A stretch of 64,000 nucleotides of DNA from Treponemataceae bacterium. GTDB taxonomy: Bacteria; Spirochaetota; Spirochaetia; Treponematales; Rectinemataceae. The position numbers and the translations under genes were made by a program. Position 1 is the first letter of the stretch. Every line of letters begins with the position of its first letter. The stretch spans positions 352,001 through 416,000 of the forward strand of contig CAXXGJ010000018.1 in the NCBI GenBank assembly GCA_963677895.2, written 5' to 3'. This document shows, in pieces, positions 1-64,000 of this stretch. The notes under the pieces are model-generated. The model searched no databases. It saw nothing but the letters and a program-made list of their open reading frames with translations, and was not told the DNA's origin.

Positions 1-83
1 GGCGCTTTTCGTGCCGCGGGGGCCGCGTTCTGGGCGCCTTTTCGTAAGGGCGCCCGGGGCGCGCAACAGCGGAGGAGATTATC

Positions 84-782
84 ATGAAGTTGCGCACCTA
101 TGCTGGGGCCGTATGCGTCTTGGCGATTCTCTTAATGGTCATTAGCTGCGCCAGCAATGCTAAAAAGCCGGCGGCTGAAAATCCCCGGGTGGCAACGCCT
201 GTCATAGCGCAAAACCCGGACAGGTATTTTAATAACGAGCCCATAGTGATTACCCTAGCCACCGATACGCCCGACGCAGCAATTTACTATACCCTCGACG
301 GGTCCATCCCCGCCGCGGAAAACGGCACCCTCTACGCTGGGCCTTTTAACCTGACCTTTGATAAAACAAAGAATACTGACTTTAGGGGCTACGTCCTACT
401 ACAGGCCATTGCCGTTAAGGCGGGCCATCCCAACAGCGCCATGACCTCGCAGATTTTCCAAGTGTTCCCGGCGGAGCAAATCAAGGGCTTAGACGGAAAG
501 CCGGTTACAGGCGGACCCGTGACCGGAACGGGCACCGGATATTACGCCCCGGTAGAGGTAACCTTAAGCCTGAGTAACGGGTATATAACCGACGTCAGAT
601 TTATCAACGTGGACGACAAACAAACTGAAACGTTTTTTAACAAGGCCAGAACCTATGCGGCTGATTTTTTTAAAGTTATGAACTCCCCGGATTTTGTTCC
701 CGCCGTATCCGGCGCTTCCTATTCCGGCAACGGCGTCGTGGAAGCCGCTAAAGACGCGATAAACAAAATCGTAAGTAAATAG
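84..782 (+). CDS. Lipoprotein with CHB_HEX_C/FN3-associated-like domain and C-terminal FMN-binding (flavinylated) domain
   Basis: Signal peptide ending VISC; motif ATDTPDAAIYYTLDGSIP...Y.GP; C-terminal GTGTGY...VSGASYSG matches the [S/T]GA[S/T] flavinylation motif; RBS GGAGGAG. Confidence 0.75.
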   Translation: MKLRTYAGAVCVLAILLMVISCASNAKKPAAENPRVATPVIAQNPDRYFNNEPIVITLATDTPDAAIYYTLDGSIPAAENGTLYAGPFNLTFDKTKNTDFRGYVLLQAIAVKAGHPNSAMTSQIFQVFPAEQIKGLDGKPVTGGPVTGTGTGYYAPVEVTLSLSNGYITDVRFINVDDKQTETFFNKARTYAADFFKVMNSPDFVPAVSGASYSGNGVVEAAKDAINKIVSK

Positions 783-800
783 AATAATTTTAAAGTAATG

Positions 801-825
801 AAGCCTCCCGCCCTGGAGGCTTTTT
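801..825 (+). terminator. Intrinsic terminator
   Basis: AAGCCTCC-cgccct-GGAGGCTT followed by a T run, just after CDS 84-782. Confidence 0.8.
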
Positions 826-957
826 ATTCCAAATCACAGTTCGCAAGCTCCGTATACTCCACACCTCCCCGGACAGGCCGGGACCGAAAATCAAGTCCGC
901 TTTTGATATTATCAAATTTTGTTGAAAATCATCTTATCACTGTATTTATTGATTAAA

Positions 958-988
958 ATAAAAAAGGCTGTCATCTCTGACAGCCTTT
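958..988 (-). terminator. Intrinsic terminator downstream of the RNA 3' fragment
   Basis: Perfect hairpin AAAGGCTGTCA-tctc-TGACAGCCTTT with a T tract on the minus strand. Confidence 0.8.
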
Positions 989-995
989 CCGTTCG

Positions 996-1017
996 TGAAG
1001 GTGAGATGAATCGAACC
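996..1017 (-). other. Degenerate tmRNA/tRNA-like 3' fragment (att-like island boundary)
   Basis: Minus strand reads GGTTCGATTCATCTCACCTTCA (T-loop plus acceptor-like CACCT(C/T)CA), followed by a terminator; close to the GC-rich to AT-rich transition. Confidence 0.5.
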
Positions 1018-1185
1018 TAAATATTTATATGGTATAGAGTTATATAGACTATCATAGAATGCTATGATTTCTTTCCCTAAAATGACTTATTTCTGCCAAA
1101 ATCATAATGAGCCTTCTGGCACGGTTCATCATAATCCTTGTTTTTAAGAAATATTGCTTACAGTATTGCTTACAGTATTTGATTA
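1016..1185. repeat. Island-end repeat family B, copy 1
   Basis: Homologous to 1717-1880 and 48681-48840 (shared CCTAAATA, TGCTATGATTTCTTT, ACTTATTTCTGCCAA); internal tandem TATTGCTTACAG x2 resembling integrase arm sites. Confidence 0.75.
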
Positions 1186-1432
1186 GTAACCTGAATTCCC
1201 GAATAATTATACCCCAGTTAGTTATTTAGATATATAATATAGAAATAGGAAATTAGTTAAAGGGTATATATTATACCCCTAGAAAACTTTCACTAAATAT
1301 AAGTGTATATAATAATTGGGAATAAAGACCATTGGGGTATAAAATCTCGGGAATGTAGGTAGTAAATATTATCATTTCGTTTTTTCTGGGCTATGTGCAT
1401 ATTCATAGAAGTCAATATGATTAAAACATCAT

Positions 1433-1595
1433 CTGCGCATTACGAGTGCAGTTTTTCTCTATCATGCAGTAGTTTACAATATGATGGTATTAATATAACT
1501 CTTTTCTGTCAATAGATATAGTTTCTATATCTTCACTCTTTATCACTTGGCTTCGCTTCTTATATCATGCATTTTTCACCAACTTTGCTACAAGC
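1433..1595. repeat. att core (18 bp) plus island-end repeat family A, copy 1
   Basis: CTGCGCATTACGAGTGCA at 1433-1450 is identical to 48426-48443; downstream homology continues (CATGCAGTAG, GTCAATAGATATA, CAACTTTGCTAC). Confidence 0.8.
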
Positions 1596-1716
1596 AGTGG
1601 AACTTATTCTCAAAATAATCTGTTTCATTGCTTTCAAATTAGACATTATAATTTGGTTAATAGTCTTTTTTGCTAATCATCCCTATTGGCTTAATCTTTC
1701 GGAGGCGATTGAATAA

Positions 1717-1880
1717 ACCTAAATACATATATAATATACATTTAAATTTCTTTACGTGTTGTGTTGCTGATTCTTTCCCTAAAATGATTTCCTTCAACTT
1801 ATATCAAGTATAGCCTTCTATTATTGATTCTCTTCATTCACTTTTTTGAAAATACTGGTTCCAGTATGACTGACAGTACA
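1717..1880. repeat. Island-end repeat family B, copy 2 (diverged)
   Basis: ACCTAAATACATATATAATA identical to 48681-48700; TTCTTTCCCTAAAATGA shared with copy 1. Confidence 0.7.
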
Positions 1881-2079
1881 ATATGAACCGGCAAATGTTT
1901 TGTCACTAAAAGTATTGGAATTATTAAGAAAAACGAATAATCGCTGTCTACTAAGCCCTCAACTATTGAAATAGAATGCAGAAAAACTAATATAAAGAAG
2001 TATTGTTAGTTGAAGATCTGGAAATGTAGAGTTGGCAATATTTAAACCCAAAAAAAGTTGATTACGAGTGCTTTTTTGT

Positions 2080-2108
2080 TTGACAACAGTAAAAACCAGG
2101 ATTATTAT
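2080..2108 (+). promoter_or_regulatory. sigma70-type promoter for the peptidase/dpp operon
   Basis: TTGACA-17 bp-TATTAT. Confidence 0.55.
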
Positions 2109-2147
2109 ACAATATAATGTAGCGTAGGCTATATTTTTATATCGAGA

Positions 2148-3365
2148 ATGTCGAATGCGTTTACTATGGAGATGTTAGGTATGAATAGGGTAGATACTCT
2201 CAATGGAAGGATGGAAAGTTTTCGTGGGAAAATGGATACAGCTGGAATAAATCTAGCTATTATAGTACGTCCTGTTGATATTTATCATTTCTCTGACTTT
2301 AACCCCATCAATTATAGTATGCAGAGCTTCGTACTTATTCCTCGATTCGGAGAGCCTTGCTTACTTCTTAACGCCGTTAGAGGACCTCGCTCAGATGAAC
2401 TATCTGGTATGCGGAACATTAAGCTTTATGGAAAGTGGAGTGATAACCCTTCGGTAGCTAAAAGCCCAATAGATGCTATTAAAATTATTGCTGAAAGCTA
2501 TAAGCTTGGGAAACTGCGGATTGGAAGTGAATTATCCTCTCTTATTCATACTAACTATTTAAAAATTGCTGATGCTCTCTGTGTGGAAGAGATCACTGAT
2601 ATCACTGAGGTAATGGATCTTGAAAAGTTGGTTAAAGATGACATGGCAATTGAACGATTGACGAACTGCGCCGATGTTTGTAATCACGGCATGAATATAA
2701 TGATAGAATGTCTTAGAGGTGGATCAACAGAAGCTGTGGCAACAATAGAAGCTAACTATGCTATGAAGAAAAAGTGGATCAGTGAATATCCCCAATATGA
2801 TATTACTGGTTTTGGTTCTACAGAGGCTTCAATTCAGGATGCGTTAATGACGACCTGTTCAAGTGGTATCCGAACAGCCTATGGAGCTGAAAGTGCTCGA
2901 GACTATAAACCAATATCCGGAGATCTTGTACTCCCGATAATTATAGGGAAAATGGGTGGATATTCAGTCGAGAATGAGAGAAGTCTGTATGTTGATCAAC
3001 TTGATGATTATCGAATGAAAGTTTTCGAAATAGTAATGGAAGCTAGAAATTCAGTTTTTAATATGATACGGCCCGATGTTACTTTTAGCGATCTATATCA
3101 TAGCGCGGCAAGCATTTTTGAAAAGCAAGGTTTCGGTGATTTTATGCCTGCCCGTATTGGACATGGTATGGGGCTAACTAATCATGAATATCCTTCAGTT
3201 GAAGCTGGGAATATGAGAAAATTGGAACCTGGAATGGTTTTCACTGTTGAGCCAGGATTAATGTCGAGTAAGTTCGGAGGAGTACGTCCTTCTGATACAG
3301 TACTAATTACAAAGGATGGTTTTAAGAATCTGACCAACACGGAAAACGGTATTTTAAGGATATAG
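2148..3365 (+). CDS. M24 family Xaa-Pro peptidase/creatinase-like protein
   Basis: Creatinase N-domain; RIGHGMGL..HEYP and FTVEPG motifs; start may be ATG 2181. Confidence 0.85.
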   Translation: MSNAFTMEMLGMNRVDTLNGRMESFRGKMDTAGINLAIIVRPVDIYHFSDFNPINYSMQSFVLIPRFGEPCLLLNAVRGPRSDELSGMRNIKLYGKWSDNPSVAKSPIDAIKIIAESYKLGKLRIGSELSSLIHTNYLKIADALCVEEITDITEVMDLEKLVKDDMAIERLTNCADVCNHGMNIMIECLRGGSTEAVATIEANYAMKKKWISEYPQYDITGFGSTEASIQDALMTTCSSGIRTAYGAESARDYKPISGDLVLPIIIGKMGGYSVENERSLYVDQLDDYRMKVFEIVMEARNSVFNMIRPDVTFSDLYHSAASIFEKQGFGDFMPARIGHGMGLTNHEYPSVEAGNMRKLEPGMVFTVEPGLMSSKFGGVRPSDTVLITKDGFKNLTNTENGILRI

Positions 3366-3407
3366 CCGTAAGTTTTAGATTGAATCTTATAAGGAGAGGA
3401 GATTATT

Positions 3408-4931
3408 ATGAAGAACCGGGTATTCTTTTATTTCTGTATTGTTTCTATGTTCTTGGTTCCAATTAGCAGTTTTTGCCAAACAAAGAGCAATACTACCAAA
3501 TCAGAACTTGTTGTAGCAATAAGCCGTGAAATCACTTCGATGACTCCATATATGCCAGGGCTAGGTACTTTGGGTGCTAACCTTGCAAATCAAATTCATG
3601 ATTGCTTAATTCAACGCGCACCTGATGGGAGCATTGAGCCTGCATTGGTAGAGAGTTGGTCTATTCTGGATGATACTACTTGGCAGCTGCGTCTTCGAAA
3701 AGGAGTCACGTTTCATAATGGTGAGGTATTTAACGCTGATGCAATAATATTTACATGGAATTTTATCACCACTCCTGGTACTCCACTAACAAATTCAGCC
3801 GACCTTACAGAGTATATTAAAAGCATCGAAAAAAAGGATGACTATACAATCTTAATACATACGAAAGTTCCATATTCCGGTCTTTTGCTGCGCTTGGCGG
3901 CATTTCGAGCTTTTCCTCCTCAATACATGAAGGAACATGGATTGGCTTATTTTAATGAACATCCTATAGGGACTGGCCCATTTAAATTTGTTAGTAGAGT
4001 AGTTGATGAAAAAACTGCATTTGAAGCTTATGAAAAATATTGGGGAGGTTCGCCAAAAATAAAAAAATTGACTTTTGTTCCTATTGTTGAGCAGTCAACC
4101 CGAGTTGCTGCCTTGGAAGCTGGTGATATTGATATTATAAATGGTGTACCTACTAGCCAGGTTACCCGCTTGAAAAGTAAAGGTCTTGCCATTATATCAG
4201 CTAAAACCACACGTAGCTGCTATATAGGTTTCAACACTATTGCATCAAAACCTTTAAAAGATATTCGTGTTCGATATGCTCTTAATCATGCTGTTAACGT
4301 TGACGAGATAATTAATGTGATATTAGGAGGATATGCTTTTAAATTAGCTGATTGTACATTTAATCCAACATACACGGGCTATAGGACAGATCTACAGCAT
4401 TTGGAATTCAATCCTGATAAGGCAAAAAAACTTCTTGCAGAAGCGGGATATCCAAATGGTTTAAATTTGACTATGAGCTATGTTCCTGGACAAATATTGA
4501 ATGATACGGAAGTAGCACAAGTAGTGGTTGCACAACTTTCAAAGGTTGGTATCAATGTTTCTCTTTCAGAGGTTGAAACAGGTGTAAAAAACAAGCAGCT
4601 GCTTGATGACAGTATTGCCGATTTGTATATTGCGTCGCTTGGTGGTCCCCAGGCTGATGGTGATTTGATGAATTCAGTAGGCTTCGATACGAAGGGTCGT
4701 TATTCAACATGGGCAAACGCCGAATTAGATGCGCTAAGAGCAAAGGCAAATGCCGCAATGAATCCAGTTGTAGCTAAAAAATTGTGGGGGGAGTTGCAAG
4801 AAAAAATGTGGCGGGATGCACCAGGAATTGCTATGTACCAGGCATTTGAAATATACGCTTACAATCCCAAGCTAAAAAATTGGTTGCCTAAAGCTGATGA
4901 TCTTGGAGATTATTCTAAATGCTATTTTTGA
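3408..4931 (+). CDS. Peptide/nickel ABC transporter substrate-binding protein (family 5)
   Basis: LRKGVTFHNG, PIGTGPFKF and KAKKLLAEAGY motifs; signal peptide. Confidence 0.92.
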   Translation: MKNRVFFYFCIVSMFLVPISSFCQTKSNTTKSELVVAISREITSMTPYMPGLGTLGANLANQIHDCLIQRAPDGSIEPALVESWSILDDTTWQLRLRKGVTFHNGEVFNADAIIFTWNFITTPGTPLTNSADLTEYIKSIEKKDDYTILIHTKVPYSGLLLRLAAFRAFPPQYMKEHGLAYFNEHPIGTGPFKFVSRVVDEKTAFEAYEKYWGGSPKIKKLTFVPIVEQSTRVAALEAGDIDIINGVPTSQVTRLKSKGLAIISAKTTRSCYIGFNTIASKPLKDIRVRYALNHAVNVDEIINVILGGYAFKLADCTFNPTYTGYRTDLQHLEFNPDKAKKLLAEAGYPNGLNLTMSYVPGQILNDTEVAQVVVAQLSKVGINVSLSEVETGVKNKQLLDDSIADLYIASLGGPQADGDLMNSVGFDTKGRYSTWANAELDALRAKANAAMNPVVAKKLWGELQEKMWRDAPGIAMYQAFEIYAYNPKLKNWLPKADDLGDYSKCYF

Positions 4932-4951
4932 ATTAGCTTAGTGTGTTTTTG

Positions 4952-4989
4952 AGATACGACTGCATGAATTAAAATATGTAGTCGTATCT
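4952..4989 (+). terminator. Stem-loop after the SBP gene (attenuating or mRNA-stabilising)
   Basis: AGATACGACTGCAT...ATGTAGTCGTATCT inverted repeat. Confidence 0.65.
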
Positions 4990-5034
4990 GTAGTTAGTAT
5001 GAAAACAAAACCGTAATAGAGGTAGTTGTAATAT

Positions 5035-5952
5035 ATGGTTAAATATTTTTTTAAGAGAGTTTGGCAAGCCATTATTGTTTTGTTTGGAGTAATCTCTTTT
5101 GTATTTATAATGTTACAACTTACAGGAGATCCAATATCATTTCTTATAGAACCAAATGCAACAAAAGAAGCTGAACAAGCACTACGAATTTCACTTGGCT
5201 TTGATAGGCCTGTTTATATACAATATTTAATATTCTTAGGAAATGCTATACAAGGAAATTTCGGAAATTCGTACTATTTCAATCAACCTGCTCTTTCACT
5301 TGTATTAAATAAAATGCCTGCTACGCTATGTCTAGCATTTTATTCTCTTTTAGTTGCTGTAATTTGGAGCATACCCGCTGGAATTATTGCAGCTGTCAAA
5401 CGTAACTCATTAGTTGATGCGTTAGTAAGAGTATTTTCACTCTTGGGACAATCTCTTCCTACATTTTGGCTTGGTATATTACTTATTCTTGTATTCGGTG
5501 TGAAGCTAAAATGGTTACCTACTTTTGGATATGGGAAATTCGTAAATTTTATAATGCCCGTTATTGCATTATCGACTCATTCAGGAGCTAGTATAGCACG
5601 CCTTATGAGATCTGGTATGTTAGATGTACTAAATAAAGAATATATTATTGCAGCCAAAGCAAAAGGTGTAAGTAAATTTGGTTTAATAACAAGGCATGCT
5701 TTTAAGAATAGTATAAATTCTGTTATTACAATAATTGGCCTCCAATTAGCTACTTTAATGGGAGGGTCTATAGTTATTGAAAATGTATTTTCTTGGCCTG
5801 GTGTTGGAAGATTGATACTTCAATCAATTCAAAAGCGCGATTTCATGGTTGTAGAAGCAGGTGTTTTTATTATTGCAGTATTTTTTATTGTTGTTAATTT
5901 GTTAGTAGATATGTCATATGCATTTCTTAATCCTCGTATAAGATATGAATAA
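5035..5952 (+). CDS. dppB: Peptide ABC transporter permease (DppB-like)
   Basis: GDP, SLPTFWLG, AKAKG, IENVFSWPGVG motifs. Confidence 0.9.
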   Translation: MVKYFFKRVWQAIIVLFGVISFVFIMLQLTGDPISFLIEPNATKEAEQALRISLGFDRPVYIQYLIFLGNAIQGNFGNSYYFNQPALSLVLNKMPATLCLAFYSLLVAVIWSIPAGIIAAVKRNSLVDALVRVFSLLGQSLPTFWLGILLILVFGVKLKWLPTFGYGKFVNFIMPVIALSTHSGASIARLMRSGMLDVLNKEYIIAAKAKGVSKFGLITRHAFKNSINSVITIIGLQLATLMGGSIVIENVFSWPGVGRLILQSIQKRDFMVVEAGVFIIAVFFIVVNLLVDMSYAFLNPRIRYE

Positions 5953-6811
5953 TTTTGGGGAGAATATAATGTATTATCAGCTAAAAAAAAGTCCTACAGG
6001 TTTTATTGGTCTAGCTATAATTATTATATTTGTCATTGTAGCTTTTTTAGCACCGATAATCAGCCCATTTGATCCATCAGAACAAAATCTTACAGAAAGA
6101 TTACATAAACCAATTTGGGGAAATGAAAATTATTCAAGTATACATATACTTGGGACTGATCAGTTGGGAAGAGATGTATTAAGTAGAATTATCTATGGTT
6201 CACGTATAAGTATAAGTGTATCGCTTTGTGGAACAATATTTGGATTAATTTTTGGTACTATTATGGGAGCAATTGCTGGATATTTTGGGAAATTCATAGA
6301 TACAATAATTAGCAGAATTATTGATATACAACTTTCCTTCCCATTTATGTTAATCGCTATATTTGTTGCTTCAACTATTGGTCCAGGCATTATTAATATT
6401 ATTATAGTTGCAGGTATTACAAGTTGGGTTCGTTTTGCTCGAATAGCTCGAGCAGAAGTTCTTAATATTAAGAATCTAGAATATATTACAGCAACTCGTG
6501 CTTTGGGTGGGAAAAATATACGAATCATTCTAAACCATATTCTTCCGAATATTATTAGTCCTATCATTGTTATTGCTTCATTAGAAGTATCAAAAATTGT
6601 ATTGATGGAAGCCTCTCTTAGCTTTTTAGGTTTAGGTGTGCCTCCTCAAATACCAACTTGGGGTCGAATGCTTGCCCAAAGTATTACATATTTACAAACA
6701 GCTTCGTATTTGGCAGTTATTCCTGGCATTGCAATAACTTTATTAGTTCTTTCGTTAAATCTTTTTGGAGACTGGTTGCGAGATTACCTTGATCCAAAAA
6801 TAGCAGATTGA
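5945..6811 (+). CDS. dppC: Peptide ABC transporter permease (DppC-like)
   Basis: HILGTDQLGRD, HILPN, SFLGLG motifs. Confidence 0.9.
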   Translation: MNNFGENIMYYQLKKSPTGFIGLAIIIIFVIVAFLAPIISPFDPSEQNLTERLHKPIWGNENYSSIHILGTDQLGRDVLSRIIYGSRISISVSLCGTIFGLIFGTIMGAIAGYFGKFIDTIISRIIDIQLSFPFMLIAIFVASTIGPGIINIIIVAGITSWVRFARIARAEVLNIKNLEYITATRALGGKNIRIILNHILPNIISPIIVIASLEVSKIVLMEASLSFLGLGVPPQIPTWGRMLAQSITYLQTASYLAVIPGIAITLLVLSLNLFGDWLRDYLDPKIAD

Positions 6812-6834
6812 ATTCATACAAGTGAGGAAGAAAA

Positions 6835-7803
6835 ATGTTTAATTCGATATTATCAATCGAAAATCTCAGTATAGATTTTAAAATACAAGAAAAAATATAT
6901 CGTGCTGTTGATAATATTAGTTTTATTTTACATAAAGAAGAAAGGCTTGGAGTTGTTGGTGAATCAGGATGTGGAAAAAGCATAACTTGTAAAGCAATAC
7001 TTGGTTTACTCTCTAACAAGGCAGTAATATCTGGAAATATAATATTTAATAATGAAAACCTCATAAAATTAAAAGATAAACAATTGAACAAAGTACGTGG
7101 TTCTAAAATTTCAATGATATTCCAAGAACCAGTTGCTTCATTAAACCCAGTTTTTACAATAGGTTATCAATTGAATGAAGCCATCTTGTTACATCAAAAA
7201 GTTAATAAAAAAGAAGCTCATGAAATTGCGTTAGAAATGTTGAATCTTGTTAAACTGCCTCAAGCTGAACAAAGGATAAAGCAATATCCATTTGAGTTAT
7301 CTGGTGGAATGTGTCAGCGTGTAATGATTGCAATTGCACTTTCATGTAAACCTATGATACTAATTGCTGACGAACCAACAACAGCACTTGATGTAACAAT
7401 TCAAGCTCAAATACTCAACTTAATCAAACGCTTGAATTCTGAGTTAAAGACTTCACTCATACTTATTACACATGATCTTGGTGTAATTGCTGAAACCGTT
7501 GAAAATGTAATAGTAATGTATGCAGGAAATATTGTAGAAAAAGCTGAAGTCAATCAATTATTTCATAATCCTCTTCATCCGTACACAATTGGATTGTTAG
7601 CTGCAATTCCAAAAATTGAAAAAGAATCAAAAACGTTAGAACAGATACCTGGATTAGTACCATCAATTTTAAATATGCCTAATGGATGCAGGTTTAATAC
7701 TAGATGTAAACTAAAAATGGAATTGTGTAAAACTAAAAGTCCGCCAGAAATTGTTATAGATGGTCATATGGTGAAGTGTTGGAAATATGCGGGAGCTTAT
7801 TAA
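6835..7803 (+). CDS. dppD: Peptide ABC transporter ATP-binding protein (DppD-like)
   Basis: [28 protein letters not shown]. Confidence 0.92.
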   Translation: MFNSILSIENLSIDFKIQEKIYRAVDNISFILHKEERLGVVGESGCGKSITCKAILGLLSNKAVISGNIIFNNENLIKLKDKQLNKVRGSKISMIFQEPVASLNPVFTIGYQLNEAILLHQKVNKKEAHEIALEMLNLVKLPQAEQRIKQYPFELSGGMCQRVMIAIALSCKPMILIADEPTTALDVTIQAQILNLIKRLNSELKTSLILITHDLGVIAETVENVIVMYAGNIVEKAEVNQLFHNPLHPYTIGLLAAIPKIEKESKTLEQIPGLVPSILNMPNGCRFNTRCKLKMELCKTKSPPEIVIDGHMVKCWKYAGAY

Positions 7804-8812
7804 AATGAATTTAGATAACATAATAAGAGATTCAAATATAAAATCAGATAATATATTGAATGTAGTTAATTTAAAAAAATATTTTCCAACTAAAAAAGGA
7901 GTATTTGGGTTAAGAAAAGAATATATAAAAGCTGTTGATGATGTAAGTTTTTATATCAAATCGGGAGAAACTCTTGGTCTGGTTGGAGAGTCTGGTTGTG
8001 GAAAATCAACTGTTGGGCATTCAATATTACGGTTAATTGAACCAACAGAAGGGAAAATTGTTTTTGATGGACAAGAAATAACAAATATTAATGGAAAAAA
8101 TCTTAGAAAGTTAAGAAATAAATTTCAAATTATATTTCAAGATCCTTTGTCTTCTCTTGATCCTAGGTTTACAATCGGTAGATCATTAAGTGAACCATTT
8201 GAAATTCAAAAAATATATAAAAGAAAAGAAATAAATGAAAAAGTTAAAGAACTAGTAGAAATAGTAGGGCTTAGTCAAGATAGTATTGGTAGGTATCCTC
8301 ATGAATTTTCTGGTGGACAAAAACAAAGAATTTGTATTGCACGAGCTCTTGCTGTTAGTCCAAAAATGATAGTTTGTGATGAGTGTGTTTCTGCTCTAGA
8401 TGTATCGATACAAGCCCAGATAATAAATCTTCTAGTTCAATTGAAAAATAGAAAAAATAGTTTATCTTATTTATTTATTTCACACGATTTGCGAGTAATT
8501 AAGCATATTTCAGATAGAGTCGCAGTTATGTATTTAGGAAAAATTGTAGAAATTGCCGAAAAAACTGATTTATTTAACAATCCAAAACATCCTTATACAC
8601 AATCACTTTTGAGTGCAATTCCATTTACAGATCCAAGTAAAAAAAGAGAAAAAATATTATTAACGGATGATATTCTTAGTTTAGCAAATATGACAAATGG
8701 CTGCAAATTTAATAATAGATGTTTTAAAGTACAAAAAATATGTAAAGAAACTGAACCGGAAATTAAACAATATGGTAACAATCATTATTGTTCATGCCAT
8801 TTTTGCGATTAG
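7787..8812 (+). CDS. dppF: Peptide ABC transporter ATP-binding protein (DppF-like)
   Basis: [20 protein letters not shown]; start may be ATG 7804. Confidence 0.92.
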
Positions 8813-8842
8813 CAAGACGGAAAAAATATAAGGAGATTGTTT

Positions 8843-9835
8843 ATGATGGGGAAAATGACTAAAAGAGAACGGGTTGAAGCGGCACTTAACTTTAAAGAAG
8901 TAGACCGATTACCTATTAGTATTTGGTTTCATTTACCAGAGGTAGATCAAGATCCAGTAAGTCTTGCTGCTGCAACTATTTCTGTAAATAAGAAATATGA
9001 TTTTGATTTCATTAAAATGATGCCATTTGGAAACTATGGCGCTCAAGATTATGGATTGAGTGTTCGCTTTTATTGTACAAAGACACAACCAGCAAAGGAA
9101 ATAGAATTTTGTATTAAAGATGCTAAAGATTGGACAAATATTGAACCGTTACCGGCCTATTATGGGACTTATGGGAAACAAGTACAATTTTCACAACAAT
9201 TACAAAAGCAATTAAATGGAGAAGATATCCCATATATTCAGACTATATTCAGTCCTTTGACAATTGCAAAAAAATTAGCTGGACCTAGAATTTATAAAGA
9301 CATTAAGGAAAATCCAAAATATGTGCATCAAGCCCTTAAAGCGATTACGGAAACAACACGTAATTTTTGTAAAGCTAATATTGAAGCTGGAGTAGCAGGA
9401 TTCTTTTTTGCAAGTCAATGTGCTAGTTATACATTGATGAGCGAACTCGAATATGATGAATTTGGAATGAAGTATGATTTAGATGTTTTTAATTCATTTG
9501 AAAATAATACATATTTTAATGTAATTCACATTCATGGTGATAATACTATGTTTGAGAAACTTACTAAATATCCTGGTAATTGTATTAACTGGCATGATCG
9601 CTGGGCTTCTCCAAATCTTGAAGAAGCAAGAAGTATAACTAGTAAATGTTTATTAGGTGGAATCAACGAAAAGGAGTTTGTTGTAGCTGATCAAGAAAAA
9701 GTATATTCACATATTAAAGAGGCAGTAGATATGGCAGGGGAAAAAGGATATATGGTTGGGCCAGGATGTGTAGCAAAGTTGGCAACTCCAGAAAGCAATT
9801 TTTATGCTGCAAGAAAGGCAATAGAAAATATGTAG
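8843..9835 (+). CDS. Uroporphyrinogen decarboxylase (URO-D/MtaA) fold protein
   Basis: MTKRERV..A....VDR.P N-terminus; FSPLT, IHIHG and GPGC motifs. Confidence 0.8.
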   Translation: MMGKMTKRERVEAALNFKEVDRLPISIWFHLPEVDQDPVSLAAATISVNKKYDFDFIKMMPFGNYGAQDYGLSVRFYCTKTQPAKEIEFCIKDAKDWTNIEPLPAYYGTYGKQVQFSQQLQKQLNGEDIPYIQTIFSPLTIAKKLAGPRIYKDIKENPKYVHQALKAITETTRNFCKANIEAGVAGFFFASQCASYTLMSELEYDEFGMKYDLDVFNSFENNTYFNVIHIHGDNTMFEKLTKYPGNCINWHDRWASPNLEEARSITSKCLLGGINEKEFVVADQEKVYSHIKEAVDMAGEKGYMVGPGCVAKLATPESNFYAARKAIENM

Positions 9836-9869
9836 TACATATTTTAATTTAAAGTATAGAATTTAAATA

Positions 9870-9952
9870 ATTGATTACAATTACATAAAATCATATGAAG
9901 ATGGTTTAATAATTGAAAAGTATTATTGTGTAATTGTAATCAATATTTTTTT
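9870..9952 (+). terminator. Long hairpin / probable terminator
   Basis: 16-bp perfect inverted repeat ATTGATTACAATTACA (9870-9885) / TGTAATTGTAATCAAT (9929-9944), then a T run. Confidence 0.6.
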
Positions 9953-10081
9953 AAGAGTATAAAGTGATTAACTAATTAAAAGTTGAGTAAAAAATAATTA
10001 AAATATATTTGAATAAAAGATACTAATAAAAAAATATATTAAATTGTTTTAAAATAATTTGTTAAATCTGAGGACGTAAAA

Positions 10082-11362
10082 ATGATAGATGATGAGACAT
10101 ATAATTGTTATGTTAACTTATTACGTGATGAATTAATTCCTGCACTGGGATGTACTGAACCAATTGCTATTGCATATGCTGCTGCAGTTGCTAGGAAATA
10201 TCTTGTGACAATGCCTGATATTGCTGAAATTCGATGTTCTGGTAACATTATAAAAAATGTAAAAGGAGTGAAAGTTCCTAATACTAATGGGGAAAAAGGT
10301 ATTGATATTGCTGCTCTTGCTGGTTTTATTGGAGGTAATCCATCAAAAGGACTTCAAGTACTAGACGAGCTTGATGATAAGCATCGTAGTGAGATTAATA
10401 GGCTTGCTAAAACAAAAATGTGTACAATAAAACATATTGAAGGTAAAGAAAATTTATTTATCAATATCGTTGCTTCTTCAGGATGCAATACAGTAGAAGT
10501 AAAGATAGAGGAATCTCATACAAATATTACATATATTTCGTATAATGGAAAAATCATTGTTGGTTCGGATTATGTTGTATTAAAAAGGCATAATAATAAT
10601 GCTACAATTATTAATAATATGAATATAAAAAAAATTCTAGAATTTGCAGATATTGTACTTATTAAAGATATTGAAAATATTATATTACCACAGATAGTAT
10701 TGAACAGTAATATTTCTGATGAAGGACTAAAAAATTCTTATGGTGTATCAGTTGGAAAAACTATCTTAAAATATCGTGGAAAGGACTTGCGAACTAGAGC
10801 TATCGCTAAAGCAGCAGCCGGGAGTGATGCCCGTATGAGCGGTAGCTCACTTCCAGTGGTAATTAATTCAGGGAGTGGTAATCAGGGAATGACTGTAAGC
10901 CTTCCTGTGATAGAATATGCAAAAGATATGAAAGTCAGTAAAGATAAACTATATAGAGCTCTCATCGTAAGTAATTTAGTTGCGATACATCAAAAAAAAT
11001 ATATTGGTAAGCTATCAGCATTTTGTGGAGCAGTATGTGCTGCTTGCGGAAGCGGAGCAGGTATCGCATATATTCATAATAAAAGTTATAAAATAATAAC
11101 AGATACTATTACTAATACAATCGCAAATATTGGTGGTATGGTATGTGATGGTGCAAAACCTTCTTGTGCAGCTAAAATAGCCTCTGCAGTAGAAGCATCA
11201 CTATTGGCATATGAATTAGCGACTGAAAATAAAGCTTTTGCTTCAGGAGAAGGAATTGTTGATAATGATGTTGAAGGCACTATAAAGAATATCGGAGAAA
11301 TTGCAAAAATAGGTATGCTAACTACTGATAAAGAAATATTAAGAATAATGATAAGTGGATAG
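10082..11362 (+). CDS. L-cysteine desulfidase / serine dehydratase-alpha family (YhaM/CdsB-like)
   Basis: PALGCTEP, AAAGSDARMSG, SGSGNQG, CDGAKPSCA motifs. Confidence 0.88.
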   Translation: MIDDETYNCYVNLLRDELIPALGCTEPIAIAYAAAVARKYLVTMPDIAEIRCSGNIIKNVKGVKVPNTNGEKGIDIAALAGFIGGNPSKGLQVLDELDDKHRSEINRLAKTKMCTIKHIEGKENLFINIVASSGCNTVEVKIEESHTNITYISYNGKIIVGSDYVVLKRHNNNATIINNMNIKKILEFADIVLIKDIENIILPQIVLNSNISDEGLKNSYGVSVGKTILKYRGKDLRTRAIAKAAAGSDARMSGSSLPVVINSGSGNQGMTVSLPVIEYAKDMKVSKDKLYRALIVSNLVAIHQKKYIGKLSAFCGAVCAACGSGAGIAYIHNKSYKIITDTITNTIANIGGMVCDGAKPSCAAKIASAVEASLLAYELATENKAFASGEGIVDNDVEGTIKNIGEIAKIGMLTTDKEILRIMISG

Positions 11363-11596
11363 AATATTTTATTTGAATTAAAGGAACCGCATCGGATAAA
11401 TAATTAGGTTATAAAAGCTTAAAAGAGTATAATTAATATTCTTCTTGTGTTTCTCCTTCAAGATGACTGTTCCTTAACGCTCAGTGAAGAAATATTTGAT
11501 GAGTAAAATATATTTAATGAATAGTAAGCGTCCAATTCTGCCCATGAGGACAAGTTAAAAAAATCGAATATCCTTCCTGAAATGGAGGGATAAACA

Positions 11597-11941
11597 ATGT
11601 ACCTAAAAAAGGATCGGACCATTTACCTCGTCGCCGGGATTACCGATATGCGAAAACAAATCAATGGACTTTCGGCAATCGCGCAAGACAAGCAACCAGA
11701 AGAAGTCTTCTCAGGGTCGTACTTTGTATTTCTCGGGAAGACTAGAAAAGTCATGAAGATTCTTTACTGGGACAAAAGTGGTTTCTGCATGTGGATCAAA
11801 AGACTCGAAGAAGAAACCTTTCCTTGGACGCGAAAACAGAACGGTGTTATAGAAATAGAACGCGATAAATTCAAGCTTCTTATAAAGGGAATTGACATAT
11901 TCAGAGAGCATCGAAAGCTCGAATATTCCGCGGTAGCATAA
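11597..11941 (+). CDS. tnpB: IS66 accessory protein TnpB
   Basis: TDMRK.INGL and KILYWD..GF.MW.KRLE motifs. Confidence 0.93.
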   Translation: MYLKKDRTIYLVAGITDMRKQINGLSAIAQDKQPEEVFSGSYFVFLGKTRKVMKILYWDKSGFCMWIKRLEEETFPWTRKQNGVIEIERDKFKLLIKGIDIFREHRKLEYSAVA

Positions 11942-11987
11942 GCGATTCAAGGCTGAAAATAGGGCATTTCATGCTATACTGCAGAGC

Positions 11988-13568
11988 ATGGTGAGCGTGT
12001 TAGAAAACCTTCCTGACGATGTGGCCAGTCTCAAGAAACTGGTCAGGGAAATGGCGGCCGAACATACGAAGGAAGTCCATGAACTGCAGAGCAGGCTCTC
12101 CCTTGAACAGGAAAAGTACGCCGCATTACAGCGCCTGATATTCGGACCAAAGAGCGAGAAACACCAAAAAGAGAATCCTAAACAGGATCTGCTGTTCAAC
12201 GAAGCCGAAACGTTCTTCAATATCCCCGATCGAAAACCAGCCACGATAATGGTTGGCGCTCATGAGCGGAAGAAATCGGGAAGGAAACATTTTCCGGATA
12301 CGCTCGAACACAATGAAATCGTGCATGAAATGAGCAGAGAACAACGCACTTGCCCGTCCTGTGGTTCTTTACGGCCAGAAATCGGTGAAGAGCGTACGGA
12401 AGAATTAAGGCTTATTCCCGCCAAGGCAGTGGTTGACGTTCATGTCATGAAGAAATACGGACCTTGCCCCTGCAAAGAATGCAAGGGTACCGAAAAGACT
12501 CCGATTATTCAGGCTCCAGGACCTGCAAAGATCGTCCCCGGTTCGAGATTCTCGAACGGAACGATCGCCTTCTTCCTGACGAGCAAATTTGTCGACGCCC
12601 AGCCCTTCTACCGGATGGAAGGAATCCTTTCCCGCTGGGGCATAGACACGGGACGTTCAACCTTGTGTTCCCTTGCCATGAACGCTGGCCGTGCGGTGGG
12701 CGATCTTGTCCAGGCGATCAGGGATGACATAAAAGTATCGCCGGTGATCGGGATGGATGAAACGCCATTACAGGTGCTGCACGAAAAGAATCGAAGCGCG
12801 ACGGCGAAGTCGTATATGTGGGTAGCGTCGGGATTCAAGGATACCAAGCGGCTTTTGTTTTTTCACTACCACCCGACGAGATCGGGCAATGTGGTAACTG
12901 AATTCTTAAAGGGCTATTCAGGCTATCTTCAAACGGACGGCTATTCAGGGTATTTGCCGATAGGCGAAGCTCCGGGAATCGTCCATGTGGGCTGCATGGC
13001 GCATATCCGACGGAAGTTCTACGACGCGGACAAGATCGCAGGCGGTTCAGGAGACGCTGCTGATATGCTCTCGATGATCGGAGCGTTCTACCATAACGAA
13101 GCGCTTCTACGACAACGGTATGAGAGCAAAGCGCTCGATGAAGCCGCATTCCTTTCAGAACGGAAACGACTGCAAGAGCCACAGCTTACGGCGATCCATG
13201 AGTGGCTCACCTCACGAAGCCTAAGCGTGGCGCCTTCGAGCAGTCTGGGTAAAGCGATTTCTTATGCACTGGGGCAATGGGAACGCGCGATTCGCTATCT
13301 TGATCATGTGCTTTTGACACCTGACAACAATGCCGTCGAGAACGCGATCCGGCCCTTTGTCCTAGGTAGAAAGAATTGGCTTTTTTCAAACACGCCGTCA
13401 GGAGCTCATACGAGCGCGGGACTTTACAGCCTGATAGAAACGGCAAAGGCCAATGGGCATGAGCCGTATAAATATCTTTGTTACCTATTCGACATGCTTC
13501 CGAGAGCCACGACGCTTGATGAAAAGCTTGCGCTCCTTCCGTACCGGCTTGATCCTATGGCCTACTAA
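11988..13568 (+). CDS. tnpC: IS66 transposase TnpC
   Basis: FGPKSE, CPSCG zinc finger, DETP, TDGY, CMAHIRRKF, NNAVENAIR. Confidence 0.95.
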   Translation: MVSVLENLPDDVASLKKLVREMAAEHTKEVHELQSRLSLEQEKYAALQRLIFGPKSEKHQKENPKQDLLFNEAETFFNIPDRKPATIMVGAHERKKSGRKHFPDTLEHNEIVHEMSREQRTCPSCGSLRPEIGEERTEELRLIPAKAVVDVHVMKKYGPCPCKECKGTEKTPIIQAPGPAKIVPGSRFSNGTIAFFLTSKFVDAQPFYRMEGILSRWGIDTGRSTLCSLAMNAGRAVGDLVQAIRDDIKVSPVIGMDETPLQVLHEKNRSATAKSYMWVASGFKDTKRLLFFHYHPTRSGNVVTEFLKGYSGYLQTDGYSGYLPIGEAPGIVHVGCMAHIRRKFYDADKIAGGSGDAADMLSMIGAFYHNEALLRQRYESKALDEAAFLSERKRLQEPQLTAIHEWLTSRSLSVAPSSSLGKAISYALGQWERAIRYLDHVLLTPDNNAVENAIRPFVLGRKNWLFSNTPSGAHTSAGLYSLIETAKANGHEPYKYLCYLFDMLPRATTLDEKLALLPYRLDPMAY

Positions 13569-13638
13569 GCTCCCGTCAAGACGGGGAGAATTGGACGCTT
13601 ACAATGAATATGAAAATTATCACAGGTTCTAAAATTGA

Positions 13639-13751
13639 GAGCCTGTAAATATTTTTGTGTAAACGGCTCGATTCATAACGGCACCCTGTTGCCATAGAGA
13701 ATTATGCTGGGCCCTCAGATCAAGACCAAAAACAGCTAACGAATAAGGTGG
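13639..13751. mobile_element. Short IS-end remnants between IS66 and IS3
   Basis: GAGCCTGTAAATATTTTTGTGTAAA resembles an IS256-family end; 13705-13751 matches the reverse complement of 36083-36130. Confidence 0.4.
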
Positions 13752-13831
13752 GTGATCTGCCACCCGAAAACTGGACACTCATAATGTCAATAATCGCATT
13801 TTAATGCGATACTACAGGAAGGAGCGGTCCA

Positions 13832-14059
13832 ATGAAGAAATCGAGCTTCACCGATGAGCAAATTGCCTTTGCCCTGAAGCAAGCGGAAACCGGCACCCCC
13901 GTCGCTGATATCATCCGGAAGATGGAGATCAGCGAACAGACCTTCTACCGGTGGAAGAAGAAGTACGCAGGGCTGCTACCCAGTGAACTGAAACGTTTGC
14001 GGCAGCTCGAAGATGAAAACAAGCACATGCTGCAGGAGGTGCTGTCAAAAAAAGCCTGA
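13832..14059 (+). CDS. IS3 OrfA, 13 aa shorter than copy 2
   Basis: [16 protein letters not shown]; 39-bp deletion between ACAAGC repeats relative to 34886-35152. Confidence 0.85.
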   Translation: MKKSSFTDEQIAFALKQAETGTPVADIIRKMEISEQTFYRWKKKYAGLLPSELKRLRQLEDENKHMLQEVLSKKA

Positions 14060-14079
14060 CGCTTGCCCGGAAGCATGAG

Positions 14080-14895
14080 TTGGTCGACAACCTTGTTGCC
14101 ACCTACCGGGTAAGCATCAGGACCGCCTGTAAGGTCCTATTGCTCAACCGTGCAACCTATTACTACAAGCCCCATCCTGATGATCAGGAAGTCTTGCGGA
14201 TGAAGATTCGCGATTACGCTACGACGCGGGTGAAGTATGGCTATCGAAGGATCCATGTACTTCTGCAACGCGAAGGCTTGAAGATAAACAGAAAGCGCGT
14301 CTACCGTCTTTACTGTCTAGAAAACCTCAACATGCGGCTCAAATCACGAAGAAAGCAGGTGGCGAGGCCTCGAATAGAACTGGTAAAAGAGAGTCGAGCT
14401 AACGAGGTATGGGCAATGGATTTCGTCTCAGACCAGCTTTTCAATGGAAAGTGGTTCAGGACTTTGACGGTCGTTGATGTTTTCACCCGGGAATGCCTTT
14501 GTACTCATATAGGCCAATCGATGAAGGGCACGGATGTGGTCCAGGCGTTGGAACGATTGTGTATTCATCGGCAAAAACCATCCGCAATTCGAGTCGACAA
14601 TGGGCCTGAATTCGTTTCGAAGGAACTTGATCTTTGGGCTTACCAGAAAGGCATTGGGCTTGTGTTTTCCCGCCCTGGTAAACCTACAGACAACGCGTAC
14701 ATCGAATCTTTCAACGGGAGTTTCAGGGAAGAATGCCTTCAGACACACTGGTTTTTGTCCCTGGAAGATGCAAGAATCAAGATCGATACATGGCAGAAAG
14801 ACTACAATGAATTCCGGCCGCATAGTTCTCTGGGATACAAAACTCCGTCCGAGTTTGCATCTTGTGTTGATGGTCCAATTAGCCTGTTAGGCTGA
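14080..14895 (+). CDS. IS3 OrfB, DDE integrase domain (expressed by -1 frameshift)
   Basis: [25 protein letters not shown]. Confidence 0.93.
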   Translation: MVDNLVATYRVSIRTACKVLLLNRATYYYKPHPDDQEVLRMKIRDYATTRVKYGYRRIHVLLQREGLKINRKRVYRLYCLENLNMRLKSRRKQVARPRIELVKESRANEVWAMDFVSDQLFNGKWFRTLTVVDVFTRECLCTHIGQSMKGTDVVQALERLCIHRQKPSAIRVDNGPEFVSKELDLWAYQKGIGLVFSRPGKPTDNAYIESFNGSFREECLQTHWFLSLEDARIKIDTWQKDYNEFRPHSSLGYKTPSEFASCVDGPISLLG

Positions 14896-14948
14896 TTTTC
14901 TAACTTGAAAAGTGTCCAGAAACTGGGGGACCTTCAATTCCACCTTAT

Positions 14949-15119
14949 TCAGTTTCTGTAGTGGTCCTGCTCGATGGGCTCAGCATAAATCTCGGACGAA
15001 AGGGCAAACAATCTGCCCATGTAGTCTGCCACATTCGCGGCTGGCAGCGATGTAAAAGCTTTTACAGGTTCCGGAGAAGGTAAATCGCGTTTCAGGAAGA
15101 CTCTAAATCCAACAGACAT
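14949..15119 (-). pseudogene. Truncated RraA/HMG-aldolase family gene
   Basis: MSVGFRVFLKR...LPAANVADYMGR N-terminus with RBS AAGGAG; the frame breaks after about 45 codons, next to the IS3 end. Confidence 0.65.
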
Positions 15120-15262
15120 ATAAGCTCCTTTGCGTCCTTTTTGAGCTTTATCAAAAATTGAATACCTGTGGGCTTTTTCAACAAAAAAACAAGTATCATC
15201 GTATATCACTGTGATCATCTTTAATTTTTCTAGGGTTTTTTCTCATCTTCATAGCGATACCT

Positions 15263-16321
15263 TCAGGCGCTAGTTTCGAAAAATGCTAAGCAAGGATTGC
15301 CAATAGCTGTCCAAAGTTGATTGTCTTCTACAATGATTATACTTGAATAGACAGTAAGACTGCCCTTTCCATCTTCATGCCTACAAATAGAGTTACATGG
15401 TCCATTTTCATGATCAGAAGCAATCTGTAGCATATCTTGAAAACGTAATGATCCACGTTTTAGTTGAAGCATCTCCATAGCTCTATCAAAGCGCGAATAG
15501 GTTGATGGATAATCCTTGTGGCTAGGGTTATATTTTTGTAGATCTGGGGAGTGGAAATGGTTGGTCCGGACCAATAAGCCATTTTCTTGTTCAATAATGC
15601 AGCATTGATTTTCTGTGGTTTCCACAACAACTGCCTTTTGATTATCAACTAATAATAAATTGGATCTTGTTACTTTATAAGGATTCTTGTCCCTAAGATA
15701 TGCTAAAGCATCATCTACATTCTTACAAATACGGAGCAGTGTATGAGGAGTAAAAGTAAATGCAAGATGTCCAATCAATTCTAAATCTAAGGGAATCCGT
15801 GTTGGACCAACTCCGGTTGTAGTTAGTGCAAATCCGTGATTATTTATACCGCTTCCTGGGAATGTGATACTTCCTGCCATATCTACTTCGGTAATCCTTG
15901 TTCCGTCGCTGAATTCTCGACTAAGTACTACATGAAGGACACGGTCATGCATATCACGGTTTTTTATAATATAGGTCTTTTTATCCAAGGTTGCAGAGCT
16001 ACTTGCAACTATTGCACTACACTCTTCAGAAGCCCTCATGCGCTCAGTAAAAGAGGAAAAATTGGCATTAAGTAACTTTATATCATATAAAGGGAGCTCG
16101 GAACCTTCAGCAATGCCGTTAATCTCTTCCTCAATTTCAGGGTTGTTTGAGAATACATTAGAAAAGAATTGATCAATCACTGAGTTATAGATAGCGAAAT
16201 CAACTCTTTTAGTTTTTAAAGAAGATTTTATAATTTCAATGTTCGTTTCGATCTGTTCTTTTGCTGACCGCCCATGAATCAATCCTTGCTCATAATAGGA
16301 ACCCAATAACTTGATTTCCAT
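15263..16321 (-). CDS. Peptidase C45 family (acyl-CoA:6-APA acyltransferase-like, Ntn hydrolase)
   Basis: G..HG, EI.GIAEG, ECSA autoproteolytic Cys, KNRD, GINNHG, RTNHF. Confidence 0.85.
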   Translation of the reverse strand: MEIKLLGSYYEQGLIHGRSAKEQIETNIEIIKSSLKTKRVDFAIYNSVIDQFFSNVFSNNPEIEEEINGIAEGSELPLYDIKLLNANFSSFTERMRASEECSAIVASSSATLDKKTYIIKNRDMHDRVLHVVLSREFSDGTRITEVDMAGSITFPGSGINNHGFALTTTGVGPTRIPLDLELIGHLAFTFTPHTLLRICKNVDDALAYLRDKNPYKVTRSNLLLVDNQKAVVVETTENQCCIIEQENGLLVRTNHFHSPDLQKYNPSHKDYPSTYSRFDRAMEMLQLKRGSLRFQDMLQIASDHENGPCNSICRHEDGKGSLTVYSSIIIVEDNQLWTAIGNPCLAFFETSA

Positions 16322-16758
16322 ATACTTCGCACCCTCCCAAGTAACTGATGTTCAGCTTTAAAATGTCGGATAAACAAATAATACAATTTACTAATAGTAC
16401 ATGTTCTCTACATTGTCAATGGTAATAACGAGACTTGGACTATTTGGGTTACATTCTCTCAGTTCAGCAGGATTTATTGAATATTAATGGGTGAAATAGT
16501 ACAGTCTATTTTAAATCAAAATTATCATGTCTCTAATAATACTTAATAATTTATTAAAATAGATGCAGTATGATGTCTATTCTAACACTTAGTCTATTTA
16601 ATTGTTTACTTCATAAGTTGCCTTACTACTCATTATTAACAATGCTGTTTAAAATTGTTGCATTTTCATATCGACCTGTAACTTAATTTGATTTCTCGAT
16701 TTCAATCTAAAACCTTGTATTAAGGAAAGCTATTGTTATTATTATTGATGAACTGGGG

Positions 16759-16786
16759 TTGACGAGTAACAATCTTTTGATATAAT
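16759..16786 (+). promoter_or_regulatory. sigma70-type promoter
   Basis: TTGACG-16 bp-TATAAT upstream of the RpiR gene. Confidence 0.55.
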
Positions 16787-16841
16787 CAATTGTAGAGGAT
16801 AGTGTCAATAATAATCTTAAGAGAAACGATCTTGAAGGCAT

Positions 16842-17702
16842 ATGATGAAAATTGAAGAAAGAATAAAAAACGCACGTTTGACGAAAAAAGCAAAGATAAT
16901 AACACAATTCCTGCTTGATCACCCTTCAGAAGCAGCGTTTATGTCAGCTACTAGTATAGCAAAAAAACTCAATGTCAGCGATGTTATGGTGATTCGCTTG
17001 GCTCGTACACTCGGTTACGATGGCTATTACTCTATGCAAAAGGATCTGCAACAGAAAATGATTGCAGAAATGGAGACAGCTCGAAAAAGGAAACCTTCAC
17101 TTTCAGAAAAAATTATCCATATTGGTAAAGAGCAGGACCAGAGTATCTCCGATATGACTTTGAGCAAAACATGGGAAAATTTGCAGGAGACTGTGTGGAA
17201 AAATCCTGATAGTAAATATGTTGATGCTGCAAAGATCCTGAGAAGCAGCCGTAAAAAATATATTGTTGGCTTTCGAGCAAGCGCTGCGATGGCGTTATAC
17301 CTTAGTATAAAGATGAGGTTCGTCTCTGATGATGTCATTACCCTAATGAATGCTGATCCAAATGAAGTGGATCAATTGTATAGTATGCAAGAGGAAGATT
17401 GCCTTGTTGTTTTTTCAATGGGACGATATCCGAGGATGTCGCTTTTTGCCATTGAGATTGCAAAAAAGCGCCGTGCTAAAATTATTGTCATTACCGAAAA
17501 AGAAACATCGCCTGCTGCTTTTGGAGTCGATATCGTTTTTATTGCTAAAAGCGATGGACTTAGCTTTAGCGCGTATGCGGGGCCATTGATTACGTGCGAA
17601 ATCTTAGTCACACATTTAGCAAAAGAAACTTGGCCTCTTCGTGAACTTAGGATTGCAGAGATAGATGAGGAGTATAGTCAGATGAATTTCTTTTTGACAT
17701 AA
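16842..17702 (+). CDS. MurR/RpiR family transcriptional regulator
   Basis: N-terminal HTH (IAKKLNVS..MVIRLARTLGYDGY) and SIS domain. Confidence 0.9.
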   Translation: MMKIEERIKNARLTKKAKIITQFLLDHPSEAAFMSATSIAKKLNVSDVMVIRLARTLGYDGYYSMQKDLQQKMIAEMETARKRKPSLSEKIIHIGKEQDQSISDMTLSKTWENLQETVWKNPDSKYVDAAKILRSSRKKYIVGFRASAAMALYLSIKMRFVSDDVITLMNADPNEVDQLYSMQEEDCLVVFSMGRYPRMSLFAIEIAKKRRAKIIVITEKETSPAAFGVDIVFIAKSDGLSFSAYAGPLITCEILVTHLAKETWPLRELRIAEIDEEYSQMNFFLT

Positions 17703-17806
17703 GCATTTATATTAACTATTTTAACAAGGTCTTTTTATTCGATCCCTATTAATATTCTAAGTAAAACTGTTCATAAATTATTACTAAGCTATTTTCTTTT
17801 CAGACA

Positions 17807-18298
17807 TTAAAACACTTTTGCCATAACTACACCAGAAATCATTATCAAGACAATACCTAATCCTAGCTCGAACACTAATCCCGATACTCTCGCTCTAAGG
17901 ATTTTTGCTTCTACTTCTTCTTTGTAACTCCTCCACGATGCCTCCGAGGTTCTCAAGGCCGTCACCAGCTCCAGCTGCATTTTCTCCGATTCGGCCGATT
18001 CTATCTTCGATTTTTCGAGCGCTGTCTGCAGGGATTCCAAGTCCTTCAAGAGCGCTTCTTTCTCGCTCCTCAATGCTTTCAACTGCGCCGATAGCTCCCT
18101 CGATTCCCTCAACGCTTCGCTGGCCTCCTTCTTCAAGTCCTCGTTCAATATCTTTAATTTCTCGATCACTGAGGCCGCTTCCTGGAGGAGTGCCTGATCG
18201 TCCAAGGCTTCCCACTTTGAATCCGATGACTGCGCCCCCAATGCCCATAAGCAGAAGAGCAGCAGCAATAAAAAAGAACTTAGTCTTCTTTTCCACAT
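17807..18298 (-). CDS. Secreted coiled-coil protein with C-terminal TM (spanin-like), 163 aa
   Basis: Start MWKRRLSSFLLLLLFCLWALGA; long heptad region; C-terminal hydrophobic helix; last gene of the module. Confidence 0.55.
   Translation of the reverse strand: MWKRRLSSFLLLLLFCLWALGAQSSDSKWEALDDQALLQEAASVIEKLKILNEDLKKEASEALRESRELSAQLKALRSEKEALLKDLESLQTALEKSKIESAESEKMQLELVTALRTSEASWRSYKEEVEAKILRARVSGLVFELGLGIVLIMISGVVMAKVF
17895..18296 (-). CDS. Nested alternative-frame membrane-anchored coiled-coil protein (i-spanin-like)
   Basis: GTG start 2 nt after the ATG of the host ORF; MEKKTKFFFIAAALLLMGIGGAVIG TM followed by helical repeats. Confidence 0.45.
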   Translation of the reverse strand: MEKKTKFFFIAAALLLMGIGGAVIGFKVGSLGRSGTPPGSGLSDREIKDIERGLEEGGQRSVEGIEGAIGAVESIEERERSALEGLGIPADSARKIEDRIGRIGENAAGAGDGLENLGGIVEELQRRSRSKNP

Positions 18299-18483
18299 TC
18301 CTTTCCCTTCAACGAGGCCACAAGACCCTTTATCGATTCGAGCGTCGTATATCCCGCCAGTACGAGCACGCCGAGCATGGCCGCAATCCCTGCCCATACA
18401 CCGGTCATCTCACCGTTCAGTGCCGCCGACCCCAAGCAACCCACCGAGCAGAGTGAGTAGAGGAGGGCGAGCCCTCTCCTCAT
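18280..18483 (-). CDS. Small two-TM protein, holin-like
   Basis: 67 aa, two hydrophobic helices, charged C-tail, RBS GGAG. Confidence 0.5.
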   Translation of the reverse strand: MRRGLALLYSLCSVGCLGSAALNGEMTGVWAGIAAMLGVLVLAGYTTLESIKGLVASLKGKECGKED

Positions 18484-18524
18484 AGACCACGCTCCATCCT
18501 ATTCCTGCAGGAAGCCAGATTTCT

Positions 18525-18962
18525 TCATGCTGCCCGCCTGAAAACACGCAAGGATTCGATCTTCCCGTTCTTAACCGTTCTCGAGTTTTTTATGGGATCC
18601 CATTTCACAAGCCTGAAGTGCTGGTGCTTTATCGCCTTATCCCTACAGCATTCTATCCATTCCCAGCCCTCGACTACTCTTTCCCCAGGCTTTGCCCTGT
18701 AGTCGGCATTCTCTTTGTCGCTCCTCCATCCTCGTTCACCGGTTACCAGTTTCATTAGCCCATCCCGGTCGGCCACATAACAATTGTCGGGGTTGTCCCT
18801 GTTCTCCTCGTCGTACTCGATGAAGCCCCGCCTTATCCCTTCCAGGATCAGGTTTACCGCCTCACCCTCCGTCAGCCCGGGCTTCCCCAGTTCGCAGATG
18901 CACAGTGCCAGGCAGGCTCCTTCCCCCAATTCGGCAAGGAAGGTCTGTATGCCTTCCCTCAT
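18525..18962 (-). CDS. Phage lysis-region protein (DUF261-like, possible Cys/His hydrolase)
   Basis: GIQT...LGEGACLALC N-terminus; HF...WDP..NSRTVKNG C-terminus; position in the lysis block. Confidence 0.45.
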   Translation of the reverse strand: MREGIQTFLAELGEGACLALCICELGKPGLTEGEAVNLILEGIRRGFIEYDEENRDNPDNCYVADRDGLMKLVTGERGWRSDKENADYRAKPGERVVEGWEWIECCRDKAIKHQHFRLVKWDPIKNSRTVKNGKIESLRVFRRAA

Positions 18963-19333
18963 GGCCGATCCCCAGAGCCCCTTGCTCCCTTAGCCTTGCC
19001 TTCTCCCTTTTCTTGCCCCGCCAGGCTTTCGAGAAGATACTCGTCAAACTCCTTCTTGGCCCCCTCCATCAACTCGATAGCCTTGTCCACATTACCGTTG
19101 CACTCGCCATCGCGCTGTGCTTCGAGCGTTGCCTTCAGGCTCACTATCTGCGGTCCCTGCAACCTGAAAAGGATCGTCACGTTCGATCGCATACAGATGA
19201 GTTCAGAGAGGATCTTTTCCATGCTTCGCTTGGAGTTGAAGAGCCATTTCAGGTTTAGCCAGATCGCCCCGATCATCGCCGCGGCGCCAATCCCGGCCGC
19301 CGCATCCATCAACTTGTCCAGCATCGGGTTCAT
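18959..19333 (-). CDS. Phage membrane protein (single N-terminal TM, holin/antiholin-like)
   Basis: MNPMLDKLMDAAAGIGAAAMIGAIWLNLKWLF followed by a soluble helical domain; ATGA overlap with the next gene. Confidence 0.5.
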   Translation of the reverse strand: MNPMLDKLMDAAAGIGAAAMIGAIWLNLKWLFNSKRSMEKILSELICMRSNVTILFRLQGPQIVSLKATLEAQRDGECNGNVDKAIELMEGAKKEFDEYLLESLAGQEKGEGKAKGARGSGDRP

Positions 19334-19353
19334 TCCCGCCTGCCTTATTTGTA

Positions 19354-20475
19354 TCAGCCTGAACGCAGCGCTTCCCAAAGCTCATTGGTTTCTGCGAGGG
19401 CAGCGCTGAAGGCTCCTTTCGCGGGGCGCCCGAAACCCAAACGGATTCCGGGACCATCCTTTGTCCATCGTTCTTCTATGGATTCAATCGGTACGGTGTA
19501 CCAATGGTCGAATGCTTTTACGCTACAGAGATCTCCCAGGAAATAATCCCTATCTAGAACGATAGGCGATCCTGGCGGTACTTCGGCTTCGAGACAAAAA
19601 GTCGTACCATAGTTGCCTAACCGCGCAGCGCCATAGCTCCTTAAACTTTCATCATCCTCACAAGCCCAGGCTTCGAGCTCTCTCTCAAATCGCAATGTTC
19701 CTGACGGTTCCTCTCCTTCCCAAATAGTCGCCTTTATTCTTCCTTCATTCGTTTTTGCGCCCCGCAGATACAGCGTATTGCTGTATCGCGAATTTCCTTC
19801 TATGAGACTCGCGCCGCTAAGGCTGTCATAGTCTTCAGAGAACAGGGCACGCCCGTTTGTTTCCTGCGCCGCGCTCCGGTCGGTGCCAATAAGGATATCG
19901 AAAGCCATCGTCCTCGTGCTCGCGTCAAAATCAATCGTGAATCCAGTTTCCGTGGCTTTACCGCAACGGGATAGCTCTGTAAGCATGTTCGAAAACGCAC
20001 ATCGCAGTGAAATTTGTTTCCCTCGCTCCTGATTTGCTTTAAGGCGAAGGCATTCGAATTTACGTGTTTCTCCGGCATCCATGCAGCATTCTCTGGCCAC
20101 GATCGTCTTCATCACCGTTTCAACGGGAGCGGTCGCTTCAAAAAAACCTGAGAGTTCGTCGGGTATCACCAATCTTCTTCCAAGAATGCTCTTCGCCTCA
20201 TATCCCCTGGCGATAATCCACGGTGTTCCTTTTTTTAATCGTTTCTTCTCCGTCTCCACGATGATCCCGAGCCGTTTTCCGGAATTCCCCGCAACTATGA
20301 AATTCCCTGGCTTTAAGGCAGAATCTTCGGCTTTATCCAGTGGCATCGAAAGCGCAAAATCACCCGGCGCTAAAAATCTGCGTACGTAATAGAATTCTCC
20401 GAAAGCATCAATGTCAGCCAATAGATCAAGCTGTTCACTAAAAATTCTTATGGGAATCGTGGCGTTCATCGTCAA
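19354..20475 (-). CDS. Siphovirus ReqiPepy6 Gp37-like baseplate hub/tail protein
   Basis: R.F...GDF.L, GII, L.RR, GTDRS..Q...ALFSEDYD, SG..RFE, DY.LGD motifs. Confidence 0.75.
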   Translation of the reverse strand: MTMNATIPIRIFSEQLDLLADIDAFGEFYYVRRFLAPGDFALSMPLDKAEDSALKPGNFIVAGNSGKRLGIIVETEKKRLKKGTPWIIARGYEAKSILGRRLVIPDELSGFFEATAPVETVMKTIVARECCMDAGETRKFECLRLKANQERGKQISLRCAFSNMLTELSRCGKATETGFTIDFDASTRTMAFDILIGTDRSAAQETNGRALFSEDYDSLSGASLIEGNSRYSNTLYLRGAKTNEGRIKATIWEGEEPSGTLRFERELEAWACEDDESLRSYGAARLGNYGTTFCLEAEVPPGSPIVLDRDYFLGDLCSVKAFDHWYTVPIESIEERWTKDGPGIRLGFGRPAKGAFSAALAETNELWEALRSG

Positions 20476-21935
20476 GCCTCGAACTTATATCCCCAACTCA
20501 CGTTGCTTCCGGCCGTAATTACTACGAGTACTCCATCATCATTTTTGTAGATAAATTTTATGCAATCATTTTCGGGTATTTCCCATTTCTTTATCCAGCT
20601 TGCACCCATATCATTGCTAATGTATATTTTTCTGCGGCATCCCATATAGATGGTTGTTCCATCGACAAAGATTGCTGAATAATCTATTTGTCCATCAATT
20701 TCCCTGCCATCATCCCAGGTAATCCCATAGTCCGTACTTTTAAAAAGTTTTGCGTTGTGCTCTAGCCCTGCTAAAACTATGCCGTTTCCTATGTGCTTAA
20801 TAAAAGTATATGGGTATTCTTCTATCCCCGTTGATTTTACTTCTGCCCATGTTACGCCGGAGTCAGTCGATCGAAACATTTTCCCGCTGGCATAACTTCC
20901 AGCGAGTACCACCGTCCCGCCAACACTCTCCATTACTTTTAATCCTTCATTGCTGCAAGTTCCGATATAGCTCCATGTTAATCCGCCATCTATAGAGCCG
21001 ATTATCTTATCTCGTGAAGATCCCGTTGCGATAATGTTTGATGTGCTGAGGACACAGAATGTGTCGATGAATTCTTCGTACTCAGAATCCCATACCTCTG
21101 TCCATGGACTGAGATAATAAGATGATGCCCTGAATATTTTACCATCTGTTCCTGCTAAATATGCTGATCCAGTATTGGCCAGGCTACGAATACTAGTGCT
21201 CACCGTAATTTGATCTATATTTTTCAGAGTTATTCCATGATCGTTGCTGTAAGCCAAGTGGTTGTTCTTATCATATCCAGCAAGTACTACATCACTTTCA
21301 AGCCGCAGCGCACAATTGATAGTCCCTGTCTCTAAACTATGATTTTCGACATGCATGAACTTTACAAAGGAAATTCCGTTCTGACCTGCATTCAGCGCAT
21401 CAGCCTTCGCTTTTATTATCCTTCCATAAACCTGCCCTTCTACAAGCGCATCGATCGAGTCGCTGTTCGTTATAAAGACCGGCCTCATCTGCCGCTCATC
21501 GGTCAGCGTCAGTACATTCGGCCCCGCCGAATGATCGATAAGGATTTTTTCCACTTCGATGTCATCATCGCTTAGGTAAAGGGGCGCGACAGGGTCATCG
21601 GCTTCCCCCCCTTTTAGAACAGTCGCCACCATCGTCCGCCGGTATCGATCGATGCATATGGCGATCCTGTCATACCGCTTTTTCCCAAGCGTTGGCTCAT
21701 CCAAGGTCAATGATAGTGGCGATGTGTTTCTATAATAGACGCCTCCCTTCATCGCCACGCCTTTTCCCATAGTGATCGTGAAACTTCCATCTGATGTCAC
21801 CGCGAAAGCATCATCGGAATGCGCCAGAATTCCATCGGCGCGCTGCATAGCCTCGTGAAGTTTTTCGTTCATGAATCGCGCCGTATATTTCCTGTCGCCC
21901 GCAACCCCGGTGAAGAACCCGGATTCTTCCGCCAT
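20472..21935 (-). CDS. Phage baseplate/receptor-binding protein with Asp-box beta-propeller
   Basis: N-terminal MAEESGFF...GDRKY...RYDRI phage structural motif; Asp-boxes SNDHGIT, SIDGGLTW, STDSGVTW, STDYGITW, SNDMGASW. Confidence 0.7.
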   Translation of the reverse strand: MAEESGFFTGVAGDRKYTARFMNEKLHEAMQRADGILAHSDDAFAVTSDGSFTITMGKGVAMKGGVYYRNTSPLSLTLDEPTLGKKRYDRIAICIDRYRRTMVATVLKGGEADDPVAPLYLSDDDIEVEKILIDHSAGPNVLTLTDERQMRPVFITNSDSIDALVEGQVYGRIIKAKADALNAGQNGISFVKFMHVENHSLETGTINCALRLESDVVLAGYDKNNHLAYSNDHGITLKNIDQITVSTSIRSLANTGSAYLAGTDGKIFRASSYYLSPWTEVWDSEYEEFIDTFCVLSTSNIIATGSSRDKIIGSIDGGLTWSYIGTCSNEGLKVMESVGGTVVLAGSYASGKMFRSTDSGVTWAEVKSTGIEEYPYTFIKHIGNGIVLAGLEHNAKLFKSTDYGITWDDGREIDGQIDYSAIFVDGTTIYMGCRRKIYISNDMGASWIKKWEIPENDCIKFIYKNDDGVLVVITAGSNVSWGYKFEA

Positions 21936-21944
21936 ATCCTCTCC

Positions 21945-22832
21945 TTATGCTTCCAGATGTCTCCCTGCAAATTCAAACAGTGCTTCGGATCCTTCCCCGG
22001 GGGAGTCATCGCCAATTTCGATGATATTTTCTCCCGGCTTGAGCTGCCAGAACGTCGATAAAAGGTCCATGTAATGCATCCCGTTGCTTTCTATGCCATG
22101 GCGGTGCAATGTTATGGTTCTGTTGACAGGTTCCGTGTTCACCTCCAAATACTCTCCAGCGGCAATAATGCCTGAAATCCTTAAGATCTCCCCGCTTGTC
22201 GTATTCCGGATGAATGGATTAACGATGGGCCCGCTGAAGCGAATTCTTAACGGCGCCGCAACATTTCCTTGATTGTTGATAGTCTTCGTCCTGTTTCCCG
22301 TGTGCAGTATGGTGGCGAATTCGATACCGTCCTCATCGAACTCGATCCCTTCCTCGCTGAACTCTGTCAATGCCGCAAAGTAGGCAACCTCGGAAACTTG
22401 AGGCTCTATATCTATGAAATAGGGCTGCCTGCAGACAAATTCCACCGAGAATCGCTGCCACGCCTCACTCCATGAACGTTTGACAAAGATTGGCTCACGC
22501 GAGGGCTGCGCCCCAATCTTCCGCCGCCTTCCCAGTCGCTCTACAAACAAGGTTCCTTCCCTCGTATGAATCTTCAATGCCTCACAGATAGTTCTTCTTT
22601 CCGACGCTTCATCTGCCTCCTCGAGCCCCTCGCAATCGATAGCTGCGTCTATCGCTATGTACCGTGGTCTTGTCGTTGTTGTTATCGCAATAACGCCATC
22701 AATCCCCGGTCCTTCCGAAACGCTTATCCCCAGCGGAGGCGTTTCAAGCCCCGATGCTGTAATCAGCTTAAGCCTTCCCGTACCGAAGGATACCTCCTCT
22801 TCGTCGATCGTTCGAAAGGTAAGCACCGTCAC
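21945..22832 (-). CDS. Distal tail protein (Dit, Sipho_tail family)
   Basis: GIDG..., F.C..PYF, INNQGNV.AP..I...GP..NP.I.N, FWQLKPGEN.I. Confidence 0.8.
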   Translation of the reverse strand: MTVLTFRTIDEEEVSFGTGRLKLITASGLETPPLGISVSEGPGIDGVIAITTTTRPRYIAIDAAIDCEGLEEADEASERRTICEALKIHTREGTLFVERLGRRRKIGAQPSREPIFVKRSWSEAWQRFSVEFVCRQPYFIDIEPQVSEVAYFAALTEFSEEGIEFDEDGIEFATILHTGNRTKTINNQGNVAAPLRIRFSGPIVNPFIRNTTSGEILRISGIIAAGEYLEVNTEPVNRTITLHRHGIESNGMHYMDLLSTFWQLKPGENIIEIGDDSPGEGSEALFEFAGRHLEA

Positions 22833-22981
22833 CAGTCCTCTCCAAAGGCGATGAGCCTCGATACTCTTTCGCTCTCTCGTTTTTCTTCCAGGAGATCGGG
22901 AACAACCTCATGTTCAATGGTATTCGCCATCGTTTCATCGCTTGATTCATCGTTCCTGGGTTCCTTTTTTTCGATCGCCAT
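22829..22981 (-). CDS. 50-aa mini-ORF at the tail tube/tape measure position
   Basis: ATG overlaps the upstream stop (TGATG); its stop overlaps the Dit start (GTGA). Confidence 0.5.
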   Translation of the reverse strand: MAIEKKEPRNDESSDETMANTIEHEVVPDLLEEKRESERVSRLIAFGEDW

Positions 22982-23346
22982 CACCGCATCCTTGCGCCTG
23001 AATAGCGCGATACAAGGCGGCTCCATTCTGGCCGGCCGGCATCATGGCGTACCGTCGCTTCATGATGAAACCCAATATTCTCCATCGCAGTATCGACACG
23101 ATCGGCAAGCTCATAAGCGCATCCTTCTGCAATCATCCCTATGGTGCATTCCCACATCTCTGCGATAACGCTTGTCTCGCCTTCCAGAATCGGTGCGCCC
23201 CTCGCGAGTTCAATAAGCATAAGGGGAGGGGAGTAAGGCGCCTTCTCTGCAGGGTTCCCTACAATAATTCTGTCGGCCGATCCCACCAGCTCAAGTATCC
23301 TTGCATTCTCTGCCAGTAAGGAGCGTATATCCGTTCTACCGCTCAT
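22981..23346 (-). CDS. Putative tail terminator/completion protein
   Basis: 121 aa; IR.LL....I..LVG..DRI...P......P and A..VD..M...GF pattern; position after the head connectors. Confidence 0.55.
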   Translation of the reverse strand: MSGRTDIRSLLAENARILELVGSADRIIVGNPAEKAPYSPPLMLIELARGAPILEGETSVIAEMWECTIGMIAEGCAYELADRVDTAMENIGFHHEATVRHDAGRPEWSRLVSRYSGARMR

Positions 23347-23639
23347 GCCGACTCATCTTCTTTTTCAAGCGTGGCTTCCGTATGCTTAGGAAAACGGCGT
23401 GCTTCAATCACCCTGAAAAGCCCCCTTGTGCAGGTAATCCGATCATTCATGCCGATTTCGATCTTTTCTCTCGTGATGAGCGATAGGCGCTCCTTTCGTC
23501 CCATACCTTGCTTCTCGCTTCTCGCAGGCCATAGGCGAGCCCTGATTGTCCCTCCCGCCTCGTAGGTAGCTTTGTATGCGTGGCATGCATCGAAAGAGAG
23601 CGAGTATTTCAAGAGCTCCACTGCCTCAATGTTCCTCAT
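23343..23639 (-). CDS. Putative head-closure (stopper) protein
   Basis: 98 aa; I.A.L.P, I...DRI....G.F.V pattern; ATGA overlaps on both sides. Confidence 0.5.
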   Translation of the reverse strand: MRNIEAVELLKYSLSFDACHAYKATYEAGGTIRARLWPARSEKQGMGRKERLSLITREKIEIGMNDRITCTRGLFRVIEARRFPKHTEATLEKEDESA

Positions 23640-24124
23640 ACCCGTTCCAGGAGCACCTGTGCCGGGCACCGAATGTGCGCCGATAACAGCCTGTAAATGG
23701 AAGGAAAACGCCGTACCGTTTCGGCCCCAGCCGCATACCTTCGCGTTACTCCGCCTTCTCTCTCTTCCTTTAAATATCCACCCTCGCTCTCGCTCGCCGC
23801 TAGAATGCCGGGATCCACGAGCTCAAGGAGTGCGGCCTCGCACTGCGCTTCGATAAGCCACTGTGGTATCGCGCCGCTCCAAAGCGCTTCCATTCCATAC
23901 CGGGGGTATGAAAGCCGCTGTATCTTCGAAATCCTCGCTCCTGGCCAAAGACCGCCATACATCCGTTCCAGATAGTCACAGGCGCGGATCAGGGCCGCAC
24001 TTTTGGCATCGATACCTGCATTTCCCCATGACGTATTTCCTCGCAGCAGATGATAGCTATCAGCCACACTCACTTCCGTGTAGCTGTCGGCCCCGGCAAG
24101 CCCGCTCCCGTTCTCGATTGTCAT
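23636..24124 (-). CDS. Head-tail adaptor (DnaT-like phage protein family)
   Basis: MTIENGSGLAGADSY..V..AD.Y...RG...W...K.AALIRA.DYL, Q.L.YPR, IP..L..AQCE.AL. Confidence 0.75.
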   Translation of the reverse strand: MTIENGSGLAGADSYTEVSVADSYHLLRGNTSWGNAGIDAKSAALIRACDYLERMYGGLWPGARISKIQRLSYPRYGMEALWSGAIPQWLIEAQCEAALLELVDPGILAASESEGGYLKEEREGGVTRRYAAGAETVRRFPSIYRLLSAHIRCPAQVLLERV

Positions 24125-24669
24125 GCCATGTACCCGTAGACCGTCACCACAAGATCGCTGCCCTCGGCAAAATCGCCGTCGGCCATGACATCGATGCCCT
24201 TCCCGGCACGGCATCCAAGCGACATCCCAAACTCAGCCTCAAGCGTAACCCCTTCGGATGCGGGGCCAATGTAATTGCCCGGAATAAGTTGGGTTGCCAG
24301 AATACCCGCAAAACGGTAGATGAGATCGGTTCCCGAATCGGTGATATATACCTTCGTTCCTGTTCCTCCCGTCCAGGCAGTCTCGCCGTCGAGGAGGAGA
24401 AAGAACCCCAAGGGATAGATCTTCTTTCCCTCGGGGATATCCGCTTCCAAAAAGCTATGGACTCGTGTGCCGGCCGTGAGCGCGGGCAATCGTATCGTCT
24501 TTGAGAAAAATTCCTGCCCACCCGCCTCGGCGCTTTTAATCGTGTTTACCGATTCCTCAAGCTCTTCCAGAGCCTTTCCCAGCCTCATCAGCTCCTGCCC
24601 CAGAAGCGCTCTCTGTCCATCGGGGCTCAAGCGGTCGAGAATCCCTGCCTTGTCAGGATCAAGCGCCAT
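24121..24669 (-). CDS. Hypothetical phage protein (possible capsid decoration)
   Basis: Directly follows the coat gene; beta-rich C-terminal part; RBS AGGGGGA. Confidence 0.5.
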   Translation of the reverse strand: MALDPDKAGILDRLSPDGQRALLGQELMRLGKALEELEESVNTIKSAEAGGQEFFSKTIRLPALTAGTRVHSFLEADIPEGKKIYPLGFFLLLDGETAWTGGTGTKVYITDSGTDLIYRFAGILATQLIPGNYIGPASEGVTLEAEFGMSLGCRAGKGIDVMADGDFAEGSDLVVTVYGYMA

Positions 24670-24678
24670 GCTGTCCCC

Positions 24679-25821
24679 CTAACCTAAGAGCAGGCCGACA
24701 TGCTCATGCATCACTACCTTGAACCCCCACGCCAGGTGCAGCTCCCAAGTGATCTGCCCGTACTGGGCGATTTCCAGCAGCAGGTAAGAGAGGCCGCGAA
24801 GATCCGAAATTATGGCCTGGATCATGGTCGGATTCTCGGGCATCACCGGAGGTCGCATAATCCCCACCACTGCTTCCCGCTCGAAAGCCAGGCAGGGCGT
24901 GTAGCTGTCGCCGATCGTTATGGCACTTGAGGTGTCGATACCCAGTCGTACTCCCGGTCTTCCGATCGTGAGCAGCTGCTGCATGGCGGTTATCTCGTTG
25001 TGGTTGATGTACCGATTGGTGTCACCCGCGAAGGCGATAATGTCGCCTTCCTTTATGATCCCCGTTCCCGAAGCTCCCGACAGCGTCGTGCTTACGTCGC
25101 CTTTGACCATCGCCTTCGTCGCGTTCGTCAGATAATTCGCGCCCGTCCCCTTCACATGCTGCGCGATCTGCGCGCTCGTGCGAATCTGAAATCCAAACTG
25201 ACGCTTGATGACACCGCTCCGCCGCTCCTCGTCGCTACCCGCCGCGTAAGCCTGCTGAATTGCCGAAAGCTTCAACAGGTTCGTCTCGGCGCCAGAATCG
25301 CAGACGAACTGCGGATCGGCCATAGCGCAGCCGTTATCCTTCAGAATCCTCCGAACCGCGATCAGATCATCCAGGGATGAGGCAAAAGGCGTCGTCCCCG
25401 CCACGCCCGCCGCTCTTGAGGCCCCATGAACAATCGCCGTCACGCAGTCAGCTTCCGCCGCATTCCTTAAGGAGCGCATCTCCTGCATCAACTTTAGCCT
25501 GAGCCACTCCTTGTCGGTCCCTGAGTTCTCAAGACTCCGCCGCTGCTCTCCCGTCAGATGCCAGCTCCGCTTCTTCGACGCCGTGATCTTCACGTTCACC
25601 GTCGACGCCGAATCCGAATCCCCCTGGGGCGTCACGTTCCCCGGAATAAAATCCACCGGCGTTCCGCCCGAAGCGATCGGCACCGCCACAATATCGTCTT
25701 TAGCCACCTGCTTGTCGTCGAAGCTCATGGTCACCGCCTGCAGGGCTCCCGTATCTTCTGCTGAAACCTCCTGCGCCGCTGAAAACAGAATCGGCGCAAG
25801 ACTTGTGAATACATTGGACAT
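24679..25821 (-). CDS. Major capsid protein, P22 coat-like (HK97 fold)
   Basis: MSN.FT.L.P.L..A...VS.E..G, AG.AGTTPF, R.IL.DNG, W......AWG.K......LLG. Confidence 0.85.
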   Translation of the reverse strand: MSNVFTSLAPILFSAAQEVSAEDTGALQAVTMSFDDKQVAKDDIVAVPIASGGTPVDFIPGNVTPQGDSDSASTVNVKITASKKRSWHLTGEQRRSLENSGTDKEWLRLKLMQEMRSLRNAAEADCVTAIVHGASRAAGVAGTTPFASSLDDLIAVRRILKDNGCAMADPQFVCDSGAETNLLKLSAIQQAYAAGSDEERRSGVIKRQFGFQIRTSAQIAQHVKGTGANYLTNATKAMVKGDVSTTLSGASGTGIIKEGDIIAFAGDTNRYINHNEITAMQQLLTIGRPGVRLGIDTSSAITIGDSYTPCLAFEREAVVGIMRPPVMPENPTMIQAIISDLRGLSYLLLEIAQYGQITWELHLAWGFKVVMHEHVGLLLG

Positions 25822-25837
25822 CTTCTAATGCAGAGGC

Positions 25838-26575
25838 TCAATCCTGATTGAGCGTGCCTCCATGCGCGATAAATGCTGCGCGTTCCTTTGCCGGTAGCCC
25901 CCAAAACTGCTCTACAGCCATGCCGCTTGTCATGTCTCCCGCCACCGGAGCTCTATGCTCCCCGGCGCCGCCCCCCGCGTTCTCCTTCGCGGCGATAAAC
26001 TCCTTCCCTTCGTCGGAAGCCAGAAACTCTTTCACCCAATCAGGCAAATTCTGTTTCTGCTCCACACCATCTCGTGTGAATCTCGCCACTGCCGTCCTGA
26101 TATCTCCCTCTCCCTCAACCGCAAGGATACCTTTCTCTTTGATCAAAGCTTTAGCCGCTCCAATCAGCGAAGGTTTTACATTGGCCTTGGATAGTTCGGC
26201 CGTAAGGCCAGAGTCGAGCAGAAGCCTTGTTACCGCGGCCTTCTCTTCATTGAGATTCTTTGTGAGCAATGTTTCCTTATCGGTGCTTTGTCGTGTAGCG
26301 GCTTCGAGAAGTTTTTCCTTCTCGGCGAGAGTGGCTTTCGTGGTTTCGAGCTCGGCCTTCAGCGTCTCGGCCTCGCTGATAACCTTCTCTAGCTCCTCAG
26401 GGCTTTTCCCTGAGAAGGCCTCCATGCGCCGTTCGAATTTCTTGATCCTGGCCCAGTCGCGGGAGGCGAGAGGCTCGATCCTGTCCACGAGGGAGATGAT
26501 CAATTCCTTATCAGCGCTCTCGCCCTTCTCCAGCTCGAATTTCAGATGAGTAATGATGTCTTTCAGACTTGTCAT
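25838..26575 (-). CDS. Phage scaffolding protein
   Basis: Coiled coil; C-terminal GGGAG...F..L...ERAAFI..GG; immediately upstream of the coat gene. Confidence 0.7.
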   Translation of the reverse strand: MTSLKDIITHLKFELEKGESADKELIISLVDRIEPLASRDWARIKKFERRMEAFSGKSPEELEKVISEAETLKAELETTKATLAEKEKLLEAATRQSTDKETLLTKNLNEEKAAVTRLLLDSGLTAELSKANVKPSLIGAAKALIKEKGILAVEGEGDIRTAVARFTRDGVEQKQNLPDWVKEFLASDEGKEFIAAKENAGGGAGEHRAPVAGDMTSGMAVEQFWGLPAKERAAFIAHGGTLNQD

Positions 26576-26817
26576 TGGTCATGGTCTATCGTCGGGGGTA
26601 ATATCCGCCCCGCCGGCCGTGCGCAAGGTCTATTGGAAGGTTCTATCGCTTTTGCAGGAAATGCGCGTTACCTGTAAAAGCGGGCAGGCAGGAATTTTCC
26701 GTCCTGTACGGATCGCATGGCAGGTTTGCTACCATAGGTGTATGATAAAGTATACATCACTTGCATGTAAAGAGGGCAGTATCTTATAATCTATTTTTTG
26801 ATTGTTTTTAAAATTTC

Positions 26818-27936
26818 TTACATGTTCCAGATAGCTTTAAAAGCATCTATTATCAAATCCTCATCACCTATTTGTAAACCAATTGGATTTATTACAATTA
26901 TGCCTTTGTTAAGATAGAAAGATGTTACATATATAGGTGGATTGTTCTGTAATAGATGCTTAGCAATTTCGAATGCAGATAATCCCATTTTTTTTTCATC
27001 TATTTTAATCTGTATACGTGGAACCGGTCTTCCAACTTCGTCTGGAAAAATTCTCTTAAGGACGGTATGTGGAAGATTTTTCAAGGAATCTTGTATGAAC
27101 GAGACTTTTGATTCCCATATTTTCTGCTCAGCTTCGTGGTTCCTATTCATATATATTTCTAAAGCTGTAACTAAGCCTATAATTTCTTCTTTACCTACTT
27201 TCATTGGCCGTCCAATTCCATATTCAGGCCCGGCTTGGAGCCGACATGATTCTATAAGATCCTTATCTCCAAATATAAATCCTGTTCCTGGTGGACCATA
27301 AATGTGCTTAGCTCCACTTACAGACACAAGGTTTGCTCCCATAAGCGAATAAGCTCTTAATTTTTCTGGAGGATAATTTGCTACTGCAGCATCTATAATT
27401 ACTGGAATTTTGTGATCTTTACCAATTTGTATGAATTTTTCTAGTGATACCATCCCCAAATCGTTAGATAATTCACTAAAGGCATATAATAAAGCTACCG
27501 TATTCTCGTTTATTGAATACTCAATTTCTTCTATTCTTGTTGAAGATGGCAATCCAACTTCGATAACCTTGACGCCAGTTAGTCTGATGCCTTGATCATA
27601 TCCAGTTCTTTGTCCTTTCTGGATAATTATCTCCGATCCATTAGCTGCTGCCGGTAAATCTAGCATCTTAGCTGTATTACTATGTGTTATACATGCGGAT
27701 ACTGCAAGAAGAAGTCCTGCAGCTGCACCAGAAGTTACGAGAGCTGACTCAGCATTTATAAGTTTTGCAATGGCATTACCGGCGCTCTTGTGAAGTTCAG
27801 TCATATCGATATAGCTTTTTGCAGCTTCAACCATAGAGTTGAGAACAGCATCATCCATGCAAGATCCGCCTAATCTGGAATTATTCGCAGAGGCATTAAT
27901 TACTCTTTTGACTCCTAGAGTTTCATAAGTTGCCAT
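26818..27936 (-). CDS. SelA-like PLP enzyme (DgaE / D-glucosaminate-6-P ammonia-lyase family)
   Basis: VINASA..SRLGGS, VTSGAAAG, IIDAA, SGAK, IGRPMKVGKE. Confidence 0.82.
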   Translation of the reverse strand: MATYETLGVKRVINASANNSRLGGSCMDDAVLNSMVEAAKSYIDMTELHKSAGNAIAKLINAESALVTSGAAAGLLLAVSACITHSNTAKMLDLPAAANGSEIIIQKGQRTGYDQGIRLTGVKVIEVGLPSSTRIEEIEYSINENTVALLYAFSELSNDLGMVSLEKFIQIGKDHKIPVIIDAAVANYPPEKLRAYSLMGANLVSVSGAKHIYGPPGTGFIFGDKDLIESCRLQAGPEYGIGRPMKVGKEEIIGLVTALEIYMNRNHEAEQKIWESKVSFIQDSLKNLPHTVLKRIFPDEVGRPVPRIQIKIDEKKMGLSAFEIAKHLLQNNPPIYVTSFYLNKGIIVINPIGLQIGDEDLIIDAFKAIWNM

Positions 27937-27948
27937 ATCTTCCCCCCA

Positions 27949-28677
27949 TCATAATTGTTCAGTTAATTCTTTATTATTTTTGCTGTTGTATGTCTTTTTG
28001 ATATTTTGAAGGTGCTTATTAAAATGATCGTATAAGATTTCAAGTGCTTTTTTCTCATTTCCTTTAATGAATTGATCTAATAGTCTCCTGTGATCATCAA
28101 TTGAAATTCTAGCAGAGTTAGTAAATGATTCTTGCATAGACAAATTCCTAAGAATGTTGATATGAAGACGTAAATCATCGATTATATTCTTAATCCAGAC
28201 ATTGCCAGATGCTTCATAGATAAGTTCATGAAACTTGATATCAGCATCCATGTAGTCTTGGTAGCTGCTAGTATCAATGAGTTTTTCAGAAATATCTATC
28301 GCTTCTTTCATTTTCTCAAATACCCTCGGTTCTTTAATAGATAGCATTTTTTTTATAGCAAGTTCTTCTAAAGCTACGCGCACTTCAATTATAGATTCAA
28401 TTTCTTTTATGCTTAACTTTCTCACAAAGTAGCCTTTCCAATGTACTTTTTCTACTATTCCTCTTTCAACGAGAAAGGAAAGAGCTTCACGAACTGAAAT
28501 ACGGCTAATTTTTGTTTCATCTGAAAGCTCTTGATCATTAATTCGATCGCCGGGCAGCCAATGACCTTCAAGTATTGCTTTTGTAATAATAAGGCTTAGG
28601 CTCTCTGAACGGCTACGCGAAAGCATTGATACGTCAGAGGAAAATCTTGTTGTTTTTATATTTTCATCCAAATTCAT
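27949..28677 (-). CDS. GntR/FadR family regulator
   Basis: PGDRI, ISRISVREAL HTH; FCD domain FHE.I...SGN. Confidence 0.9.
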   Translation of the reverse strand: MNLDENIKTTRFSSDVSMLSRSRSESLSLIITKAILEGHWLPGDRINDQELSDETKISRISVREALSFLVERGIVEKVHWKGYFVRKLSIKEIESIIEVRVALEELAIKKMLSIKEPRVFEKMKEAIDISEKLIDTSSYQDYMDADIKFHELIYEASGNVWIKNIIDDLRLHINILRNLSMQESFTNSARISIDDHRRLLDQFIKGNEKKALEILYDHFNKHLQNIKKTYNSKNNKELTEQL

Positions 28678-28952
28678 GATTAGTTACCTCAAAATATTAG
28701 AATATTTTAATAAACGAAATTTCTTTATCCAGAATTTGCAAATATTCAAATAGTTGCATATATAGTTCAACTGCTATTATGTATTCTATTTTTTTATAGC
28801 TCAATTTCTTTAAAACCACAACTCATCATAATATATATATTATTATAATGCAATAGTTTTAAATTTAAAATTTATAATTGACAATATTCAAAACTTGACT
28901 TATGGTTGTTTATATAGATTAGGTCTCTTGAATTGGGCTTAAGGAGCGTAGA

Positions 28953-29684
28953 ATGGTACAGCCTATCCTTGAATATTGTGGAGTAGATAAAAATTATAAA
29001 AATTTGCATGTCTTAAATGGAGTTACTTTCAGCATTGAAAAAGGGGAAACTGTTGTAATCATTGGAAAGAGCGGTTCAGGTAAAAGTACCCTTTTAAGAT
29101 GTACAAATATGCTTGAGCCAATTCAAAACGGTCAAATTCTTTATAAAGGGAAAAATGTTAATACTTATAAACCCAGAGATTTAAGAGAGGAGATAGGGAT
29201 CGTTTTTCAGAGTTATAATTTGTTCCCTCATTATACAGCATTAGGAAATTGTAGTTTAGCATTAAGAGTTGTAAAAGGAAAATCGAAAGAAGAATCAGAT
29301 GAAATCGGCATGGAAATGCTAAAAAAAGTTGGGCTAACAAATAAAGTTGATTGTTTCCCTCAGCATCTGTCAGGTGGCCAACAGCAACGTGTAGCAATTG
29401 CTCGCTCTTTGGCATTAAATCCTTCAATAATGATGTTTGATGAAGTAACCTCTGCTTTAGATACTGAGCTAATTGGAGAAGTTTTGCGAGTAATGGAAGA
29501 TGTAGCACTCGCAGGAATGACAATGATAGTAGTAACTCATGAAATGGGTTTTGCGAGACATGTTGCAAGTAAAATTGTGTTCTTAGATGAAGGTATAGTC
29601 ACTGAAACAGGATCGCCTGATCAAGTTTTTGATAATCCAAAAAATGAAAACTTGAAAAATTTTTTAAATGCGATTTTAAAATAA
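28953..29684 (+). CDS. Polar amino acid ABC transporter ATP-binding protein
   Basis: GKSGSGKST, LSGGQQQR, DEVTSALD, VTHEMGFA. Confidence 0.93.
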   Translation: MVQPILEYCGVDKNYKNLHVLNGVTFSIEKGETVVIIGKSGSGKSTLLRCTNMLEPIQNGQILYKGKNVNTYKPRDLREEIGIVFQSYNLFPHYTALGNCSLALRVVKGKSKEESDEIGMEMLKKVGLTNKVDCFPQHLSGGQQQRVAIARSLALNPSIMMFDEVTSALDTELIGEVLRVMEDVALAGMTMIVVTHEMGFARHVASKIVFLDEGIVTETGSPDQVFDNPKNENLKNFLNAILK

Positions 29685-29718
29685 CTCAAATAGCTCTGGT
29701 TGTATTAAGGAGATTTAT

Positions 29719-30192
29719 ATGGCAATTATCGAAGCAAGATTACTTGAATTAGGAATTGAGCTACCAACTGATGCTATTAATAAAAATGCTCTATTTGTTC
29801 CTTCTGTAATTGTGAATAATATTTTATATACTTCAGGAGCAGTCGCAGGGGTTGGTGATAATAATCATAAATATACTGGAAAAGTTGGAAGTGATTTAAC
29901 ATTGGATGAAGCAAAAGTTGCAGCTCGCAAATGTGCAATTAATCTCATTACTTTCATTAAATATTCAGTTGGAGATCTCGATCGAGTTAAACGGATTGTT
30001 AATATTATTGGATATGTAAACAGTGCGCCAGGTTTTAATCGTCAACCAGAAGTACTAAATAGCGTATCCGAGTTATTTCTTCAAGTTTGGGGAGAAAATG
30101 GTAAACATGCTCGTACGGCTCTTTCTGTAAATGAACTTGGCTCAAATGCATGTATTGAATGTAATGCTGTTGTAGAAGTAAAAGATAAATAG
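29719..30192 (+). CDS. RidA/YjgF family protein
   Basis: LYTSG, GKVG, GYVNSAPGF, GKHARTA. Confidence 0.9.
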   Translation: MAIIEARLLELGIELPTDAINKNALFVPSVIVNNILYTSGAVAGVGDNNHKYTGKVGSDLTLDEAKVAARKCAINLITFIKYSVGDLDRVKRIVNIIGYVNSAPGFNRQPEVLNSVSELFLQVWGENGKHARTALSVNELGSNACIECNAVVEVKDK

Positions 30193-30200
30193 AATATAAT

Positions 30201-30908
30201 ATGAACTATCAATTTGATTTTTCTATTATTTCAATAAATTTGCCGTCATTGCTTCAAGGTGCAGCAAATTCGTTAATAATATCATTTTTATCTATAGTAT
30301 TTGGATTTTCATTAGGTTTAATTTTTGCTTTACTACGTTCATTAAATATAAAAGCAATTAAATATTTCATAATTTGCTACGTAGAGCTTATTAGAAATAC
30401 ACCTTTCATTGTTCAATTATTTATTGTTTATTTTGTACTTCCTCGTATAGGTATTTATGTAGATGCTTATCCAGCAGGTATTATAGCACTCTCATTAAAT
30501 TGTGCTGGATATGCAACAGAGATTTTACGCGCTGGTATTGAATCTATTCATGAGAGTCAGATTGAAGCCGCACGATCCTTAAGTATGACATATTTTCAAA
30601 TATTTAGATATGCTATTCTAAAACCAGCATTAATTACTATTTTCCCTTCACTATCTAGCTTATTTATTACAATATTGCTTGGCTCAAGTGTACTTTCAGC
30701 AATTTCAACACCAGAACTAACATCTATTGCGTATTCAATAACGGCATATAAATATAGACACTTTGAAATATTTTCATTTATTGCAGTATTCTATTTATTA
30801 ATGTCAAATATTCTATCAATAATATTTAAGTATTTAGAGTATCGTTTTTTAAGTATTGAAGGAAAGCAGTCGATTATGAAGTTTTTCCATAATGTTTTAT
30901 TAGGATGA
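30201..30908 (+). CDS. Polar amino acid ABC transporter permease
   Basis: YVELIRNTP, EILRAGI, Q.EAA.SL. Confidence 0.92.
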   Translation: MNYQFDFSIISINLPSLLQGAANSLIISFLSIVFGFSLGLIFALLRSLNIKAIKYFIICYVELIRNTPFIVQLFIVYFVLPRIGIYVDAYPAGIIALSLNCAGYATEILRAGIESIHESQIEAARSLSMTYFQIFRYAILKPALITIFPSLSSLFITILLGSSVLSAISTPELTSIAYSITAYKYRHFEIFSFIAVFYLLMSNILSIIFKYLEYRFLSIEGKQSIMKFFHNVLLG

Positions 30909-31215
30909 AAATTATGTTTAATATATTATTTGTGGAGTATCTTAATGAGTAATCAGTTTTATACTGCAAGAGATTTAAATTTTGGTGATATTATATTCAT
31001 GTTAAAAGCAAGCTTAACAACTATAGAATTAGCTATTATCGCAATTGCAGGAGGGATGCTGCTTGGTATACTTGTTGGAATAGGTCGATCAAGTTCAAAT
31101 ATATTTTTAAAGGTAATAACAAAAATGTACGTTGAATTATTTGTAAGCGTCCAATTCTGCCCATGAGGACAAGTTAAAAAAATCGAATATCCTTCCTGAA
31201 ATGGAGGGATAAACA

Positions 31216-31560
31216 ATGTACCTAAAAAAGGATCGGACCATTTACCTCGTCGCCGGGATTACCGATATGCGAAAACAAATCAATGGACTTTCGGCAATCG
31301 CGCAAGACAAGCAACCAGAAGAAGTCTTCTCAGGGTCGTACTTTGTATTTCTCGGGAAGACTAGAAAAGTCATGAAGATTCTTTACTGGGACAAAAGTGG
31401 TTTCTGCATGTGGATCAAAAGACTCGAAGAAGAAACCTTTCCTTGGACGCGAAAACAGAACGGTGTTATAGAAATAGAACGCGATAAATTCAAGCTTCTT
31501 ATAAAGGGAATTGACATATTCAGAGAGCATCGAAAGCTCGAATATTCCGCGGTAGCATAA
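31216..31560 (+). CDS. tnpB: IS66 accessory protein TnpB
   Basis: Identical translation to 11597-11941. Confidence 0.93.
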   Translation: MYLKKDRTIYLVAGITDMRKQINGLSAIAQDKQPEEVFSGSYFVFLGKTRKVMKILYWDKSGFCMWIKRLEEETFPWTRKQNGVIEIERDKFKLLIKGIDIFREHRKLEYSAVA

Positions 31561-31606
31561 GCGATTCAAGGCTGAAAATAGGGCATTTCATGCTATACTG
31601 CAGAGC

Positions 31607-33187
31607 ATGGTGAGCGTGTTAGAAAACCTTCCTGACGATGTGGCCAGTCTCAAGAAACTGGTCAGGGAAATGGCGGCCGAACATACGAAGGAAGTCCATG
31701 AACTGCAGAGCAGGCTCTCCCTTGAACAGGAAAAGTACGCCGCATTACAGCGCCTGATATTCGGACCAAAGAGCGAGAAACACCAAAAAGAGAATCCTAA
31801 ACAGGATCTGCTGTTCAACGAAGCCGAAACGTTCTTCAATATCCCCGATCGAAAACCAGCCACGATAATGGTTGGCGCTCATGAGCGGAAGAAATCGGGA
31901 AGGAAACATTTTCCGGATACGCTCGAACACAATGAAATCGTGCATGAAATGAGCAGAGAACAACGCACTTGCCCGTCCTGTGGTTCTTTACGGCCAGAAA
32001 TCGGTGAAGAGCGTACGGAAGAATTAAGGCTTATTCCCGCCAAGGCAGTGGTTGACGTTCATGTCATGAAGAAATACGGACCTTGCCCCTGCAAAGAATG
32101 CAAGGGTACCGAAAAGACTCCGATTATTCAGGCTCCAGGACCTGCAAAGATCGTCCCCGGTTCGAGATTCTCGAACGGAACGATCGCCTTCTTCCTGACG
32201 AGCAAATTTGTCGACGCCCAGCCCTTCTACCGGATGGAAGGAATCCTTTCCCGCTGGGGCATAGACACGGGACGTTCAACCTTGTGTTCCCTTGCCATGA
32301 ACGCTGGCCGTGCGGTGGGCGATCTTGTCCAGGCGATCAGGGATGACATAAAAGTATCGCCGGTGATCGGGATGGATGAAACGCCATTACAGGTGCTGCA
32401 CGAAAAGAATCGAAGCGCGACGGCGAAGTCGTATATGTGGGTAGCGTCGGGATTCAAGGATACCAAGCGGCTTTTGTTTTTTCACTACCACCCGACGAGA
32501 TCGGGCAATGTGGTAACTGAATTCTTAAAGGGCTATTCAGGCTATCTTCAAACGGACGGCTATTCAGGGTATTTGCCGATAGGCGAAGCTCCGGGAATCG
32601 TCCATGTGGGCTGCATGGCGCATATCCGACGGAAGTTCTACGACGCGGACAAGATCGCAGGCGGTTCAGGAGACGCTGCTGATATGCTCTCGATGATCGG
32701 AGCGTTCTACCATAACGAAGCGCTTCTACGACAACGGTATGAGAGCAAAGCGCTCGATGAAGCCGCATTCCTTTCAGAACGGAAACGACTGCAAGAGCCA
32801 CAGCTTACGGCGATCCATGAGTGGCTCACCTCACGAAGCCTAAGCGTGGCGCCTTCGAGCAGTCTGGGTAAAGCGATTTCTTATGCACTGGGGCAATGGG
32901 AACGCGCGATTCGCTATCTTGATCATGTGCTTTTGACACCTGACAACAATGCCGTCGAGAACGCGATCCGGCCCTTTGTCCTAGGTAGAAAGAATTGGCT
33001 TTTTTCAAACACGCCGTCAGGAGCTCATACGAGCGCGGGACTTTACAGCCTGATAGAAACGGCAAAGGCCAATGGGCATGAGCCGTATAAATATCTTTGT
33101 TACCTATTCGACATGCTTCCGAGAGCCACGACGCTTGATGAAAAGCTTGCGCTCCTTCCGTACCGGCTTGATCCTATGGCCTACTAA
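31607..33187 (+). CDS. tnpC: IS66 transposase TnpC
   Basis: Identical translation to 11988-13568. Confidence 0.95.
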   Translation: MVSVLENLPDDVASLKKLVREMAAEHTKEVHELQSRLSLEQEKYAALQRLIFGPKSEKHQKENPKQDLLFNEAETFFNIPDRKPATIMVGAHERKKSGRKHFPDTLEHNEIVHEMSREQRTCPSCGSLRPEIGEERTEELRLIPAKAVVDVHVMKKYGPCPCKECKGTEKTPIIQAPGPAKIVPGSRFSNGTIAFFLTSKFVDAQPFYRMEGILSRWGIDTGRSTLCSLAMNAGRAVGDLVQAIRDDIKVSPVIGMDETPLQVLHEKNRSATAKSYMWVASGFKDTKRLLFFHYHPTRSGNVVTEFLKGYSGYLQTDGYSGYLPIGEAPGIVHVGCMAHIRRKFYDADKIAGGSGDAADMLSMIGAFYHNEALLRQRYESKALDEAAFLSERKRLQEPQLTAIHEWLTSRSLSVAPSSSLGKAISYALGQWERAIRYLDHVLLTPDNNAVENAIRPFVLGRKNWLFSNTPSGAHTSAGLYSLIETAKANGHEPYKYLCYLFDMLPRATTLDEKLALLPYRLDPMAY

Positions 33188-33810
33188 GCTCCCGTCAAGA
33201 CGGGGAGAATTGGACGCTTACAATTATTTAGAGGTATACCTATTTTACTTCAAATATTTATATTCTATTATGGCTTAAAAATATTTAATGTAAAATTACC
33301 TGCATTGTTTAGTGCTAGTATATCTTTTATTTTTAATGTATCAGCAAATATTGGAGAAACACTGAAAGGAATAATTTTAAGTATACCAAAAAATCAATGG
33401 GAGTCATCAACTTCATTAGGCTTTTCAAAATTTTCACAACTTTGGTATATAATAATGCCACAAGTAATAAGAGCAGCGATACCACCTTCAATCGGAATTA
33501 TGGTAGGTTTGATTAAAGATACTTCACTGGCTTCCATAGTTGGATTTGTAGAACTGACAAGAGCTGGAGGCTTGATAATGAGTGTTACTATGGATCCTTT
33601 TAAAATATACCCAATAATAGCGGTTATTTATTTTATCATTTGCTTTTTTTTAACGCAGTCAAGTCGTTGGCTTGAGAAAAAATTAATTATCTACAGTTAG
33701 AATTAGTGTTAAGATTTAGAAAAATTCTGAAAAGGAGGTATTTTTTTTCATTGACCTAAGGGTTCTTGTTGAAAAATCGATACTAAAATCGATTATCTCT
33801 ATGGAGGTGC

Positions 33811-34674
33811 ATGATGAAACTGAAAAGAGCGTTTTTAGCAGTTCTCTCTGTATCGCTATTACTTGGCTTTATGATGCTGTTAACATCAGCAGATACAGAA
33901 TTTAAAAATGAGAATACCCTAGAAAAGATTCTTAGAACTAAAAAAGTCAAGATTGGCGTAATGTCTGCAGCGCCACCATATGATTATCTTGATGCTAACC
34001 AAAAACCAACAGGCTACAACTATAGAGTAGCAAAAGAAATAGGCCTTGCATTAGGCGCTGAAGTAGAACTCGTTCAATTAGTATCACAAAATCGTATTCC
34101 AGCCTTGCAAACTGGGGATATTGATATTGGGGTATATCTCATGGGATGTTATCCTGAAAGAGCCAAACTTGTTCAGTATTCCATTCATCCTTATATGGTC
34201 CAAACAATTGTTATGCTCGGTAAAAAAAGCCTGAAAGCAAGCACATGGAATGATTTGCATAAAGTTAAAATGGGATTAGTAAAAGGCGGTGGCGGATTAG
34301 TTCAAATAGAAGAAAGAGCTCCAAAAGATGCAAATCGAACATATTTTGATGATGATGTTATGCAGATGAATGCTCTTGTTGTAGGTCAAGTTGATATTAT
34401 TCATGCTGATGGCATAGCTGCAGCACAGTTAATAAAAAAATTCCCAAAAGCAAATCTTGAAATAAAATGGGTACTTGGTGTAGAAACAGAGCATCTAATG
34501 GTACGTTTGGGAGATTATGCTTTAAGAGATTGGTTAGATGTTTTCTTGCTTTCTAATTATACTAACGGTCATCTTGGGCAGTGGTGGGATAGCTATATAA
34601 AAGATCAGCCGCTTGGCGATTTGCCAACCATGGCAACATCATTAGTTCCTAATGGAGGTAGCATTAGTCAATAA
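33811..34674 (+). CDS. Polar amino acid ABC transporter substrate-binding protein (family 3)
   Basis: Signal peptide; IGV....PPY, NRIPALQTG.ID, PERAK.V.YS. Confidence 0.88.
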   Translation: MMKLKRAFLAVLSVSLLLGFMMLLTSADTEFKNENTLEKILRTKKVKIGVMSAAPPYDYLDANQKPTGYNYRVAKEIGLALGAEVELVQLVSQNRIPALQTGDIDIGVYLMGCYPERAKLVQYSIHPYMVQTIVMLGKKSLKASTWNDLHKVKMGLVKGGGGLVQIEERAPKDANRTYFDDDVMQMNALVVGQVDIIHADGIAAAQLIKKFPKANLEIKWVLGVETEHLMVRLGDYALRDWLDVFLLSNYTNGHLGQWWDSYIKDQPLGDLPTMATSLVPNGGSISQ

Positions 34675-34682
34675 TTGATGCA

Positions 34683-34725
34683 ATACAGTATGGATAATTC
34701 TTAAATAGGATTATTCATACTGTAT
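34683..34725 (+). terminator. Hairpin after the SBP gene
   Basis: ATACAGTATGGATAAT...ATTATTCATACTGTAT. Confidence 0.65.
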
Positions 34726-34885
34726 AACAATTAAATAAGTTATTTATGGTGAATAAAAATTAAAAGGGCCACTTCTTTAAACTTTTAAATGGATACTCTT
34801 AGAAAATGATCTGCCACCCGAAAACTGGACACTCATAATGTCAGTAATCGCATTTTAATGCGATACTACAGGAAGGAGCGGTCCA

Positions 34886-35152
34886 ATGAAGAAATCGAGC
34901 TTCACCGATGAGCAAATTGCCTTTGCCCTGAAGCAAGCGGAAACCGACACCCCCGTCGCTGATATCATCCGGAAGATGGAGATCAGCGAACAGACCTTCT
35001 ACCGGTGGAAGAAGAAGTACGCAGGGCTGCTGCCCAGTGAACTGAAACGTTTGCGGCAGCTCGAAGATGAAAACAAGCGCTTGAAGCAGATGGTTGCCGA
35101 GCTCAGCTTGGACAAGCACATGCTGCAGGAGGTGCTGTCAAAAAAAGCCTGA
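34886..35152 (+). CDS. IS3 OrfA
   Basis: HTH plus [18 protein letters not shown] zipper; A7G frameshift site at the end. Confidence 0.92.
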
Positions 35153-35172
35153 CGCTTGCCCGGAAGCATGAG

Positions 35173-35988
35173 TTGGTCGACAACCTTGTTGCCACCTACC
35201 GGGTAAGCATCAGGACCGCCTGTAAGGTCCTATTGCTCAACCGTGCAACCTATTACTACAAGCCCCATCCTGATGATCAGGAAGTCTTGCGGATGAAGAT
35301 TCGCGATTACGCTACGACGCGGGTGAAGTATGGCTATCGAAGGATCCATGTACTTCTGCAACGCGAAGGCTTGAAGATAAACAGAAAGCGCGTCTACCGT
35401 CTTTACTGTCTAGAAAACCTCAACATGCGGCTCAAATCACGAAGAAAGCAGGTGGCGAGGCCTCGAATAGAACTGGTAAAAGAGAGTCGAGCTAACGAGG
35501 TATGGGCAATGGATTTCGTCTCAGACCAGCTTTTCAATGGAAAGTGGTTCAGGACTTTGACGGTCGTTGATGTTTTCACCCGGGAATGCCTTTGTACTCA
35601 TATAGGCCAATCGATGAAGGGCACGGATGTGGTCCAGGCGTTGGAACGATTGTGTATTCATCGGCAAAAACCATCCGCAATTCGAGTCGACAATGGCCCC
35701 GAATTCGTTTCGAAGGAACTTGATCTTTGGGCTTACCAGAAAGGCATTGGGCTTGTGTTTTCCCGGCCTGGTAAACCGACAGACAACGCGTACATTGAAT
35801 CTTTCAACGGGAGTTTCAGGGAAGAATGCCTTCAGACGCACTGGTTTCTGTCTCTAGAAGATGCGAAGATTAAAATCGAGACGTGGCGAAAGGATTACAA
35901 CGAGTTCCGACCGCATAGCTCCCTTGGGTACAGAACACCTAAGGAATTCGCGTCCCTGGCATGTGTCCCCAACAGCCTGTCAGGCTGA
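35173..35988 (+). CDS. IS3 OrfB
   Basis: DDE motifs as in copy 1. Confidence 0.93.
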
Positions 35989-36080
35989 TTTTCTAACTTG
36001 AAAAGTGTCCAGATATTGGGGGACTATCATCAGGCTGATTTTCTAACTTGAAAAGTGTCCAGATATTGGGGGACTATCAT
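35981..36080 (+). repeat. Exact 50-bp tandem duplication of the IS3 right end
   Basis: CAGGCTGATTTTCTAACTTGAAAAGTGTCCAGATATTGGGGGACTATCAT x2. Confidence 0.95.
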
Positions 36081-36466
36081 CGCCACCGTATTCGTTAGCT
36101 GTTTTTGGTCTTGATCTGAGGGCCCAGCATATCCTCGTCCTCCGGGTTCGATGTAGTTGTGGTATCCACATTCTACTAGAGGACAAGGTGCCGTTCTCTA
36201 TCCCTCTATCCGCACTTCAGATTTGAACTGGCTTTAAGTATAACATCCGATTTTATCTAGTACAGCCACAAGAAATATATTTTTCTAATCGGAAAAGTTA
36301 CATAACAATATAATACGTTTCAGATTAAAAATTATAGTTGTTCAAGTCCAGCAACAGAAGACAGCAATTACAAATATTGAATACTTTCCTTATTAATTAT
36401 TATGAAATTCAAAGAATGCAGATATATTAGTACACGAATTCTCGGCTAGTCCTTCAGTTCGTTTTT

Positions 36467-37252
36467 CTATACTGTGTAACCTAAGTCCACAGAGATGCGG
36501 TGAGCAATAGTTTTTATAGAAATCTTTATCCTTGTGATCTTTTCCATGTCCATGCGGTTAACCGGGCCGGATGTACTTATTGCAGCGATAATGCGCCCGG
36601 AATAATCCAGGAGCGGAGCAGCAACACAACGCATACCAAGTTCACACTCCTCGTCGTCGATTGCACAACCTTCGTTTTTTACACGTTCAAGTTCTGCTAT
36701 GAGCGAGGATTTAGTCACAATGGTCCGGTGGGTAAGCGCGACTAGTCCTTTGGAGGCGATGAGATTGTCAAGGGATTTTTCATCATACCCAGAGAGTATA
36801 CATTTTCCTACGGCAGTGGAATTGAGGGGCGCCATCTTACCAATTCGCTGAAGAGTGCGGAGTACATGATCAGGTCCGTCAACCGCATCAAGATATACCA
36901 CATCTCCGTTCTGTTCGACGGCGAGGAAGGTCGATTCTTTCCAGTCCTCCGCCATGCTCTCTAGATAGGGCCGAACGACATCCCTGAATCTAAAACGGGC
37001 CTTGATTTCCTCCCCGAGCCAGCACAGTTTCATAGTAAGATAATATTGCGACGTCTGATGATTTTGGCCGACATAGTCTTGATCCATAAGAGTTTTCAGA
37101 AAGCGAAGAACTGTGCTCGTGTTTATATTTATTTTTTGCGAGATATCTTGGAGGCGCATTGGTCCACGAGCGAGAGCGAGGGCTTCCATGATTTGAAAAG
37201 CCTTACCTATTGAGAGATTACTCTTTACCGCTTTAGGACGTGACTGATTCAT
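36467..37252 (-). CDS. IclR family regulator
   Basis: N-terminal HTH; APLNSTAVGK, DDEE...G.RCVAAP. Confidence 0.93.
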   Translation of the reverse strand: MNQSRPKAVKSNLSIGKAFQIMEALALARGPMRLQDISQKININTSTVLRFLKTLMDQDYVGQNHQTSQYYLTMKLCWLGEEIKARFRFRDVVRPYLESMAEDWKESTFLAVEQNGDVVYLDAVDGPDHVLRTLQRIGKMAPLNSTAVGKCILSGYDEKSLDNLIASKGLVALTHRTIVTKSSLIAELERVKNEGCAIDDEECELGMRCVAAPLLDYSGRIIAAISTSGPVNRMDMEKITRIKISIKTIAHRISVDLGYTV

Positions 37253-37376
37253 GGTTGCTATTTATAACCTTAAAACTTGATTTTATCAAGTAACATGCTG
37301 GTACTGAATGCTCATGGGCTCGATCAATAAATGATCGAACCCATCGGAATGATCGTTTCACTGGAACACTCTTTAC

Positions 37377-39050
37377 TTAATCGAATTCACGCAGAGCGTC
37401 TAGCGCAGGTCCCATGGCGCAATCGGTTTCATCCTCTACGTTCACTTCTACTACATAAGGTCCTTCGTATTCGATAGCCCGTTTCAAAGCGCCGGCAATT
37501 TCTCCCGGAACATTTACTTGCTCTGCTGTACATCCAAATCCTTCAGATATCTTGATATAATCGAGGAGATCTTTATTTTCCTTCATGTCGACGGCATACT
37601 CGAATCCGTAGGCATACTTCTGGTTTTGACGGATCAAACTCAAGCAGGCGTTGTTGAGTACTATGACCTTCACTGGGAGTCGATATCTAGCGGCTACTGC
37701 AAGCTCCTCAATCAGAAATGTAAATCCAAAATCACCCATTACTGCTATTACAGGTTGCCGGCCTGCGGTCGCAACAGCAGCACCAATGGCGGCAGGGATA
37801 TCAAAGCCCAGTGTGCCTGCTCCCCCTGAAGGGAGATATCGGCGAGGTTTTTTCACAGTCTGAATCTGTCCGGACCAAATCTGGTTCAGACCACAGCCTG
37901 TAGTGAAAATAGGATCATATGAAGCAAGCGCGTTGAGTTCACGTAGCACACGTTGTGGTTTAATAACAGGATTTTCAAAATCTGTTTTACGTGCCAGTGC
38001 AGAACGGAGATCAGCTAAACCAATGATGCGTTCATCAGGTCCCCGAGGGAAGCCGAGGCGATGTTGAAGCTCTTTGAGTAAAGCCTCTGCGAAAAGCTTC
38101 GCATCTGCAATAATCCCCAGATCTGCGGGGAAAATACGGCCTATCTGGCTCTTTTCAATATCCACATGGATGAACTTTCGTGTGCCCCTATACACATCGA
38201 GTTTCCCTGTATGACGGTCAGTGAAGCGGCATCCAATTCCCAAGACCAGATCAGAATCGAGGAAAACACGATTGCCAAAAGGGTTCCCCACTTGAATGCC
38301 TGCATGCCCGACATTCAGAGAGTGACCATCCGGAATCGCGCCTTTGGCCATGTAGGTAGTAATTACAGGAACTTGTAGGAATTCTGCCACTGCTACGCAG
38401 GCATCGGTTGCCTCTGCAAGGATGGTACCCCCACCCAGAAGAATGACTGGAGCTTTTGCGGATAAAATCATGTCGGCGGTCAATGAAATGTCGTTAATGC
38501 TTGGTGCCGGTTTATTGACCATTGCCGGGGCGTAGGAAGCCGGATTGAAGTCTATATTCATCTGTTGCTGGTCTAGCGGGAAGTCAATGAGTACAGGCCC
38601 TGGGCGCCCCTCACGAGCAACCTTGAAGGCTTCAGCCATTATTTCTGGAAGTTTGTTCGCATCGGATATGAACCATGCCGCCTTCACAACTGATTTCGCT
38701 ATCGCGCAAATATCGACACATTGGAAAGCTTCCTTGCCCATGAGAGAGGAGAGGCTTTGACCTGTAATGGCTATGAGGGGGATTGAGTCTATCTGTGCTG
38801 TATAAAGACCAGTGATAAAATTTGTCGCACCCGGACCAGATGTGCATATCGCGGCAGAAAGGCGTCCAGATGCCCTGAAATAACCATCTGCCGCGTGGAC
38901 GACTGCCTCTTCGTGACGCATTGTGTAGTGATGGATTTTGGAGTTCTTTAAATACTTATACAATGGATTGATGCCTGCACCGGGTATACCGAAGACATCG
39001 ATGATTCCTTCTATTTCTAATATTCGGACTAAAACCTCTGCAGATTGCAT
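37377..39050 (-). CDS. gcl: Glyoxylate carboligase (ThDP enzyme)
   Basis: FGIPGAGINPLY, CTSGPG, KEAFQCVDI, RFTDRHTG, AGTLG, GDFGF...EEL, LSLIRQ. Confidence 0.82.
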   Translation of the reverse strand: MQSAEVLVRILEIEGIIDVFGIPGAGINPLYKYLKNSKIHHYTMRHEEAVVHAADGYFRASGRLSAAICTSGPGATNFITGLYTAQIDSIPLIAITGQSLSSLMGKEAFQCVDICAIAKSVVKAAWFISDANKLPEIMAEAFKVAREGRPGPVLIDFPLDQQQMNIDFNPASYAPAMVNKPAPSINDISLTADMILSAKAPVILLGGGTILAEATDACVAVAEFLQVPVITTYMAKGAIPDGHSLNVGHAGIQVGNPFGNRVFLDSDLVLGIGCRFTDRHTGKLDVYRGTRKFIHVDIEKSQIGRIFPADLGIIADAKLFAEALLKELQHRLGFPRGPDERIIGLADLRSALARKTDFENPVIKPQRVLRELNALASYDPIFTTGCGLNQIWSGQIQTVKKPRRYLPSGGAGTLGFDIPAAIGAAVATAGRQPVIAVMGDFGFTFLIEELAVAARYRLPVKVIVLNNACLSLIRQNQKYAYGFEYAVDMKENKDLLDYIKISEGFGCTAEQVNVPGEIAGALKRAIEYEGPYVVEVNVEDETDCAMGPALDALREFD

Positions 39051-39457
39051 TAAATCCTCCAGTTACACTTATATAAAACTTAATGCCACTTTTTAACACT
39101 AATCCGTGTTTGCAATTCTGTCAATTGATATGTTTATGATTTAGCACTTACAATACATATTAAAAGTCAATGTTTTATAAAAATATGATTGTTGCAATAC
39201 TTTGGTATCATATATTTACTTATATTATAATATAATACATTAGCTTGTTAAATCATACTGATCTATTGTAGCCATCAGGAGTTTTTATTTTACAGTATTA
39301 GCCAAGGAGATTGTTCGAGAAAAAGTTGTGGATATATTTCTTTTTCATCGTGTAAAAAGAAATTACAATTAAATAAGACCGATATAATTTGATAGAATTT
39401 TACTATTCGTGATATTGTTTACCATAGTGAAATTATGATTGACTGAACACAAGAGCC

Positions 39458-40423
39458 ATGTTACGATTTGAAATCCTTCCAAAGGAGCAGGTTGGCGATA
39501 TGGCTTTTCATCGTGACAAAAAATCACTTTTAAAACGGCTTGTCGATCAAAAATATCTGATTGTTCTCCTGCTTCCTGGCCTTCTGTATTATATCATTTT
39601 AAAAGTGGGCCCTATGTTCGGAATGATTATCGCATTCAAACGTTATAATGTGGCGAGTGGAATCTTGGGCAGCCCATGGGTAGGCTTCAAGTATTTTGTG
39701 GATTTCGTAGAAAACCCATACTTTTTCAGGGTCATACGGAATACGGTTTTGCTCTGTTTCTATCAACTCGCGATTGCATTTCCAGTGCCAATATTGTTTG
39801 CTCTGCTTCTGAATGAAATCGGGCATACTCGATTCAAACGACTTGTACAAACTGTAAGTTATCTGCCTCATTTTATCTCGGTAGTGATCGTGATAGGTCT
39901 GCTAAAACAGATGGTTTCCCCGACTTCCGGCATTGTAAATCAAATTATCTCAAGCTTTGGCGGAGACCCTGTAAACTTTTTTATGAAGAAGCAATGGTTT
40001 AGAACTCTATATATAGGGACCGGAGTCTGGCAGGAGATGGGATGGGGGGCGATACTGTATATCTCAGCGATTGCTAACATTGATCCTCAACTATATGAAG
40101 CAGCGAGAATCGATGGAGGTGGAAGATTTAGGTGTATGTGGAGTATCACGATTCCAGGAATTCTTCCAACGATCGTGATTGTGTTCCTACTCAATCTGGG
40201 ACAGATATTGAATATCGGATTCGAGAAAGTGCTTCTCATGTATAATCCTGCAATCTACGAAACGGCTGACCTTATCTCAACATTTGTCTACAGATCAGGG
40301 CTCCAGCAGGGAAACTATAGCTTCGGTGCTGCAGTAGATCTCATGAACGCAGTTGTCACCATCATCATCATAGCCTTCACTAACAAGCTCAGTCGAAAGC
40401 TATCAGACATCAGTCTGTGGTAG
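39458..40423 (+). CDS. Carbohydrate ABC permease (LplB-like)
   Basis: SPWVG, SYLPHFIS, LYEAARIDG. Confidence 0.9.
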   Translation: MLRFEILPKEQVGDMAFHRDKKSLLKRLVDQKYLIVLLLPGLLYYIILKVGPMFGMIIAFKRYNVASGILGSPWVGFKYFVDFVENPYFFRVIRNTVLLCFYQLAIAFPVPILFALLLNEIGHTRFKRLVQTVSYLPHFISVVIVIGLLKQMVSPTSGIVNQIISSFGGDPVNFFMKKQWFRTLYIGTGVWQEMGWGAILYISAIANIDPQLYEAARIDGGGRFRCMWSITIPGILPTIVIVFLLNLGQILNIGFEKVLLMYNPAIYETADLISTFVYRSGLQQGNYSFGAAVDLMNAVVTIIIIAFTNKLSRKLSDISLW

Positions 40424-40432
40424 GAGAAAGCG

Positions 40433-41314
40433 ATGGCAATAAAAGACACTAGCATCCTATCGAGAATATTCTCGGCGCTGAATTTTATAATAATGGTGAT
40501 TATAATGGCGGTCACGCTGTATCCTCTCTGTTATACGATTGCCATTTCGCTCAGCGATGTAACTGCAGTGACGACAAACTCGGTCAAAATCTTGCCAAAA
40601 GGTTTCAACCTGAAGGCGTACCAATACGCAATGGAACAACCCATATTCTGGATCTCGTACCGTAATACTATACTTTATACCGTCGTTGGTACGGCAATAA
40701 ATCTCATTATGACCTTGACGCTAGCTTATGCGATTTCGCGACGAGAACTCCTGTTCCGTAAAACGATAACATTCATAATCATATCAACATTATACTTTCA
40801 GGGCGGTGTCATCTCACGTTTCATCGTCTTTAAGGAACTAGGTCTTTACAACAATATTTGGGCTGTCGTTCTACCGTTCGCCATCACCACGTACAACCTT
40901 GTTGTTGTCCGGACATATATGCAGGGTATCCCTGAAGAGATCCTCGAATCGGTCCGGATAGACGGCGGTAACGACCTGCAAATCTTTACAAAGATCATCA
41001 TCCCACTATCAAAGCCAGTAATTGCAACAATAGGGCTTTTCTATGCCGTAAGTCACTGGAACAGTTACTTTTGGCCAATGGTGCTTCTGCGCGATAAAGA
41101 ACTTCAACCTCTACAAGTACTTCTGCGAGATATGATAACTGAGAACAACCAAATCGGTTCTGGAATGCTCCAAACGGATCTCATATACCAGCCATCGGCA
41201 GAGATGATGATAGCAGCATCCATCGTCATAGCACTTATTCCAATTCTTTGTATCTATCCATTTATCCAACGCTATTTCGTAAAAGGCGCCATGGTAGGGG
41301 CGATGAAAGGATGA
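40433..41314 (+). CDS. Carbohydrate ABC permease (LplC-like)
   Basis: ESVRIDG, PLSKP, HWNSYF, YPFIQRYF. Confidence 0.9.
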   Translation: MAIKDTSILSRIFSALNFIIMVIIMAVTLYPLCYTIAISLSDVTAVTTNSVKILPKGFNLKAYQYAMEQPIFWISYRNTILYTVVGTAINLIMTLTLAYAISRRELLFRKTITFIIISTLYFQGGVISRFIVFKELGLYNNIWAVVLPFAITTYNLVVVRTYMQGIPEEILESVRIDGGNDLQIFTKIIIPLSKPVIATIGLFYAVSHWNSYFWPMVLLRDKELQPLQVLLRDMITENNQIGSGMLQTDLIYQPSAEMMIAASIVIALIPILCIYPFIQRYFVKGAMVGAMKG

Positions 41315-41368
41315 CCAACCCGTATGGGTCGATCGATATTCGGAAGATTAGGTTACAAGGAGAGACAC

Positions 41369-42940
41369 ATGAGAAAGTCCTTGATGATGTCGCTATTCCT
41401 GCTTTTCATCCTATGCGTATCGACCGCAGTTTTCGCGGAAGACCAAAGCACTGCAAAGCCGGTGCTGAGGATGCTATGCATAGTCGACAAAAATACACCA
41501 GATATAGACAATGTCGTGAAGCAAGCGATAGAAAAAAAGTTCAATGTTGAGCTCAAGCTGGAAAAAAGCGGCTCTGAAACAGCACATTTCGACAAGCTCC
41601 ACTTGTTGTTGGCTGCAGACGATCTGCCCGATATTGTGGCTGGATTTCAGGCCACCGAAGGCAAAACTGCTGGAATGAAAGGCGCACTCCTCGCATTCAA
41701 TAAATACCAGAGTATTATGCCGAATTTCTTCAAGTGGATGAAAACAGACAAGAATGCAATCCAAAATATCACTGCTGGAGATGGTAATATCTACTCTGCA
41801 CCTCGTTACGACCTCTTTCTGAGAGTCAATCGTGTCCCAATAATGAGAGTTGATCTCCTTAAGAAACTCAACCTTCCCATCCCGAAAACTTTCGATGAGC
41901 TATACAATACGCTCAAGGCAATAAAAGCGAAGTATCCTAGCAACCTTGGCATGTATAGCAACTTCGGGTACCAAGACCTCACTAATTGGGGATTTTACTT
42001 CAATACGAACGTAGGGTATGGATCAGTATCTGGTATGTACTACGACCGATATCAAGATAAATGGGTATACGGTCCAACGAACGAAGGGTACCTCGAGGAG
42101 ATCACGTTCTTCAATAAACTCTGGAAGGATAAGCTCATGGATCCAGAGTTCTTTACTACAACCACAAAAATGTACAATGAGAAAGCGACAAATGGCAACG
42201 TTGCTGTCGTTATGACGACGGACGATGCTTCATGGAAAATGGAGCTCCAGCATAAAATAGCGTATCCCACTTCTGATCTTGACTACGAAATCGTTATCCC
42301 TTTCAGATCAATATCTCTTCCTGAACCGGCAGTATCGATGCGTCAATATGTGAATTCGCCATGGAGTTGGTCTGTTTCTGCGAAAACAAAATACCCGGAA
42401 CTTGTATGCCGCATCATTGACTGGATGTACTCGGAAGAAGGTAGCTTTCAGACAACCGCTGGTTTCGAAGGCGTCCAATATACCTTTACTCAACAGAACG
42501 GTAAGCGTGTTTGGAAGTTTCTTCCTGAGATCATCCGTGAGTACAACCCCGATGGTAAGTACGATCCGCGCCCGAAGTATGCTTTGCGACACCCCTACTG
42601 GGTACGTCTGAACCGTGACTATTACGAAGAGTTCACACCAGAAAACGACTTCATCCAGCAGCACAACGAAACGCTCCAAGCTATGTACAAGCTGCCTGGG
42701 TATCAGAGGAACAACGACAATATCGAGCTCACTTTCTCAGACGAACAAAACGATGAGATGCAGAAAATCTTAACCAACTTACAGACGTATGTGGATGAGA
42801 ACACAGTTAATTTTATTATTGGCGAGAGACCGCTCTCTGAATACCCAGCTTTCAAGAAGGAAATGGAGAAGTTCGGGTCTAAGAAGCTTGAATCGATCTA
42901 CGCTGCGTCGTATGCCATATGGAAGAAATACGCAAAATAA
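41369..42940 (+). CDS. Extracellular solute-binding protein (family 1)
   Basis: RBS AAGGAG before ATG 41369; signal peptide; DLPD, DGNIY, P.TFDEL. Confidence 0.87.
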   Translation: MRKSLMMSLFLLFILCVSTAVFAEDQSTAKPVLRMLCIVDKNTPDIDNVVKQAIEKKFNVELKLEKSGSETAHFDKLHLLLAADDLPDIVAGFQATEGKTAGMKGALLAFNKYQSIMPNFFKWMKTDKNAIQNITAGDGNIYSAPRYDLFLRVNRVPIMRVDLLKKLNLPIPKTFDELYNTLKAIKAKYPSNLGMYSNFGYQDLTNWGFYFNTNVGYGSVSGMYYDRYQDKWVYGPTNEGYLEEITFFNKLWKDKLMDPEFFTTTTKMYNEKATNGNVAVVMTTDDASWKMELQHKIAYPTSDLDYEIVIPFRSISLPEPAVSMRQYVNSPWSWSVSAKTKYPELVCRIIDWMYSEEGSFQTTAGFEGVQYTFTQQNGKRVWKFLPEIIREYNPDGKYDPRPKYALRHPYWVRLNRDYYEEFTPENDFIQQHNETLQAMYKLPGYQRNNDNIELTFSDEQNDEMQKILTNLQTYVDENTVNFIIGERPLSEYPAFKKEMEKFGSKKLESIYAASYAIWKKYAK

Positions 42941-42994
42941 TGGAAATGGCCACCGGCTTATGACGGTGGCTGATGAAAATAATGTAGCGAACGA

Positions 42995-44443
42995 ATGGAA
43001 ACAAGCAGGAGTATCATGGAAAACTTTATAGAGAAGCAACGGACCATACCCGTCGCCGGCATATATGATGTACTTATAGCGGGAGGCGGAGTCTCGGGAT
43101 TCTCAGCAGCGATCGCCGCCGCAAGAACAGGGGCCAAAACCCTAATCATTGAGAGATTAGGTTGGCTCGGCGGATTCCTTGATTCCGGATGGGGGGCTGG
43201 TACAGTCGGCTATGTCTTCAACGACAACAACGGTGAGACAATCCTCAAGGGAATCTGTTGGGAAATACTTGAACGACTCAAAGCAAAGGGATGGGCGATG
43301 GGAGCGGGAGAGCGGAGGTTTCTTAGGAATACGTGGCCGTACGAGACGGACAACCGGGTATTCCGGCCGCAAATCATGCAAGAACCGGCCAAAGCAGTGG
43401 TCATGCAGATGGTCGAGGAAGCTGGAGCCCAGATACTCCTTCATACTTGGATATCGGATGTAATTATGGAGAATGGAGAAGTTCAAGGCCTTGTGGTGGA
43501 GAACAAATCCGGGCGTCAAGCGATTTTCGCCAAAGTGACTGTGGATTGTACCGGTGATGGAGATGTTGCGTTCAAGGCCGGAGCGCCAATGGAGATTCTG
43601 CCCGCAAACCAGAGATACCAGGTAACCAGGAACCTTACACTTGTGAACGTAGACACCAAGACAATCCGCGAAAACATTGTAAAAAATACGGACCATTACT
43701 CTTACCTCATGGAGCCAATCAACGTCCCTGAAGGAATGCAGCATCCAATAAACGGGACTGAATTTCCGATCGAACGGCTCGAGGTTACCGAGGATGGACG
43801 CCATCTGAAAGGTGGACCAGGTTCGCACAGCTTCAACGGTGTTGGTATTCTTCAGGGAGTAAGTCAGATCGGAGCGAGTTTGGACGACGTAGATGCTACC
43901 GATGCCTGGGAGATCACGAAAGCAGAGATAGTGCTCCGGAAGAAGCTCATTGAACACTGGGAAAAGCTTCGAAAGGAACGACCTGAATATAGAAACTGCT
44001 TACTAGTCGCCGGATCGCTGGATCTGGGGGTCCGCGAGTCGAGGCGGCTCAAAGGCGAGTATTTCCTAAGTGAACGGGATATCGCTGAAGGACGGCGATT
44101 CAAGGATGCTATTGCACAGTCGATGATCGCACTCGATTGCCATCACCGAGGTGGTAACTGGGAGGAGGTTGCCCCGAAGGGTGCATATGACCTTCCCTAT
44201 AGGATAATGCTTCCACAAGGAGTCAACGGGCTGCTTGTCTCGGGGCGTTGTTCTTCCATAGATCACCTAGCGCATGCGGCAGTTAGGAAGATCCCAAACT
44301 GCATGGCGCTCGGCCAAGCTGCAGGCGCGGCAGCAGCGCTCTGCGCGAAACGATGCGAGACGCCTAGAAATCTAGATATCCGCGAACTCCAGCGGCTGCT
44401 TATCTCTCAGGGAGTACCGCTAGTTGTCGATACTTCGGTTTAG
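42995..44443 (+). CDS. FAD-dependent oxidoreductase (FAD_oxidored family)
   Basis: GGGVSG, VDCTGDGD, GVRESRR, YDLPYR, SGRC.S. Confidence 0.88.
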   Translation: METSRSIMENFIEKQRTIPVAGIYDVLIAGGGVSGFSAAIAAARTGAKTLIIERLGWLGGFLDSGWGAGTVGYVFNDNNGETILKGICWEILERLKAKGWAMGAGERRFLRNTWPYETDNRVFRPQIMQEPAKAVVMQMVEEAGAQILLHTWISDVIMENGEVQGLVVENKSGRQAIFAKVTVDCTGDGDVAFKAGAPMEILPANQRYQVTRNLTLVNVDTKTIRENIVKNTDHYSYLMEPINVPEGMQHPINGTEFPIERLEVTEDGRHLKGGPGSHSFNGVGILQGVSQIGASLDDVDATDAWEITKAEIVLRKKLIEHWEKLRKERPEYRNCLLVAGSLDLGVRESRRLKGEYFLSERDIAEGRRFKDAIAQSMIALDCHHRGGNWEEVAPKGAYDLPYRIMLPQGVNGLLVSGRCSSIDHLAHAAVRKIPNCMALGQAAGAAAALCAKRCETPRNLDIRELQRLLISQGVPLVVDTSV

Positions 44444-44593
44444 GATCTCTACGACACCCGCATTTCAGTAACCAGCCCCAGGCGATGCACACGATTGCCC
44501 GGGGCCCTTATATAGCGTCCGCTTCTTTAGAAACAGTCGTTAAAAAACAGAAATTTAATGAAATGCAGTTTATGCGATGATTATGGAGGTTTT

Positions 44594-45265
44594 ATGATTC
44601 ATCAGAAAAAATCAATTTTCGTTATTCATACGAGTTTTGTTTCAGTTGATCACTTAAAGGCGCTTTTCACTGAAATCATACCAGAAGCTATCGTCAACCA
44701 TATAGTCGACGATAGTCTTCTAGCTGATGTCACAGTCAACGGCAAGATTACTCCAGCTATCGTTCGTCGAATCTGCTTTTATGCACAATCCGCGGAAGCT
44801 CGCGGCGCTGATCTTGTTGTTAACCAATGTTCTTCAGTTGGCGAGGCAGTCAATATCGCTCGGGCAACGATCGGAATCCCTTATATTAAAATTGACGAGC
44901 CTATGGCAGCCGAGGCAGTACGGTTGGGTCATCGGATTGCGGTAATCGCCACAGTAGCAAGTACAGTAAAGCCTAGTGTTGGGCTGGTGAAGGAGGCGGC
45001 TACAGCTGCCGGAAAAGAAATCGTAGTCAATGAATATCTAGTGGATGGCGCAATGGAAATCTTGATAAAAGAAGGCAATCGCGAGAAACATAACAAACTT
45101 GTGTTGGCTGCGATCGAAAAAGCTCAATTGGAAAACGATGTAATTGTGCTTGCTCAAGGTAGTATGGTCGTGTTACTGCCTCTTTTGGGCAAAATAAAAA
45201 TTCCAGTACTGAGCAGCCCGCGTCTAGGTGTTGAAAATGCAAAAAGGGTTCTTGGACTTTTGTAG
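44594..45265 (+). CDS. Asp/Glu/hydantoin racemase family protein
   Basis: IHT, QCSS, IDEPMA, ATVAST, VLAQGSM, PVLSSP. Confidence 0.8.
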   Translation: MIHQKKSIFVIHTSFVSVDHLKALFTEIIPEAIVNHIVDDSLLADVTVNGKITPAIVRRICFYAQSAEARGADLVVNQCSSVGEAVNIARATIGIPYIKIDEPMAAEAVRLGHRIAVIATVASTVKPSVGLVKEAATAAGKEIVVNEYLVDGAMEILIKEGNREKHNKLVLAAIEKAQLENDVIVLAQGSMVVLLPLLGKIKIPVLSSPRLGVENAKRVLGLL

Positions 45266-45382
45266 CCTGAGAGAGTTTACATGATTGATAACTAAAATTA
45301 GTTATCCGCAAGGTTATTATTTCATTGTCAGCTATTGAATACAGACATTGTGCGAGAATAAATGAAATAGTGGAGGATTTGC

Positions 45383-46423
45383 ATGGAAGGTTATTTTAAG
45401 CGAGTTCAGCACGAGACCGCGAGCCGATTTTGGATAAACAACGTTACGAGAAAGGAAGCAGCGCTGGCTATCGATGCCGGAGCGGTGGGGTGTACGCAGA
45501 ACCCTTCCTATATCTGGAAAATGCTTACATCTGAGGATGAACATGAATTCGCGGAAACGAAACTAACGAAAATTCTGCAAACCACAAGCGATGACAATGA
45601 AGCACTGGAAATATTGCAGCGCGAATTAGTAGGAAATATTGCTTATCTTTTCAGACCCATGTATGAAGCTTCGGGAGGTGAGATAGGTTATGTGAGTATT
45701 CAGGGTGATCCCTTCGACGAAAGCCGTGAGACAATCCTCAGACTGGCCCGTGAGAACAGGAAAATGGGGCCGAATATCATGATCAAGATTCCGGTTACGG
45801 AGGGAGGACTCGAGGCTGTGCGGGAATGCATTAGCGAAGGCATACCTGTTAACGCCACCGAAGTAATGAGTCTTCACCAGGCTATGGATCTTTGCGATGT
45901 GTACGATGAAGCGACGAAAGGGATGGCCTATCCGCCGAAAGTTTATTTGTCGCATATCGCGGGGATATTTGACGAGTATCTGGCACATGCAGTAGCTGCG
46001 GCTAATATTGATGTCTCGTCAGACCATTTGCATCAGGCGGGCAAGATTATCGCCAAGAAAATTCGATCCTACATGGACTGCCGCGTCACTAAGGTCGGGT
46101 TCATTAACGGCGGCGCTCGCGGACTTCATCATTTTACTGAGTGGGTTGGCGCGAATATTTCAACAACGATCAACTGGAAGGGTACGGCTGAGGATCTTAT
46201 TCATCTCGATCCTCCAATTGTAAGCCGTTTTGATACCCCGATCCCAGATGCAGTGGTGGATTCCCTTATTTTGAAGGTGGAAGATTTCGCCCGTGCCTAC
46301 TGGCCCGGCGGGCTCGAGCCGCACGAATACGAAGAATTCGGGCCCGTTGTCCTTTTCTGCTCCAGCTTTAGAAAAGCTTGGGAAAATTCTTTGGCTCGTA
46401 TCGCCGAAATCCGGAAAGCCTAA
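45383..46423 (+). CDS. Transaldolase family protein
   Basis: FWINN, GCTQNP, VSIQ, MIKIP (Schiff-base Lys), NATE. Confidence 0.82.
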   Translation: MEGYFKRVQHETASRFWINNVTRKEAALAIDAGAVGCTQNPSYIWKMLTSEDEHEFAETKLTKILQTTSDDNEALEILQRELVGNIAYLFRPMYEASGGEIGYVSIQGDPFDESRETILRLARENRKMGPNIMIKIPVTEGGLEAVRECISEGIPVNATEVMSLHQAMDLCDVYDEATKGMAYPPKVYLSHIAGIFDEYLAHAVAAANIDVSSDHLHQAGKIIAKKIRSYMDCRVTKVGFINGGARGLHHFTEWVGANISTTINWKGTAEDLIHLDPPIVSRFDTPIPDAVVDSLILKVEDFARAYWPGGLEPHEYEEFGPVVLFCSSFRKAWENSLARIAEIRKA

Positions 46424-46557
46424 GTAATTCATGGCTTTTGATATTAGCGTATCGTTCGATTATATAGTTTGCCCAAGTAAATAGCCCTGATTTGTTGTCT
46501 TCGGAGCTTTTTATGGATCTTGTATGAAACCGAGATACCGGTTATTGAAGGACCCAT

Positions 46558-46779
46558 TCAAGTTTGAAGCGCAAAAGGAACATGCAGGAAAAGCTCACAC
46601 GGAGTCCGAAAGCTAAGTGATTTCCTTTGTCGATTATTGATCTTCTCAACATAAATCGCAAGCTGCTTTTGGGTCGGATAATCAAGGCGCATATTCTTAG
46701 ACAAATACTGGAGAAGAAGTCCATTGGTATGTTCATTAAGGCCACGCTCCCAAGAATGATCTGGATGAGCGAAAAATAT
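46558..46779 (-). pseudogene. IS30-family transposase C-terminal remnant with right end
   Basis: A frame missing from the ORF track reads FFAHPDHSWERGLNEHTNGLLLQY...INNRQRKSLSFRTPCELF...ALQT*. Confidence 0.8.
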
Positions 46780-46909
46780 TAATGTATTAATTGCTTTCGA
46801 TAACGTAAACTATCTTTCGCACATTTAGAAGGTTTAAAAGAGACACCCTCATCTTGTTAAGTTGAGTTGCCAGACAAAACTTGGCAAAAAAGAGGGCGCC
46901 ATGCAATAC

Positions 46910-48229
46910 CTAAGCTACTACCTTTGTTATCTCTTTTTCTCTCTTGAGCATCTTTACGAAAGCCTTTTTTGTTGCAGCAGCCACAGCGAGCACGTCGACT
47001 TCCTTCTTATGCCCGGCGTAGACATTGAATACTGCTGAACTGTTGTGCCCGGTCACCGTCTTAAGCTTTTTCTCGTCTACATAGAGGCAGACATTGCTCG
47101 TGTAATAGTGTCTCCAGGAATGGAAGTCGATGTTTCGTTCTTTTCTCTGCTCGTTGCTGATTCCTATGCTTTCCATGGCACTCACGAGTCCGTTCAGCAT
47201 GTTGTCGCCTAAGGCAGGCTTGTCCGGCTCGGTCCCATAAAATACATAGTTGGTATCGCTGTTGTCATGGAGGTTCTTTTGCAGAAGCATCAAGAGTTCA
47301 TCCTTGATCTCCTTTATTAAGAGCACGATTCGTAACTTGTTGTTCTTGGGCTTCTTCCTGCCATCCATCTCGGTCCAGTTCCATACTTCCAGCGAGGATT
47401 CCTTTATATTTATTCTCTGTATCCCTAGGCATCCTCCAAGCCTTAGTCCGGTTGTGCATACCAGGATATTCCTCACTCTCGCCATCTCGTCTTTCCAGAC
47501 AGCTATAGAGAAGAGCTTCTGTACCTCTTCATCAGTCAGTATCCCCCGTTCCTCATTTGTTTCGGAGATCCTCTCCAGGCTCTCTGCGGGATTACTGGCA
47601 ATCAACTTGTTTTTCTTGGCCCATTTGAGCGGTGTGGTGCCGGCGAGCATGGTCTTGTTGATGGTTGCATCGGCGAGTCCTTTTTCCGAAAGTTGCACAC
47701 AGAGCTGCTTCAGCTCCAGTTCGGTGATCGATGACATCATCCTTCCCCTAAATGCTTCCCAATGCGTCAGCCGGTGCGCCATGTCGTAACAATGTTTTTT
47801 TGTGATGGATTTCTTGTGCACGAGGCGATCTTTGACATAGGTGGATTTTTCATAGTTCCAGAAGTTTTCAAAGAATGGCAGGAATTCCACATCGCCGGGG
47901 TTCGTTACCCTTGGCAGAACGTTTACAAGGCCGCGGGATTCAAGGATTTTAACGATTTCTTCAGCCTCTTCCTTCAGGAGCGGCGCTTTTTTAACAGCTG
48001 ATAGAATGCTCTCACTTTTCAGATATTCACGCAATTCTATCTTTGATCTAGACTTACGTGCTGGGATTCCATTTTTTGCCCATTCCATGACGATCGCGAG
48101 CGCTTTCAGCTTATCCTTTGTTCCCGTACTTTTGGCTGTTGTCCACCTTCCTGAATTGGGAATCTTGAATAGGACATTCCAGTATTTGCCTCGTTTCCGT
48201 AGGAGAAAATTAGATGGTTCAGGATTCAT
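46910..48229 (-). CDS. Tyrosine recombinase/integrase
   Basis: TGLR, K, FHSWRH, TGH and Y catalytic set; N-terminal arm-binding-like region; adjacent to the tRNA fragment; probable start ATG 48229. Confidence 0.92.
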   Translation of the reverse strand: MNPEPSNFLLRKRGKYWNVLFKIPNSGRWTTAKSTGTKDKLKALAIVMEWAKNGIPARKSRSKIELREYLKSESILSAVKKAPLLKEEAEEIVKILESRGLVNVLPRVTNPGDVEFLPFFENFWNYEKSTYVKDRLVHKKSITKKHCYDMAHRLTHWEAFRGRMMSSITELELKQLCVQLSEKGLADATINKTMLAGTTPLKWAKKNKLIASNPAESLERISETNEERGILTDEEVQKLFSIAVWKDEMARVRNILVCTTGLRLGGCLGIQRINIKESSLEVWNWTEMDGRKKPKNNKLRIVLLIKEIKDELLMLLQKNLHDNSDTNYVFYGTEPDKPALGDNMLNGLVSAMESIGISNEQRKERNIDFHSWRHYYTSNVCLYVDEKKLKTVTGHNSSAVFNVYAGHKKEVDVLAVAAATKKAFVKMLKREKEITKVVA

Positions 48230-48397
48230 CTCGGCACCCCTTAGTCGTTTGACGAGAGATACGGAGTATTGGAAGCGGGTCAATCCCGGCTTTCAGGAAG
48301 CTTGCATTTCAAACTCTTCATTTCACAGTGCTCATGCAAGCAGTTCCTACCAAGGATTGCTTTTTCTGCAACTCATAATGCCATGAAGGAATACGTT

Positions 48398-48442
48398 AGC
48401 CGAAGCCGGGAATCGAACCCGGTACCTGCGCATTACGAGTGC
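48398..48442 (-). tRNA. 3' half of tRNA-Thr(CGT), att-site fragment and not a complete gene
   Basis: Minus strand GCACTCGTAATGCGCAGGTACCGGGTTCGATTCCCGGCTTCGGCT gives anticodon loop CTCGTAA, T-arm and acceptor 3' strand; no D-arm or 5' acceptor upstream. Confidence 0.85.
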
Positions 48443-48600
48443 ATATTCTATTAAGCATGCAGTAGCTTACACTACTATAGTATTTACATAATTCGTTTCA
48501 GTCAATAGATATACTTTCTATAGCGTTACTTTTGGTTGCTTAGTCTCGCTCAATTTATTAAGCAATTTTGGTCAACTTTGCTACCGATTTTGCTACAGGA
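48426..48600. repeat. att core plus island-end repeat family A, copy 2
   Basis: Homologous to 1433-1595; tandem TTTGCTAC x2 arm-like sites. Confidence 0.8.
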
Positions 48601-48680
48601 TTTTGCGTAAACTTTTAAAATGATCAATTTTGATTTGTTAAGCATTATATGGTTTAAAGCTCCCTAGGTAAGAGAATAGG

Positions 48681-48840
48681 ACCTAAATACATATATAATA
48701 TTGATATAAAAAGCTTATCACAGGGTGCTATGATTTCTTTCTGTAAAAGTACTTATTTCTGCCAATATCATAAGTAGCCGCTGTTATTGCTCATCATTAT
48801 TCTCGATTTCTATAAATATTGCTTAAGTATTTTATTAGTA
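48681..48840. repeat. Island-end repeat family B, copy 3
   Basis: Homologous to 1016-1185 and 1717-1880. Confidence 0.75.
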
Positions 48841-49172
48841 ATAAATTATCGAGTCTTGTTACTTATTAAGATCGAACGCATATCCATAGCAGCTAATCCA
48901 CGACTCTCGGTTTTTTATATCAAATTGGTGATAGCGAAATCGATACTAAACCGACCGAACCGCCCAATGGTTTTACGTTTCAGTCCCATAGGGGTGAGGA
49001 CGATATTAATGATACTTAGGATTTCGTGAATTAATGACATGCAGTATAGGTTACCATTCGGTCTGGTCAAAAAGACTGAGTCAACATGGCCCTTGGTGCT
49101 ATCCTCATGCTAGCACCAGGAAGCGCGGAGCGAGCCCCGATGTTAGCTTCGCTCCGTCCTTCAATCTGAGGT

Positions 49173-50666
49173 TTATATGCCTTTCAACGCGGAATAGTTT
49201 TCTTCTTTATACCTTCGCCATCTTTCGTATACCGAATCATAGGCTTCACGGGATTTTGGCTCGGGCAAGGAAATGTTCTCCACCGAGTTGATTGTCCTCG
49301 CCGCCTCGATCATGCCTTTGTAGAATCCGATCGCCTTGCCCGCAATTATAACTGATCCGAGGAGGGAGCAGTCGTGGATTCTCATCCGGGCATAGGTGGT
49401 GTCCAGAATATCCGCTTTCATTTGGTTCCACATCAGATTTTCCGACCCTCCACCGAAAACTCGGATTTCGCTGAAATCGGGCAGATCGAGCAGGTCATGA
49501 ATAGCAGTCGCATAGCTCTTGTATTCAAAGGCGATGGATTCTAGGATCGCGCGGTAGGCGTGTGCCTGGCTGTGATTCCATTTGATCCCTAGGTAGGCGC
49601 CACCGAGCGATGGGTCCAGGGTTGTCCCTCCGATATATGGGTAAAAGGCCAATCCTTCAGAACCAGGCGGGATGCTGTTCGCCTGCGTGGTGAGAGCTCT
49701 CAGGTCGGACTGCGGAACAAAATTATCCGCGAACCATCGAATGCAGCCCCCTCCGTTCGTAAAGCAGAAAGCATACCAGAATCCTTCGATCGGAGAGCGG
49801 AGGGTGCGCACCAAGCCTGCAGGATCGGGATTCCAGGTGCTAGAGCAGGCGAAAAACAAGGAAGCAGTCCCGGAGATATCTCCGGCCTGTCCGGGTTCTA
49901 GGACTCCCGCGCCTATTCCTCCCGCCGGGAAATCTCCCGCACCTGAGACCACAGGTATTCCCGTAGGAATACCCAACTCACGGGCATATTCCGCGCACAA
50001 TTTCCCGACGATCCTGGTTGGTTCCACGACCTCCGGCAACTTTTCTATTGTTATCCCACAGACTTTGCAGATCTCCTCGTCCCAGGTGTCGGTCTCGTAG
50101 TCGATCATGCCGGTATATCCGGTGGAGGTATTCTCGAAGTAAGCTTGGGCCCCTTTCAATCCGGCGAGCTTGCCGCCGACGTAGGTGGCTGGAATTACCA
50201 ATTTGCATGCTCGATCGTAGATCGCCGGCTTGTTCGCCTTCCACCACAACATTTTGGGGCCAGTCGTAATAATGCGCTTGTTGCCACCCTTCGCTAGTAT
50301 GCGCTCCCCGCAGCTTCGATCCATGACCTGGACGAAAGGCACGAAGCGGTTATCCAGCCAGGAATCGAAGGGACTTATCGCGTTGTAATCTTCATCGATC
50401 CATATAAGCCCAGCCTGCTGCCCGTCCATGACAATGGCGGCTATATCGGCACTATATATCCCCGAGGCTTGTATGCACTCTTTCATCCCCTCAATGGTAG
50501 AACTAAGCATTTCTCCTGGATCCTGGGTGACTGAATCAGGTTCAGGATGATACAGTTTGGTTGCTTTAGTAGCCGTATGCACGATCTTGTTGATGGCCAG
50601 GTTGAACAGGATAGTCTTCGTTCCTGATCCGCCGATATCGGAAGCTAATACGTAAACGTCCTTCAT
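49173..50666 (-). CDS. FGGY-family carbohydrate kinase (xylulokinase-like)
   Basis: DIGGSGTK, W.D.R, GAGD, SGT, GGGS.N..W.Q..AD. Confidence 0.9.
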   Translation of the reverse strand: MKDVYVLASDIGGSGTKTILFNLAINKIVHTATKATKLYHPEPDSVTQDPGEMLSSTIEGMKECIQASGIYSADIAAIVMDGQQAGLIWIDEDYNAISPFDSWLDNRFVPFVQVMDRSCGERILAKGGNKRIITTGPKMLWWKANKPAIYDRACKLVIPATYVGGKLAGLKGAQAYFENTSTGYTGMIDYETDTWDEEICKVCGITIEKLPEVVEPTRIVGKLCAEYARELGIPTGIPVVSGAGDFPAGGIGAGVLEPGQAGDISGTASLFFACSSTWNPDPAGLVRTLRSPIEGFWYAFCFTNGGGCIRWFADNFVPQSDLRALTTQANSIPPGSEGLAFYPYIGGTTLDPSLGGAYLGIKWNHSQAHAYRAILESIAFEYKSYATAIHDLLDLPDFSEIRVFGGGSENLMWNQMKADILDTTYARMRIHDCSLLGSVIIAGKAIGFYKGMIEAARTINSVENISLPEPKSREAYDSVYERWRRYKEENYSALKGI

Positions 50667-50791
50667 GACTCTTTTCTCTCCTTCCAGACAGAATTGCTCC
50701 GCCCAAATGGGCTAGATCTCCTTAAGATATTATGCATTATAACCTAAAAAAAAGTAAAATGGAAAAAATTTGATAAAATAAAAGAAAAAAC

Positions 50792-50820
50792 TTGACAGGG
50801 TAAAAAACCCGTCATACTCT
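50792..50820 (+). promoter_or_regulatory. Promoter with overlapping palindromic operator
   Basis: TTGACA -35 embedded in TGACAGGGT-aaaaa-ACCCGTCA. Confidence 0.5.
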
Positions 50821-50890
50821 TCTACTCGGTAAGCTAGACCAAGGTCGTGGCTTTGGTTATTAGCTACTAATTTCTATAAAGGAGGATCTG

Positions 50891-52045
50891 GTGAAAAAGC
50901 TTCTATTCTTCGTAATGCTTCTCAGCCTTGGAGTTTCCCTTGTGACTGCACAGTTAGCTCCCGGCAAGAAGGAAATCGTCATCGCCAACGTTCGCTGGGA
51001 CATGGGCGATGTCGCCTTTAATGGTGACCAGTATGGAACGGAGCTTGAGATCAATGATTTCGAAGCCAAGACAGGCATCAAGGTTACGATGCTAACCAGC
51101 GGCTCCGATGATCCACAGCAGCAGATCAATTACGCAAACACCTATTTTGCCCGCGGTATCGACGGTATGCTTCTCAGTTCCATTAACCCCCCTGCCTTGA
51201 CTGTGGTAGTTAAGGAAGCCAATAAAAGGAACATTCCGGTCGTGACACACGACTCCTGCATCCCTGGCGGGAAGCAGATCTCCGTTTTCCCGATGGCAGT
51301 AGGCGCCGGAGAGCTTGTAGGAAAGGCCCTCCTTGATAACATCGTCGCCATCCGTGGCGACAATTACCTCAAGAACGTGGGCGGCCAAATCGTCGAACTC
51401 CGCGGCATGGTCACCCTGGGCGTTGATATCCAGCGTTACCAGGGCTGGAAGAATGTGTTCGAGCCTTTCCTGAAAAAGTACCCCAAGGTCACGTTTACCA
51501 CCCATGTGGCTGGATTCAATGCCACCAAGGCTCGGCAGGCCGTTGATGCCGAAATCGCCAAATATGGCAAGAAAATCATTGGCATCTTCTCAATCGACGG
51601 TACTATGGGTGTTGGCGGAGCTATCCCGGCTCTCAAGTCCGCCGGTCTCTTCTTCCCGAAGAACAGCCCAAACCACATCCCCGTGTCGACCATCGATGGC
51701 ACCACGGAAGAGTTTACCGCCGGCCGCAAGGGCGACCTCGACTTTGAGATCGACAACGGCAAGCTCACACAGGGCCGCCTTGCCGTCCGGGCGCTTCTCC
51801 AGTGGATCATGGAAGGCTGGGACAAGATGCCCAAGCCAGGCCAGGTCCTCTATGCCGACGACAATACTAGCTTGTCCCGCATGCCCTATGAGATCATCGA
51901 CGGCATGAAGCAAGATCCTCCCTTCGAAGGATACGTCTATAGCTTCAAGAACTTGCTGGTCCCCCGGGATATCCCCTTTGACAGCAAGGAAGGTTGGGGT
52001 AATGCCTACTCTTATTCTCTCAATAAAAAGTGGCCATGGGAGTGA
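50891..52045 (+). CDS. Sugar ABC transporter substrate-binding protein (periplasmic binding type 1)
   Basis: Signal peptide; DGMLL, IPVVTHD, STIDG; RBS GGAGG. Confidence 0.85.
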   Translation: MKKLLFFVMLLSLGVSLVTAQLAPGKKEIVIANVRWDMGDVAFNGDQYGTELEINDFEAKTGIKVTMLTSGSDDPQQQINYANTYFARGIDGMLLSSINPPALTVVVKEANKRNIPVVTHDSCIPGGKQISVFPMAVGAGELVGKALLDNIVAIRGDNYLKNVGGQIVELRGMVTLGVDIQRYQGWKNVFEPFLKKYPKVTFTTHVAGFNATKARQAVDAEIAKYGKKIIGIFSIDGTMGVGGAIPALKSAGLFFPKNSPNHIPVSTIDGTTEEFTAGRKGDLDFEIDNGKLTQGRLAVRALLQWIMEGWDKMPKPGQVLYADDNTSLSRMPYEIIDGMKQDPPFEGYVYSFKNLLVPRDIPFDSKEGWGNAYSYSLNKKWPWE

Positions 52046-52071
52046 GATAGCGAATATTTGAGTTAACCGCG

Positions 52072-52099
52072 CGGCGAGGGCGCAAGCGCGCCTTCGCCG
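52072..52099 (+). other. GC-rich stem-loop after the SBP gene
   Basis: CGGCGAGGGCGC-aagc-GCGCCTTCGCCG. Confidence 0.6.
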
Positions 52100-52136
52100 T
52101 GTTACCCAGCAATTTTCGTTTACGAGTGAGGGAACC

Positions 52137-53666
52137 ATGATCGATAATCTGAATACAGCCGAACCGGAGATAGTCTGTAAGGTGCTGAATGTCTCCAAAT
52201 TCTATCCAGGGGTAGCCGCACTCAAGTCGGTTAGTTTCGATATCCGCAAAGGTGAGATTCACGGGGTTATTGGTAAGAACGGGGCTGGGAAATCGACCAT
52301 CGTGAACATCCTCGCCGGGCTTACTCCTTTAACTAGTGGTGAAATTTGGATAAAAGGCACAAAGACACCAAAAAACTACAATCCTCGTATGGCTGAGAAT
52401 TTATCGGTATATCTGGTTACGCAGAACCCTTTGATTCTGCCGCAGAGGAGCATTACGGAGAACCTTTTCATCGGCTATATCTTGCATAACGGTAGTGGGT
52501 TCATTGCAGAAGATAAAATGAGGTCGATCACCGAGGAAATTATCAAGAAATTCGGTTTCCAATTAAACCCTGATCAGGAGATGGGAACGCTTCCGATAGA
52601 TACACAAAAGCTACTTTTACTTGGACGTGGTATCTATATCGCCAAAGCCGATATTTTAATGCTAGATGAAATCACTGCTTCTTTGAACGTTGAGGGCCGT
52701 AAAAAAGTCGATGTGGTCATCCGCGAGGTTATAGCCGAGGGCAAGTCGATCGTGTTCATCTCGCATCATTTGAAGGAAGTCATCAATTATTGCGATCGTG
52801 TGACCGTTTTCCGAAACGGCAGCAAAGTCACTACAGCTGGCGGAAAAACTCTTACAGAGGAAAGCCTTACTAAGCTCATTATCGGCAGTGACCTTTCAAA
52901 AAATAACTATTTGATATCAGAGTTCAAGCGCCGCGATCCCAATCCAATGCTTAACGTGTCTAATTTTAACATCATGGGCTGTTGTCACAATATTTCTTTC
53001 GATCTTTATCGGAACGAAGTGTTAGGATTTATCGGTCTGGAAGGTTGCGGTAAGGAAGAACTGTTTGAGACGATATTTGGGATACGAAATATAGATTCGG
53101 GCTCGATTTCGATCAACGGCGAGAGGATCCTGTATAAATCGCCCGAGAGTGCGATAGCCAAGGGGATCATATACCTTTCCAGGAATCGTGAGGATGAGAC
53201 TGTGTTCCACATGCTGTCTATACAAGACAATATGGTACAGATGGTTTACAAAAAGCTCAAAACCAAGATGGGATTCATTGACGTACAAAAAATAAGGGAA
53301 TTTACGGATTCGTCAATAAAGTTGCTCAACATAAAGCAGAGCAATGTAAATGACGACATTGATTCGCTGAGTGGCGGTAACAAGCAAAAAGTCATGCTTT
53401 CAAGGATAATCGGTATGAAACCCAAGGTCTTCATATTGAACGAGCCGACGCAAGGCATCGATGTCGAGACGAAGGAAGAGATACTGAAAATAGTACGCGA
53501 GAAGCTGGTGGAGGAATCCAGCGTGATCATCTCCTCGGAGAGCGTCCAGGAGTTGATGTCAGTCTGTGATAGGATAATAGTCCTCTATAAGGGCATGATT
53601 CGATGCGTTTTCGAGAAAGAGGCGTTCTCAGAGGATGAGATCTACCTCAAGGTTCAGGGTGCATGA
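52137..53666 (+). CDS. Sugar ABC transporter ATP-binding protein (two NBDs)
   Basis: GKNGAGKST; LSGGNKQK; EPTQGIDV. Confidence 0.92.
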   Translation: MIDNLNTAEPEIVCKVLNVSKFYPGVAALKSVSFDIRKGEIHGVIGKNGAGKSTIVNILAGLTPLTSGEIWIKGTKTPKNYNPRMAENLSVYLVTQNPLILPQRSITENLFIGYILHNGSGFIAEDKMRSITEEIIKKFGFQLNPDQEMGTLPIDTQKLLLLGRGIYIAKADILMLDEITASLNVEGRKKVDVVIREVIAEGKSIVFISHHLKEVINYCDRVTVFRNGSKVTTAGGKTLTEESLTKLIIGSDLSKNNYLISEFKRRDPNPMLNVSNFNIMGCCHNISFDLYRNEVLGFIGLEGCGKEELFETIFGIRNIDSGSISINGERILYKSPESAIAKGIIYLSRNREDETVFHMLSIQDNMVQMVYKKLKTKMGFIDVQKIREFTDSSIKLLNIKQSNVNDDIDSLSGGNKQKVMLSRIIGMKPKVFILNEPTQGIDVETKEEILKIVREKLVEESSVIISSESVQELMSVCDRIIVLYKGMIRCVFEKEAFSEDEIYLKVQGA

Positions 53667-53679
53667 TGAGGGGCAAGGC

Positions 53680-54684
53680 ATGAGAGATGTTAAAAAAAGT
53701 GCGGATCAGCTTGTGCTTTTTAGCGTTACGCACGGGATTTGGATGATTTTTCTGGTCATTTTTCTGATAGGTGCGTGTTTTATCCAGGGTTTCATAAAAT
53801 TCGAGAACATAATCAACGTCCTATGGGGCAACGTATCGTTCGGGTTCCTCGTCCTGGGTATGTTCATTGTCTTGCTGACCGGCACGACGGATCTCTCCAT
53901 AGAATCCACCTTCGGCCTCGGCCCGATTATCGGAGCGAGGTTAATGGTGACATGGTTGCCTCACTTGGTCTCGCCGCCGATAGCGATCGTGATCGTGCTT
54001 CTTGTAGGCGCTTTAATCGGCTTGGTGAACGCTTTCTTCTACATCAAGCTCAAGATTAACTCGTTTTTAGTCACGTTGACTATGCTGCTCGTATTGCGAG
54101 GTCTATGCCAATATATCATACCAGAGGGGTTGTACTACCTGCCAGACGCCTTCAACGCCATTGGCAACTCGAAGCTCTTCGGCTGGCTGCCCACCGCTCT
54201 AGTGCTCTTCATTTTTGCTACCATTGGCGTGTGGGTTATCACCAAGAAGACTGCTTTTGGCAAGAATCTGTACGCGATCGGTAGTTCTGAAAAGGCTGCG
54301 TTTCTAGCGGGCATTAATATCAAGCGAGTCAAGACGATCGCTTTAATTATCTCGGGATTCGCGGCCGCTTTGGGTGGGCTCATCTCCTCTGGAAGAATGC
54401 AGGCAGTTGTAGCTGATATGGGCTCCGGCGAGGTCATGATGGTATTCGCGGCCTGTTTCTTAGGCGGGACCGCAATGTCGGGCGGTAAGGGCGAGGTTGT
54501 CGATCTGATAGGTGCGATCCTGACCCTCAGTATGATAACGAACATTCTGAACCTGCTCGGCGTGAATCCCTACTTGATAAATGTTATCTACGGCCTAGTG
54601 CTACTGTTCGCCATAGTCTTTGCAAACGCTCAACAGCAGATTCGTCAGAGCATACTACTTAAGAAATCGATAGCGACCAATTGA
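53680..54684 (+). CDS. Sugar ABC transporter permease (RbsC-like)
   Basis: DLS, FG..LYAIG...AA..AGI, LGGT...GG.G. Confidence 0.9.
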   Translation: MRDVKKSADQLVLFSVTHGIWMIFLVIFLIGACFIQGFIKFENIINVLWGNVSFGFLVLGMFIVLLTGTTDLSIESTFGLGPIIGARLMVTWLPHLVSPPIAIVIVLLVGALIGLVNAFFYIKLKINSFLVTLTMLLVLRGLCQYIIPEGLYYLPDAFNAIGNSKLFGWLPTALVLFIFATIGVWVITKKTAFGKNLYAIGSSEKAAFLAGINIKRVKTIALIISGFAAALGGLISSGRMQAVVADMGSGEVMMVFAACFLGGTAMSGGKGEVVDLIGAILTLSMITNILNLLGVNPYLINVIYGLVLLFAIVFANAQQQIRQSILLKKSIATN

Positions 54685-54699
54685 AAGGAGGTACACGCG

Positions 54700-55719
54700 A
54701 TGAAAGCTCTAGTATGGTACGGCCCGAACGATCTCCGATTCGAGGACTGGCCGGAGCCAAAGTTACAGGACGATGAAGTAATGCTTAAGGTGGCTTATTC
54801 GGGTATCTGCGGGTCGGAAATGTCCATCATACACGGGGTTAACACCCATGGCGCTCAGCCGCCTAAAGTGCTAGGACACGAATTCTCTGGCGTGATCGCC
54901 GATATGGGCAAAGGTGTAAAGAACTTCAAGCTAGGTGAACGAGTCACCACGCACCCGAACGCGAGCTGCGGCGAGTGCTATTATTGTAAGCGGGCCCAGG
55001 AAGGCTTTTGCCTTCGGCCTTTCAATTTCATCACCTCCAAGGAATCGGGGGCCTTTTCCGAGTACACTAAGGTTAAGGCTAAGACCTTGTACCGCATTCC
55101 TGAATCCATGTCGCTCAAAACAGCCTCCTTGGTAGAGCCGATCTCAATCGCGGTGCACGCGGCCAGCTTGGTCCGCTTTTTGCCAGGCGATACAGTGGTA
55201 ATCTTGGGTGGCGGTACCATCGGCCTAGCTTGCCTCCTTGTGATGCGACACTACGGGGCGAGCACCATCATCGTCTCCGATCCGGTGCAAATGCGTCGAG
55301 ACATAGCGAAGAAGATGGGCGCGGACATCGTTGTAGATCCGTTGAAGGAAGATCTTCAAACTGTGGTCAGGCAGAACTCAGAGGGCTTCGGCTTCGACAT
55401 GTGTATCGAGGCGGTCGGTAACGAGAAGACCTGCGAGCAAGCCATGACGCTCATTAAGAAGGGTGGGACGGTATTGTTCGTGGGAGTACCTCCCCCAAAC
55501 AAATTCACCTCGGTGTCTTTCATGGAGGTCAACAAGAACGAGTATAAGTTGGTCGGGTCGAATTGGTCTCCGTACTCGTTCGACCGGACGATCAATATCA
55601 TGAAGACCTTCGATCCAGACCCGCTGATAACGCACGAGTTCAGGCTGCAGGATTTCAGGAAGGCCATTGAAAGCCAGGAAGGCAAATCTGCACTCAAGAC
55701 AACATTTGTCTTCGAGTGA
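54700..55719 (+). CDS. Zn-dependent alcohol/polyol dehydrogenase
   Basis: GICGS, GHE, CGEC..C...C, GGGTIG. Confidence 0.92.
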   Translation: MKALVWYGPNDLRFEDWPEPKLQDDEVMLKVAYSGICGSEMSIIHGVNTHGAQPPKVLGHEFSGVIADMGKGVKNFKLGERVTTHPNASCGECYYCKRAQEGFCLRPFNFITSKESGAFSEYTKVKAKTLYRIPESMSLKTASLVEPISIAVHAASLVRFLPGDTVVILGGGTIGLACLLVMRHYGASTIIVSDPVQMRRDIAKKMGADIVVDPLKEDLQTVVRQNSEGFGFDMCIEAVGNEKTCEQAMTLIKKGGTVLFVGVPPPNKFTSVSFMEVNKNEYKLVGSNWSPYSFDRTINIMKTFDPDPLITHEFRLQDFRKAIESQEGKSALKTTFVFE

Positions 55720-55768
55720 TTGCAGGCGACGCTGTCGCGATCGTCAATGAACGATAAGGAGCAAGGAC

Positions 55769-56455
55769 ATGGACAAGAGTAAGATCGTGGATCTAAGCAA
55801 CAGAATAATCCCCGGCCAGGAGCATTTTCCATACGAGGCGCAGGTGGACGATGTCACGAAGATCATCCCATACGTCAAGCACCATCCGGATGATTGGTAT
55901 GTGGTGGGTATCGTGAAATACTGCACTCATATTGGAACTCATATCGAGGCTCCTTACCACCATAAAAAGGGGGGAATGGATATAGCAGACTTCCCCTTCC
56001 AGAATCTGATTGCGCCCTTGGTCGTGATGGATTTCTCGAAGAAAAGGGGCCACGAAGCGATCTCGCTCGCGGAGGTCAAGGCAGGATATGACGACAAAAT
56101 CCACGCGGGTGACGTAGTGTTGATATTTACCGGCATGGATAAACTCTTTCACACCGATCGCTGGGAAGAGAACAAGCCCTATATAATGCCGGAAGTAGCG
56201 GCGTATCTGGTTTCGAAGAAAGTAGCCTGCGTTGGGACTGATACCTCGGATATCGAGGTTCCAAACCTGCTCACGCAACCCGTGCATCAGGCTCTCTTTG
56301 CCGCCGATATCCCGATGATCGAATCCGCTGCGAACCTAGAAAAAGTCAAGGACGGAGACTACATCATTATGATCTTGCCGGCTCCTTTCGTCGGACTCGA
56401 CTCCACGCCGTGCAGAATCATCGCCATTCCGCGCAAGGAATTTTTCTGGGCGTAG
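55769..56455 (+). CDS. Cyclase/kynurenine formamidase family metal hydrolase
   Basis: THIGTHIEAPYH motif; VGTD. Confidence 0.88.
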   Translation: MDKSKIVDLSNRIIPGQEHFPYEAQVDDVTKIIPYVKHHPDDWYVVGIVKYCTHIGTHIEAPYHHKKGGMDIADFPFQNLIAPLVVMDFSKKRGHEAISLAEVKAGYDDKIHAGDVVLIFTGMDKLFHTDRWEENKPYIMPEVAAYLVSKKVACVGTDTSDIEVPNLLTQPVHQALFAADIPMIESAANLEKVKDGDYIIMILPAPFVGLDSTPCRIIAIPRKEFFWA

Positions 56456-56593
56456 CTGAACCATTCCTTTCGATCGAAACCGTCCGTCGGCTAGACGACT
56501 GGCTAAGCTAGCGAATGGTTGGATCGTAAGACACTTCATGCATTCCTGTAACATCAATGATTCGCCTGGAGTGTCGCTATAGGAGAGAATACG

Positions 56594-57577
56594 ATGAAGA
56601 AAAACGACGAGAAAGAAGAATATCTCGAGATGTATCGCCAGATGGTCCTGATCCGGAAGTATGAGGAAGCGCTCTATTTCTTGTTTCTGGAAGGGGTCAT
56701 GCCTGGCAGCATCCACCAGTCGCACGGCCAGGAAGCTTGTGCGGTAGGGGTGCTCCATGACCTGCGCAAAGAAGATTTTATGGTAAGCACTCACAGACCA
56801 GCTGGCCACGATTTGGCTAAAGGGGTATCTCTACACAGCATGATGTGCGAGATGTTCGCTAAAAGCAACGGTTGTTGCAGGGCAAAGGGCGGGGCGATGC
56901 ACACGGGAGATATCGAAGTTGGGGCTCTTCCGGCCAACGCCATCGTCGGGGGGAACATCCCGATAGCGGTAGGAGTTGGGCTTTCCTGCAAAATGAGGAT
57001 GACCGACAACGTAGTGGTGTCGTTCTTTGGCGACGGCGCCTCCAACGAAGGAGCCTTCCACGAGGGTTTGAACGGCGCCGCAATCTGGAATCTCCCGGTC
57101 ATTTTCGTTTGCGAGAACAATATGTACGGGGCATCTACAAAATTCAGCGCGATGTGCAAATTGGAAAATATTGCAGATAGGGGCGCCGCATATGGCATCC
57201 CCTCTGAGATCGTGGACGGCAACGATCTGCTGGCGGTCAGAGCTGCAGCGGATCGAGCGGTTAAACGCGCTCGCTCCGGACAAGGGCCTACATTACTCGA
57301 GCTTAAAACCTACCGTATCGGAGGTCATTCGAGAAACGACGCCGCGAAATACCGTGACAAGGCCGAGGAAAAAGCGTGGTTCGCAAGAGACCCGATCAGG
57401 AGATTCAGGACTTGGCTAGTCGATAACAAATATTTCACAGAGGACCAGTTGACCGTGTGTGGACAAGAGGTGGATCGAGAGGTGGAAGAGTCCATAGAAT
57501 TCGCTAAGAAATCGCCATACCCTGATCCAGAAGACGCTCTGAAGGACGTGTACTGGGCACCGGAGGTGCGCAAATGA
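56594..57577 (+). CDS. TPP-dependent dehydrogenase E1 alpha (AcoA/PdhA-like)
   Basis: GQEA, STHR, GDGASNEG.FHE, ENN, TYR..GH. Confidence 0.92.
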   Translation: MKKNDEKEEYLEMYRQMVLIRKYEEALYFLFLEGVMPGSIHQSHGQEACAVGVLHDLRKEDFMVSTHRPAGHDLAKGVSLHSMMCEMFAKSNGCCRAKGGAMHTGDIEVGALPANAIVGGNIPIAVGVGLSCKMRMTDNVVVSFFGDGASNEGAFHEGLNGAAIWNLPVIFVCENNMYGASTKFSAMCKLENIADRGAAYGIPSEIVDGNDLLAVRAAADRAVKRARSGQGPTLLELKTYRIGGHSRNDAAKYRDKAEEKAWFARDPIRRFRTWLVDNKYFTEDQLTVCGQEVDREVEESIEFAKKSPYPDPEDALKDVYWAPEVRK

Positions 57578-58596
57578 AAATGATGACGATCGCCGAAGCC
57601 CTTCGGGCCGCTATAGCTGAAGAGATGAGAAAAGATGAAAGGGTGTTCTGCCTTGGCGAGGACATCAGCGACTTGAACGGAGGTTACGGTGGAGCCTTCG
57701 GCGTGACCCAGGGACTGGCTGGTGAATTCGGGTCTGAACGGATTTTGAATACGCCAATCTCGGAGATATTGATCGGCAGCGCCGCAGTGGGCGCCGCCAT
57801 GACCGGCATGAGGCCAATAGCCGACGTCCAATACGGCGACTTCCTTTTTTGCATGATGGATTCCCTGGTCAACCAGGCCGCAAAGATGACCTATATGTCG
57901 GGCGGTAAAGTGAAGGTGCCGATGGTCATGCGCGCTCCCGTGGGTGCGACGACTCGCGGAGCCCAGCATGGGCAAAGTCTTGAAGGTTTTTTCACTAGAG
58001 TACCAGGCCTCAAGGTCATTTGTCCTTCTGGGGCATACGACGCCAAAGGATTGATGAAGACCGCGATTCGGGACGATGGACCGGTGTTGTGCTTCGAACA
58101 TAAACTGCTCTATGGGAAAACCGGAACTCGCGTCGAGCAAGGCGCATTGGTAACAACCGAAGAAGTGCCAGAGGAGGAGTATACCATTCCCTTCGGGAAG
58201 GCCACTGTAAAGCGGGAAGGCAAGCACGTTACAATCGTGGCAAACCTCATGATGGTGCACAGATCCATGGAAGCAGCCAATATTCTGTCCACCGAAGGGA
58301 TCGAATGTGAGGTAATAGATCCACGCACGTTGATGCCCTTCGATTTCGAGACCTTACTCAAGTCGATCGAGAAGACTGGTCGCCTCATGATAGTACATGA
58401 GGACACGTACTCGAACGGCTGGGGGGCCGAGGTAGCTGCCTATGTTGCTGAGCATGGGCTCTACCTGCTGGACGCACCGATAATGCGGATTACGACACCC
58501 GATGTGCCCATTCCCTTTGGTCCGCCCATGGAGAGCTTTGTGATTCCCAACGCACAGCGCATCGCCGATGGTGTCCGCAAACTGATGGTGGCGTAA
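57574..58596 (+). CDS. TPP-dependent dehydrogenase E1 beta (AcoB/PdhB-like)
   Basis: GED, TPISE, GAQH.Q, EHK. Confidence 0.92.
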   Translation: MKMMTIAEALRAAIAEEMRKDERVFCLGEDISDLNGGYGGAFGVTQGLAGEFGSERILNTPISEILIGSAAVGAAMTGMRPIADVQYGDFLFCMMDSLVNQAAKMTYMSGGKVKVPMVMRAPVGATTRGAQHGQSLEGFFTRVPGLKVICPSGAYDAKGLMKTAIRDDGPVLCFEHKLLYGKTGTRVEQGALVTTEEVPEEEYTIPFGKATVKREGKHVTIVANLMMVHRSMEAANILSTEGIECEVIDPRTLMPFDFETLLKSIEKTGRLMIVHEDTYSNGWGAEVAAYVAEHGLYLLDAPIMRITTPDVPIPFGPPMESFVIPNAQRIADGVRKLMVA

Positions 58597-59922
58597 ATGA
58601 ACAAGATTTTCATGCCTTCGAGCGGCCAGACCACCGACCAGTTGATTGTGGCCCAGTGGCTGAAAAAAATCGGGGATCCCGTGAATCGTGGAGATGCATT
58701 ACTGGAAATCGAAACCGACAAGGCTACCCAGGAAATACAGAGCTATGCGAAGGGGGTGTTGCTCAAAGTCATGGCCAAGGAAGGGGACACCGTTTCTTCC
58801 GGGGACTTGATTGCCCTAGTGGGAGAGCCTGGCGAATTGGATCTGGAGAAGGAACAAGGCCAAACGCTACCACGGCCATCGCCCGTGGTAGCGGAATCGA
58901 TATCCGAGACGAAGCCTAACCTGGCCGCATCGGAGATAACCCCAACCCCGACAGTACTGGGACTACCCGCTGAACCCATATCAGAAGAATATATCGCAAT
59001 AGTCAAGGGTGCTTTTATCCCAGCACTTCCCGTGACAACAGTTCCCCCCGCGCAAGGGTCTGTGAAACCTCGTGGTGAAATGGCCGCCGTCCAGTCCTCG
59101 CCCGCGGCGAAACACGCTGCCCGGATATTTAATGTAGATATCCATGAGATAGCGGATATTCTTAAAAAGGTCTCGATAAAAAAGAAGGACGTGGAAGATT
59201 TCGTGAACCGGGCTGATACCGATGATCTGGCGCTGCTGGAAACCATCCCGCTCACCAAAACAAGAAGGATAATAGCCGAGCGGCTAACTTCAAGCGCGAC
59301 TACAGTACCTACATATCAGGTCGAAGTCGAGATCGACATGGAATCCTGTATCGACCTGCGGGAATGCTTGAACAGGCAGGAAGGAAAACCCAAGGTATCA
59401 TTCCACGACCTCGTAGTGCTGGGAGTCTGTGCAGTGGTCGATAGACACCCCCTGATCAATGGCACATATACTGCACAAGGCACCAATGTATTCCGCCATG
59501 TAAACGTGGGAATCGCAGTTTCTTCGCCAGCGGGATTGATTGTCCCGGTTGTGCGACGCGCCTCGGAGCTTGGCATAAGAGGCATTGCCGCCGAAAGTAG
59601 AAAATTGATTGAGGCGGTCCGAGCCGGCCGACAAACTCCCGAAATGCTCACTTGCGGGACCATCACCATTTCCAACCTGGGCATTTTCCCGGTGTCCAGA
59701 TTCACTTCCCTTTTGAACCCGCCACAGAGCAGTATTCTGTCACTTGGGGTGATTCAGAAACGAGTGGTTTATAGGAACGGTGAGGTCGTGGTAAGGTCAA
59801 TGATGAACGTAACAGGGACCTTCGACCACCGAATTGTGGACGGAGCCTATGGCGCATCCTTCCTTGCGGATTTGAAGGAAGTGCTGGAAAATCCGGCCTT
59901 ATTCACACTAAGAAAGGAATAG
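58597..59922 (+). CDS. Dihydrolipoamide acyltransferase E2
   Basis: Lipoyl motif ETDKA; TISNLG; DHRIVDG. Confidence 0.92.
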   Translation: MNKIFMPSSGQTTDQLIVAQWLKKIGDPVNRGDALLEIETDKATQEIQSYAKGVLLKVMAKEGDTVSSGDLIALVGEPGELDLEKEQGQTLPRPSPVVAESISETKPNLAASEITPTPTVLGLPAEPISEEYIAIVKGAFIPALPVTTVPPAQGSVKPRGEMAAVQSSPAAKHAARIFNVDIHEIADILKKVSIKKKDVEDFVNRADTDDLALLETIPLTKTRRIIAERLTSSATTVPTYQVEVEIDMESCIDLRECLNRQEGKPKVSFHDLVVLGVCAVVDRHPLINGTYTAQGTNVFRHVNVGIAVSSPAGLIVPVVRRASELGIRGIAAESRKLIEAVRAGRQTPEMLTCGTITISNLGIFPVSRFTSLLNPPQSSILSLGVIQKRVVYRNGEVVVRSMMNVTGTFDHRIVDGAYGASFLADLKEVLENPALFTLRKE

Positions 59923-59925
59923 ACG

Positions 59926-61311
59926 ATGACGGACGGAAAAATAGACTTATCGGTCATTGGTGGCGGTCCAGCCGGATATGTGGCCGCCCTGAGGGCATCG
60001 AGACTCGGTCGGAAAGTGGTTTTGTTCGAGAGCGCTCGGGTCGGGGGTACTTGCCTGAACGTAGGGTGTATTCCCACCAAGTATCTCGTGGAGAAAGGCG
60101 TAGTGTTGGAGAGGATCCGAGCCCTCACCTCTGAGAAAATTTTTGATGGAGGAGGGAAATTTAGTCTCGTAAAAATATTGGATGGGAAGCAAAAACTAAT
60201 CGAAAAACTTGTGTCCAGTGTTGAAGGACTATTAAAAAACTCCAAAGTTGAAGTGGTAACAGGTGAGGCGAAAATGATCGCCGCAGGAATGGTGGAGTGT
60301 GGAGGTGTTTGCTACGAAAGCTCCAATATTTTGATCGCGACTGGATCAAGGAGCATTTTCCCGCCAATTCCCGGGCTGGAGGGCAACGTTACCGACAGCA
60401 CCCAAGCTCTCTCCATCAGCAGGGTACCAAAATCTATGGTGGTGATCGGCGGAGGTGTGATTGGCCTAGAATTCGCCTCGATTTTTAATTCCTTCGGAAG
60501 CACGGTTACAGTCCTAGAAGTCCTGGACGAGATTCTTCCAAAAGAAGACCGTAACGCGGTACACGAGGTCGTCCATATACTTACCCGACGAGGTATACAT
60601 ATCCTTACTGGAGTCAAAAATCTATGCATTTCCGCAGACACCGGAAATAAAAAACTAACCTATGAGAGGATGGGAGCGGCTGAGACAATTGAAGCTGATA
60701 TCGTGCTGGCTGCGACTGGTCGGCGCGCTTCGCTTAGAGGAATCGATGCATCGGCGCTTGGTATCCAATTGGACTCTAGTGGGAATATTATAGTGGACAG
60801 GGAAATGCGTACTAACCTTCCCGGGGTCTACGCGGCAGGTGATGTTATCGGCGGTTGGCAATTGGCACATGCAGCATATAAAGAGGCAGAGTTAGCGGTG
60901 TACGCGATGTTTGGGAAGAGCTCAAGCTTAAAAGAGCAACCTGTGCCTCGATGTTTGTATACATCACCTCCTATGGCTTCGGTTGGTATCACTACGCAGG
61001 AAGCTGCTAAATTGGGGAAAGATGTCTCGGTTGGAAGCTTCCCCTATTCATCCTCAGGTATGGCCCTCGCCGAAGGATCTCGGGAAGGGAAGGCTTGGGT
61101 CATCTCGGACAGAAAAACTGGGCTGATCTTAGGGGTTCATATAGTTGGTCACAATGCACCCGAACTAATAGCTACAGGTGCGATGGCCATCGCATCGGGA
61201 ATCAGCGCTGAATCTTGGGCCGACATGATAGTTGCTCATCCTACCCTATCAGAAATTGTACATGAGGCTGCTATGGCTTGTACGGGTAATGCTTTGCATA
61301 AGCCTAATTAG
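59926..61311 (+). CDS. lpdA: Dihydrolipoyl dehydrogenase E3
   Basis: GGGPAG, GGTCLNVGCIP, GGGVIG, HPTLSE. Confidence 0.93.
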   Translation: MTDGKIDLSVIGGGPAGYVAALRASRLGRKVVLFESARVGGTCLNVGCIPTKYLVEKGVVLERIRALTSEKIFDGGGKFSLVKILDGKQKLIEKLVSSVEGLLKNSKVEVVTGEAKMIAAGMVECGGVCYESSNILIATGSRSIFPPIPGLEGNVTDSTQALSISRVPKSMVVIGGGVIGLEFASIFNSFGSTVTVLEVLDEILPKEDRNAVHEVVHILTRRGIHILTGVKNLCISADTGNKKLTYERMGAAETIEADIVLAATGRRASLRGIDASALGIQLDSSGNIIVDREMRTNLPGVYAAGDVIGGWQLAHAAYKEAELAVYAMFGKSSSLKEQPVPRCLYTSPPMASVGITTQEAAKLGKDVSVGSFPYSSSGMALAEGSREGKAWVISDRKTGLILGVHIVGHNAPELIATGAMAIASGISAESWADMIVAHPTLSEIVHEAAMACTGNALHKPN

Positions 61312-61592
61312 AAGCTCTTGAAAAGTAATAACGGTAATCAGAGCAAAGGAATATATAATATAGATGAATCTTATGGTATTAGCTAGGAGAAATGCGAAAG
61401 CCTTTTTATGTCGCTGATTTATACGATTATTGAGATGGTTTAATGGCAAATAATGATACAATAGTTGTCTTCTGGAGCTGTCTTAAAGATAGAAAAGTGG
61501 GTTCTTCAGGAACTCCTAACTTGAATTACATTCTAGGAGTTATAGGCTTTTATTTTTGACGAACTATTCGTATAATTCACTACAAAGGAAAT

Positions 61593-62534
61593 ATGCAGGA
61601 CAGTAAAGAGAAAATAGCAGATTTAGTAGATATCTGTTATGGATACTATATCTACGGTGAGACTCAGGGCCAAATAGCTAAGCGAATGGGCGTTTCAGTC
61701 GCAAAGATCAGTAAAATGATCTCTCTAGCTCATAAGATGGGTATAGTTCACATTGAGATCCTCGATCCTATTAAACTGGCAGATAATCTTGCCAAGCAGC
61801 TTAAAGCCCGGTACTCGCTCAAAGAGGCCAAGGTAATCCCGATTCCAAGGTTCGGAGTAGAGAATTTACTCAATAGACTTGGCAAGGTCTCCGCTGAGCT
61901 GCTAAGTTCCTATATAAAAAAGGGAGATGTTATCGGCATTTCGGGCGGATCTACATTGTTTGAAATGCTAGAATATTTCGAGCTACCGGATGCCAAAGAC
62001 AACGTAGTCGTCCCACTATTGGGTGGATATAAGGAATTTGAAGACGCAACTCATGGGACCGAAATCGCTTCCAGCTTTGCGAAGAAGCTCAATGCGCAGC
62101 TTGTAGTCATGCCTTCTCCTGGCATCGTGAAACAGGAAGAAATCAGTTTCTTTCTCTCGAATACCGCGATCAAGCGAAGCATGTCATGGATCCCCAAATG
62201 CAATATAGCCGTTTTCGGTATTGGAACTGCAGATACAAATGGTACATTCTTCAAGGGTGGAGTGATTACTGACAAAGACTTGTCCATGCTGATGAAAGAG
62301 AATGCGGTCGGTTGCATTTGCCTCAACTTCTACGATCAAAAGGGAAAACCATGCGAGGATTTCAATTCAAGGATTATCGGCGTTAGCCTAGATGATATTT
62401 TGAAGATAAAACTTACTATCGGGGTAGCCGGTGGTAGCCCTGAGAAGGCAAAGGCTATTCAAGGGGCGCTGAATGGAGGGTATTTAGACGTTCTCGTTAC
62501 TGATCAATTGACCGCCGAATCACTACTGGGCTAG
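61593..62534 (+). CDS. SorC/DeoR-like sugar-binding transcriptional regulator
   Basis: YY..G.TQ..IA.....S...IS HTH; IGISGG.T, GIG, LVTD..TA. Confidence 0.9.
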   Translation: MQDSKEKIADLVDICYGYYIYGETQGQIAKRMGVSVAKISKMISLAHKMGIVHIEILDPIKLADNLAKQLKARYSLKEAKVIPIPRFGVENLLNRLGKVSAELLSSYIKKGDVIGISGGSTLFEMLEYFELPDAKDNVVVPLLGGYKEFEDATHGTEIASSFAKKLNAQLVVMPSPGIVKQEEISFFLSNTAIKRSMSWIPKCNIAVFGIGTADTNGTFFKGGVITDKDLSMLMKENAVGCICLNFYDQKGKPCEDFNSRIIGVSLDDILKIKLTIGVAGGSPEKAKAIQGALNGGYLDVLVTDQLTAESLLG

Positions 62535-62935
62535 CTCTTTTCTACTGCTTGGCTTCGGCAATAATATGATCAGAGCATGTAACAGAGGCTGTCGTAGCCG
62601 ATGATAAATTGCCGGCTACCCGTGTCCTGTTCGAATCGTTCAGGATTGATATGAAGTTCCAGGATCTTTAAAATGTTGCTTATCAGAAGACCTTTTCCCG
62701 CTATCACAAAGCACGAAAGCAGTACTAAGAATCCTGTTTCTATGTTGGGCTAATGAAGACGGGATTTGATATAGTATCAGGGCAGTCTCTCTTTACGGCC
62801 CATAAAGCCAGAAAGTTTTGTATTTTTTTCTTATTTACTGCTAAACTTACTGTAACCAACTGCTTTTCATCTTTATTCATCTAAGCCTGCACCCGTTCAA
62901 CAACTAAAAAGGTGTGATTATTATAAGCACCATTT

Positions 62936-63682
62936 CTAGCATCCGAATTCCTGCTTCATGAAGCTGACAATATTATCGATGCATTTTCCAATAATTGCCT
63001 TTCCTTTTTCTGCGGTGGCCTTGGTCGCGTCTCCTAAGATACCGTTATAAGTGTTGTCCTTGAACTCGTAATAGGTTATCACATCTGGGAATTTGCCGAA
63101 TTTGGGATTCTGCGCTTTTACAAGCTCTACCTTGGTTAAGTCCACGTATTCGGGATGCAGATATAGCATTATTGAAGTACCGCATTCACTGGCGTGCCCG
63201 TGGGCCATCCATCCTGAATATTCACAGATACCGATAGCATTTGGCTGGGTAAAACGCCACCAATCTATCTGAGCACATTTTATACCCTTTTCTCGTTGAT
63301 ATTCTCTAGCTAACTGGCTGATGATAGGCACGTTGCCAGCATGCATATTTAGAAACATGAAGTTTTTAAAGCCCCACTTTATGAGTGAGTCTATGATATC
63401 GCGAATCACTGCAGCATATGTTTCTGGGAGGATCTTGATGGTTCCAGGGAATTGTGCTAGCGAATTTGATTCCCCCATCTCGAACATCGGCCCAATTATT
63501 GCATTGGTTTTTTCAGCAACTAGCTCACAAACTGCGGCGGAAACAATGGTATCTGAACCAAGTGGTAGGTGTGGACCATAAACCTCTATTGCTCCACCTG
63601 GTATTATCACAGTATCACATTTCTTTCGAATCTCATCAAACTCGGTCCAACTCATCTCTTTCATCCACTTGGTATTCTTCAT
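62936..63682 (-). CDS. Creatininase family amidohydrolase
   Basis: G.IE.YGPHLPLGSD, N.HAGN, GHASECGTS, G.LGD...AT.EKG. Confidence 0.9.
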   Translation of the reverse strand: MKNTKWMKEMSWTEFDEIRKKCDTVIIPGGAIEVYGPHLPLGSDTIVSAAVCELVAEKTNAIIGPMFEMGESNSLAQFPGTIKILPETYAAVIRDIIDSLIKWGFKNFMFLNMHAGNVPIISQLAREYQREKGIKCAQIDWWRFTQPNAIGICEYSGWMAHGHASECGTSIMLYLHPEYVDLTKVELVKAQNPKFGKFPDVITYYEFKDNTYNGILGDATKATAEKGKAIIGKCIDNIVSFMKQEFGC

Positions 63683-63695
63683 AATTGTTAATCCT

Positions 63696-64000
63696 TTATT
63701 GGTTATTTTTTCGGTACAATGGTAAAAAGTCTTCGATTATTTTCTGCAATCCCATTAAATTTAAAATATCACCCGACATTACCATTTCGTCTTCTAGTGA
63801 TGTCGTTGAACCGGTTTTTTGGAGTCGATTGAACAGCTTATAATAGGATTTCGCGGCTACTTGAATCGATGAGACGGGATAAAGCCCTGCTCGGAATCCC
63901 ATTTGTTTTATTAGATTAATATCCACTTTAGCGGAGTAGGTTGCTTCATTCAGGTTGATCATCAACTTAGCATGGCATTGATTGGAAATTTCCATCATGT
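63696..64000 (-). CDS. Partial isocitrate lyase/PEP mutase family protein (C-terminus)
   Basis: L.INL.E...MGF..GLYP.S...AA.......L...G pattern; runs off the window edge. Confidence 0.55.
   Translation of the reverse strand, partial: MMEISNQCHAKLMINLNEATYSAKVDINLIKQMGFRAGLYPVSSIQVAAKSYYKLFNRLQKTGSTTSLEDEMVMSGDILNLMGLQKIIEDFLPLYRKNNQ

Follow-up and report, generated by a model that had tools for sequence, protein, structure and literature searches.

The tail tube and the tape measure count as indispensable components of the siphophage tail, and delivery of siphophage DNA normally requires the tape measure. The gene transfer agent of Rhodobacter capsulatus (RcGTA) has a very short siphophage-type tail in which the stopper, terminator, tube and Dit (distal tail protein) rings share one fold, and its DNA is ejected into the periplasm (PMC7296036). 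In Brachyspira, BhGTA/VSH-1 is described as a head-tail-lysis cluster with no adjacent terL, a putative terL lying outside the cluster (PMC9662315). The integrative cf-PICIs are reported to encode their own capsid, portal, terminase, adaptor and connector, and are described there without a complete tail (10.1101/2025.02.11.637232).

The window analysed here, a 64,000-nucleotide stretch of contig C18 in a Treponemataceae assembly (GCA_963677895.2; genome G000), contains at 17807-26575 a block of 15 ORFs, all on the minus strand in the ORF listing of the window (Table 1). The initial annotation had described co-oriented ORFs joined by stop/start overlaps, and all seven overlaps that it quoted were found, -4 overlaps at p182/Ad1, Ad1/Hc, Hc/Tt, p50/Dit, RBP/Tal and 18962/18959 and a -1 overlap at Tt/p50. 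Its statement that the block lacks terminase, portal, major tail protein, chaperone and tape measure genes was confirmed by Pfam, PHROG and tblastn searches. Its description of the operon as intact is not quite true, given the in-frame stop in the small two-TM gene, and the block is not GC-rich, its GC content (0.525) being slightly under the genome mean (0.56); the compositionally foreign part is the flanks (0.36 and 0.32). The assembly of the block is sound: in run X1, possibly the source of the window DNA, one contig spans 15500-29500 with no differences, and in run X3, from another study, a 7,778-base contig covers 18763-26540 with three differences. Judged by its gene content, the block is the putative virion (head, neck and tail-tip) and lysis operon of a cargo-laden att/integrase island, and very probably the late operon of a temperate, tRNA-integrating family that arose from a long-tailed siphophage through one old deletion.

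Table 1. Features of the island within the window, in order of position.
Feature	Position	Strand	Evidence or remark
17-bp att core, element-end-like flank	1433..1449	-	possible left end
Left AT-rich metabolic cargo (peptide ABC, peptidases, RpiR) with IS66 and IS3	2148..17702	.	
Fully overlapping membrane-anchored coiled-coil ORF pair, 163 aa and 133 aa	17807..18298, 17895-18296	-	
Two-TM holin-like gene, 82 aa in kin	18280..18528	-	broken by in-frame TAG 18501-18499
DUF261 protein, 145 aa	18525..18962	-	Atlas score 0.97 to DUF261 clusters
124-aa protein, N-terminal hydrophobic segment	18959..19333	-	no Pfam/PHROG match; conserved in family
Tal/baseplate hub (ReqiPepy6 Gp37-like), 373 aa	19354..20475	-	PF14594 E 1e-44; phrog_538
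Tip protein, 487 aa, conserved N-terminal domain and BNR-repeat C-terminal region	20472..21935	-	BNR/Sortilin Pfam
Dit (distal tail protein), 295 aa	21945..22832	-	phrog_33 E 2e-25; PF22768, PF05709
p50, 50 aa, in tube/tape-measure slot	22829..22981	-	conserved in 8 loci
Tail terminator Tt, 121 aa	22981..23346	-	model pLDDT 87; Foldseek
Head closure (stopper), Hc1-like, 98 aa	23343..23639	-	hhalign of A8 vs L044 protein 95%, E 2e-8
Head-tail adaptor Ad1, 162 aa	23636..24124	-	phrog_477 E 5.7e-31; PF20557 DnaT_2 E 2e-28
p182, N-terminal helix and jelly-roll	24121..24669	-	model pLDDT 74; Foldseek
Major capsid protein (MCP), 380 aa, P22-coat Pfam family	24679..25821	-	phrog_283 E 3.7e-60; PF11651
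Head scaffolding protein, 245 aa	25838..26575	-	phrog_206 E 3e-7
Promoter-like sequence and structured 5' leader of virion operon	26576..26775	-	conserved, aligned in 10 loci
Metabolic/ABC cargo with IS66 and IS3 copies	26818..46423	.	Pfam
Tyrosine integrase, 457-aa open frame	46910..48283	-	91% identity to C30 element's integrase
att repeat, tRNA-Thr(CGT) 3' half	48397..48442	-	

Among siphophage tail components, a Dit and Tal tip, a stopper and a terminator are present in the block, and the major tail protein (MTP), chaperones and a full-length tape measure (TMP) are absent. The head-closure protein of the long-tailed locus L044, to which the stopper was aligned, itself matches phrog_25 (head closure Hc1, E 9e-4). 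Compared by sequence with solved structures, Tt gave no match below E 0.25; the top Foldseek matches of its model include lambda gpU, T5 p142, the Milano and phiXa necks and RcGTA, and these terminator matches rule out Tt as a tube protein. The N-terminus of the 487-aa BNR protein matches the gene that follows Dit in long-tailed kin, and this protein is probably the receptor-binding/upper-baseplate protein. A Tal scan of viral contigs yielded no confirmed case. In 10 of the 10 loci that span the junction, Tt is followed by Dit with no tube or tape measure gene between them; a small ORF of 43-62 aa (p50) intervenes in eight (window, C30, L004, L005, L011, L013, L022 and G014) and nothing in two (L019 and L028). 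Tt and Dit are separated by 149 bases in the window versus 3.7-5.0 kb in the nearest long-tailed kin, whose gene order is Hc-Neck1-Tt-MTP-chaperones-TMP-Dit, and an ORF of at least 450 aa lies directly upstream of Dit in 70 of 80 outgroup loci. The deletion would have taken Neck1, the major tail protein, the chaperones and all of the tape measure but its tip.

The C-terminal ~22 aa of p50 resemble the tape-measure end helix of long-tailed kin. Scored on an HMM of tape-measure ends, the window p50 beat 500 of 500 shuffles, yet reached 4.6 bits only; among the eight p50s, seven outscored 493 or more of their 500 shuffles, and that of L022 failed (131/500). Among 44,517 ORF ends ranked with the same HMM, the window p50 came 98th and the C30 p50 11th. 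Alignment of p50 with the L044 tape-measure end gave 73% in hhalign, and the best matches of a p50 HMM in 69 TMPs were the last residues of those of L043 and L044. A p50 profile returned nothing at E<=10 among longer proteins, which is weak evidence, and no usable match in the Atlas. The pooled dN/dS of p50 was 0.32, falling to 0.15 over the last 22 codons. This weak likeness, in the right position, hints that p50 may be a tape-measure remnant.

The initial annotation had pointed to the rest of the genome as a place for orphan tail-tube genes, and none that is tube-like was found in G000. The 747 ORF queries from 63 long-tailed loci, searched for orphan tail and packaging genes, gave 16 match bins in G000, which from query sizes and contexts read as Tal itself and as Clp protease-like, peptidase-like, small accessory-domain and small-gene matches. 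Neither G000 nor G014 (99% complete, 5 contigs) yielded an MTP or TMP at any other site, and searches with the L044 MTP, PF10145 and PF03237 matched only the terminases of C30 and G014. These searches bear on the main rival to a virion without a tube, namely that the missing parts are borrowed: a satellite would make its own head, neck and tip, and a co-infecting long-tailed helper, e.g., one of the kin L042-L048, would provide the tube, chaperones, Neck1 and tape measure. Satellites that take tails or supply partial tails do exist, such as cf-PICIs (10.1101/2025.02.11.637232) and EPIPs (PMC12822802). Long-tailed kin share Dit, Tal, the tip N-terminus and lysis genes with the family, and a replication initiator was recognised in the C30 element only, with none between integrase and terS in G014. 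We nevertheless consider this reading unlikely, since no helper MTP or TMP was found in G000 or G014 (where a lytic helper would not show), the p50 stub is under selection and would be expected to compete for the Tal hub with the full tape measure of a helper, and the elements, unlike cf-PICIs, span tens of kb with their own terminase, portal and lysis genes.

In the Dit tree, whose branches reach 1.5 changes per site, a 98/95 branch sets the nine tube-less Dits apart as a deep clade, and does so in 100% of the bootstrap trees, the outgroup having been picked with an alignment of non-family matches, which favours a clean split. Wherever dS was measurable, dN/dS was 0.03-0.44, and the bootstrap confidence intervals of p50, Tt, Dit, scaffold and MCP all stayed under 1; calculated against relatives, these ratios are uninformative on the most recent history of the window copy. 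The proposal of the initial annotation that the tail modules were lost by streamlining and not by random decay is thus upheld, the reduced gene order being clade-wide and under purifying selection. That the family forms no working virion and persists as integrated islands of cargo, with the window copy as a decaying remnant, is improbable in view of purifying selection that covers head, neck, tip and lysis genes and extends to comparisons with saturated dS, of modules swapped between elements (L011 pairs a window-like head with a C30-like neck) and of the conserved promoter and leader. Such a dead end would fit the loss of packaging and replication genes, the premature stop and the four IS copies of the window island, the split integrase of C30, and the lack of a portal within 10 kb upstream in five close relatives (L011, L012, L016, L018 and L024); decay of the window copy taken alone is likely.

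Constraint is strongest on capsid and scaffold, with dN/dS of 0.04-0.08 (MCP 0.044 vs L011; scaffold 0.067 vs L012, CI 0.04-0.11). In the leader, 88% of cells are paired, a value reached by 0 of 500 shuffles, and Rfam gave no credible match, only one at chance level (E 4.6). Remote-fold searches were confined to Tt and p182. For p182, the KHP40 cement protein and the Pam1 capsid chain ranked second and fourth in Foldseek (TM 0.4), the remaining top matches being plant-virus jelly-rolls; the gene is missing from C30, L011 and G014. Its model suggests an optional, cement/decoration-like protein, and the jelly-roll fold and optional presence rule out a diverged tube protein. The constraint on the head also weighs on the idea of a defensive decoy, in which terminator, Dit, Tal and a mini tape measure would poison the tail assembly of related long-tailed phages. 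Prophages and satellites are reported to defend by tail-assembly inhibition (PMC11364771), and a tape-measure tip without its body would be a natural dominant-negative candidate; with capsid and scaffold most constrained, terminase, portal and lysis genes kept in relatives, and known Tai systems not shown to look so, we regard a decoy as quite improbable.

A dedicated integrase, which the initial annotation had found missing, exists at the level of the element, beside the tRNA-Thr att repeat. The full tRNA-Thr(CGT) gene lies at C18:428821-428893 and a further att copy at C18:334711; the island possibly measures ~47 kb with its left end at 1433..1449, or ~66 kb with the C18:334711 copy. Integration sites differ, the G014 element using tRNA-Gly with a 49-bp repeat. 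The slot of the right-hand cargo holds replication, terS, terL and portal genes plus cargo in relatives; terS, terL and portal are carried 4-12 kb upstream by five of them (C30, G014, L004/G069, L005/G070 and L022), and integrase/att, terminase, portal and capsid all occur in C30 and G014, with lysis genes in G014, as expected of temperate tailed phages at family level. In the window, tblastn of this cargo region revealed no terminase or portal; L012 shares 25010-34804 at 88-92% identity, IS66 excepted. C18 is devoid of terS, terL, portal and any replication gene of the C30 type, in line with the earlier observation that no replication gene is present. As to packaging genes elsewhere, the only terminase found in the assembly sits in a second element, on contig C30. 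This element is probably from another strain because its chromosomal flank is only 94% identical to that of C18; its integrase is split in two frames, and the contig ends before the lysis genes. The initial annotation had merged two absences: the tail modules are missing family-wide, and terminase and portal are missing in the window copy only. Since relatives carry their own packaging genes within the element, the latter absence is a defect of the window copy and not the design of the family, and the window copy is probably non-autonomous.

These data also bear on a domesticated GTA whose packaging genes would lie at another chromosomal site, as in VSH-1/BhGTA, where the putative terL is placed outside the cluster (PMC9662315). 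The lack of terminase, portal and replication genes beside the block and the strong purifying selection would suit such an agent, which is nonetheless highly improbable and largely refuted by its distribution: MCP occurs in 1 of 68 other host-family genomes and 0 of 2 congeners, and Dit in 3 of 401 genomes of the order including the window's, one of the three being a long-tailed phage, a pattern at odds with vertical inheritance. Integrase and att sites at tRNAs speak against an endogenised, non-mobile agent, as do the relatives' own packaging genes and the probable foreign origin of the only terminase-bearing element in the assembly. ComEC is present in G000 and G014 and also in 10 of 14 controls, and is therefore non-discriminating; FlaA searches matched no genome, controls included, and are uninformative as a check on a spirochaete host. 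Of the options offered initially, the short-tailed particle is the best reading, and the domesticated GTA gives way to patchy, mosaic att/integrase islands.

Regarding the lysis genes, the 124-aa protein may be holin-like, and the DUF261 protein is probably the endolysin, judging from its slot, occupied by an M23 peptidase in G014. The two-TM gene is 97.5% identical to the L011 protein with one stop, leaving a 67-aa ORF from 18483. Both frames of the overlapping, possibly spanin-like pair are open in L004, L005, L011, L022 and G014, and in the long-tailed L042, L045 and L048.

For the complete members of the family, we give a particle with zero tube rings about an even chance. Its head would be full-size and of the HK97 fold, and the stack of portal, adaptor, stopper and terminator would rest straight on the Dit ring; p50, as a ~20-residue tape-measure end, would plug the Tal hub, the BNR protein would bind the host, and DNA would leave through a tail of minimal length, its destination probably being the periplasm as described for RcGTA. 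The 4-5 kb saved would be available for the variable cargo between portal and scaffold. A complex prediction of three Tt with three Dit(1-146) chains scored 0.44 versus 0.00 for the best control, with at least 82% of contacts shared between runs and partner pLDDT of at least 76; the mark applied is reached by 116 of 157 solved pairs and 2 of 215 mismatched pairs, and at scores of 0.60 or less by only 18 of the 157 solved pairs and both mismatches. The prediction lends slight support to a terminator seated on Dit, and may reflect likeness to solved tails. Against such a virion, there is no evident trans-envelope conduit gene and no ejection-protein-sized gene replaces the tape measure. Pfam and PHROG searches of the 15 ORFs matched no podophage nozzle/needle or ejection protein. 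The best overall explanation, which we hold with evenly divided confidence, combines the deletion family, the virion without tube rings and a packaging-defective window copy, a derivative that would fill no particles by itself and move only with a complete sibling. That complete members are autonomous, setting a siphophage neck straight on a siphophage baseplate in a podophage-like shape and delivering DNA with no tape-measure conduit, with catabolic/defence cargo in the head space gained and packaging-less copies riding along, falls slightly short of an even chance.

A lineage without both tube and tape measure would be a ready test of the role of the tape measure as ruler, plug or membrane conduit, and the family bears on the shrinkage of long tails to short. 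If the proposed virion is real, structural biologists would gain the smallest injection device of siphophage type; if the family instead borrows its tube and tape measure, it would represent a satellite strategy distinct from cf-PICIs and EPIPs. Annotation would score such elements as incomplete or defective prophages despite an ancestral reduction. The interest rests with the family, the window copy being probably a non-autonomous derivative.

The searches made found no match for this tube-less tail type, and a literature search by title and abstract, with thin coverage of subscription papers, returned no precedent. F-type tailocins, consisting of tube, tape measure and tip without capsid, are ruled out by the presence of a capsid and the absence of tube and tape measure. 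Siphophages with Dit/Tal (ReqiPepy6 Gp37-like) tips, namely L042-L048, Paenibacillus phage Dash (Fernvirus), Methanoculleus virus L4768 and Clostridium phiCD6356, share with the family the adaptor, stopper, terminator, Dit, Tal and a tape-measure end motif before Dit, the uncultured L042-L048 also sharing the tip-protein N-terminus and lysis genes; unlike the family, they have Neck1, a major tail protein, chaperones and a tape measure of 690-1100 aa, and their heads are different, the window MCP having no match in L043-L048. Phages that combine a phrog_283 capsid with a DUF4055 portal include Synechococcus Ssp-JY42, Acinetobacter qsb1 and Rhizobium P106B, with capsids to which the window's is 51-33% identical and complete-looking records of mostly 47-56 kb, and the same-phylum prophages L141 and L142. 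Labelled by size and position, the L141 genes comprise a full tube and a tape-measure-like ORF of 792 aa and those of L142 a tail of myophage type, and both prophages carry an extra head-morphogenesis-sized gene between portal and scaffold, where the window family has cargo. RcGTA is vertically inherited, has a small head and retains five tube rings and a tape measure, whereas in the window family a tube gene is missing, the head is predicted to be of a full-size type and integrase/att sites are present. VSH-1, with its 65-nm flexible tail and conservation across Brachyspira, is set apart by description, not sequence. Finally, cf-PICIs measure 10-18 kb, carry no genes for lysis and acquire their tails complete; membership of that class is ruled out by an island of ~47-66 kb with lysis-like and tail-tip genes, the window family keeping terminator, Dit, Tal, receptor-binding and lysis genes of its own.

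The window corresponds to G000:C18:352001–416000, and its virion and lysis block comprises 15 ORFs, all on the minus strand between window positions 17807 and 26575. They encode a scaffold, the major capsid protein (phrog_283), a 182-aa protein (p182), the adaptor Ad1, a stopper-like protein of 98 aa, a 121-aa protein, a 50-aa ORF (p50), the distal tail protein (Dit), a BNR tip protein of 487 aa and the baseplate hub (Tal), followed by the five ORFs of the lysis region. The 121-aa protein has a predicted fold like that of tail terminators (Tt), and for the protein of 98 aa the match is a head-closure protein from a long-tailed relative. As a tube protein, p182 was ruled out, being jelly-roll and cement-like. 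As the initial annotation had stated, neither terminase, portal, tube nor tape measure is present in the block, nor is a chaperone, and all the stop/start overlaps that it quoted are present. Mis-assembly is excluded, since a contig from a second study runs across the key junction and differs at 3 positions in 7.8 kb. The operon is not intact and free of disruption as had been described: the holin-like two-TM gene (82 aa in related elements) carries an in-frame stop at 18501–18499. Nor is the block GC-rich, its value of 0.525 lying slightly below that of the genome (0.56); the foreign DNA is that of the flanks.

In the lysis region, the M23 peptidase occupying the corresponding slot in G014, another genome of the family, suggests that the DUF261 protein is a phage endolysin. 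The overlapping ORF pair, with both frames open in tube-less and in long-tailed kin, is spanin-like but differs from Rz/Rz1 in size. At the other end of the block, the leader shows hairpins with covarying pairs and perhaps a 5-bp pseudoknot; its covariation exceeded that of 500 of 500 shuffles, although the structure was derived from the same sequences and the pseudoknot pairs hardly vary. This leader matched no Rfam family and may possibly regulate scaffold translation or late transcription.

Features of the window island and their positions
Feature	Window position	Strand	Remarks
Overlapping ORF pair, 163 + 133 aa	17807–18298	minus	Starts 2 bases apart; full overlap
DUF261 gene	18525–18962	minus	Slot holds M23 peptidase in G014; slot observation also covers L007:6582–7205
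Promoter-like sequence and leader	26576–26775	minus	Conserved in 10 loci
Tyrosine recombinase (integrase), open, 457 aa	46910–48283		Adjoins copy of tRNA-Thr(CGT) 3' half

A dedicated integrase, reported as missing, is present outside the block (see table). Additional att copies at window position 1433 (17-bp core) and at C18:334711, on the same contig, show that the block belongs to a 47–66 kb island in a tandem array. The islands at tRNA-Thr(CGT) extend over G000:C18:334711–428893 of the source assembly, every one with catabolic and ABC cargo; the integrase of the island upstream has an internal stop, and the ARAGORN tRNA-Thr call at window 48397–48473 is an att half-copy. In the place where its relatives carry terS, terL and portal, the window island has a 20-kb stretch of metabolic cargo with IS copies.

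Besides the window copy, the capsid gene occurs once more in the source assembly (contig C30, 77%) and in one of 68 other family genomes (G014, 69%); it was found in neither of two congeners. Further relatives comprised 2 IMG/VR contigs, 17 metagenome loci and 1 genome contig; among the metagenome loci, 4 are distant (capsid identity 51–63%), L014 duplicates L005, and 8 stop before Dit. Tube and tape measure are absent from the Tt-to-Dit interval in all 10 loci showing both genes, and an ORF of 43–62 aa lies there in 8 of them, the exceptions being the mutual near-copies L019 and L028. The five relatives in which the packaging region is visible (C30, G014, L004/G069, L005/G070 and L022) do carry terS, terL and a DUF4055 portal, 4.3–11.8 kb upstream of the scaffold gene with variable cargo in between; no portal was found in the 10 kb examined of five further relatives. 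Therefore, the loss of the tube characterises the family, and that of the packaging genes characterises the window copy. The proposal that the missing modules reflect streamlining thus stands for the tube and fails for packaging. The window copy is unable to package DNA alone and is in early decay. The C30 element, which additionally carries SbcCD-like and replication-initiator genes, probably comes from another strain; it cannot be assumed to be a same-cell helper, since its chromosomal flank shares just 94% identity with that of C18 and assembly contamination is 5.5%.

Several features of these relatives were also recorded. L028 is a short contig assigned to an uncultured Pelobacter assembly, which points to either a broader range of hosts or an error in binning. 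The cargo slot holds an error-prone polymerase-like cassette in L004 (4059–8984, from translations only) and restriction-modification-like genes in L005 and L018. A second, integron-like integrase lies upstream of terS in C30, L022 and G070. A repeat of about 130 bp in the C30 (G000:C30:18859–19039) and G014 (about 823.3 kb) elements recurs in about 40 copies along the AT-rich contig C39, where it resembles the attC sites of a large integron array.

The dN/dS check gave values (Nei-Gojobori) of 0.03–0.44, not near 1, for all gene pairs with measurable dS, with bootstrap intervals below 1 for p50, Tt, Dit, scaffold and capsid; for p50 the pooled value was 0.32, and that of the last 22 codons 0.15. 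Modules have been exchanged between elements of the tube-less family, and the Dit profile matched 3 of 401 genomes of the order, one match being an unrelated long-tailed prophage. This is the distribution of a rare mobile lineage. The suggested orphan-gene search was answered for the tail: neither the rest of G000 nor the nearly complete G014 yielded a gene for a tube or a tape measure. The initial annotation had named a domesticated GTA among its options; vertical inheritance is a GTA criterion in PMC9662315, and the rare, mobile distribution departs from it. The block belongs to a tailed phage element and is not a GTA, and its significance lies in the tube-less family rather than in the window copy.

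The origin of this family was traced with 80 outgroup loci, obtained from a Dit profile search and a viral-contig scan with next-of-kin alignment. In 70 of them, Dit is directly preceded by an ORF of 450 aa or more; in 3, Tal takes this place with the tape measure before it, and the remaining 7 have a shorter ORF, mostly near contig ends. The closest loci (L042–L048) encode a stopper, Neck1, Tt, a 301-aa major tail protein, chaperones, a tape measure and Dit, and have tip and lysis genes in common with the window; in L042, L045 and L046, unusually, Tal stands between tape measure and Dit. A Dit tree was built from the 9 tube-less sequences and 38 of the 80 outgroup ones; a branch with 98/95 support sets all tube-less Dits apart, a split that the choice of outgroup favours. 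More remote capsid relatives from other parts of the phylum carry complete tails.

The C-terminal ~22 residues of p50 are similar to tape-measure ends of the long-tailed outgroup. With an HMM built from 58 distinct ends, 7 of 8 family ORFs beat at least 493 of 500 shuffles, that of L022 failing; absolute scores were low, the window p50 ranking 98 and that of C30 11 among 44,517 ORF ends. The reverse HMM found its best matches in the last residues of the L043 and L044 tape measures, hhalign gave 73% for one chosen pair, and the database search for longer proteins matching p50 returned nothing. Where p50 lies and how it overlaps Dit strengthen the case, and p50 is a probable, rather than proven, tape-measure stub.

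Tape-measure ends plug the Tal hub, and p50 would be the plug in a particle consisting of a full head on a neck and baseplate. In RcGTA, according to PMC7296036, stopper, terminator, five tube rings and Dit are one fold stacked in series, and DNA goes into the periplasm on release. With the tube rings removed from such a stack, the terminator would face Dit. The complex prediction for three Tt and three Dit N-domains scored 0.44 (best control, 0.00); 82% or more of the contacts agreed between runs, and the partner pLDDT was 76 or higher. Among test pairs, the mark for support was reached by 116 of the 157 solved and 2 of the 215 mismatched ones, those at 0.60 or under being 18 of the 157 solved pairs and both mismatches. 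The prediction lends weak support to a Tt/Dit contact, and its score may stem from likeness to solved tails. RcGTA DNA is taken up via host competence proteins, which might likewise offer a way through the envelope in the absence of a tape measure; ComEC occurs too widely to carry weight here.

The main rival to a tube-less particle is a satellite borrowing tube and tape measure. Partial-tail parasitism is known from cf-PICIs (10.1101/2025.02.11.637232) and EPIPs (PMC12822802), but neither retains both a complete tip and a lysis module. A decoy like Tai (PMC11364771) would not account for capsid and packaging genes being conserved more strongly than the others. No precedent for a tube-less siphophage-type virion was found in the literature searched, whose coverage was incomplete. 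The 38 Treponema prophages described in PMC11144348 are myoviral or siphoviral, and the siphoviral clusters have tape measures.

Follow-up and report, generated by a model that had tools for sequence, protein, structure and literature searches.

The combination of the distal tail protein Dit with a ReqiPepy6 Gp37-like baseplate hub is found in temperate siphophages such as phiCD6356, the Paenibacillus phage Dash, the Acutalibacter phage Fontainebleau and the Methanoculleus virus Blf4/L4768. The tailed phages with related Dit and hub proteins carry the tail tube, one or more chaperones and a tape measure protein (TMP) of 801-1733 aa in the slot upstream of Dit, possess a tail-completion protein, and have the fibre after the hub. 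The tube, the TMP and the tail-completion protein are regarded as essential in the long-tailed phages. The relevant part of the NF5 study (PMC12917162) describes the last TMP residues as a tripod on the Tal plug, and the corresponding part of the 80alpha study (PMC11661146) has three TMP C-termini bound to Tal, with tail nucleation from Tal, TMP and Dit being assumed.

Two other kinds of particle are close in form. RcGTA joins a siphophage-type neck and baseplate to a very short tail, with a short plug TMP and periplasmic DNA release, according to a section of PMC7296036, and its tail of five rings is called the shortest in the section of PMC8718954 that treats it. Unlike the lineage described below, RcGTA still has a tube protein, with a TMP filling the tube. 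The podoviruses, such as T7 and P22, resemble the morphology predicted for this lineage, i.e., a head that bears a short, tube-less appendage. Their tails are composed of adaptor/nozzle or needle proteins, along with internal ejection proteins, whereas the appendage considered here would be a siphophage terminator-Dit-hub stack, with no ejection protein evident. A tailed prophage from the same order (G149) has a capsid protein 52% identical to that of the lineage and the holin-like and 145-aa genes in common with it, but differs by a minor head protein, a tail-completion protein, a probable tube (269 aa), a probable chaperone, a TMP of 764 aa and a different baseplate.

The window, i.e., the whole stretch of 64,000 nucleotides analysed from a Treponemataceae assembly (G000), contains a minus-strand operon which, judged from its gene content, is a siphophage module minus the tube. 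The ribosomal protein L2 of the host is nearest to that of PDB 8fmw, the Borrelia ribosome, which suggests a spirochaete host; FlaA was not found, but that search had no match in any control genome either. The lineage of the operon resembles the above siphophages in the Dit (about 24-27% identity at best) and the hub (22-28%), and a protein of only 50 residues, the mini-protein, matches the C-terminal motif of their TMPs. No report of such a tube-less terminator-mini-Dit architecture was returned by a word search of the open-access literature.

The operon and its smallest gene

The operon runs from 26575 to 17807 in the order of scaffold, capsid, a 182-aa gene, adaptor, probable stopper, terminator, mini-gene, Dit, fibre, Gp37-like hub and lysis-type genes, all on the minus strand. 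The head scaffolding protein (25838..26575; phrog_206, E 3e-7) and the major capsid protein (24679..25821; phrog_283, E 4e-60) are followed by the 182-aa protein (24121..24669), which matches no known family and is probably a capsid decoration. A role of the tail tube was considered for this gene and rejected, since it was undetected in 3/11 loci and is thus not an essential tube substitute. In the Atlas, the 182-aa protein lies nearest to clusters of viral hypothetical proteins (0.91), and there are weak leads to cement proteins. The neck comprises the head-tail adaptor Ad1 (23636..24124; phrog_477, E 6e-31; PF20557), a 98-aa probable head-closure or stopper protein (23343..23639), to which position, size and a weak phrog_615 match (E 0.057) point, and the 121-aa tail terminator of the gpU / SPP1 gp17 fold (22981..23346). 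The terminator family matches phrog_78 in nine of 12 homologues (best E 1.3e-4), and in the fold comparison the AlphaFold model (pLDDT 88) came closest to the phiXa head-to-tail connector, to lambda gpU and to further neck/terminator entries; by this profile and fold, the candidacy of the 121-aa gene as a short tube protein was rejected.

On the other side of the mini-gene lie the genes of Dit (295 aa, GTG start, 21945..22832; phrog_33, E 2e-25; PF22768; PF05709), of a 487-aa fibre or probable receptor-binding protein (20472..21935) and of the hub (19354..20475; PF14594, E 1e-44). The role of the fibre is suggested by its virion structural N-terminal domain (phrog_1220 and phrog_9534) and BNR repeats (PF02012). 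The hub has the Tal / gp27 / Mu gp44 fold, its model (pLDDT 89.5) being best matched by the Bxb1 tail tip and also by Mu gp44, 80alpha Tal and NF5 Tal; its C-terminal helix is of low confidence, and no lysin domain is present. The tube-less loci have these genes as Dit-fibre-hub, whereas Dash, phiCD6356, IMGVR 15682261 and Fontainebleau have Dit-hub-fibre. Siphophage morphogenesis is thus represented in the window by the adaptor, the stopper (by position and a weak match only), the terminator, Dit and the hub, with no tail tube, chaperone, full TMP or tail-completion protein in the operon of the tube-less loci.

The lysis-type genes include a putative holin-like membrane protein (18959..19333), with a hydrophobic N-terminus and a tblastn match to the G149 tailed prophage, a 145-aa protein (18525..18962) whose position suggests the endolysin slot, and a conserved arrangement (17807..18483) of a 67-aa membrane protein with an overlapping membrane-anchored coiled-coil pair (17807-18397 and 17895-18296), which appears spanin-like. 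The 145-aa gene, common to the G149 prophage, has a weak DUF261 match (E 0.025) and is possibly an unrecognised lysin; a peptidase-type gene occupies this slot in a related locus, G019. Upstream of the scaffold gene, a promoter-like site and a GC-rich leader (26573..26771, minus strand) of about 190 nt are conserved in the window, L005, L009, L010, L021, L023 and L029; they comprise a sigma70-like site and hairpins rich in GC, in which two-sided change was seen at 8/29 predicted pairs in at least one of the seven sequences. The scan with the promoter consensus by itself was at the chance level (8 sites found vs. 7.7 expected). The leader is possibly a regulatory RNA or a packaging-related site.

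The mini-gene itself (22829..22981, minus strand) consists of an acidic variable part of residues ~1-24 and a conserved part of residues ~25-50 resembling TMP C-termini. A reading made earlier from the sequence only had proposed that this gene begins in the stop of the terminator gene, ends over the start of Dit and occupies the slot normally held by the tube, chaperones and TMP. The minus strand from 22981 to 22829 does encode exactly those 50 aa, the ATG overlapping the TGA of the upstream 121-aa gene (TGATG) and the TGA overlapping the GTG of Dit (GTGA), and in the tailed phages that share this Dit and hub, the tube, chaperone and TMP genes do lie there. A version of 65 aa from the in-frame upstream ATG at 23026 was rejected, as in 14/14 canonical copies it is the short start that lies over the stop of the terminator gene. 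An assembly artefact was also rejected: the contigs of two studies run through the mini-gene junction unchanged, one of them, from a single run, covering 14939-30500 with 0 differences to the window, of which it may be the source, and the other covering 18763-26540, where 3 differences occur and no contig joint falls at the mini-gene. Programmed frameshifting into Dit, or a chaperone-type slip, was rejected as not conserved, with an A-run near the start of the window copy not kept in the other copies. Searches with the mini-protein of Pfam, PHROGs, the ESM Atlas and phage records gave nothing usable, and those of the PDB sequences gave chance matches to a dioxygenase only.

A chance ORF is not consistent with a frame that stays open and keeps its coupling in 14 loci, at a codon-position variability of 0.20/0.14/0.47 (the third position 0.47 vs. 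0.14). Residues L30, E33, K34, R35, S41, A45, F46 and E48 of the conserved part are invariant in 13 copies, and the core shows pS of 0.81 vs. pN of 0.23 over all their pairs; purifying selection acts on the last ~25 residues, and the mini-gene is a real, conserved gene under coding selection. The N-terminal part, of 17-29 residues, is unconserved and is acidic in 11/13 copies.

Distribution and genomic setting of the lineage

A related Dit was found in 18 records, comprising the window, its paralogue on C30 of the same assembly, G019, two viral contigs and 13 metagenome contigs. Two of these (L022 and L032) begin inside Dit and were left out, so that 16 loci spanning the terminator-Dit interval were compared. 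None of the 16 contains a tube, chaperone or long TMP in this interval, and 14 have a mini-gene of 43-55 aa with the same double overlap (that of L031 being identical to that of L010). The two others are G019, with a divergent 62-aa peptide in the same slot which is missed by the mini-protein HMM, and L030, which lies within the clade and has no mini-gene, a slightly longer terminator gene (3751-4137) overlapping the Dit start directly. The distance from the end of the capsid gene to the start of Dit is 1274-2093 bp in all 11 loci measured. The ten tube-less loci tested form one capsid-protein clade (SH-aLRT 100) with G019 basal, in a quick tree of 42 rows. Thus, the absence of the tube, chaperone and TMP block, which the sequence-only reading had noted for the one locus, extends over a whole clade, and its proposed check of conservation in sister loci came out positive, both by the 14/16 occurrence and by the coding selection. 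The mini-gene marks a lineage and not a one-off deletion.

Against 1.84 billion representative proteins, the mini-protein profile gave 20 matches, all of them proteins of 40-65 aa, and no longer relative was found at E <= 10. Among 78 capsid relatives (50-58% identity), those listed with at least 4 kb of downstream sequence contain no mini-gene, and the longer of them have tail modules of the usual size, as judged from gene lengths. The lineage is rare, being found in 2/69 genomes of the family, and among 401 genomes of the phylum searched by alignment, only the assembly of the window matched. The scan of the genome collection with a single Dit as a query yielded one weak unrelated locus. The terminase scan of viral contigs yielded three relatives with 32-51% identity, two of them long and without a structural-gene match in the available sequence.

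The terminase and/or portal genes are situated upstream of the operon in C30, G019, L009 and L021, at a distance from the scaffold gene of 4.3-11.9 kb filled with unrelated cargo. Such a portal-scaffold cargo hotspot was observed at 9065-14711 of L005, 477-12272 of L007, 508-9246 of L009 and 1938-6257 of L021, in the place where the tailed relatives have the minor head protein; the cargo genes of G019 (L007, ~2700-7300) are separated by repeats which we take to resemble integron attC sites. The C30 copy has an integrase gene just before the terminase, with integrase and replication initiator genes linked to it. In view of this link and of the sporadic occurrence (2/69), the lineage appears prophage-like rather than a fixed host locus; it does not have the character of a gene transfer agent in the sense of a fixed, taxon-wide locus free of integrase and replication genes.

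The window copy is accompanied by no portal and no terminase, the only ones found in G000 being on C30, whose paralogue has both, and it consequently could not make DNA-filled particles alone. As far as gene content indicates, this copy is a remnant whose frames are intact and which has a conserved promoter-like leader of its own, apparently usable only with the packaging genes in trans. The assembly is 92.8% complete with 5.5% contamination; the similar integrase genes near the two copies make it probable that both belong to one cell. In the run X3, the operon contig (depth 7) ends at 26519-26540 of the window, and the upstream contig has a depth of 15.8, a step at the operon 5' end that may reflect a mixture of strains or a breakpoint. 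Transposase-like genes in several copies and an integrase (11597-14895, 31216-35988 and 46910-48283) flank AT-rich islands of amino-acid uptake and catabolism around the element.

Likeness of the mini-protein to tape measure ends

For the comparison, 104 tailed-phage loci with related hubs were used. Dit was located in 100 of them, and the preceding gene encoded at least 200 aa in 95; of the rest, no gene was called before Dit in two, two others had a short or truncated one, and Blf4 was represented by its annotated TMP instead. The resulting 96 sequences, of which only five comparator TMPs are annotated as such in their records, the rest being assigned by position and length, were reduced to 36 non-redundant C-termini for an HMM, no mini-protein being included. 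These C-termini share an ending made of a strand, S/T-P-S-E, a basic helix and R-x-L-A with a hydrophobic residue. The mini-protein of the window scored 8.3 bits with this HMM, higher than all 3,932 control C-termini (maximum 7.5), which were the ends of long six-frame ORFs of G000, some of them not genes. Among 21 mini-proteins (20 non-redundant ones and the G019 peptide), 15 exceeded the 99th percentile of the controls and six their maximum, the 62-aa peptide of G019 standing at the 99.9th percentile. The profile-profile comparison by hhalign gave a probability of 42-61% (P 8e-5 to 2.6e-4), the two C-termini being aligned in register. The match was retained by both halves of a split TMP set (11/21 and 15/21 mini-proteins) and after removal of the seven most similar-ending rows (13/21), while the 12 control profiles, i.e., those of the tube and chaperone N- and C-termini, the terminator C-terminus, the TMP N-terminus and residues -72 to -37, the pre-TMP gene, the C-termini of Dit, hub and capsid, and the presumed TMP ends of the capsid relatives with other baseplates, reached an hhalign probability of 1.65% at most.

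The signal of homology amounts to ~20 residues of a charged helix. It appeared only with the profile of 36 ends, an earlier HMM comparison, made against seven TMPs and the genes beside them, not being significant, and the TMP-end profile matched no solved TMP in the PDB. The conserved part of the mini-protein is nevertheless likely homologous to the TMP C-termini of the Dit/Gp37-hub phages, as far as profiles allow, and the earlier suggestion that it resembles the terminal helix of TMPs is thereby supported by a match that is specific and above the controls, if modest. The position agrees with that of a siphophage TMP, the mini-gene adjoining Dit directly upstream. With 43-55 aa, the mini-protein is without the long helical body of hundreds of residues that sets the tube length, and its maximum 19-residue hydropathy of -0.24 denotes no hydrophobic membrane segment like those of TMPs. 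By analogy, it may work as a hub-binding TMP end, but it stands apart from the TMPs proper in length, N-terminus and hydrophobic segments.

It may be asked whether the mini-protein is unrelated to TMPs, being either a small chaperone of assembly, what remains of a gpT-like chaperone, or a novel peptide, which would also maintain the translational coupling of the terminator and Dit, with a likeness due to convergence of short charged helices. Such a relationship would agree with the weak reverse test, in which the mini-protein HMM placed just 2/36 TMP ends above the 99th percentile, with the two large searches that yielded no long relative, with the profile of the pre-TMP gene, at which the mini-proteins had a median percentile of 0.94 and 2/21 were above the 99th, and with L030, which lives without the mini-gene. 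However, not one of 200 composition-keeping shuffles reached the score of the window mini-protein on the TMP-end HMM, both chaperone profiles and that of the pre-TMP gene gave an hhalign probability of 0.3% or less, and the amino acids conserved despite synonymous change exceed the needs of a spacer. An origin unrelated to TMPs is considered unlikely.

Proposed zero-ring tail and entry of DNA

With moderate confidence, the mini-protein is taken here for the surviving C-terminal end of a TMP in a lineage that would have lost the tail completion, the tube, the chaperones and the TMP body, kept the terminator, Dit, hub and fibre, and come to use this end as a plug in the hub of a zero-ring tail. 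By analogy with the TMP ends in the solved siphophage baseplates, three C-terminal helices of the mini-protein would lie in the lumen of the hub trimer, where they might help in the nucleation of the Dit-hub initiator and in sealing the channel. There being no tube to measure, the hexamer of the terminator would cap the Dit ring directly, which seems feasible because the tube-like face of Dit normally receives a tube ring that shares its fold; the baseplate would accordingly dock on the terminator ring of the neck and not on the head itself, as the sequence-only reading had it. The acidic N-terminal part would fill the lumen of Dit and the terminator, facing the DNA end. After the fibre binds the receptor, the hub might open and the stub be expelled, with the DNA following. 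The mini-protein would then keep only the plug and nucleation roles of a TMP. The absence of the mini-gene in L030, the window copy being without portal and terminase, and the absence of long database relatives count against this reading.

A tube and a full TMP could also be supplied by a co-infecting tailed phage, with the mini-protein acting as an adaptor, or as a decoy competing with the TMP end of the helper. Tailed prophages do occur in the same order (G149 and G215), and several copies, including that of the window, have no packaging genes in the available sequence, which makes some dependence in trans likely anyway. No relative of a tube, chaperone or TMP was found in G000 by the protein queries from tailed relatives and four Pfam families, although these searches are insensitive and the assembly incomplete: PF10145 also misses the evident TMPs of G149 and G215, and PF17289 misses the C30 terminase. 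Moreover, an own terminator, Dit and hub with a mimic of the TMP end would be expected to hinder the use of a helper TMP, and such a supply of the tail from outside likewise appears unlikely.

A very short tube built of extra terminator or Dit rings, for which the mini-protein would be the true ruler of one or two rings, is judged improbable. The stopper, terminator, tube and Dit of RcGTA do share one fold, as stated in the part of PMC7296036 on this subject, and the length of the mini-protein is narrow (43-55 aa in 14 loci). However, the N-terminal length varies almost twofold without sequence conservation. With a helix rise of ~1.5 angstrom per residue, the 17-29 residues beyond the plug would span one ring or so at most (~40 angstrom per ring).

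The sequence-only reading had finally proposed an in-frame fusion of a tail-tube start with a TMP end, which would have come about by deletion and would suit the start codon overlapping the terminator stop, where a tube gene is expected to begin, and the TMP-like C-terminus, but which is very improbable and was not borne out, since the N-terminal part, mostly acidic and varying even between the mini-proteins, resembles neither the tube starts (hhalign probability 0.05 to 18 hand-picked tube N-termini, at least one row of which is chaperone-like) nor the TMP starts (0.11-0.15), the best non-mini match among the six-frame segments of L001-L123, the 78 capsid relatives included, had E 3, and even an ancient eroded fusion, possible as such, would have no functional meaning now.

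For a plugged zero-ring tail, the passage of DNA is the least secure step. No membrane segment was found in the head, neck and baseplate proteins of the lineage, so the DNA probably reaches the periplasm only and needs host uptake. Periplasmic release with subsequent host uptake, as in RcGTA, would be the simplest route. The particle may also be non-infectious or depend on a helper. The comEC gene of G000 says little in this respect, as it is present in 10/14 control genomes, too. Infection by TP901-1 depends on the N-terminus and the first hydrophobic region of its TMP, as reported in a part of PMC5099701, and SPP1 deprived of the tail-completion protein releases its DNA outside the cell instead of routing it in, according to a part of PMC11099176. 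The lineage has neither the TMP N-terminus nor the tail-completion protein nor a minor head protein of the G149 type, and this counts against a working virion. An active temperate phage, in which the portal, adaptor, stopper and terminator are stacked onto Dit, hub and fibre and sealed by a TMP stub of 50 residues, with no tube, TMP channel, tail-completion or pilot protein, is suggested only tentatively.

The clade separates two sets of TMP roles, the baseplate nucleation and sealing on the one hand and the length control and membrane channel on the other, and the stub reading predicts an undescribed terminator-Dit interface. It bears on what a minimal siphophage tail is, on whether short tails can arise from long-tailed ancestors and on how DNA may cross two membranes without a TMP channel, and about nine small proteins make these questions testable. 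If it is true, a podovirus-like form would have come about by reduction from a long tail, and the lineage would provide a natural minimal model of the TMP duties.
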